Shown piece by piece: positions 1 through 64,000 of a DNA stretch of 64,000 bases. The stretch comes from Gracilinanus agilis (taxonomy: Eukaryota), in the NCBI RefSeq assembly GCF_016433145.1, contig NC_058132.1, positions 163,346,438-163,410,437 of the forward strand, given 5' to 3'. Each line of letters starts with the position of its first letter. The first letter of the stretch is position 1. The notes under the pieces were generated by a model, which saw only the letters and a program-made list of their open reading frames with translations, was not told the DNA's origin and did not search any database. Both the position numbers and the translations under genes were made by a program.

Positions 1-25249: not shown

Positions 25250-26380
25250 CCTTTGATTCTTTACCAGTTAGAGACTATTGCGGTGGTCCAAGTCAGAGGT
25301 GATGAAAGCTTGAATTACGGGGATTCCTGTGTGAGAAAAAGAGATAGGGACATGGAAGAAATGTTTTGGAGGTAGAAATAGACTTAGTGTTGATTAGACA
25401 TAAGAAATGAGGGAAAGTAAGGAGTCAGGACGAATCTTGGGAGCCTTGAAGAAGAGTTCTGTTTTTGCCATCTCCAGAGGCAGTTTGGTAGAGGGTTGGG
25501 GTATTTAGGTATAAAAATTTCTGGTTTTGATACATCTGAGATTTGTGAGATGCCTACTTTTAAAAAATCCTTACCTTCCTTTCTTAGAATTAATACTGTG
25601 TATTGGTTCCAAGACAGAAAAAAAGGTACGGGTTAGGTGATTCAGTTTTAAGTGATTCACCCAGGGTCACAGCTAGGAAGTCTGAGGTCTGATTTGAACT
25701 CAGGACCAAAACCCAATATTAAAATGTGCAAAGGACAGTGCTTATTTGGGACTAGAGACTAGAGGCCTAGAGACCAGGTCTAGTATATCTGAATCACCTG
25801 CATAGAGTTACAATTAAACACTTAGGAGCTGACAAGATCATTAAGAGGGGCACAAAGAGAGAAAGAGGGTTTACGAGTAGATAGTAGAATGGTAAGCAAC
25901 ATCAGATATAAATGAGAGGTCAAGAAGGATGAGAAATGAGAAAAGCTGATCAGATGTTTAAGTGAAAAGATTGCTACTTTTGGAGAGAGCACTTTAAATT
26001 GAATGAAGCTAGAAACTATTGTGGTCTTTTTCTGGAATGTAGATGAGATGGGAAGAAGTGAGGATGATTGTTTTGGGGGGAGGGTAGCTGGTAGGGTCTA
26101 GTGAAGCTTTTATAAGAATGAGAAGATTTGAGCATATTTGACAGCATCAGGGAAGGAAATCTGCAGATAGGATTAGAAGATAGATTGAATGGGGCAGTCT
26201 TTTGAAGAAGGGAGGAAATTCAGTCCAGGGAACAGGCAGTGGGTTTAGCCTTGTCAAGAAGGGATATTTCTTTATTCAAAAATGGGGGAAAGGAGTAGGG
26301 GATGATGCCAAGGGGTTTTGAAATGAAGGGAATGGGAGAACAGGGCCTCAATTTTCTCAGGGATACGGTTCTTGGCTAAG
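25250..26380 (-). mobile_element. Degraded L2, interrupted by a SINE (about 25560-25710)
   Basis: L2 minus-strand motifs. Confidence 0.55.
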
Positions 26381-26384
26381 AAGA

Positions 26385-26515
26385 TTAGGGATGGCCTCAG
26401 CCACTTCCAGCTGTGTGACCTTGGGCAAGTCACTTGACCCCCATTGCCCACCCTTACCAATCTTCTACCTATGAGATAATACACCGAAGTACAAGGCTTT
26501 AAAAAAAAAAAAAAG
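26385..26515 (+). mobile_element. 5'-truncated young SINE1
   Basis: atggcctcagccacttccagctgtgtgacc...A15 tail. Confidence 0.85.
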
Positions 26516-26659
26516 GTTAGGGAGAGTAGGCAATATGGACAAATTTAGGAGATTTAGAATGGCCTCTGTGGAATGTGAAAGAGAATCACTTAGGGAGGGA
26601 GTTGATTTACTTAAAATGAACAAGTTGGAAAGAGGAAATTAAAAAGAAATTATCAAGGA

Positions 26660-26800
26660 CAGTGAGGTAGCTCAGTGAATTGAGAGTCAGTCCTGGAGAT
26701 ACAAAATCCTGAATCAAATGCGACCTTACCCACTCCAATCTAGCTATACAACCCTGGGCAAGTCACTTATCCCCTATTGTCTAGGAAAAGGTTTTAAAAA
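26660..26800 (+). mobile_element. Degraded SINE1-type SINE just upstream of the RPS4 retrocopy
   Basis: gtgaggtagctcagtgaattgagag...ccctgggcaagtcactt. Confidence 0.7.
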
Positions 26801-26848
26801 GAAATACTTAGAACCTTTTTGTATACTTCATATGTTTGCAAAATTTGA

Positions 26849-27685
<837 letters not shown>

Positions 27686-28040
27686 ATGATTGCAGATAAG
27701 GATTTGTAGGGTATCAATCAAGTTGAGATTAGAATATGATTTAAAATTTTATTACCCTACAAAAATATAAAATACATAAGCAAAACAAGAGGTAGCTTTA
27801 AACAACTCAGTCTGATGAAGTAAAATTGAACAATCCATAAATGCCTTTCTCATCTTTCCTTGGATTAGGGTATTATGGGTTGCCCATAATACCCTAATCC
27901 AAGTTCATTTATTATGAATGTTGTATAAACTGTTAAAGATACAGCTGTATTAGTCTTGCTAAATTGCTTTTCTTTTTTTATGTGAGAAGGCTCACTGGTT
28001 GGAGGATGGGGAGAGGACATCCCAAAATGGCTGATGTGAA

Positions 28041-28059
28041 AATAAAAGCTATCAATAAA
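28041..28059 (+). terminator. Tandem AATAAA signals downstream of the RPS4 retrogene
   Basis: AATAAA at 28041 and 28054. Confidence 0.45.
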
Positions 28060-29379
28060 ACTGCTTTTAAAAAAAAGTTTGGATTGTTTTAGTTATCAAG
28101 CATCTGCTATGTTCTATGATAGGGTTTTACAATTCGCATAGCACTTTCAAAACCTTGTTATATCTTTTGATTTAGTGCATATATTCATTATAGAGAAGCA
28201 TGAAATTGAAAGGTTTTGCAGTCTTTGGAGCCAATTATCTAATCCACCATCTGAACAATAAGCCAGATAAATGGTTTCATGATGTGGGGTTCCAGACTTT
28301 GTGGACTAGGGCCATGTATGCTTGGTCTGCTTGAGGGCCGAACATAATGTGAGCTGTCTTGTCTGGTTTTGTGGGATTGAGACTGAAACTGGCAGCCTAT
28401 CTTTTTTTTTAATCCCAAATCCTGCCTTTGGGGAATACTATGTTTCCAGGAACTGTAAGGATTTATTGGAATAGTGAGAAACCTGGGACAGGAAGACCAA
28501 TTAGGTGGTTAATAATAGTCCAGTAGAGAGTAATAGGTCTTAAAGGTGATGACTTAGGGAGAAGGTTGCAGATGTTAGGGGGCAGCTAGATGGTAAATGA
28601 CTAGAGCTGGGGGCCTTGGGTCAAGAAGACCTGAGTTCAGATGTCTCAGATCCTTAATAGTTATGTGATCCTGAGCAAGTTATTTAACCTGTTTGCCTCA
28701 GTTTCCTCATTTGTAAAATGGGGTTGATAAAGCCCCATAGAGTGGTTGTGAGGATAAAATAATTGTAGTGTTTAACCTCATCTGGAGCATAGGAGGCTCT
28801 TTATGTTAGCTATATTAATAGCTATTGTGAAGCTAGTACTATGATTTAGCAACTGACTGGATTTGTAAATGTGAATAAGGATGGCAATTAGGTTTTTAAC
28901 ATGAGTGACTAGAAGGATAGATTATGCCTTTGATAGTAATAGGAAAGTTAGGAAAAGGAATGTATTTGGGGGAAGTATGTAAAGTAATATAATGAGATCA
29001 GTGATGCAAATCTAGACCCATCTTTTGCCTGCTTCTATGCAACTTTTCTTCATCTAAAATTTAGCTCAAAAGGGAATAGACTTTTCAAATGGTACCTACA
29101 CATCTGTTACTGAAGAACAAAGGAAGGATTGGGATATTGAGAGGCTAGGAATAGGGTAGTTGGAGATATGTTCCAAGATTGAATATTAAGTAGGGATTCC
29201 CCTGCTCAAAAATCTTAAATATCTCCCTCTAGGACAGGGTTAGTTAGTATACATCATGTCTTCTAATCACTCCCCTTCAGATGAGATAGCTCCTCTTTCT
29301 AGTTCATCATTTATGCTTTGGTCTCACTTCTTTCTGACTTGGCCAGTTATTGCATTCATAAATGCATTTTTCTGAACCC

Positions 29380-31210
29380 CAAATTTCCTTTCCCTTAGAC
29401 ATGATTAAATAGAAAAGCATTTATCAAACACTCAATTGACAAATACTGTGTTAAGCAGTGGAGATACAGATAGAGAATTTTCTGCTCTCAAATCTCATAG
29501 CTTTTAAATTGATTAATATCAATTGAAGATCATACCTTGCCAACTGGTACAGCTGTAGATCTGTGGTATTTAACCTCAGCTGGGCCACTCACCACAGGAA
29601 TTCTTTTACTTTCCTCCATCAGCTGTCCTGGTTTTCTAAAGCTCTTAAAACCACTAGTTTCCCCCTATCCTTTATTTGAAGTAGAAACTCACCTTTTCCT
29701 GAGATAATTGAGACTATCTGTGGTGAGCTTCCTCATCTCATATCCACCTCAAATTCCTTTCACATTATTCCCCCATTCTCTCATTTTATTCCAGTCTGAG
29801 CAAGAGGAAGGTCATATTGCCAAGGCCAACCCCTCTCCATACCCTTGATCCTATCTCAATATTTGATCTGAGATCTTTTCCCCTTGGTGAGATCTAAGAC
29901 TTATGGTTGAACTAAGTTAGCTTGCTTCCAATGAGACAGTGCCTTCATTCTGTATTGTATAACTTTTAAGTATATTTTCTCTGATTTCTGTTTTGCTATG
30001 ATTTGGATAAATACTTTTTTCGCTCTTCAGAAACAAACAGTTTCTCATTTCTTGCTGTCCACAAACACCCAGATCTCCATCCTTAACTTTATCTTTGGTA
30101 TTTCTTCAAGTTATTCTAGTTGTCATCTCTTTTTTTCAGCCATATTCCCAAGAAAATGGCTTACTTTGTGCTTCCACTTCCTAATACAAATGCATTGAAC
30201 AAATATTTTATCCTCACAACAGCCCCTTGAAGAGTTAGGTGCCCTATTATTATCTCCATTTTACAGATGAGAAAACTGAGACAAGGTTAAGTTAACTTAA
30301 CATGGGCCTATTAAGAGACTGATGTGGGATTGGGATTTGAAGCTTCTTGATTCCCAAATCTGATTCTATCCATTGTGCCACCTAATTGCTTCTACCTCAT
30401 TCAACCCAAACTGTACTTTCAAAAGTTACCACTGATCCCTTAATTGTCAGATTACTGTTTTTTTCTCATATTTCTTAATTTCCCTGCAGCCTTTAGTGCT
30501 GTTGATTAGCCTCTTTATGTTTTCATGATGCTACTCCTGATTCTCTTACCTAGCTGACTGCTTCTTGGTCCCCTTGAATTTTCATTCAGATGTCCCACAG
30601 GACTCCATTCTGGGCTCTTTTGTCTTCTCTCTCTGTACAATTTCACTTCACAATCTCATTAATTTCCAATAAATTCAATGATCATCTCTATGATGATAAT
30701 TTTCAAATCTACGAATCCATCCCTAATCTATTGATGGCTCTATTGTCTTACATCTCCAACTGCCTATTAGACATCTCAAAACTAGCTGACATGCATATGT
30801 TAAACTCAAAATCTCTAAAGCTGAGCTCATAAATTTTTTCCTTCAAAATTTTCCCTTTCCAAACTTAGTTTTTTGGGGGCATCATCATCTTCCCAGTTCC
30901 TTAAGCTTCAATATAGAAGTGCTGTCCTTGATTCTTCTCTCTCACCCCTCTCCCATAACCAATCTGTTGCCAAAGCCTATCAGTTTTACCTTTGTAAGTT
31001 TTCCCTTGCATATTATACTCCTGTTTCTCCTCTGACACTACCATCACCTTTATTACCTCATACCCAGACCACTAGCAATAACCTCTTGGTTGATCTCTCT
31101 ACCATAAGTCTCTCCCCTTTTCAATCTCTTCTTTGCAGATCCCTACTCAGTAAACTCTAGTGGTCCCTGAACACCACCAGGAGAAGTTATTAAGTCTTCT
31201 GGTGTTCAGA
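29380..31210 (+). mobile_element. Degraded L2 fragments
   Basis: L2 RT/3' motifs (ctcctgattctcttacctag, atctccaactgcctattagacatctc). Confidence 0.6.
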
Positions 31211-32469
31211 ATCCTTCATATCCAAAACCATCTCACCCAAAATAATAACTTTAATCAATGCTTGAAGTGTGATTTTTAGGACTATATAATGCAACTGTAA
31301 TTGTAGTAAGAAGTTAGTCCCAGACTAGAGTTTGTAACTAGATTAAGAACATAGTCCTAGGAAAATACCCAAGTTATAATTTCAAGTGTATTGTTATAGT
31401 TATATTAATCATAAGTAAGTTACTATGTTAATCCTAAGTGTGTGAACCTAATTTATAATGTACTCATATCAAAGTAATTCATATAAGAAGTTAACAGGGA
31501 CCAGAAGGTTGTCCAAAGATCACGAAGACCAGGAGGTCTGGAATGGTCTCCAAGACTTCTTGGAGATCTTTTATGGGGGTGGGGAAAGACATGAAATTAT
31601 AAAAGTGTGTGTTTTACAATTTAAGGTCTCAAAATCAACTGGGGAATCTGTAGACCTCTGGCCCTATGACTAATCTGCACACAATAAAGCCAGATCCTTA
31701 CACAGAAGGGTATCTTAGCATCTTATTTTTACATTGCCAACTTTTCCAATGTCTTATACTTTAGACCAAGTATACTGTGATCCAACTCTGGATATTGGTT
31801 GTCCAGAGCCTGGAACATTCTTTCTCACATTCACCTCCTAGCTTCCCTGGTTTTCTTTAAGCCCTATCTAATATCCCTCTTATAGGAAGCCTTCCCAGTC
31901 TTTCTTAATACTAGTGCCTTCTCTCTTGAATATTAATTTATGTTGTATATAAATTATTTGTACATAGTTGTTTATGTTGTTTCCCCTCTCAGACTATATG
32001 TTTAGGGACTGTTTTACCTTTGTATGTCTAAGATGTAAGCACAATGCCTGGCAAATAGTGTTTAAATATTTGTTGACTGATTCCACAGTTGCCATTGCTG
32101 GTTGCTGATGGGATAGTCAGGTACGATTTTACAAGGGTTAGTTCCTCAATCTTAAAAAAATGGAACATATAGCCAAATTAGTCAGTCAAGGTTCTATATT
32201 CCCTCTAGCCAGCAAAGAGTTTAGTAATTACCCTTTAGGGAGAAACAATATTCTTCATTGGTTATAACTATTGAACAAATCACTTCGTTGCTCTGGGCTT
32301 TTATTTCCTTAACTGTAAAATAAAAATTTTAATTCTTCTATCTAATCACTTTTCACCTTTTTCAAAGTTAAGATCCTTAACTAAGTAGTGAAGGGATTTT
32401 AAAACATTAAATTCATTTACTTCATCTCTCAACCTTAGTTTCCAACAACATAAAAATGAGAGTATTAGG

Positions 32470-32700
32470 CCAGAAGATAAGGATCAAATGTGTAGCCTGA
32501 GGGCTATATGTGACCCACCCATAACACTCCTGAGTGTGGCTTGAACCAGAGTAAAATATAGTTCTTTGATGTTAATATACTTATGGGTTAATTTTAAAAA
32601 GAATTATGTAACTCTGTGATTTTCTAAATCAGTATGTGGCCCTCACGGATTCTTATATATGGTTTAGTGGGCCTTATTTCTTTTCAAGTTTGATACTACT
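32470..32700. mobile_element. Old hAT/MER-like non-autonomous DNA transposon
   Basis: Right end agtttgatactactg resembles a hAT terminal inverted repeat (TIR); left TIR decayed. Confidence 0.4.
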
Positions 32701-34499
32701 GGACTAGATGATCTCAAGGTCCTTTCTAGTTCTAAATGTTATGAACCTATAAGAATGTCACTGCCTTATCAAGGGTGGGACTAGGAGAACTAAGGCCACA
32801 GATGACCTTTTTACATATATTTTACATATATGTATAGGAAGAAAGGTATAATGTGAAAATAGTAGAGGCATTTTGGTTATAAATGATATATTGACTAGGC
32901 AGTTGGAAAGCAATGGTTAGTGGATTCATTAGTTAGTCCAAAGGTTGCAAATACAGAGCAAAGCAAATTATTATATTCCCCCCAAATCAAATATTTCTAA
33001 AAGTTCAATTAATTCTAAGAAAAACAACCAGGATACAATTGAGGATACAAAATTAGGTAATCTGATTTCTAATTTGAGGAAAAATTAGAGACTTTACAAG
33101 TTGGGAAAGGGAAGTAGGTTTCAGCCCAGTTGGGAGGAGATTTTTTTGGTTTTAGGGTTCTCTTCATAAAATGAAAGGATGTTGATTAATTATATTCACC
33201 TATATATATGAAATGAGATGATTTATACATTCTAATTTCCTCTGGTTGCATAACAGAAAAAAAACAAAATGGAGGAGAGTACCTGTGGTAGCACAAGATA
33301 GAATCTGATTGGTTCTTCTGAATCACACACCAAACTAATTGCATGGATTTTTTCTTAACAGGGGGATCCTAATGTTAAGATGGAGGTGATTAAAACAGGG
33401 ACAAGAATTCAGGACATCCATTTGACTAAAAAATGCATTGTTTAAAGCAATTATTTGATGTACCTGTCTTCTGTGGAAAAGTACTAGAAGTAGGGAGGCA
33501 CCCAAAATAGTTTCTGAAATCCCTAATTCTGCCCTATCCTTTACCAAGGTACTGAACTTCCCTGACTTATGACTCTGACATAGTCTAATTTATTTTTTGT
33601 TTCCATAGGGATGGACACTTTGGGCCCTTTATAATCTGGCTTTTATGACTTCCACTCAACTGAAACTATTTTCTTTCATGTTACTGTAATCATTGAAATT
33701 CTCAAAAGATAGTATTTCTCAATTTAAAATAATTTAGTATGTGCCTGATCAAGACATCCTAATTATGGCCAAAGGGTTTTCTTAAATTCTTCAAAGACTC
33801 TGGAATCTTCAGGCCCAGGTGCCCTTTTGGGAGCTCATTATTCAGCAACTCCCTTTTAACATCCCAAAGCATCTCTAATTGGTAATCAGCTAATTAGGAG
33901 ATGGCCTATCACACTCTTAGCACTTTCCCATACCAGGAGATGGACAAGTGATTTGATTGTATGCAGGGAAAGAATCATCATAAAAACTTATAGTTAGCCA
34001 GAAATATGTGAAAGGATCACATTCCTAAGGGCAAAAAGAATGCAGAAATCTATAGCTGGATGGAAGTAGGTCTAAGACTTGGCTCAGGAATTCTCCCTAA
34101 TATGTAGGAATTGATTTGGGCCTTTATAGTCCAGAGCCCTGATAAAAAATGAAAATTAAGTTCTCCAATTACTAATGCTCTTTATCACTTGCTAAATCCA
34201 ATGGATTTTTCTTCATTTTCATCTTACTACACCTTTCTGTAGTTTTTGACTTAGTTGACTTCCTGCTGTACATGAAGAGGAGCTTATGGAGAAGTGGATT
34301 TAGATTTTAAGAAAACTAGTTCCACTTTTGACATGCTATTTGTTATCCATTGGGAAATCCAGATAGAGAATGGAGTTTAGGAAAGAGATTAGAGCTGGAT
34401 TGTACATTTGAGAATCATCTTTGTTGAGATAATAGAACTGCTAGTACCTGATAAGCATCAAAAGAAAGTATAGAAAAAGAATGAGAAAACAAGCTCTGG

Positions 34500-37100
34500 A
34501 CAGAACTTTTCCATATTCTATTTCTTTTGAGGGGACCACTATCCTTTCAATCTCTTAATTTTACAACCTTCCAGCCTTTGTCATCTATGCACCATTCGCA
34601 ACATAGCTGCCAAAATAATCTTCCTAGGGTACAGAACTGACCATGGGATTTCCCCTGCTTAAAAATCTTAAATATCTTCCTCTAGGATGGGAATTCTTAA
34701 CCTGTAGGGTGTGAACTTAAAAATTTTTACTTTAATAATTATTTCAATGTAATTGCCTTTGCTATCCTCTTGTGTACTTTTATTTGTACATGTATGTATG
34801 TATTAAATATAGGAAAAAATAAGTTCAAGGTAATTTTTTGCCAGTTGCTAATGGGAAGGCCCTAGTAGATATTGTGTTTGTATTTTTGTGTATGTGTATG
34901 CTTGTTGGGATCAGAGATCAGGAAAAGATTTCTCTGTGAGTCTACCTTTCTAACTCTAGGCAAACACTATCCATGGCCACCTATACCTATCGGAGCCTGC
35001 CTTGTACCCCTGCATGTCACCCTCTTTTTTATTCCCCATTCCTCTCCCATTTTAACATTTCCCCATCATACCCCAATTCAGTGATTATGAATGTTAAATT
35101 GCTATCATTCAAACCTCTATCCTCTAATTATTGCTTCCACATTTCCATCCTCCATAACCCAACTCCCTCAAATTCCCACTCTAAAGCTACTCAATTCTTG
35201 GAATGCTTAATAGACAACACTAGATTTCATTGGAAAACTCATATTCCCTTCATCTTTTTTGCATTCACTGAAACCTCACTTCCCCCTAATGACACAGCTT
35301 CCCTGACTTTCCAGCACTGCTTATATTTTCACTTATTCACCCAGATTTCCTGGTTGTGGTGAGGGAGTTGGATTACTCTTTGTTTCCCATTGCCACCTCA
35401 AGGTTTTTCCTTTACTACTATCACTGTAATTTCTGCTTTGAGATCATTCAGTATGTATCACCTTATCAAGTTTCTGGTAGCTGTTGTCTACTGACCTCTG
35501 GGACACTCTCCTTAATGACTTTAGTGTTTGACTCAGTTTTTTCTCCTCCATAACTCTTTGCTTTCTTACTAGGGATTTCCACATACATACCCATACCTCT
35601 TCAAATACCCTAACCTTCTAGTTCCTTGTCTTACTCATTTCCCATGACTTATTCCTCCACCCTACTACACATTGGCTTACACAGAGAAGGTCATACACAA
35701 ATGTTCTATATCCATGTTCAAGGTCTCTGAAGTTCCTTTATCTGGTCATATTCAGTTGTCATTCACATCTCTCTCTGCCTTGCAAATCCAAACCCTATTC
35801 TTCCGTCCTTACTGTGACCTCCAGTATCTTTTTTCCCCAAAGCTATCCCACCTATGCTATCTTCCTCTTCCTGTCTTGATCTCTTGGTGGACTAGTTTAA
35901 TTCTACACTTCTACACTGCCTTGGTTCCTACTCATATCCTGCTGAAGATAATAGTAAGCTGGAGAAATATCACAAAATGTGCTGTCTAGGTCCACAACAA
36001 GTTTATATTATATATTTTCAGTTGGGTCCTTACGATGGCAAGACAGTCCTTTCATACTTCCCTAATTGGTTCACTATCCACTCACTGTAGTGGCTTTTCC
36101 AAATCTTTCCATCCTTTCTGAAACTGCCCCACAGTTCCCCCTCCCCTGTTCTGAGAACCTTCCTCAGCTAAGCACCTTATCTCATTTCACTGAAAAAAAT
36201 TGAGATAATTTGCAGAGTGCTTTATCTTTTTTTCCTTCTCAACTCACTTCACTCAGATACCTTCTGCCACAATCTTTTTATTCACCCATTTCAGGAAAAA
36301 GTGGCATTTCTCCTTGCCAGTGTAAACCCTTTTATGTGCACAGATGATTTCATTCCATTTTGTCCTGTCCTGTCCAACTGATTGCTTCTTCTATCATCTC
36401 CACTCACACTTATCTTCAATTTTTCTTTATCTACTGGCTTCTTCCCAACTGTCTTATGAATGTGCCCATGTCTCCAATACTCCACTTGTTCTGTACATCC
36501 CTGTTATCTGTTGTGTGATTTCTCTTCTCCCTTTTGTGGCTAAACTTGAGAAGGCTGTGGGGCCCTCTTCTTTTTCTCCATTCCCATGGTTTAAGTTATT
36601 ATATCTATATAAATAACTGTCAGGTCTACTTGTCCTGCCCCAACCTCTTTGCTCACCTCTAGTCTTATATCTTCTTTCTGCCATTGGACTGTATGACTAT
36701 CCCAAACTGGATGTCTTGTAGACAAATTCAACATGTCCAAAATTGAATTCATTATCTCTTTCCTCAAACTCTCACCTTTCCTAACTCCCCTATTACTCTC
36801 AAAGGTACCACCATCCTCCCACTCACTCAGGCTCAGAACCTAGATGTCATCCTTGACTCTGATTTTTTAATCCCCCATATCCAGTCAGTGGTCAAATCCT
36901 GCCATTTCAAGCCTTCTAACATCTTTAGTTAAAAAATCCCTTCTCTCCTCTGACACTACTGCCATCTTGGTGCAGGCCCTTGGATCACATCACACTTGGA
37001 CTTTTGCAATAGGCAGCTGATTGATCTCACTGCTTTAAGCCTCCTCATTCTAATCTGTCCTCAACTTGGCTGTTAAATTGGTCGTCCTAAAATGTACATT
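34500..37100 (+). mobile_element. Long degraded L2 (endonuclease to RT region)
   Basis: Remnants resembling TETW (ttcactgaaacctc), GGGVG (ggtgagggagttgg), YRPPG and LLGDF (ctagggatttc). Confidence 0.65.
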
Positions 37101-37229
37101 ACCATTTCACTGGGGCAGCTAAACAATGGTGCAATAGATGTGCCAGACTTGGAGTCAGGAAGACACATCTTCCTGTGTTAAAATTTGGCTATAGACACTC
37201 TTAGCTATATGACCTGGGGCAAGGCACTT

Positions 37230-38480
37230 AACTTTGATTTTAAAAAGAAATGTATAGAAAATGGAAGCAAGTCCTGGTAACAGAAGATGAATTACAGCAT
37301 GGTCCTGAAAAAATTGCCAGAATGAGTTTTTTCCCTTCTCTATGTTAGGAAAAAGGACCAAAGAAAAGATAGGATTTTTGCTTGGTGTGGATGAGATGAT
37401 GATTACTGGTGAAAAGGAGAAAGGGGAGCTGTATAACTCTTATTTTGCCTGTAATTCCTCTGTAAAGGAGAATGGCTTTCACACAGAACTAAAACAACTA
37501 GGAAGGAGTTAATACCCTAGGTAAATAAGGAAAATAATAAAAACCAACTTAGCTCTCCTTGATGACTTTGGGCTACTTGGTCAAGGTAAATTTATACCTT
37601 TGAGTCCTAAGGAAAGTGGCAGATATGATTACTAAATGATATTTGTAAACTAATGAAAAACCAGAGGGATACCATAAGATCTGTAAAGGGAAAGTATTGT
37701 CCTTATTTTCAAAAAAGGAGAGAGAACTGAGTCTGCAGACTCTAGAGAAGTAAAGGCACACTTTTTAGAGACAGAGTGCCAGGCCACACCCCCACCTCAC
37801 CCCCCAGACTGAGTGCTGTGCCCATTCCCACCAGAGACCCGGTGCTGTGTCTTTCTTCCCCACCAAGTTCTGTGTGCACCTTACCCTCCCCTTGCCCCAC
37901 ACAGGGGAGGGAGAAAGCATTCCCATTGGGCTGCTGGGCAGAGGGGTGGGTGATATGAAAAAATGTTGTCAGGCACTGTGGAGATGGGGAAGAAAGCAGC
38001 TCCACCCGAGTCTCTCTGCCTTTCTTGTATTGAACTGGGGGGTGGGGGAGTGGCCATGTGCCCACAGAGAGCGCTCTGAATGCCATCTTTGGCACCCATA
38101 CCATAGGTTCGTCATCACTGCTCTAGTCAATGAACTTTAATTTTTAGAGAATTAAAGAGATGATTGGCAAATAGAAAGGGAAGCAGGTATTACAGAGTCA
38201 ACATGTCTTGATTAAGAACCAAGCATACTAGATTAACTTTGATAGGACTACTAAACCAGCAGGTAAAAAGAATGCTGTGGCTTTTGTTTGCCTAGATTTA
38301 AGTGAAATGTTTGATAGATTATCCTCTACTATTCTTATGAAGAATGAGACATATGATTGGACAGTAATATAATCAGATGATTTCAGACCTAATTGGATGG
38401 CAGGATTCAAAGAATAGTTATTAACGGTTCAATGGCAACCTGGCAAGAGGTCTCCATTGGAGTCTTCCAAGGACCTAACT
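37230..38480 (+). mobile_element. CR1/L3 LINE RT fragment, interrupted by a hAT MITE
   Basis: IVLIFKKGERTESAD (PIFKKG motif), QHVLIKNQA, AFVCLDLSEMFD (LDFSKAFD-like). Confidence 0.75.
37748..38120. mobile_element. hAT MITE (CAGTGATGGCGAACC-type TIR)
   Basis: Right TIR ggttcgtcatcactg; decayed left TIR; TSD ctctagag/ctctagtc. Confidence 0.8.
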
Positions 38481-39499
38481 GGATATTTTTCCAAATTTTG
38501 ATTTCAGGCACAAATTTCTGAAATGTCATGAAGTCAATAGTAATTTCTAACTGCAGGAACCTGGAATCAAACAGAGCTAAGAGAGTTTGCCCCTGATATG
38601 ACTTGTGCCATATCAGTCTTTGCTCTTGAAACAGCTTGATATCAATAGTTTTGATATTTTCATGACTATTTCCCTCCTTTTTTGTTTCCTAGCAAATTTC
38701 TATAATCTGGGCAGGTGAACATTGATATTTTTTGTTGTTCTTATACTAACTCTATTAATTAATAGATTAATACCAGACCATCTGACTCAAGTATGAATGA
38801 AAGATTTAATTATTTTAAATCTTTATGTCTGGTTAATTCCATATCCCATGCAAATAGTTCTTAGACTTGTCATCCCTTTGCTAATAGTTATATATTCATG
38901 TACAAGATCAAATCCTTAAAGTACCTCATTCCTTCAAGATGATATGATGGTAATAGTCATATTTGCAAAAATAAATGTGGAATAAGGCAAAGATGTAAAA
39001 GTTTAAAAAAATATTCAGTGGCGGCATAGTAAACTTTGGGAAAGCAATGATTAGATGATTTCCCCCCTAAGAACTATATATATGTACATATAAGTACACA
39101 CACATATATATATATATACATAATTGGCTTCCAAATGTTTCTAAGAGAAATCTTTTTATTTTGGAACATCACAGAAACTAACATTTTGGTAGTAGGGGTG
39201 TGTGTGATAGGATACTAGGAAGCAGGGTATGGTTAAAATAATAATTCACATTTATATTGTACTTTACTGTTACATATAGAACTTCATAAACTTATCTTAT
39301 TTGATCCTCACAATAACCTAGAGAAGCAGTACCATTTAAAGATGAAAAACCTAAGATCAGAGACTTGTTCAGAAGTCATACATGGAGTGAGCAAATGTTA
39401 GATCCAGAATTCAAATCTAGGCCTCCCGGGTCAATGCTCTTTCCATTACACTAAAAACTATTATTAGAAAAAGAAGCCATAGAGTAACAAGCAAAAGAA

Positions 39500-42330
39500 G
39501 AAATGATGATAGAATGGGAGGGAGAGGTATCTTCATCTCAAAAAGTCTAAAGGGGGCTCTCTATAATAGCAACATATTCAACATTTTCTCATACTTGGAC
39601 ACTACTATTTGAGAAAGGACAAAGATAAGGTCAATGTAGAGGTAGAAAATATCAACCTATTACTGCTAGTTTATAGGGCTGCTAGATAGTATTATAAAAG
39701 CTTTGATCCTAACAGCAGTCATATACCCACAGCTTGCTATATCTTATTTTTTCCCCCATCCTGCAATGTTTTTTACACATCAGTCTGGTAAACTGAATGG
39801 CTCCATCTAGGAAAGTAGACCGACAAACATTTCCAAAGGGCTATATTAGAGAATCCAAAATAGCTACAATGGCACCCTCCATTCCTTTCCCCTTCAGTCC
39901 TAATGATATTGGCAAACTTGCTTAAAAGCGATCTTAGCTTCAGTTTGAGATCATCTGTGGAAGCACACCTCCCAGAGGATTATTCCTGTACTCTCCACCT
40001 GCATGACCACTAGGAGTCTCCTTAGCCCAGGGACTGAGATGCCCAAAGCCACAACCCACATGAGTCTATCAAGATTACCTCAGACCTAATAAATCAGTCC
40101 ACCTTCTCCCTCCCTCCACTTACCCCAATAGAATATCTCAATTAACTCTTCTCTTTTTGTAACACCGCTACCAAATCCTTTTTTGCATCTTCCATTTGCA
40201 AGAACTATATTGCATGTTCTACATTTCAGACAGTGCATATTGGCTGCATAACAGAAAACAGGATGCAAATACTAAGCTGCCAAGTGGCTCTGGTTGTTAT
40301 GGAAGATTCCTTTAGCTGGAAAGCTTTTGGGGGGTAAATCTGGGACCCCATTCTCTGCGACCAACCCTACCCAGCTGAAACCATGGGAAGGGACAAGCAG
40401 AGAGGAGGACAGGAGATGACTGAAGAAGACTCACAGTAGAAGAAGGCACAACTCCCATTCTCTACCAGTGGCTTCCTTGTTAGTTCTAAGGGCAGTAAGC
40501 CCAGCCTCAGTTCCAGACTCCTCAAAATTAGCACAGTCTGGGAGGAAAGACTTAGTAGTCCTCCAATGGGTGTGGAGAAGGGCATTAGTATCTAGAGAGA
40601 AGAAAATAGTTCCTTGTAGTCACTCCTTACCAGACTTAGAATATTTACTTGAATCCTTTACATTTGATTCCCAAGACCCAGCCCATATGAGGCAGAGAAG
40701 AGAAATGCCTAAGAGAAGCTTGTCCATCTTCTATCAGTGTCCTAGAGTAGACCTTGGAGGGAACTGAGAGCCTCTCTAATGTCTGATGCCCCATGGGTAG
40801 CTACTCCTTTCCACCAATAGGAAGGTGCTTATGATCAATGTGGTAGGACCATGGCTGATCAGCTGATACTTAGTAGGAGGCAAGGAAACATCCCTGGGGC
40901 TTATAGAAGAGGGTGGAGAACACAATCTGAAAGGCCTAATTCCCTAGTTCATTTTGTATCCCTTATCATGTCCTAACAGTAGAGGAGAGCTAACTTCATT
41001 TGGAGCCAAAGGGTAGACTTCTCTTATGAATTACTAGATGTGATTAGTTTCTTGCAGTCAAGCTATCTAAGGAAGGGGTATGGGGAATGGCTTCAGAGGG
41101 TTTATGATCTCTCATTTTTTTTTCTCCTCTTAGGGATTTTAGTATCAGACTTTTCCCTAGGAAAGAAATTCGGTTTTGGAGTCAGTAGGCCGGAGTGAAG
41201 ATGAATTGTTTTCTCTACTGGATTCCTTTTGGGCAAATATGGGAAACTTTAGTGAGCCATTCATTTTTCTTCTTAATGGATGGATATCAAGAGTGATTGC
41301 CCTACTATAGTAAAGCTTTTGCTCCAGAAAGTTTTAATTTCTTGCATATGGGTTCAATATAGTTGGAAATGTGTCATCAGGTTTTCTTTTCTCAGAATTT
41401 TAAAAGTCCTGTTAAGAGAAATTCATAGCTTTTGGTCCTAGTTCCATTGGAAATATTTCAAGGATAAGATCTTTATTTTCTATTTCTTATATGGTTCCCC
41501 TCCTTCATATTATCTCCCATAGTCTTTACATACATAGATCACTTGGCAAAAACTGGTCAATTATTTACTGACTGATTGTTTGACTGTAATTGACATTCCT
41601 GAAATAAATTTTAATATAGGTTTCAGAGGTATTATAAGGTACAGTATTGTCATGACCTTTTCTGAAAGTTTACTCCTGCTAACTGTCTTCCTCAACTCAT
41701 TCTCAGCATAGCTCAGCCTTGATGAACAAATTAAGAAAAGACAACAATTTCATTAGCCTCTTTAGGGATAGCTAGCACAGAAAAACTAAGATGGCATGAT
41801 TTCTAGAGAAACAAACTTTTTTCTTTTGTTCTAGATAGGCTCTCTATATAGATCACATTTACTAGCTGATTGTCTAGCTCTTTTTCTTCTTGCATGTATA
41901 TAAACAAAGACCAGATGTCAAAATGAAATTATTATACAATCTTGTTTTCCATTTCTTTTATTTAAATCATATAGAGATAGGTGGTATGATGGATAGAGAC
42001 CTGGCCTTGAAGTCCTGGGTTTAAGTTTTATATTTGATATATACTAGCAATGTAATGTGACCTTCAGAAAGTCACTCAATTTTCAGTGCTACAGGGCCTC
42101 TTGGAGAATAAGATCCAGAGAGTATGCTTTGGTATTTTCCTGGGTAGAAGAGTTTTTTCACTTGGAAGTTCCCTAACTTAATGAAATCACATATTTAGTC
42201 CTTATCTCCAGTTTCTTATATTAATCATCAAGTTTATTGAGTGCTTCTTTGTACAGTATTGTTCTAGAAAACACATGAAATACAAAAGAAGTTTTATAAA
42301 CATTGCCCTAGCCACACTCTTAGAAAGAGT
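39500..42330. repeat. Segmental duplicate A (paralogue of 56236-59460)
   Basis: Long colinear matches, e.g. 40400-41460 versus 57290-58420. Confidence 0.92.
39682..40727 (-). pseudogene. PATE/ACRV1-like Ly6 three-finger pseudogene (exons 40631-40727, 40466-40537, 40124-40243, 39682-39806)
   Basis: Signal peptide MDKLLLGISLLCLIWAG; C4 to G, C5 deleted, premature TAG at 39709-39711 after CC, C10 to Y; 45-nt mini-exon reduced to 4 nt. Confidence 0.88.
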
Positions 42331-43539
42331 ATAAGTATAATGCAAGTTTGGCAAGAGCAAAGGAAATATTTAGAAAAAGTGCTTTGAAAAATTTGAGGAC
42401 AGAGAGAATTCAGCTTTGGGAACAAAAGTGTGCATCAAGGCAGTAGGGGGAAATAAATTTCACATTGTCCTTATTGGATTTACTTTTAGGAGGTATATGT
42501 AAGAATATAATAAAAAATTATAATATAAAAGAACACATGAAAAGTTAGTAAAAAGTATATGTAAAGTGTTACTCATATTTAAGGGAGGAAAGCTACAGTA
42601 AGGGACTTCTAAACAAACACAATTTGGTAATGCAGTTGCTGAGAGGTGAAGCTCCACTGGCTTTGATCACTCTTAGGAGAGGGGAGACCCTGGTTGTGGT
42701 TCCAGAGTAGAAAGGCAAGCTGAAGCTTGAAATCCAATTGGGATCTTCTATTATTTTCTTTAGCATTTAGAAATGATAATCGTTTACTAGGACATAATTC
42801 AGCACATAATTATATTACTTTGTGTTAGAGTGATTACCTAGGGATTATTTCAGCCAAAGGTAAATGTCAAGAGCTACTAAAAGGCAAAGATAGTGAAAAT
42901 AAAAGGGAAGGTCTTTAACTAAAAAATAGACATTCTACATCTTAGAAAGACTTGACATTTTAATAGGTCAATTACATGTGAAAAGACCAATTTTATCCCT
43001 CCATATTCATCTGTATAAGATCCCCAGTGAGACTGGGAAGTGAGATTGATTGTTATATTTGAAGGGATTTTTGAATCAGGGAAGGATTATTGAAACATGA
43101 AAGGTTGGTCCTATTCCACCTTGCTTGGAGATGACAAAGGACCTCAGAACTAAGGCTTTGAAAATAGTCAAAAGGAAGCAGCTTCTATGAATTCTAAACA
43201 TGACAAATCTAACCTATTACTGCTTAGAAAAAATTACTCTAATTACCCAATTTTGTTCCTAAAATTTCCACAGTCCCAACAAACCTTTGTCTGGCTCCTC
43301 AAAGCCTTACAAATTTACAAAGGAAATAGCTACTTTTTAATTTATCCTAATATATTTTGTGCATTGTCATAACCAATTCACCCCAAATATTTATAGTACA
43401 AATCATAGATCATCTGTGAGTAATGCAAGAAATCAAATTTAGTTTTTTATGCTAATATGAGAATTCTGAAGTAACATTGTGGTTGCCGACTTAAAGATAT
43501 TATAACTTAAGTAAAAAATGACTTTTAGTAGCTTCATTT

Positions 43540-46200
43540 ACCAAGAGTAAGATTTAAATTAAATGTCCAATACTTGAAGTATTATATTTTATAAAGTTTA
43601 CTATCTAACAAAATAGAACCACGTGACTAAGTTTTTCTGCCTGCTCAAAAAGTCCATTCCACCAAAGCTGCGACAGGAAGACAAGAGAGGAGAGATGTAA
43701 CCACAGAATTTATAGCCTGTCTAAATCAGCACATAACAATAGGAAGAGAGTGGGGTGCTGGGAATTGTTTTTTTTAGGGTAATAGATTCTAATTACACAA
43801 GAGGTAGAAAGAGTGAAAATGGGAAAATGTAGCTAAAGAGACAGGTTTTAACAAGCCTACTAGCCCTTCTCTGGTGAAGTGAGGCTCAGCCCCTAAGGGG
43901 CTTCCCCACATCTAGTGGTGTCTTCAGCTAGAATTCCACCAATGCAACCTCCTCCAAAGCCAAAGCAGAAATCTCAGGAACCAGTCTCTCCAGAAGCCAG
44001 GAAAAGAAGGCCAGTTACTTATCCACCCAAGACAAACTCCAAAGGAGAAGAACAAAAGCTAATTCCCAAGGCAAAGTCCTCTAACACCAAAGTCCAAATG
44101 AGAAGATCCAGGAGCAAAAAGTCCAAGGCCAAAGGTTGAAGGTTCCCTGGACAGGAGGTTCAGGACTTTTTATAGTCCTTTTTCCATGTCACTTCCTGTC
44201 CCTTCTTCTACTTTACAGGAACCAATTTCAGTCTTTTAATTTGCTCAGCACTGCCCACGGGTAGGGCAGTGGTCTCTGGAGTTGTCACCCACTTTAGCAC
44301 GTGACTTTGGAATTCTCTTACTTAGTGTTAAATAGGAGTTTTTAAGTTTTAGATTAATTTAAAAGTTGCTGATTGATAAGACAAAAAGTTTGATTCACTA
44401 TTCATAGTAAAACAGTATCAAATTCTAACAAATTGTTTCTAAACATACATTTACATTTAAACACATTTACAATCTTAGCAGAATCATGTTTGCACAAAGA
44501 TACAAGTTTTGGTAACAGTCAATATATCACAATTTAGGTCAAAACTAAAAAAAAAACCTCCTTTAACAACATTCCAAATTATAAAAGGGAATCCTTTATT
44601 CTCTTTGCCTAGTTGGAGCTAACACTTTGGTTTCCCTCACTAGATTGTGAAGATAGGATTAACTCTCTTTTGTCTACCTTTTGATTGAATCAACAAAAGC
44701 TTGAACTAGGCAGAGAAGCTTGCAAACCACTTAGGTCAGTGATGGGCAAACTACGGCCCAGAGAGCCAGATGTGGCCTCCTGAAATGTTCTATCTGGCTG
44801 CACATTATTCCTAATCTGACGAATACAATGAGTAGGATACAATACAATGAAACTTCGAAAGAGTTGCTTTAGAAACAGACTGACAGATGAGCATTTCCTT
44901 TCCTTTGGCCCCCTCTTTAAAAAGTTTTCCCATCACTGACTTAGAGAATTCATACCTTCAGAAACTCAATCAGCCAGGAATCTGTGAACCCTTTTGATGA
45001 GTATTCACTCCTCCAGAAGAGGAGAACTGGTTCCCACAAACACTGTCCCCTGGGCAGTGCTAGACAATTTCGAAACTATGATTGGCCCCTGTGAAAATAG
45101 GAAGAGAAAAGAACTCACTATAAAAGGCCCTGAACTTCTGGAGCTAAAAAAGGAAGTCAACTCCAAGAAGGAAGTATTATTCAAGAAGGAGTTGGACTTC
45201 AAGAGGGAAGTCAGCTTCTAGAAGAAGGTTGGCTCAAGGAAGAAAGTCGGCCTCAAGAATCACCTTCCACTCGAGTCTGTTGTGAGGAAGATTAGTTATT
45301 AAGTATTAAGGATGGACCTAGCAGGAAGGACTAGAGCATTCCAAGATGGAATGAAGGAGCAGGAAGTTGCTTGTGCTCTGAGAGAGACTCCATTAGTGGT
45401 TGGCACAAACTGTTGCTAGCCCTGGGAGATCTCAGAGTCTTAACTCTGGATGACACCCTGCATCCAGACTCCCTGGGATCCTGAGTGGTGGTGGTTTCTA
45501 ACAAGTGGACAAGACTTACAGAGCAGCACCAAGTGGAGGAGGAGTTTGGGATCTGGTGGACAGCATCTCAAGCATACTCTCTCTACTTGGATACCTTGGA
45601 CCACTTTGGCTCTTGGCATCCTGAGATCATCTGTGGACCATGAGAAACCCTCAAAGCCACCAACAGGCCCTTTAGCTGTGCTGGTCAAACCTGGTTAGAA
45701 CCAGGTTTGAAGCTGCCTTCCAGTGACTCCATTACTGCTTCTTTATGCCCAGCCTGGCCTAGGTCAATTAGTATTAGAGAAGTCAAGTCCTCCTCTTGCC
45801 CTGTGGTTTTGCCCATTTAGGTTTTAGTGTAGAATTCCCTATCCCACCTTTATTTAGTTGAACATAATTAAAACTGTTAAAACCTTTTACCTTGCCTGCT
45901 GGTTTCAAAGACTCTGGCCTAGTGGTGACAGTTGGCCAACAGCCTTTCTTGTCAGTTAGGAGCAGCTTAGCTGTGTACTCTGGTCTCCCTATTCTGGTCC
46001 TGTCTCTCCTTCAACCCAGTGTGTGTACCCACAACCATTTAGATTATATTTTAACATCCCTGGTGCCCATCCCTTTTACAAGTCATTGGCTTGACCTGCC
46101 TCTTGGAGGGGCCTTGGGTGAGTGGATAGCTGGCTTTCCCTTCCTGTATTCTGGAGAGAGTTTAATTGAAGGTCAACAAGTCCTAGCTGAATTGAGCACC
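43540..46200. mobile_element. Cluster of LTR/ERV remnants
   Basis: 43570-43700 matches the LTR at 53880-53990; minus-strand TATA/ETS LTR-like segment near 44170; integrase C-terminus-like remnant at about 45950-46150. Confidence 0.55.
44737..44938. mobile_element. hAT MITE (CAGTGATGGGCAAAC TIR)
   Basis: TIRs cagtgatgggcaaac / gttttcccatcactg; TSD acttaggt/acttagag. Confidence 0.88.
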
Positions 46201-46218
46201 AGAGCAATATTTAGTTAG

Positions 46219-47375
46219 TGTAATATCATTTCTGATATGCAAAATGGAGAGCAGGATGAGTGACACTCAGCAGTTTAGAATTTGGAACCAACCTAGATTG
46301 CCTTGAGCCAGCAAGGAGAAGCAGTTACTTGGCAGGACTATAAAAGGGAGAAATTTGAACAAGAAGCTCTCTCAATCTTGAGAAGAGACTTGGGGAGGTT
46401 GGTTAGGATTTGGGTAGGCCAAACCAAATCATCTTAGGTTACCTGCATCCTGCTCCAATTGCTACCAAACCTTCAACTTCTGTGTAAAGCTGTGCTATAC
46501 ATTCAATCAACTGAACATCAAGGAAGAAGTAACGTCAATACTCAAAATAATCTGGTTCAGGTCAAGGTGCCTGACCTAGCCAGGTTGCTACAGAGAGGAC
46601 AAACCTCTCCAGCTGACAGTCTCAAACCTGATTACCTTTAATGGACAACACCTAATCATCAGTAGTTTTAGTCAAGCTTTCCTGACACCTCTTTCCTTCA
46701 ACCTTGTTCCCTTTCCCTAAGTTTATTATTAAATTCTAAACTTAGATGAATGTCATCATTGCCCTAAGGATCATTGATTATATCCTTGGGTATCTGAAGG
46801 AAAGGGAGTGCTCAAACTAAAGTTAAGTCACAGTCAATAGCATTTGCCCTAAGCATCATTGATTATATCCTTGGGTATCTGAAGGAAAGGGAGTGCTCAA
46901 ACTAAAGTTAAGTCACAGTCAATAGCATTATCCATCAGCTTTGAAGCCAGGATAAGCTATCATAGAAGCTGTGTGATCTTACCCAACAGCTTCTTATCTG
47001 ATTACTTATTCCTGGGACACTATTGTGTTGGAGCTATGTGTTTAGTTTAGTTTCAAATATTTCTGTGGAGTCTTGGGGTTCACTACCACAAATTGGTGCT
47101 CACCTAGACATTCTCGCTCTCACTCAACTCAGGTCTTCATACCATCTGAGGACCTTGGGCCATCTTTTTATTAGCTAACAACATCAACATAACATTAGAA
47201 AGGCTAATGCCTTCTCTACCCTTTTGTATTTCTCTGATTTCACTCTTTCCACCTTTTTGTAAATAAAATATATTAAAGTCATTTCGACTTTGAGCAATAA
47301 TACTTTGAATCTGCAACCACCACCGTTATTTATAATCATATATTTTAGCCAAATCATTAAAATTTAATCCTTAAA
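46219..47375 (+). mobile_element. Solo LTR with an internal ~85-bp tandem duplication (46757-46929)
   Basis: TG start, TATAAAA near 46319, AATAAA near 47261. Confidence 0.65.
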
Positions 47376-47506
47376 AAATCCTTAGTATAGGTTCCATCTC
47401 AAGTTTATAAATTTTAAAACTTAAAAACTTAAAAAAAAAACCAATCCCAGTGGTCATTACATTTCTTCAAAGCCTGGTGGAATGCATATAATTTATAAGT
47501 CTAAAC

Positions 47507-47699
47507 CAGTGATTCCCAAAGTAGGTGCTACTGTCCCCTGGTGGGTGCTGCAGAGATCCAGGGGGAGTGGTGATGGCCACAGGTGCATTTATCTTTCCTA
47601 TTAATTGCTATTAAAATTAAAAAAAATTAATTTCCAGGGGGCCAAGTAATATTTTTTCTGGAAAGGGGGCAGTAGGCCAAAAAAGTTTGGGAACCACTG
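47507..47699. mobile_element. hAT MITE (CAGTG[G/A]TTCCCAAA TIR)
   Basis: TIRs cagtgattcccaaa / tttgggaaccactg; perfect 8-bp TSD gtctaaac. Confidence 0.93.
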
Positions 47700-47899
47700 G
47701 TCTAAACTAACTAGGCCTCTGGAGGGTGGCTTTATTCATTAGAACCTCTTTGTTTCCCTCAATCATCACATGGCCATTTCTTCTTTTTCTGTCTAAGACT
47801 AATGAGGACTCATTCATAACCCCTCCATCCTCCCATAAACACGTTGTAGGGTTCAGATTTGAAATCACACAGACTTGGTAGGGTGTGCTAACCACTAGA

Positions 47900-49740
47900 C
47901 TTCCTCCAACACTTAATTTCCTCCTTCTGTTAAAATTGTAGCAGCAGTTGGAGGCCCCTCTATCCTGCCCCTATTCCTATGTCCTGCCCATACTTGAGGA
48001 TTGATTAGATTCTCCTCCTCCACTGTTAGAGGAATTGCCTGAAGGGTCTGGCTATTATTCTGAGACTTTTTTACACTCAAATACAGGTTTGGTTTAATAA
48101 TTCTGTCTCTTTCTATAAAGATCATTGATTGAGTCATAGGGGCAGAAAAGCCCTCTCTCTGTACCCTAGCCACAATGAGCCTCTGATTGCTCAGCTTAAT
48201 TCCTTGGGGTAGTGAAATGGGACATTATTTTACTTCATTCCTGTCAATCAAGAAGGTTGTTTCTACCTCCTGGCTTCCCACCTGTAAGGTTATCAAGGGC
48301 TCTGGGTGGGGTTCCAGGAGCCCCTGACCTTGTCAGTCTTCTGCTTCTGAGAAAGAGTAAATCCTATTTTCTTTCTGTATCTTGGGGCCTTCCCTTCTTA
48401 CTGTCTGCCTTACTCTAGCCCTCTTGTACAAAGTTGTATAAAGTTTTCTTCCATCTGTCCTCTCTCTTGACATAAATCATCTGAGCCAATTGTAGCAATT
48501 CGTCAAGGGGTTTCATCATCCAGTCATCTGTGTTTTGGAAACAAGTCTTTAAAAGATCTGGCACACCAGGCTCAATCAGATCTATACAGGATACTTGTTA
48601 AATGCCATCCTTAATCTACCTACAAATTCAGTGGGAGTCTTTTCCTCACTCTGATTGATCTTATAGACTTCATTAGGATTCTGGCTCTGGGGCATTGCTG
48701 CTCTTACTTCCTGCTTTCTAAGATCCTTGCTTGTGTGGTGGACAGATTCATTGCTATTTCAGAGGGGAAATACTTGTTTCCCTCTTGATCTGTTTTGGGC
48801 TATGGAATTTTCATTATCCTAGACCTCTGTAGTAGCTAGTCTGATCTTCTCTTTCTAGAAAATTTTCCTTCTTTATCTTACAATTCCTCACTTCAGAACC
48901 ACTGAGGGGAACATTTTCATAGCCAATTCCCTTCCCTGGTGGATTTTCCCACTGTGAGCACTGCTTCAGTCCACCAGTGGGTGAATTAATCTCCTCAGGT
49001 GAGAAAGCTGCTACAGCTTCTCACTTAAGTACTAGAGGAACTATGGGAAGTAGAGGAAAGGCAGGGAGAGGGACTGGAGGAATAAGAACAGGAGCAGAGA
49101 CCTGAGCAGGACCAGAGGCAGGTGGTGCCTGGGAAACAGGAGTTGGGGGAGAAAGGACTGGACAAGGGGGCAGTGGTGGGACAGATTTGAGTGGGTCCTA
49201 AGTCTTCTCCACTTCCCCTCCTGGTCCAGAATTCTTTCCTTTCTCTCTCTCACTTTCTACCACCCTCCCTGACTTTTCTCTGACCACTGCTGCTGTTTTA
49301 TTCTCTTCTGACCTTTTCCTTAACACCAAGATCTCTAGATCTGGAAGCCAAAGAGAAGCATAAGATTTTTCTGCTTCAGTGCTAGATTTTCTCCAACTAA
49401 TTTCCCTGGTTTACTCACTCCTGTAAATCAGACCCTGGGTTACTCCTTAACCCTTACCCCCAACCTCTTGAGGTATGCTGACTATATCCCTAGTCCCTTT
49501 AAACCTGGGATAAGAGTCAATCTGGGGGTTTCCAAAAAATTATCATTTCCTCTTGTGGTCTTAGTGATTCTGCCATTGACCATAAGGTGCTATAGAGTCA
49601 ATTGTGCTGCCTGAATCCCAGTTTCAAGGACAAGCTTGGGACAAAGGCAATATGTCCAGAAGAGCCTGAGCTCTGTTTACCAAAGGTGGGAGGGAAATAA
49701 TGAATGTACAAATAGCCTTTGGGGGCATTCCCCATTAGCT
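47900..49740 (-). mobile_element. Class I (gamma-like) ERV gag-pro-pol remnant
   Basis: MGNAPKG start, Pro-rich linker, capsid-like GIGYENVPLSGSEVRN, KTPTEFVGRLR and KPLDELLQLAQMIYVKRE, protease-like TFLID, and INPQVWAGHRNRG; many stops and frameshifts. Confidence 0.8.
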
Positions 49741-50289
49741 CATAGGTCTTAGAGAGGACAATGGAGCATTGACCATTAGCCAGCACAAAGCACTCTTCTT
49801 CTGGCAGATCTTACAACAGAAAAGGCACCCCATTTCCCACTGTCCATCATGTCTTTCATGTCATAGGGTTCTGGGGGGGCTTGAGGTGAACCCCTGGAGT
49901 TTGGGACAGGCACCCTTTGTAAGAATGCAAGACTCCATAACTTTGCTTAGAAATAAAAAGAAATTTATTAATATGGAATTCATGTTGAAGTGGCTGGGAG
50001 GGCAGTGTAGATGGGATGCTGCGCTGCTACTCCCCACCCCCCTTCTAGGAGATATGTCCTGGATCTTTTATATCTTTTGTCAGCTGGGGCTCAGTGACCA
50101 GGAATGAAGTTAGGCAGGAGTGGAGGATGTTTGTTATCTGACCAGGTTTGTGTACTGAAGACACAAGGGATGGTTTTCTAGAGCTGCTGAAACTACTTAG
50201 TCTGCCTATATCATTTGCCATCAATAAAATCCCTCTGGACCATTAAAGCCTACAGAAGGGCACTTCCCCCCTACCCTGCCCTCCTAAAG

Positions 50290-50620
50290 TTCTTTTACTA
50301 CCTCAGCAAACAGTTTTATGAATCTTCTGGTTTTTGTTTGTATGTTTTCTTGGTGGATGGAAGCCTTCTGTGCTAGACAAATCACAGCATTTACAGTGGC
50401 AAAGCAATTGTTGGAAAAAAATTTTGTCCCTACTAGGGATACTCCCAAAGAGCTACATAGTAATAGAAGTACTCATTTTACAAGGAAAATTCAGTCACAC
50501 TTATGGAAATCATGGCCTATAGTACAAAGCTTGCATTGCCCCTATTGGTCCTAATACTCTGTGCTTGCGAAAGGGTAAGTGGATCATTTAAGATCCAATT
50601 AGGTAAACTGACAGAATATT
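50290..50620 (+). mobile_element. ERV integrase core remnant
   Basis: LLVFVCMFSWWMEAF...TVAKQLLE...ELHSNRSTHFT...LHCPY (DDE core-like). Confidence 0.8.
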
Positions 50621-50939
50621 TTTACCTTATTTGGGTTAGTTCTTCCCTCTATAAGGATAATATTAGTAAATAAGTATTGTTTTATTAGTTTAGAGATAAG
50701 AAGTAGAGAAGTTGTTAATTTCACATTTTGGCAATTGTAACCATTATTCTATGACAGTTTCACTCTCTGGGTGTGGCATTTTGGCAGTTGGCTTCTGGCA
50801 GTTGACAGAGAAGCAGGATCTTTTCTCTCTCAGGGTTAGTGTGATAATGAGATTAAACCTACCCTACCCATCTTTAGATTTAATCACCAAAGGTGAAAAC
50901 ATCTCCACTTAATTCACAAGTTGGGTGGTCTATGACCCA

Positions 50940-51637
50940 CATGTGCTAGAGTGAGTAACAAATCAGAATTTACTGACTGCCTCCTGGGCAGTCCTAAGAA
51001 AAGCATCTGTTGTGATTGGACACGTAAACTAAGAGGAAGGCACAGGAAGTGACACAAAAGAGGCCCCTTAAAAAGAGAGTTCAGTGAGTGCAGGCTCTTC
51101 TTCTGGTTTGTGAACAGGACCTGAAAGTGCTCTTCTGGTTTGTTACCAGGACTTGGAGGAACTCTGGAGCTAGTGAGACTGTTCTTAAATCTTTCCTTTG
51201 GAATTCCACGTGGTGAGTATAAAGACTGAATCTTCCTGAACTTCTCTTAAGGAACTTCCCTTTCAAAGAGACTCTGTGACTGAAGCTTTTGCTTCATACG
51301 TCTCTGAGGCTTGGCCCTCAGCTTAAGGCTTGAACTTTTCCAGTTGAGGGCTAGTTAGGCCCTTGGCTCAAGGTTTGGTCTTTTTCCGATTGAGGACTAG
51401 TTAGATCTGCTTGGGTTAAACCAGGGACCTAAGCGAATTATTTAGTTTTTCAGGTTAATTATCTTACCTTATCCTCTCTCTAAATTTCTTAATTTCTCTC
51501 TCTCATTTGTAAATAAACTTCCATAAAAGTCAATTTGACTTGAAGTTATTCTTTACTTGGGAATTGATAATTATTCAATTCCCTGGTGACAAAATCTTTT
51601 AATATTCACAAATCAAAACCCCCCTTTTCCCCCTTAC
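50940..51637 (+). mobile_element. LTR (start approximate)
   Basis: TATA-like near 51079, AATAAA near 51512, ends ccccttaca. Confidence 0.6.
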
Positions 51638-52744
51638 ACTAGAGAAGGTAACATCTTTGCCTCTCTCTATCTTTGTCTGAGTGAAAGACTTGAAAGGAGT
51701 GGAGTGTTTTCTTTTCCAACAACTGTCTTTTGTCCTTGGCTCATGCCATCTGGGTAAATTCTAAATTCTATAACTGATGATCTGTCACTCAAGTTGGTCT
51801 CCATCTTCTTCTCAGAAGTTGCCTATTACAGGAGGGATATTCCTTTTGTATCTGGAGACTAGGCAAGGATTTTTAAAAATCATCCATTTGAGTCTGCATT
51901 TGAAGCAGGGCTGGCTAGCTTTTTGTTGTTTAACATTGAGCCGAGTGAAAAAGAAAACCTCCTAGGAATATCAAGAGAAAGAACCAGTCTGAACCCCTAA
52001 GGTTTTCCAATTGATTAAAAACTGCTGGGGACAAAAAGCTTTCTTTTAGAGTTTCAAGCATGGTTTGCAACATCTTGTCTCCTCAATTTTAGCTGAATGA
52101 CAAAACAATGTACTTGGAGGCAAGGAGTTTTAGGATGCAGATGTTGGGACAGGAGACACCCCCCCCCTCCCCCCCCCCCCCTGCTAAATTGTCAGGTGTA
52201 AGCTCCTCCCCCCCAGTAGCCTAGGGATGGAGTTGGGCAGTGGGTGGGGAAGGAAACTGGAAGTTTAAATGCCTACTGTGTGCAGGAACTACTATGCCAG
52301 GGTGGTGGGAGCCCAAAGCCTCAGCTGGGGTGAAGGAGGGTGAGCCAAGGCTGTGCTGTGTTCCTGTGCTGAAAAGTGGCTAGTGCAAGTTTTAAAACAG
52401 GCTGTAGTACCAGCCACTCAGCTAGGGGAAATATATACATTACCTTCTCCTTGGAGATTCTACCCAGAGAGACCAGGAGACTCAGGGACTTGACCGTGGG
52501 AGGGAGCAGTCAGGAGACCTCAGGGAAGCAGTGGCAGGAGCAGGAGGAGAGCTGCTAGAGCCCTGAGCTTCTGGAGAGACATGGCTTCCTGGCTTTTGTG
52601 GTGGGTGGGGGTAGGCAGTGAGCCGGGGAAACTCTGAAGAGAATTCCCTGGAGGGGGAGAGGAGGAGGGAAGCCCATGGCAGGAGAAGAAACCCGGTTTC
52701 TCTACTCACTTAAAGGTTCTGAAATCCCTTCTAGTCACCATATA

Positions 52745-53032
52745 TGTAAGACTAAAAATGAATACTCCAAGTATTTAAATTTAATAGGATTTAATAACAA
52801 CAAAAGTGAGAGAGAAAGGAGTTCCTTCAGCTGAGTGAGCAGAGGAAAAAGCCAGAGACCCAGAAAACTGCTGCACTCAAGCCAAAATCAAAAAAGCCTC
52901 ACAGTATGGGTTTCAGCAAATTTATAAACAAATCCATGCCAGGGCGCAACACAGGGATGCAAGACAAGGGAACCCCAGGAAGAGTAAAGAATAGTGGGAA
53001 ATGAAGTCCCCAGGGTACAAATTTTTAAAAAC
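52745..53032. mobile_element. Short solo LTR-like element
   Basis: TGTAAG...AAACA termini. Confidence 0.45.
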
Positions 53033-53841
53033 ACACTATCTATACTTTTTCTCAAATTAAACTAAGTGTTTTATCAAACCGCTCTCCTCACTTTTGTCAA
53101 ACTCCTACCAAAAATTAAACCATAACATGTCTTAGTATCATTTCTAAGATCAAAAAGTGTCAAGAGATACACAATCAAGGTTAAATGATTGACCTTGATC
53201 AAGATTACATAGCTTGGGCATGTCTAAAGCCAAATTCGAACCCAAGTTTTCCTAATTCCAGGTCGTGCTATATCCTCTGTGCTACCTAGCTTCTATGAAG
53301 TACTTTTTTTGGTATTTTGGTGTAACACCAAAAAAGTAAATTAATTCAGGTAGAATTGTCATTTTTATTAAATTGGATCAGCCTACTCATGAGCTATTAT
53401 TGTTTTTCTAGTTGTTTAGGTCTGACTTTATTTGTTTGAAAAATGTTTTATAAGTGGAATCATATAGTTCCTAGATTTGTCTTGGTGGGTAGACTCCCAG
53501 GTATTTTATATTGTTTATAGCTATTGTAAGTGGGCTTTTTCTTCTTATCTCTTGCTATTGGGTTTTATTAATAATATAGATAAATGCTGATGACTTATCT
53601 GGGTTTATATTATTTTCTGCAACTTTGCTAAAGTTGTTAATTTTTTTGATTAGTATTTTGGATGACTCTTGAGGATTCTCTGAGTATTTTATCATATCAT
53701 CTGTAGAGTGATAGCTTTATTTCCTCATTCTATTCTAATTCCTTTAATTTTTTCTTCTCTCATTGCCATAGCTAGCATTTTTAGTACAATATTAATTGTA
53801 TTGGTGATGATAGGCATCTTTGCTTCACTCTTGGCTTCTAG

Positions 53842-54480
53842 TGTAAGAGTTAATTTAATGTGCAATAATTGTGCAAATACAAGTATTATTTTTTAAAGTT
53901 TATTATCTGACAAAATAGAACCATGTAACTAAGTTTTTCTACCTGCTCAAAATGCCTACTCCATCAAAGCCACCAATAGGAAGGAAAAAAATGCTAGACA
54001 TGGAACTCCACCAAATTACATACGTCAGCATGTAATGACAGGAAGTGAGTGGGGTTCTGGGAATAGTAGTTTTGCTGGGAATCGTAGTTTTTAGAACAGA
54101 TTCCAATTACACAATATTCCCCCCCCCCCCCAAATCCTTTGGAAGACCAGCCTCCCAATGGATCTTGTAAACATAACCAACTTATAAATTACAATAATTT
54201 ATGGATAAAAGAAAAAAGAACAAAACCAATGATTGCTGGGTGCATTGACAAAAAGCCAATTAGGGGGCAATCCCCTTTGGCATAAGAGTATACATACAAA
54301 ATAAATGTGTTACAACCCCCCACAGTTTAATTTCACTACAACTCAAAGTTCATTCTGGATCTTTTGGTGCAGTGTGAGGTTTCTGCAGGCATCTCCATGG
54401 TGACTTCTCCAAGCAGTTCTCTTTCTGGATTCTGGGAGGTAGCAAGTTTCTTAACTTATATAAAACTAGAATTTTATAGC
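53842..54480 (-). mobile_element. LTR (53842-54112) with G-rich polypurine tract and 3' internal remnant
   Basis: Minus strand: poly-G tract then TGTAATTGG...TTACA. Confidence 0.6.
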
Positions 54481-54940
54481 AATTATACATCAGCTTATCC
54501 TCATTACAGTCAATGCTTGCTTATGGTTTTATATAGATGCTATTTATCATTTTCAGGAATGTCCCCTTTATTCCAATGTTTACTAGTATTTTTAATAGGA
54601 AAAGGTGTTGTATTTTGTCAAAAGTTTTTCTGTATTTGTTGAAATAATCATATGGTTTCTGTTGGTTTTGTTATTGATATGATCAATTATATTGATAGTT
54701 TTCATAATACTAAAACATCCCTGCATTCCTGTATATAAATACAGTAAAATATTTTGTATGTAAATACAATAAAGTATGTAAAGTATTTTGTATGTAAATA
54801 CAGTAAAGTATGTAAATATAGTAAAGTATAAAGTATGAGTAAAACTCACCTGGTCATAGTGTATGATCCTTGTGATATATTGTTGCAATCTCCTTGCTAG
54901 TATTTTATTTATATTTTTTGCATCAATAATCATTAGAGAT

Positions 54941-55665
54941 TGTGAGTGAAAAATCCTTACCCCCTTATATGAGGATTAGATTTTAATGTTAGCATAGTAT
55001 TTTGATAATCATAATTGTATTTCTAAGATAGTTAAATAATGTTAGCATAAGTGATGGTTTTAGTAGGCCTTTTGTGATTATTTTAGTATAAGTTTTTAAG
55101 GTTTTGAACCAAAAGTAAAGAACTGCTTCAATATAGATAATCATTGTTAGCATAGGCCTCAGTTTTAGCCTTAGCCTTAAAATTACTATATCATGCACCC
55201 CCAGCAATTATGGTCTTGAACTTGTGACTGGGTCTTCTTTATCATAGAGGCTTTTGCCTCACATCCTAGTGTACTTCATCAGGCTTTTGCCTGGCTTGGG
55301 GGCTTGGCACCTCTCCTTATCCTGGCCATCTTAGTATACATCATCCTTGTCATCATCAGGCTTAGAGAGAAGGGTTCAGGCTCCCAACTCCCTCTTGTCT
55401 ATCAAGTGACTTCTACCAATAAGTATTTCTGATTACTTCAACCAATCCCCATCTCTCTATTTTTATCACAGTCTTAGATTATTTCACAAGTTGTGATATT
55501 CTTGGGGTATAAAAGAAGTCCTCTCACAAGGCTTGGGGTCTTTTGGTCTTGACCAGAACTCTGGCTTTATTGTGAGACTGGCCCTCTTTCAACAAACCTA
55601 TTTCTTTTTGGCTTGGAGACTTTGATTCTCTTATTTGCATTCCTGTGCTTAGAAATTACTCAATA
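54941..55665 (+). mobile_element. Solo LTR inside L1
   Basis: TGTGAG start, TATAAAA near 55509; L1 sequence resumes at about 55666. Confidence 0.7.
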
Positions 55666-55944
55666 GGATACTGGTTTATAGTTTTCTTTTTCTGTTTTTG
55701 ATTTTCCAGGTTTGAGTATCAATATCATATTTGTGTCATAAAAGGAATTTATTAGAGTTCTTTCCTCAGCAATTTCCCCAAATAGTTTAGATTATTGGAA
55801 TCAATTGTTCTTAAAATGTTTGTTAGAATTTACTTATGAATCCATTTGGCCTGGGGGCTTTTTCCTTAGAGAATTCATTGATGATTTGTTCAATTTCTTT
55901 TTCTGAGATGAGATTGTTTAGATTTTGATTTCCTTTTCTGTTAA

Positions 55945-56215
55945 TTCCCACTGGACTTTATTGAGTAGGGGAGTGAAATGATTGAATCTGTATTTTAGGA
56001 AAATCACTTTAGTGGCTGAAGGGATGATGGATTGGAGTAGGGGGAGATTTGAGGAAGGTGGATCCACCAGCAGACTATTGCAGTAATATGTGTGAGGTGA
56101 TGAGGGCCTGCAGTGGTGGCTGTGCCAGAGGAGTGAAAGGGACAGGTATAGGAAAGTTTTTGTAGAGGTGAAATTGATAGGCTTTGGCAATAGCTTGATA
56201 TTAGGAATTGTGTCC
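55945..56215 (-). mobile_element. L2 fragment
   Basis: gtagggagtgaaatgattgaatctgtattttaggaaaatcact L2 motif. Confidence 0.6.
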
Positions 56216-56524
56216 AAGGGAAGATGAAGGAATTCGGAGGGAGAGGTATCTTGTTCTCAAAAGGTCTAATTCAAGAGGAAGTTCCCTTTATAGTATGATA
56301 TATTCAAGCCATCTTCCTATACATGGACATCATGTACTATTTGGGAAGGGACAGAGATAAGGAACTGGTCAATGAATCCTGTAAGTAGGAGTAAGAAACA
56401 CCAACTTGCTAGTTGGGAGTTACGCATAGTTCAGACAGAACAATGCCAAGAGAGTTTTCATACTGAGGTCATAATTCCCTAGAAATTAATGTGTGTATGG
56501 GGAGGGATGAGAAAGTCAGGGCTT

Positions 56525-56649
56525 CTAGAGTCTATTACAGTAGTTTCGACCCAGACAGCATTGAAATTCATATTCCTTGTTATTTATCAATCTTCTTACT
56601 GTCCTGCAATTGGTTTTACATGACATCGTTGCAACTTGTAAGATTCCAT
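56525..56649 (-). CDS. PATE/ACRV1-like Ly6 protein, last exon (NGILQVATMSCKTNCRTVRRLINNKEYEFQCCLGRNYCNRL*)
   Basis: Acceptor cattttcctAG; C-x3-C-x15-CC-x5-CN LU-domain C-terminus; TAG at 56525-56527. Confidence 0.93.
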
Positions 56650-56975
56650 CTAGGAAAATGGGAGACAAACATTTCCAAGGGTCTAGATTAGAGAATTCAA
56701 GATAATTACAATGGCCATCTCCATTCCTTTCCCCTCCAGCCCTGATGATATAGGAAAATTTACTTGAAAAGCTTTTACCTTTTGTTTAGGATTGTCCATG
56801 GGAACACACCTCCCAGGGATCCCTGAACTAACAGGATTATTCCTGGATGCTCCACCGGCATGACCACTAGGAGTCTCCCTAGCCCAGGAACTGAGATGCC
56901 CAAAGCCACAACCCACATGAGTCTATCAAGATTACTTCAGACCTAATCAGTCCACCTTCCCTTTATTCCACCTAC

Positions 56976-57101
56976 TATAATATAGTTTCATAGTTGAACA
57001 GCTCTCATCGGGCTTTGCAATACAGGTACCAAAGCCTGTTTCACACTTTCCATTTTGAGTCATCATTTTGCATGTTGTACATTTCAGAGTGAACGTAAAG
57101 C
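56976..57101 (-). CDS. PATE/ACRV1-like Ly6 protein, LU exon (GFTFTLKCTTCKMMTQNGKCETGFGTCIAKPDESCSTMKLYY)
   Basis: Acceptor ttctgttatgcAG, donor GTAGGT, phase 1-1; C-x2-C-x8-C-x6-C-x7-C. Confidence 0.93.
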
Positions 57102-57217
57102 CTGCATAACAGAAAACAGGGTGTGAATGCTAAGCTGCCAAGTGACTCTGGTTGTTATGGAAGCTGGAAAGCTGTTTTGGGGAAATCTGGGGTCCCATTC
57201 TCTGCAACCAACCTTAC

Positions 57218-57262
57218 CTATGACCACACTAGTCTGTCCTTTCCCAGAATTTTTCTTCCTTG
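57218..57262 (-). CDS. PATE-like gene, 45-nt symmetric mini-exon (ARKKNSGKGQTSVVI)
   Basis: Acceptor ggtttcAG, donor AG|GTAAGG, phase 1-1. Confidence 0.7.
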   Translation of the reverse strand, partial: QGRKILGKDRLVWS

Positions 57263-57353
57263 CTGAAACCATGGGAAGGGACAAGCAGAGAGGAGGACAG
57301 GAGATGACTGAAGAAGACTCACAGTAGAAGAAGGCACAACTCCCATTCTCTAC

Positions 57354-57425
57354 CAATGGCTTCCTTGTTAGTTCCAAGGGCAGTAAGCCCAGCCTCAGTT
57401 CCAGACTCCTCAAAACTAGCACAGT
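57354..57425 (-). CDS. PATE-like gene, candidate 72-nt exon (DCASFEESGTEAGLTALGTNKEAI)
   Basis: Acceptor ctttcctcccAG, weak donor TG|GTAGAG, phase 1-1, open frame. Confidence 0.45.
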
Positions 57426-57518
57426 CTGGGAGGAAAGACTTAGTAGTCCTCAAATGGGTGTGGAGAAGGGCATTAGTATCTAGAGAGAAGAAAATAGTTC
57501 CTTGTAGTCACTCCTTAC

Positions 57519-57615
57519 CAGACTTAGCATATTTACTTGAATCCTTTACATTTGATTCCCAAGACCCAGTCCATGTGAAGCAGAGAAGAGAAATGCCTAA
57601 GAGAAGCTTGTCCAT
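57519..57615 (-). CDS. PATE-like gene, exon 1 with signal peptide (MDKLLLGISLLCFTWTGSWESNVKDSSKYAKS)
   Basis: agaagATGG start, hydrophobic core, donor G|GTAAGG phase 1. Confidence 0.88.
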
Positions 57616-58539
57616 CTTCTATCAGTGTCCTCAGTCCTGGAGCTGGCCGACTTGGAGGGGGCAGTGGCTTTGGATATTACTTGGAGTAGACCTTGAAGGG
57701 AACTGAGAGCCTCTCTAATGTCAGATGCCCCATGGGTAGCTTCTTCTTTCCACCAATAGGAAGGTGCTTGTGATCAGTGTGGCAGGACTGTGACTGATCA
57801 ACTGATACCTTAGTAGGAGGCAAGGAAACATCCCTGGGGCTTATAGAAGAGGGTGGAGAACACAATCTGAAAGGCTCAGCTCTCTAGTTCATTTTGTATC
57901 CCTTATCATGTCCTAACAGTAGAGGAGAGCTAACTTCATTTGGAGCCAAAGGGTAGACTTCTCTTATGAATTACTAGATGTGATTAGTTTCTTGCAGTCA
58001 AGCTATCTAAGGAAGGGGTATTGGGGATTGGCTTCAGAGGGTTTATGATCTCTCTCTTTTTTTTTTTTTTCTCTCCTTTTAGGAATGTTAGTATCAGACT
58101 TTTCCTTGGGAAAGAAATTCGGTTTTGGAGTCACTAGGCTGGAGTGAAGATTATTTTCTCTACTGGATTCCTTTTGGGCAAATATGGGAAACTTTAGTGA
58201 GCCATTCATTTTTCTTCTTTCTGGATGAATGTCAAGGGTGGTTGGCCTACTATGGTAAAGCTTTTGCTCCAGAAAGTTTTAATTTCTTGCAGATGGGTTC
58301 AATAGAGTTGTAAATGTGTCATCAGGTTTTCTTTTCTCAGAATTTTAAAAGTCCTGTTAAGAGAAATTCATAGCCTTTGGTCCTAGTTCCATTGGAAATA
58401 TTTCAAGGATAAGATCTTTATCTTCTGTTTCTTTTAAAATTATTTTTTTCTGGACTATACATGTATTATCATGTAAAACATTTCATTTTTATATGTGAAT
58501 AATCTATAAAAACAAAACCCCAAACACATACCCAAATAG

Positions 58540-58644
58540 AAATATGGAATATTTCACAAATTTGCATGTCATTCTTGAGCAGGGGCCATGCTAATCTTCT
58601 CTGTGTCCTTTCAATTTTAGTATATGTGCTGCTGAAATGAGCAT
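58540..58644 (-). pseudogene. RNU6: U6 snRNA retropseudogene, fused to an L1 3' end (about 58434-58539)
   Basis: Minus strand matches U6 (...gcagcacatatactaaaattg...cagagaagattagcatggcccctg..caaga atgaca...ttccatattt) with mismatches; TSD ttatcttct(g/a)ttt. Confidence 0.92.
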
Positions 58645-60490
58645 TTATCTTCTATTTTTTTATATAGTTCCCCTCCTTTATCTTATCTCTTATAGACTTT
58701 ACATACATAGCGGGTCACTTGGCAAGAACTGGCCAACTGTTCACTAACTGGAGTATAGGAGGTTATTAACATTGCATGACTAGAATTGACATTCCTGAAA
58801 TTAATTTTAACACCCTGGGACTTCTTGGAAGTATTATGGGAAGTCATAGTACTATCATTGCCCTTTTCTGAAAGTTTACTCCTGCTAAATGTCTTCCTCA
58901 GTTCATTCTCAGCATAGCTTAGCTTTAATGAACAAATTAAGAAAAGTTAACAATTTTATTAACCTCTTTAGGGATAGCTGGTATAGAAAAGTGAAATGTC
59001 ATTTCTAGAGAAACAAAAATTTCTTTTTTCTTTTGTTCTAGATGGGCTTTCTATAAAGACCAAGCATATTGCCTAGTCATCTTTTCCTATTTGTGGGCAT
59101 ATAAAGAGAGACCAGATGTCTTGTTTTCCATTTCTTTTACATAAATCATTAAAAAGTAGGTGGTGTGTTGGATAGAGAACTGGTCTTGAAGTCATAGGTT
59201 TGTTTCACCTCTAATATGTACTGGCAATGTGATCTTGGTAAAGTCATTTCTCAGTGCCCTAAGCAACTCTCTTAGATAATAAGTTCCAGAGAACATAGCT
59301 TGGGTGCTTTCCTTTGTAGAGGGAATTTTTTCACCTGGGAGTTCCCTAAGTTAATGAAATCATAGATCCAGTTCTTATCCCCAGTTACTTATATAAATCA
59401 CCAAGTTTATTTAGTATTCTTTGATCAACATTGTCTTAGAACATAAAAGAAATACAAAAGAAATTTGAGATATTGTCTTATCTACATGTTGTGTATAGTC
59501 CACAGTGCTCTGAATGTATGCAGTTAGTATTTGTTGAATAATTTCTACTTGTCTTTGAGTACTTGACAATGTGCTTGGAAGCTTCTCCTGGCTCTCTCTG
59601 CTACTTTGGGCCACCAACAGAGACAGCCTTCCCCTTCTTCCAACTCAGCTCCAGCTTCTGCTGGTTCCTCACAGCAGTTGCTGTCTGTTCATAGGACAGC
59701 TCACATTATGTATACTACCTCTTCCCCAGGAGGAAGCTTGCCAGTGTCAGATGTGCATCTATTTGATGGTTGTGATCTTACAATGAAAATTTATATCTCT
59801 ACCAAGTTTTTTAACCATAAGAGGTAAATGATTTTAATTTCTTTTGAAATAAGCTCTCATATTTTTCTTAAGCCTTCTGACTTTTTTCCTTATTTTGTAT
59901 TTATGTGACTACTTTTGTAGCTACCTGCAGCCACAAATTAATATATTCATGTGTTGACACCTGAGAAGGGAAGTTAGAAACTGAGGGAAATGGGTGAAGG
60001 GGATAGAGAGAGAGAGGTGGGGAACAGAATAAAGGAAGAAAGACTCAGAGATGAAGGGTTCAACAACATGGGCTCCAGCATGCATGCTCCTCTGATGGTG
60101 GAAAAAGAGAGAGCGAGCTATACATGTCCCCGATCTTTTATTGGAGAATCAAGGAATGGGGAATGGGAGGAAGTTAATGATCGTGTGACATGGCATATGA
60201 TTTGACATTGGCTTAATTGACAACCACAAGATCAAAGAGGAGGAGGAGGTTAATCAAACATATGACCTGATAGGGAATCTGGTCTGTTAAGGTAGGAGCT
60301 AGGACCCTGAGGCAGCTAATATCCTGCCCAGGAATTCTCTTGACCTTTGGACTGTAGGTCTGGAGAGTGGTCAGAATTAATAGAGTACCAATTAAATACA
60401 TTGATCAAGAAATAATATGACCATGAGTTTGGTACATGAGCACATAGGTTACAATATTAATACTTTCAAGATTAGAATATACCTGGGATT

Positions 60491-60852
60491 GGGGGCAGCT
60501 GGGTGGCTCAAGACAGGAGGTCCTAGGTTCAAATCTGGCCTCAGACACTTCCTAGCTGTGTGACCTTGGGCAAGTCACTTAACCCCCATTGCCTAGACCA
60601 GTGGTTCCCAAACTTTTTTGGCCTACCACCCCCTTTCCAGAAAAAATACTACTTAGTGCCCCTGGAAATTAATTGTTTTAAATTTTTAATAGCAATTAAT
60701 AGGAAAGATAAATGCATCTGTGGCCATCACTGCTCTCCTGGATCGCTGCAGCACCCATCAGGGAGTGGTGGCGCCCACTTTGGGAATCATTGGCTTAGAC
60801 CTTACCACTCTTCTGCCTTGGAGCCACAACACAGTAAGGGTTTAAAAAAAAA
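60491..60852 (+). mobile_element. SINE1-type SINE interrupted by a hAT MITE
   Basis: TSD agaatatacctgggat. Confidence 0.9.
60599..60792. mobile_element. hAT MITE, same family as 47507-47699, opposite orientation
   Basis: TIRs cagtggttcccaaa / tttgggaatcattg; TSD gcctagac/gcttagac. Confidence 0.92.
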
Positions 60853-61250
60853 AAGAATATACCTGGGATGTCACAGCTTTCATTCTGAAGATCTTGTAAA
60901 TCTTTGCCTTACCTATATTTTTAAAAAATTTAATTGTTATAAGTTTTCCCTTTCTTTTCTTCCCCTTCAACTGTCATCTGTGTGTCCCAGTAGTGGAAAT
61001 ACCCACAGAGGAGTGTCCTCTATGTGTTTAGTATTGGCCTGTTATGGGACATGTCCAACTTTGGTCCAAAGAGGGGAGTGTAAAGAGAAATTTAATTAAT
61101 TGGCTTATAATAATTTTGTTAATTAATATGTTAAGTTGTAACTGTGTGATTTATTTATTTTAATGTTGAACTAAATTTTATCTATTTTTTTCTACATTGT
61201 TTTATTTTTTCAAGAATATTTTCCCATGGTTACATGATTCATGTCCTCTC

Positions 61251-62133
61251 TGTAATAATGATGTATTTCTGAGAGGGTTTGGAAGGTAAAGGGAAATGAC
61301 AGACTTGGCTAGATGTGTCTGTCAGGCATCCCCGCTTCATATATAAGTATTACTGGGACGAAGAGGGAAATTCTCTGGTAAAGATGAATCCCCAGAGAAT
61401 GGCCAGTGAGGGTAGCTTGAGAAGGGTCTCTACTAGTAAATAATGTTGGAATTTCCCTTGACTGGGGAAGCTTAGATTCTCTTCACACACAAGCCTTCCC
61501 CCTGAGTAAAGTCGCATATCAGGGGTCTGGCTCAGATGGGGGTTGACTTGAGCTTCCCAACTTCTCAAACCCCTTTGATCCCTCTGTGTCCCTGAATAAA
61601 TTTCCTTATCTGACTGCGAATTAAATGATTTATTGTGGTAAGATTAAGGGAGCTGAAGGTGGAGAGAGGGTAGAGGTTTTTCAGGATTCCCTAATTTCTA
61701 ATCCCACAAGGTCCTTCTGTCGAGCCAGTCAAAATGGCTGAAACTAGACATTCACCTTTCCTTCCTCTCTTCTTATCCTATCTAAAAATCTATACTACTG
61801 GAAATCTGATAGGGTTTTTATGCAAGGCAGATATGGGTCAAGATTCTTCTGGGTCTGCTCCAGGGCTCCCAGAGTCCACAGACCCCACAATAAAGAGACC
61901 TCAGTCTCAGATGAGTAGTAGAAGCTGACAGGAACACCAGGCTTTGAGGTATAGATAACCCAAGGAAACCCTTTGGGCTGGCTCTTGATTAGTCACCAGC
62001 CAGCTAAGTTCCTTCTCTCACCCCAAGATCCCGAAGCAAAAGCTACCAGTTCAGGATTCTTCCTTCCCATGATGCCTTGCTCTCCTCCAACCAACGGTCC
62101 ATGACAATCAAGTTCAGCTTCTCAGCATTCTAA
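61251..62133. mobile_element. Solo LTR
   Basis: TGTAAT start; 4-bp TSD tctc. Confidence 0.75.
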
Positions 62134-62403
62134 TCTCCCTTCCCTCTTCCCTCCCACCCTCCCAGAACTGACAAGCAATTCCACTGGTTTATACATGTCT
62201 TATTACTCAAAACCTAATTCCATATTATTCATATTTGTAATAGAGTAATCTTTTAAAAACCACAACCCCAAATCATATACCCTATATGGGTTATATACCA
62301 AGTGATAAATCATGTATCTTTCTTTTGCAGTTCTTTCTCTAGATGTGGATAGCATTTTTTTTTTCATAAATTCCACAGAATTTTTCTTGATCACTGCATT
62401 TCT

Positions 62404-62612
62404 TTTTTTCTTTTTCTTTTTTTTTTTTTTAAATTTTAAATCCTTAACTTCTATGTATTGACTTATAGGTGGAAGATTGGTAAGGGTAGGCAATGGGGGT
62501 CAAGTGACTTGCCCAGGGTCACACAGCTGGGAAGTGTCTGAGGCCGGATTTGAACCTAGGACCTCCTGTCTCTAGGTCTGGCTCTCAATCCATTGAGCTA
62601 CCCAACTGCCCC
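62404..62612 (-). mobile_element. Young SINE1
   Basis: Near-consensus; TSD atcactgcatttct. Confidence 0.93.
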
Positions 62613-62883
62613 AATCACTGCATTTCTATTAGTAGCAGAGTCTATTACATTTGATTGTCCCATGATGTTTCACTTTCTGTGTATAGTGTTCTCCTGATTC
62701 TGCTCATTTCATTCCACATCAGTTCATGAAGGTCTTCCCAGTTTTTATAGAAATCATCTGGTTCATCATTCCTTATAGCACAATAGTATTCCATCACCAT
62801 CAGATACTACAATTTGTTTAGCTATTCCCCAATTGATGGACACCCCTTCCTTTTCCAATTTTTTGCCACTACAAAAAGCATAG

Positions 62884-63747
62884 TGTAAGGATGGATTTTT
62901 TGTGCAGAGGAGATGGAACCAAAGGAGGAGAAGGCAGTTGCTGGCATTTGCTGGCAGTTTTTTCCCGGGCGGAGGAGAAGAGGAGCTGGGAGGAGAAGGA
63001 GGCAGAAAACCCAGCTCTGATCGGTCCGGAGGCCTTCTTGAGGATCTTTCTCTTGGAAATTGAAACCCTGATTCCATGATCACAACCATTTCAACACAAC
63101 TCATCCTTCATGACTACAACCAACTAGTCAACTAAGATTTTGGACTCCATTGGGAGTAAACTCTTAGTCTCCCTCAATCATTATCCATCCTTGCTGAGAG
63201 ACCCTTTTCAGCCAAGGCTTACAATTATAGGAGAGGATAGAATAGAAAATAGAAATAGAAGGGGAAGGGCGGGGAGAAGCTTACGAGTTGGAACCGCTAG
63301 GGTTCCTGCCTAAGTCACGGACCCCATAGGAATAGTGAAGAGGGAACCTCCAAAATCCCTCTGCCCTTCACACCTTTCCTCAATCCCTGATTTGTGAATA
63401 ATAAAAGCCACTTAACAGTCAGATAGCGGTGTGCCTGAGAGACAACAAGGGAGAGGGGAACCACAGCTTGGTCTGGCAGCCTCCATCTTTGAGCCAGACC
63501 ATCTGCTGTGAAAATAACTGACTTGGGAGGAAGCTTGAGTGAATCCCGTCTTTATTCAGGATTGGATTGTGGTGCCACATACCTCCTCTTGCAGGGAAGC
63601 TTTGCCCCCAACTCTTAGGACAGCACAACCCAGTGTATATTTGGCCCCAGGGGAGTGCTGGAGGAGAGAGTCACCACACAGACCCTCTCTCTTTCACTCT
63701 CCCATCTACCAACATCCATTCCTGGGGGACTCCCTTTTATTTTTACA
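62884..63747 (+). mobile_element. Solo LTR
   Basis: TGTAAG...TTTACA termini; 4-bp TSD atag. Confidence 0.85.
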
Positions 63748-64000
63748 ATAGCTATAAATATTTTTGTGCAAACTTTTTTTTTTTTATCTCTTTGGGGTAC
63801 AAATCCAGTAAGTAATGGTATAGTTGGATCAAAGAGCATACAATCTTTTAAAGCCCTTTGGGTATAATTCCAAATTGCCTTCCAGAATGGTTGGATCAAT
63901 TTGTTAACTGTGTGATTTATAGTGAGAGATGGTCCCAATTATTAGTTCATTGAATAATTGTGTTTAAGAGATAATAATCAGTAAGAATAATCAAGAAATG

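Follow-up and report, generated by a model that had tools for sequence, protein, structure and literature searches.

Why should the coding exons of two neighbouring genes differ far more than the introns and promoter around them? The question is raised by two paralogous Ly6/uPAR genes, here called copies A and B, in a 64,000-nt stretch of the Gracilinanus agilis genome (contig NC_058132.1; hereafter the window). An initial annotation had read their three-finger exons as diverging faster than the adjacent introns, and had proposed positive selection on the surface of the LU domain, gene conversion homogenising the remainder of the gene, or both, with part of the difference ascribed to decay of a pseudogene copy.

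An intact PATE-like gene and its dead twin

The two Ly6/uPAR genes lie on the minus strand with about 17 kb between them, and their neighbours are HYLS1 and a PUS3-like gene, recognised within the same 64-kb window by an HYLS1_C domain at E = 6e-39 and by a pseudouridine synthase domain at E = 2e-24. In human, HYLS1 and PUS3 adjoin the PATE cluster. The cluster itself, consisting of PATE1-4 and ACRV1, has been placed at human 11q24.2, with the mouse cluster on chromosome 9 (PMC4839075). Copy B (56525-57615, minus strand) is intact: its exons of 97, 130 and 217 nt, separated by GT-AG introns of consistent phase, join into a 444-nt open frame that encodes 147 amino acids with 12 mature cysteines.

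57519..57615, minus strand: copy B exon 1, with ATG at 57615 and signal peptide; 97 nt, ending in phase 1, GTAAGG donor after 57519
56972..57101, minus strand: copy B exon 2, N-terminal half of the LU domain with 5 cysteines; 130 nt, AG acceptor, GT donor, Pfam PF00021 match
56525..56741, minus strand: copy B exon 3, C-terminal half of the LU domain with 7 cysteines, delimited by open frame and splice sites; ends in CC-x5-CN-RL-stop without a GPI tail
57356..57427, minus strand (A partner 40468-40539): 72-nt open stretch in intron 1 bounded by AG and GT, 3 differences between A and B

The last of these had been put forward in the initial annotation as a candidate exon 2, and it is dispensable for the intact frame of copy B. 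As the framework of the LU domain we took L-x-C-x2-C at the start, five cysteines in the first half and CC-x(4-5)-C-N at the end; copy B begins with LKCTTC, carries three more cysteines in its first half and ends with QCCLGRNYCN. Its frame, made up of a signal exon and two LU exons, stops two residues past the terminal CN, leaving no GPI-anchor signal. The Pfam model PF00021 (UPAR_LY6) recognises exon 2 of copy B on its own at 25.8 bits (cut-off 24.8; E = 1.5e-5), and matches neither exon 3 of copy B on its own nor exon 2 of copy A. Language-model feature matches point to the PATE2, SOLD1-like and ACRV1 clusters with scores of 0.83-0.86, which lie below the 0.9 lead threshold and serve as a lead only. 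Exon 3 of copy B had no protein relative in a word-indexed protein library, a full HMMER scan of the protein library returned only four spurious repeat proteins, and PDB sequence searches with both LU exons gave no match. Judged by its sequence, copy B looks like a secreted, PATE-like Ly6/uPAR protein with a predicted three-finger fold.

Copy A (39682-40727, minus strand) is a pseudogene, and the decay suspected in the initial annotation is evident in both of its LU exons:

40631..40727, minus strand: copy A exon 1, open; 4/97 differences from B, 4/4 of them non-synonymous (alignment)
40120..40243, minus strand: copy A exon 2 remnant, with a 6-nt deletion and other residues in place of two framework cysteines; 65% identity to B (alignment)
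39682..39899, minus strand: copy A exon 3 remnant, 1-nt insertion causing a frameshift near 39821; 70% identity to B (alignment)

An in-frame premature stop also lies immediately 3' of the CC pair in exon 3. Two framework cysteines and the terminal CN are missing from copy A, which fails the LU cysteine framework. At three of the four differing sites in exon 1, a sister species sides with copy B. The pair is a previously unannotated one in a marsupial: an intact 12-cysteine PATE-like gene accompanied by its dead twin.

Divergence along the two copies

The two genes were aligned globally with MAFFT (A 39500-42300 against B 56220-59470, minus strand) and scored segment by segment. Identity between A and B amounts to 94.5% in the promoter, 95.9% in the signal exon, 98.4% in intron 1—dropping to 89% close to exon 2—and 93-96% in the middle of intron 2; it is 65% in LU exon 2 and 70% in LU exon 3, and the distal flanks stand at 80.8% (5') and 74.4% (3') by MAFFT or 74% by BLAST. 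In K2P distances, exon 2 (0.47) compares with 0.016-0.12 for the adjoining introns and 0.23-0.33 for the old flanks. The hand counts of the initial annotation were reproduced closely by this alignment: 4 of 97 positions differ in the signal exon, 4 of 98 in an intron-2 segment (B 56851-56948), 3 in the 72-nt stretch, 43 of 124 in LU exon 2 (42 of 120 by hand) and 65 of 217 over the entire coding part of LU exon 3 (49 of 125 by hand, over a part of it), and the flanks, estimated at roughly 70-80% identity, measured 74-81%.

Whether the LU exons are more diverged than their neighbours, as had been claimed for both, depends on the exon. The claim stands for exon 2, with 34.7% mismatch against 9.4% in the adjoining intron (p = 7e-9), and falls for exon 3, with 30.0% against 25.5% in the intron and flank that touch it (p = 0.3). 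Exon 2 is the only true island within similar sequence, and the island extends into the introns, given that 8 of 24 intron positions flanking exon 2, those of the acceptor consensus excluded, differ (p = 3e-5). Exon 2 is also somewhat more diverged than old non-coding sequence (5' flank, p = 0.0002; 3' block, p = 0.07), within about two standard errors of the old baseline; this modest excess makes some extra acceleration, or a different origin of exon 2, possible.

The non-uniformity of the divergence, implicit in the earlier counts, is borne out by the clustering of identity far above chance: the longest identical run spans 143 nt, against a permutation mean of 41 and maximum of 83 (p < 0.0005). 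A penalised-likelihood segmentation selected five blocks with identities of 80.5, 94.9, 64.9, 95.0 and 71.5%, separated by breakpoints at A 41505, A 40243 (where exon 2 begins), A 40109 (10 nt beyond the exon 2 donor) and A 39963. The block edges coincide with heterologies, namely a 208-nt U6 insertion, a 41-nt indel, exon 2 and a 16-nt indel.

40244..41489, minus strand (partner B 57102-58436): 5' part of the homogenised tract in copy A, covering promoter, exon 1 and intron 1; 94.9% identity (segmentation)
57102..58436, minus strand: 5' part of the homogenised tract in copy B (segmentation, alignment)
56805..56961, minus strand (partner A 39964-40109): 3' part of the homogenised tract, the first two thirds of intron 2, within which the 98-nt segment lies; 95.0% identity (segmentation)
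56220..56804, minus strand (partner A 39500-39963): unconverted old block in copy B, running from the final 63 nt of intron 2 through exon 3 into the 3' flank; 71.5% identity (segmentation)
58645..59470, minus strand (partner A 41490-42300): unconverted old 5' flank in copy B; 74-81% identity (segmentation, BLAST)
58538..58644, minus strand: U6 snRNA retro-copy (Rfam RF00026, 96.5 bits, E = 1e-23)

Inside the 5' part of the tract, copy B has two stretches of its own (51 nt at 57632-57682 and 41 nt at 57221-57261), and the U6 retro-copy sits within the 208-nt B-only insertion (58437-58644) at the tract's 5' edge. This U6 copy was the sole Rfam match, and the conserved 98-nt intron piece matched no known RNA family. 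Two separate tracts so close on either side of one exon make an unusual geometry for gene conversion.

Synonymous sites follow the same partition. Nei-Gojobori estimates for the LU exons give a dS of 0.34-0.40 (overall 0.37) and a dN of 0.42, and this dS is comparable to the divergence of the old flanks, unlike that of the adjoining introns. Synonymous differences occupy 19 of 65 sites (pS 0.29), against about 5% of positions in the homogenised tract (p = 5e-10).

Probable gene conversion and its alternatives

A further view of the two copies came from k-mer contigs of one same-species run and three sister species, with divergences taken as contig summaries of one species per piece. Same-species contigs match copy B exactly, with 0 differences, through both exon/intron transitions (56200-56919 and 56906-57291), so the mosaic is not an obvious artefact of assembly. 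Contig depth reaches about 47-49 in the similar tract and about 26-30 elsewhere; since it doubles in that tract only, the tract should be present in exactly two genomic copies. Contigs of the B orthologue in sister species were placed on the 3' flank, exon 3, intron 2 and the exon 1/intron 1 piece. None was placed on exon 2, a gap that carries no proof. Within the tract (B 57386-57631), the paralogues differ at 6 of 246 positions and a sister species differs from B at 12 of 262, a contrast that is weak alone (p = 0.23; tests ranging over p = 0.07-0.23). Mismatch in the 3' block is 28.5% between the paralogues, against 7.5-7.8% between B and the sister species. The ratio of paralogue to between-species mismatch is accordingly about 0.5 in the tract versus about 3.8 in the unconverted 3' part (p = 3e-4 for the contrast).

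On this basis, we consider it probable that recent gene conversion partly homogenised the products of an old duplication, sparing the exon-2 island and the 3' end. The case is built on two sequences, A and B, together with the contig summaries, and it agrees with the part of the initial annotation that had gene conversion homogenising promoter, signal peptide and introns: the blocks are discrete and edged by heterologies, the exonic dS of 0.37 is flank-like, and the two mismatch ratios part in the expected direction. Copies A and B would descend from an old tandem duplication of a secreted PATE-like Ly6/uPAR gene and be separated by a neutral divergence of about 0.25-0.4 substitutions per site. 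Well after that duplication—around the split from the sampled sister species, or later—one or more ectopic (interlocus) conversions would have overwritten about 1.5 kb, beginning upstream at the site of the U6 retro-insertion, taking in promoter, signal exon and intron 1, and reaching two thirds of the way into intron 2. A ~170-nt island centred on LU exon 2, and all sequence from 63 nt upstream of exon 3 onward, would have escaped. The LU exons would then retain a divergence of duplication age, to which the drift of copy A as a pseudogene may have added, and their surroundings a conversion-age divergence of 2-6%. Exon 2, already highly diverged, was most likely skipped because heteroduplex could not form over it or because the heterology was restored; conversions carrying the dead exon into copy B would probably also be purged by selection.

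Under this history, A and B are alike in promoter, signal exon and introns because these were recently overwritten by copy-and-paste repair. With the introns reset and the exons not, "exons evolve faster than introns" is the wrong description of the locus; as the conversion skipped the LU exons, the contrast is real yet offers no evidence for fast adaptive evolution. Such a contrast can appear without any acceleration: conversion resets the neutral clock in introns and promoter, and the old one survives in exons whose differences are already too great, or whose overwriting would be too costly. Conversion tracts therefore need to be mapped before dN/dS or intron-calibrated rate tests are applied to PATE/Ly6 or toxin-like three-finger families. 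The dead twin, meanwhile, would have had its promoter and signal exon kept fresh by the live copy.

A broader alternative has selection maintaining or creating the island: either diversifying selection repeatedly prevented the ligand-binding fingers from being homogenised, or an ASSET-like replacement brought the exon in from another paralogue. We regard this as unlikely. Were it true, the absent sister-species contig on exon 2 would mean real hyper-divergence between species.

Its replacement form in particular, in which the exon 2 of a third paralogue entered one copy after homogenisation through a short conversion patch or an ASSET-like segment switch, appears distinctly unlikely. The island is indeed short (~170 nt) and sharp-edged, its K2P distance exceeds that of every non-coding block, one sister-species contig carries two collinear 24-nt matches that flank exon 2 and enclose about 280 nt of unlike sequence, and viperid three-finger toxin genes are known to switch exon segments while conserving introns (PMC2474615). 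However, a third LU gene is absent from the window, where tblastn and cysteine-pattern scans found copies A and B only; no other same-species contig is at least 80% alike on exon 2 of copy B, leaving that exon without a close donor; the A-type contig running through exon 2 has single-copy depth; and the divergence of exon 2 keeps within the error of the old baseline noted above.

Accelerated adaptive evolution, whereby the whole unit was equally old or converted as a whole and positive selection on the LU loops then split the exons at a far higher rate than the neutral introns, as has been proposed for snake three-finger toxins, is very unlikely in our view. Several observations lean towards it: mismatch is spread about evenly over the three codon positions, with a maximum at second positions in exon 3; dN/dS reaches 1.42 in exon 2; LU exons are mismatched at 31.7% of positions against 20.8% in old non-coding sequence (p = 6.5e-5); the residues common to A and B are mostly those of the cysteine framework; and PATE genes are male-reproductive and variable between lineages (PMC4839075). 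Yet synonymous sites are as diverged as non-synonymous ones: dN/dS is 1.12 for both LU exons together (p = 0.77) and 0.95 for exon 3, and none of the three ratios differs from 1 (p = 0.47-0.77). A value near 1 is what a neutrally drifting pseudogene as one partner would produce by itself. Moreover, the intron bases next to exon 2 are equally diverged, exon 3 is no different from its neighbours, and the exonic excess mostly vanishes once gap columns are counted in the flanks (about 29%). The initial annotation had proposed positive selection on the LU surface and tied it to a ratio above 1; at an omega of about 1, positive selection on the LU exons is not shown.

Purifying selection, by which the promoter, intron 1 and the 98-nt intron-2 piece would be regulatory elements conserved since the duplication, is highly improbable. 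It could draw on the greatest similarity lying in the 200-300 nt directly upstream of the ATG, and on the lower between-species divergence of the intron 1/exon 1 piece (4.6%, versus 7.5-10.6% for the 3' pieces), but it needs near-absolute constraint across a stretch of over 1.2 kb that takes in most of an intron, and this in a dead gene, and the tract edges lie at indels rather than at functional boundaries. It also predicts between-species divergence about 4-fold lower than paralogue divergence in the tract; pure constraint was rejected, as the former is not below the latter. Finally, an assembly or polishing artefact giving the copies a false likeness in places is barely conceivable and was rejected: although short-read contigs collapse A and B in the tract, one of them mixing A-type and B-type letters, the assembly retains 64 differences and several indels there, B-exact contigs span both transitions, and the doubled depth fits two real copies.

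Comparison with known systems

Partial homogenisation by gene conversion has a close parallel in the primate L/M opsin paralogues, where introns are converted and divergence is kept in central exons (PMC3213168). Both pairs are tandem paralogues with exons significantly more diverged than introns, and opsin conversion is mostly intronic, with islands at functionally distinct exons (PMC3213168). Unlike the pair described here, both opsin copies are functional, and population and multi-species data support selection against their homogenisation (PMC3213168); in our pair, known from one genome, one copy is dead and a single exon is a true island.

In snake three-finger toxin genes, introns are conserved and exon segments are "accelerated" or switched (ASSET; PMC2474615). 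The likeness extends to the fold class (predicted here), the three-exon structure, and similar exon 1 and introns beside much less similar exons 2 and 3 with cysteines kept. The toxin families, however, have many functional members with documented dN/dS above 1 (PMC2474615), whereas the A/B pair shows an omega of about 1 with synonymous sites equally diverged. The pattern in our pair can be explained by a conversion tract, and copy B is a putative secreted protein of reproductive type rather than a venom gene. Should selection or replacement prove true after all, this marsupial pair would be a mammalian reproductive counterpart of the "conserved introns, switched exons" of snake toxins; selection on the exon-2 island, if shown, would connect mammalian reproductive three-finger proteins with the evolutionary mode of venom genes.

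With the PATE/ACRV1 cluster, the pair shares a single LU domain, secretion without a GPI signal, three exons, a tandem arrangement and a copy number that varies by lineage (PMC4839075); it departs from that cluster in the 12 mature cysteines of copy B, against 10. The GOT1 paralogues of Tigriopus likewise contain divergence islands that persist under gene conversion, and these have been argued to mark new function (PMC3728101). A short diverged island inside converted sequence is common to both cases (PMC3728101), but here the partner is a pseudogene, which makes a mechanical barrier at least as likely as selection. The pattern of conserved introns and diverged exons is of an already known kind, represented by opsins and snake toxins.

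Duplicated unit and its two LU genes

Self-comparison of the window identified a single duplicated unit (A, 39505-42294; B, 56223-59466; same strand), with a minus-strand gene present in each copy. No LU gene besides A and B was detected by tblastn and cysteine-pattern scans of the window. PATE1-4 and ACRV1 are sited at human 11q24.2 (PMC4839075). As background, HYLS1 and PUS3 also neighbour the secreted Ly6/uPAR PATE/ACRV1 cluster in human.

Genes of the window
6419-7519, minus: HYLS1, single ORF, 367 aa (HYLS1_C, E=6e-39)
9634-10707, plus: PUS3-like pseudouridine synthase exons, including one at 10138-10704
26894-27682, plus: RPS4 retrogene, intact ORF, 263 aa, all five S4e domains present
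57615-57519, minus: B exon 1 (signal exon), 97 nt
57101-56972, minus: B exon 2 (LU exon), 130 nt
56741-56525, minus: B exon 3 (LU exon), 217 nt
40727-40631; 40243-about 40120; 39899-39682, minus: A partners of B exons 1, 2 and 3

The window also carries a SINE-like repeat family (~200 nt, 85-93% identical, both strands; 1552-1750, 11363-11587, 15606-15819, 62421-62619 and others) and, at 46759-46929, a tandem duplication of 86 nt that looks exact (98.8% identical).

The three GT-AG exons of B splice to a 444-nt open frame, the 147-aa product of which consists of a signal peptide followed by an LU domain (LKCTTC ... QCCLGRNYCN-RL-stop) without a GPI tail; exon 2 on its own passes the Pfam UPAR_LY6 cut-off. 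The mature domain holds twelve cysteines, where ten would be usual; the two additional ones lie in the C-terminal half (MSC...TNC) and would form a predicted sixth disulfide, placed in the third finger. Although the libraries searched for protein relatives of B yielded no detectable sequence match, the gene fits the PATE/ACRV1 kind by domain, predicted secretion, exon layout and position. An AG/GT-bounded, open 72-nt stretch in intron 1 (minus strand; B 57356-57427, A 40468-40539), termed candidate exon 2 in the initial annotation, would, if spliced in, keep the frame and add 24 residues between signal peptide and LU domain, in a manner resembling ACRV1. Copy A, with two framework cysteines replaced, a 6-nt deletion in exon 2, and a 1-nt frameshifting insertion and an in-frame stop after the CC pair in exon 3, is therefore a dead gene.

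Mosaic divergence between A and B

The two sequences, A and B, were aligned globally and scored by segment, which confirmed earlier hand counts for the signal exon (4/97) and a 98-nt intron piece (4/98).

A/B identity along the unit
Distal 5' flank: 80.8% (BLAST, 74%); K2P 0.23
Promoter: 94.5%
Exon 1: 95.9% (4/97 differ)
Intron 1, 5' part: 98.4% (4/257 differ)
Intron 1, last 119 nt: 89%
Exon 2: 65.3% (43/124 differ); K2P 0.47
Intron 2, first 35 nt: 88.6%
Mid intron 2: 93-96% (98-nt piece, 4/98 differ)
Intron 2, last 79 aligned nt: 74.7%
Exon 3: 70.0% (65/217 differ); K2P 0.39
3' flank: 74.4%

This heterogeneity is not due to chance: the longest identical run is 143 nt, whereas permutations reached 83 at most. 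The proposal that both LU exons diverge beyond their adjoining introns holds for exon 2 (p=7e-9) but not for exon 3, which is no island because the touching intron and flank are equally diverged (25.5% vs 30.0% in exon 3, p=0.3); only exon 2 is one. Penalised-likelihood segmentation, blind to exon positions, returned five blocks (80.5, 94.9, 64.9, 95.0 and 71.5% identity), with breakpoints at A 41505, 40243 (where exon 2 begins), 40109 (10 nt beyond the exon-2 donor) and 39963 (63 nt before exon 3). The 5' block edge lies exactly at a 208-nt B-only insertion upstream of B (58437-58644) containing a full-length U6 snRNA retro-copy (58538-58644, minus; Rfam RF00026, 96.5 bits). Probably the copy is a retro-pseudogene and worked as a heterology barrier. 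A 41-nt indel marks the fall of intron 1 identity from 98% to 89%, and the 3' edge coincides with a 16-nt indel. The island itself extends past exon 2, with 8/24 of the nearest intron positions differing (p=3e-5) when the perfectly conserved 18-nt acceptor is left out.

Two B-only stretches lie within the homogenised tract (promoter to the first two thirds of intron 2, less the exon-2 island): 41 nt in intron 1 (57221-57261) and 51 nt immediately 5' of the ATG (57632-57682). A sister-species contig extends 16 nt into the latter, which suggests a deletion in A.

Same-species contigs match B across both transitions with 0 differences, and their depth is doubled only where A and B are alike; the mosaic is thus real and present in two copies. 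The sole same-species contig at 57262-57631 (run X1), at double depth, carries A-type letters at 6/8 A/B differences and B-type letters at 2/8, a mixture due either to bubble-popping between two nearly identical copies or to variants that they share through ongoing conversion.

Probable partial conversion and the exon-2 island

An old tandem duplication was likely homogenised in part by recent interlocus gene conversion that left out exon 2 and ended before reaching exon 3. This reading draws on LU-exon silent divergence, spill into the introns, edges at heterologies, the cross-species ratio and an omega near 1, and the initial proposal that conversion homogenised promoter, signal exon and introns is supported by block edges, dS and that ratio. 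The deciding number for the cause is the synonymous divergence of the LU exons: 19/65 silent sites differ, against about 5% in the adjoining introns (p=5e-10). This matches the old flanks and exceeds those introns six- to sevenfold. Such an excess cannot stem from selection on amino acids; segments of different age can give it. In summary counts from sister-species short-read contigs placed on B, mismatch to B was 7.5-7.8% in the 3' flank and exon 3 (A vs B, 28.5%) and 4.6% in intron 1 and exon 1 (A vs B, 2.4%), so that the paralogue/species ratio is ~3.8 outside the tract and ~0.5 inside (p=3e-4). Among the differences listed, a sister species agrees with B at at least three exon-1 sites and at least one intron-1 site, and sister species agree with A at at least four intron-2 sites; these agreements polarise single changes, not the tract.

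Exon 2 may have escaped conversion since, already 35% different, it would not have paired in heteroduplex and would have been bypassed or restored; any copying of the dead A exon into B would have been removed by selection. It is unlikely, in our view, that one copy instead acquired its exon 2 from another paralogue, resembling ASSET, the segment-switching mode of snake toxin genes (PMC2474615). Exon 2 is indeed somewhat more divergent than the old blocks of non-coding sequence (p=0.0002 vs the 5' flank; p=0.07 vs the 3' block). A 797-nt sister-species contig (run X2) has only two collinear same-strand 24-nt matches, flanking exon 2 (56910-56933 and 57365-57388), separated by ~280 nt of unlike sequence where B has 432 nt; this contig may represent either an orthologous exon-2 region that has diverged strongly or an additional paralogue. 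However, a search at >=80% likeness placed no other same-species contig on B exon 2, and the depth of the A-type contig that spans exon 2 is that of a single copy.

Positive selection on the LU surface, also raised initially, is not supported: by Nei-Gojobori, dS and dN are 0.34 and 0.49 in exon 2, 0.40 and 0.38 in exon 3, and 0.37 and 0.42 together (omega 1.12, not significantly above 1), silent sites are equally diverged, and the non-synonymous proportion is statistically indistinguishable from the synonymous one (p=0.47 and 0.77). An omega near 1 is expected with one partner a drifting pseudogene. Constraint alone would give an equal paralogue/species ratio everywhere, contrary to the two values observed.

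Relation to known systems

Primate L/M opsins are tandem paralogues with greater exon than intron divergence and conversion tracts in introns (PMC3213168), and "islands of divergence" under conversion have been discussed elsewhere (PMC3728101). The A/B locus behaves like the opsins in this respect, yet one partner is dead and a single exon forms the island. In three-finger toxin genes, exon 1 and the introns are conserved while exons 2 and 3 are very different (PMC2474615); the A/B locus shares their gene layout and, judging from sequence, their fold, but fails both defining tests of adaptive acceleration: dN/dS does not significantly exceed 1, and dS in the exons departs from the intron rate. 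The locus is a clear, well-bounded new example of an already known phenomenon.

Follow-up and report, generated by a model that had tools for sequence, protein, structure and literature searches.

A putative PATE3-type gene and its decayed tandem paralogue near HYLS1 in Gracilinanus agilis

The window analysed here, a 64,000-nt stretch of contig NC_058132.1 from the marsupial Gracilinanus agilis, carries on its minus strand a compact multi-exon gene, termed copy A, which is probably (at about 0.72 by our own estimate) a functional marsupial member of the PATE family and an orthologue or co-orthologue of PATE3. The family comprises rapidly evolving three-finger proteins that are secreted in the male reproductive tract. 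Support for copy A as a gene comes from the gene structure legible in the DNA, the intactness of its domain, its homology to PATE3, its syntenic position with respect to HYLS1 and PUS3, and exons 3 to 5 that are free of indels in a relative diverged by ~8%. A tandem paralogue, copy B, serves as a control for what the locus looks like when it is no longer maintained: copy B is visibly decayed, whereas copy A has kept every cysteine, splice site and reading frame.

Exon structure and cysteine pattern of copy A

Copy A extends from 57615 to 56525 on the minus strand (positions are those of the window throughout). Its exon borders, their phases and the spacing of its cysteines were taken straight from the DNA, with each exon translated singly, and gave the following features, in which a slash marks the donor junction.

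57615-57519, minus strand: exon 1, 97 nt, with the ATG at 57615, donor G/GTAAGG and a phase-1 end; its product is MDK and a 10-residue hydrophobic core (signal peptide), then ~14 polar, K/S-rich residues
57425-57354, minus strand: candidate exon 2, 72 nt, phase 1 to 1, one Cys, donor G/GTAGAG
57262-57218, minus strand: exon 3 (mini-exon), 45 nt, phase 1 to 1, a long pyrimidine tract before the AG, donor G/GTAAGG
57101-56976, minus strand: exon 4 (first LU exon), 126 nt, phase 1 to 1, donor A/GTAGGT, Cys 1-5
56649-56525, minus strand: exon 5 (second LU exon), Cys 6-10, ending in CN and two residues before the TAG at 56527-56525
57841-57848, minus strand: TATA-like element TCTATAAG, ~230 nt upstream of the ATG, kept in copy B; a consensus match only

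The predicted reading frame comprises 130 codons without the 72-nt segment and 154 with it, the split codons being A (exon 1/3), G (3/4) and N (4/5), or D and A at the junctions formed when the segment is included. Translation of the exons thereby reproduced exactly the open frame of 130 or 154 amino acids described in the original prediction, and all five of its junctions (57519, 57425, 57262, 57101 and 56649) were correct when the minus strand was read from 57750 to 56400. Because every internal exon is phase 1 to 1, internal exons can be skipped without loss of frame, and a direct join of exon 1 to exon 4 (115 codons) is equally open. Splicing of these exons, use of the mini-exon included, is predicted. 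The gene had also been described as invisible to the ORF track and indeed, since each of its exons is short, an ORF listing overlooks it, returning only scraps of 35, 39 and 47 aa across the locus.

Together, exons 4 and 5 encode ten cysteines with the spacing C-x2-C-x8-C-x6-C-x7-C-x17-C-x3-C-x15-CC-x5-CN, which translation and a pattern search recovered exactly as first claimed. All homology and domain searches were made exon by exon. Exon 4 alone matched the Pfam UPAR_LY6 family (PF00021) at 25.2 bits, against a gathering score of 24.8 (E 2.3e-5), with positions 3-36 of the 82 in the profile covered; Pfam returned no match for exon 5 by itself. A profile built from eleven PATE3 proteins and run on all 2844 stop-to-stop pieces of the window recovered both exon 4 (E 2e-14) and exon 5 (E 7.6e-7). 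The exon pattern of copy A is far beyond chance.

With regard to the flanks of the gene, TCTATAAG may possibly be the core promoter of copy A. The 562 nt after the stop codon contain no canonical AATAAA; the first one stands at 55962, just past a repeat. In the sequencing contigs of the related species discussed below, depth over 56000-56073 is ~650-2300 as against ~10 over the gene, with many loose ends, and 56148-56221 is likewise flagged, the mark of an interspersed repeat of high copy number that lies ~450 nt beyond the copy A stop.

Kinship with PATE3 and the HYLS1 neighbourhood

An exhaustive HMMER search was run with the exon 4 peptide against 1.84 billion representatives at a cut-off of E<0.001, a route chosen because a word-index search misses any protein longer than 1.75 times this 41-aa query. 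Only four representatives matched. Three of them are named PATE3 or PATE3-like by NCBI (platypus and two Phyllostomus bats, with echidna inside the platypus cluster), and the fourth is an unnamed translated product of a Logan contig; identity between exon 4 and the PATE3 matches in the library was 43-49%. HMMER had been put forward alongside the original prediction as a check, and as run with the exon 4 peptide its named matches were PATE3 or PATE3-like throughout.

The alignments point the same way. Placed as separate rows against monotreme PATE3, exons 4 and 5 align without gaps, at 44% identity in exon 4 and 36% in exon 5, and their cysteines all fall opposite those of PATE3; the N-terminus of exon 1 aligns with the MDK/R-x-LLL start of the platypus, echidna and bat proteins, copy A sharing the MDK-x-LLL signal-peptide start. 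Like PATE3, copy A ends on CN and one or two further residues without a GPI signal, and it occupies the chromosomal neighbourhood of the family. The spacing had been said to match PATE3 nearly; the kinship holds, but "nearly" understates it, as the spacing is identical to that of monotreme PATE3.

In the word-index search, platypus PATE3 alone retrieved only itself, platypus PATE3 with the exon rows retrieved only platypus, and the PATE3 alignment with three exon peptide rows retrieved bat and monotreme PATE3 only. In the ESM Atlas, the three nearest clusters include PATE3, the others being toxin-like LU proteins. Against solved structures, a profile combining PATE3 and the copy A exons gave weak matches to SLURP1 and PSCA (E 0.13-0.37), with GPIHBP1 also marginal. 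SLURP1 and the snake three-finger toxins resemble copy A in being secreted single-LU-domain proteins without a GPI anchor, but they are distant relatives encoded at other loci, and copy A is no venom gene.

The signature of the PATE family has been given as C-xx-C-x7-8-C-x6-C-x7-8-C followed by C-x3-C-x15-16-CC-x4-5-CN (PMC3316536). Copy A conforms to it with C-x2-C-x8-C-x6-C-x7-C and C-x3-C-x15-CC-x5-CN, and its signal peptide aligns with those of PATE3 and is combined with the lack of a GPI-anchor signal. PATE1 and PATE2 share this motif and belong to the same cluster, but they do not appear among the exon 4 matches at E<0.001. With every named match being PATE3 or PATE3-like and the spacing that of monotreme PATE3, copy A is, to judge by homology, a PATE-family gene that stands closest to PATE3.

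The neighbourhood was anchored by two conserved genes.

6416-7519, minus strand: HYLS1 single-exon ORF, 367 aa, Pfam HYLS1_C at E 5.9e-39; the synteny anchor
9634-10707, plus strand: PUS3-like ORFs, after HYLS1

HYLS1 and the PUS3-like ORFs lie in the same window, 49 kb from copy A, while ACRV1 and DDX25 fall outside it; in human, HYLS1 and PUS3 flank the PATE genes. In rat, mouse and human, the PATE cluster is located between ACRV1 and DDX25 (PMC3316536), and the same placement is given elsewhere (PMC4839075). The claim of a ten-cysteine Ly6/uPAR PATE gene adjoining HYLS1 is thus borne out jointly by Pfam, the PATE3 profile, the family motif and the HYLS1 ORF.

Other features of the window deserve brief mention. 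The N-terminal half of the HYLS1 ORF contains several tandem units of ~14 residues (LPVH-x-RY-x-QEE-like) ahead of the HYLS1_C domain; an RPS4 retrocopy with an undamaged ORF of 263 aa, in which Pfam recognises all five S4e domains, lies at 26894-27685 on the plus strand; and a run of N occupies 1786-1915. Regular expressions, tblastn with 12 PATE3 proteins and the PATE3 HMM found no LU exons in the window beyond those of copies A and B. Weak matches near 29.9-30.3 kb (E 0.7-9) showed nothing of the cysteine pattern and were dismissed as noise, and the same LU-exon searches found no PATE4-like locus between HYLS1 and copy B.

Copy B and the DNA of a related species

The second LU locus of the window is related to copy A to a degree that differs sharply along its length.

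40727-39682, minus strand: copy B, a tandem paralogue, 17 kb from copy A
Identity of copies A and B, 5' part: exon 1 96%, intron 1 99%, 72-nt segment 96%, intron 2 100%
Identity of copies A and B, 3' part: intron 3 90%, exon 4 65%, intron 4 84.5%, exon 5 61%

Copy B has lost cysteines 4, 5 and 10, carries an in-frame TAG directly after the CC pair, and has suffered a 41-nt deletion that removes the mini-exon. It is a pseudogene. Upstream, a comparison by eye put the region to ~57900, TATA-like element included, at ~92% identity between the copies, and copy A has ~51 extra nucleotides relative to copy B at 57631-57683 on the minus strand, in what is presumably the 5' UTR, immediately before the ATG.

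In terms of Jukes-Cantor (JC) distance, the LU exons of the two copies are separated by 0.47-0.55, the far upstream flank (74% identical by blastn) by 0.32, and the adjoining introns by 0.11-0.17, intron 4 standing at 0.17. For the LU exons, dN/dS was ~1.1 and dS 0.475, values that allow only a modest claim of acceleration because the synonymous sites are few (44.5) and blastn flank identities are biased upward. The pattern looks like an old duplication: gene conversion would since have evened out the 5' half and the introns, and the LU exons would have retained, or acquired, a divergence greater than that of neutral DNA. A fuller scenario would have PATE3 remodelled and then duplicated in the didelphid lineage, a shifted donor and the exonisation of 45 nt giving rise to the basic tail, followed by conversion and by LU exons that outpace their introns as in snake three-finger toxins. 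We offer this sequence of events tentatively and consider it, as a whole, rather unlikely.

A search of sequencing runs returned no RNA run that contains the copy A stretch. Four runs flagged "RNA?" did align to 56000-58200, but their contigs run without interruption over introns and exons at ~92% identity (record 21, for example, covers 56956-57527), which marks them as genomic DNA from a related species. No splice joints in the copy A gene were found in these four runs across 56000-58200. The "RNA?" label on them was a guess and is not expression evidence for the region.

These contigs provide a second comparison for copy A. The gaps of record 21, eight letters in total, fall at 57290 (3), 57331 (2) and 57334 (1) in intron 2, at 57505 (+1) in intron 1, and at 57385 (1). 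The relative thus shows five indels in ~570 nt around the exons, versus none in exon 3 and exon 4 (record 21) or in exon 5 (record 3, 0 gaps). Substitutions could be followed among the differences listed, which reach up to 57032, with exon 1, exon 3 and the 5' half of exon 4, where a stop codon in the relative is conceivable, lying outside that range. At 56525-56626 in exon 5, the relative has five differences, two of them synonymous and the others L>V, E>D and I>V, and all cysteines there are kept. This divergence of 4.9% is lower than the 9.5% of the adjacent 3' flank (12 differences in 126 nt), a contrast that is not significant but is suggestive of constraint on exon 5.

Alternative readings, predicted product and significance

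One alternative reading treats copy A as ACRV1-like, or as a member of an otherwise new subfamily, intermediate between PATE1 and ACRV1, in which a regulated 72-nt exon supplies a free cysteine for dimerisation. ACRV1 (SP-10) does share a ten-cysteine C-terminal LU domain with copy A, and its gene lies at one end of the PATE cluster (PMC3316536, PMC4839075). The 72-nt segment is likewise open in phase, bordered by AG and GT, and present in both copies. Nevertheless, not one ACRV1 protein appeared among the exhaustive exon 4 matches at E<0.001 in the 1.84 billion representatives, where all named ones were PATE3, and the link to ACRV1 drawn in the original prediction, along with the label "ACRV1-like", is left unsupported by that absence. 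ACRV1, an acrosomal matrix protein, is much longer and has an extended, repeat-rich N-terminal region; the spacer of copy A amounts to ~30 residues at most and is unlike it. The segment itself fares no better. Its donor, G/GTAGAG, is the weakest of the gene, and its 96% identity between the copies is no better than the 99-100% of the flanking introns. The 1-nt deletion at 57385 in record 21 also falls inside it, and since no compensating indel accompanies that deletion, inclusion of the segment would shift the relative's frame. The stretch once proposed as an optional exon with an unpaired cysteine is thus most likely intronic rather than coding, and we hold the ACRV1-like reading to be highly improbable.

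For a gene of PATE3 type, the discrepancy that has to be explained is the N-terminal spacer. PATE3 elsewhere is a three-exon gene of ~98 aa, a description that fits the monotreme and most eutherian genes, in which nothing separates the signal peptide from the LU domain (PMC3316536, PMC4839075), and for that reason no homologue supports the spacer of copy A. In copy A the exon 1 donor lies ~14 codons further downstream, the predicted mini-exon would add 15 more, and the locus is tandemly duplicated with one copy dead. This is a structural difference and not evidence against homology; PATE1 is reported to have five exons and PATE2 four (PMC3316536, PMC4839075), so extra small exons do occur within the family. 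Part of the spacer appears in any model: the sole phase-compatible donor of exon 1 is 57519, ~14 codons past the signal peptide, and as there is none near the end of that peptide, even the shortest model (115 codons) retains a polar tail of ~14 residues, one absent from monotreme and bat PATE3. Two other donors were considered and rejected, namely AAT/GTAAAG, a phase-0 site after which exon 4 runs into a stop, and GG/GTCTTG, a poor site in phase 2. The mini-exon is predicted to encode 14 full codons that are basic and rich in K, R, S and G. If it is intronic, the canonical product of a true gene would come from three coding exons, exon 1 joining exon 4 directly, and the spacer would shrink to the 14-residue tail of exon 1. 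That arrangement would agree with the three exons of every retrieved PATE3 and of most PATE genes (PMC3316536), it is frame-neutral given the phases, and the mini-exon is deleted in copy B, although the deletion says little because copy B is a pseudogene. Against it, the mini-exon owns both the best acceptor tract and the best donor (G/GTAAGG) of the gene, and the relative's contig crosses it without an indel, versus three in the adjoining intron 2. The 115-codon product is therefore a real possibility but a somewhat unlikely one, and the basic N-terminal spacer, with the mini-exon, remains part of the predicted product. A different objection is that copy A is intact by accident, being silent or recently inactivated, for instance through a dead promoter, with disabling mutations yet to come. 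The want of a matching RNA run and of a nearby polyadenylation signal would fit such a gene, its tandem sister is already a pseudogene, so that the lineage does lose such genes, and turnover of the PATE family between species is fast (PMC4839075). However, copy A retains ten of ten cysteines, its start and stop codons and four pairs of splice sites despite a 35-39% difference from copy B in the LU exons, the relative's exons 3 to 5 are indel-free beside five indels in their flanking introns, and the exon 5 changes listed are synonymous or conservative. We accordingly regard accidental preservation as improbable, and a functional PATE3-type gene as the better description of copy A.

The precursor encoded by such a gene would be ~130 aa long, with a cleavable signal peptide, a short and strongly basic K/S-rich spacer (the exon 1 tail and the mini-exon), and one ten-cysteine three-finger domain. 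Because the protein stops two residues after CN, it is predicted to lack a GPI anchor and to be secreted. A residue count made one exon at a time gives the mature product a net charge of ~+12; the rat PATE proteins are likewise cationic (PMC3316536). Eutherian PATE proteins suggest by analogy that its most likely source is the epididymis, testis or accessory glands, from which it would pass into the luminal fluid and bind, by way of its three loops, a partner on the surface of sperm or other cells. Among the PATE proteins, which are enriched in the epididymis, there are modulators of nicotinic receptors and members with effects on sperm ADAM3 (PMC6744855, PMC4839075). In the mouse, deletion of part of the PATE cluster abolishes the passage of sperm into the oviduct, and Pate1-3 are dispensable for fertility (PMC6744855); given that dispensability, copy A may be expected to have a role that is subtle or redundant.

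Copy A appears to be unannotated in protein collections, as no marsupial protein matching its exons was found in the exhaustive search (best identity 49%) or in two profile word searches with the exon peptides, bearing in mind that the word searches need shared 5-mers and cover proteins of 54-171 aa, and that a representative library hides the members of 50% clusters. Similarly, a literature search returned, within the library searched, nothing on PATE genes of opossums or other marsupials.

Taken by itself, copy A is an ordinary new member of the PATE family that leaves knowledge of the family unchanged. The locus nevertheless fills an annotation gap, namely a PATE3-type gene with the monotreme cysteine spacing in a marsupial, and the finding of that spacing on the marsupial side suggests that the PATE3 type predates the monotreme-therian split. 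Should the spacer be confirmed, it would provide a modest case in which a donor shift and exonisation have created a new N-terminal extension. Finally, if the tentative account of remodelling and duplication were true, the pattern of exons evolving faster than introns that characterises snake three-finger toxins would be seen in a mammalian reproductive gene.
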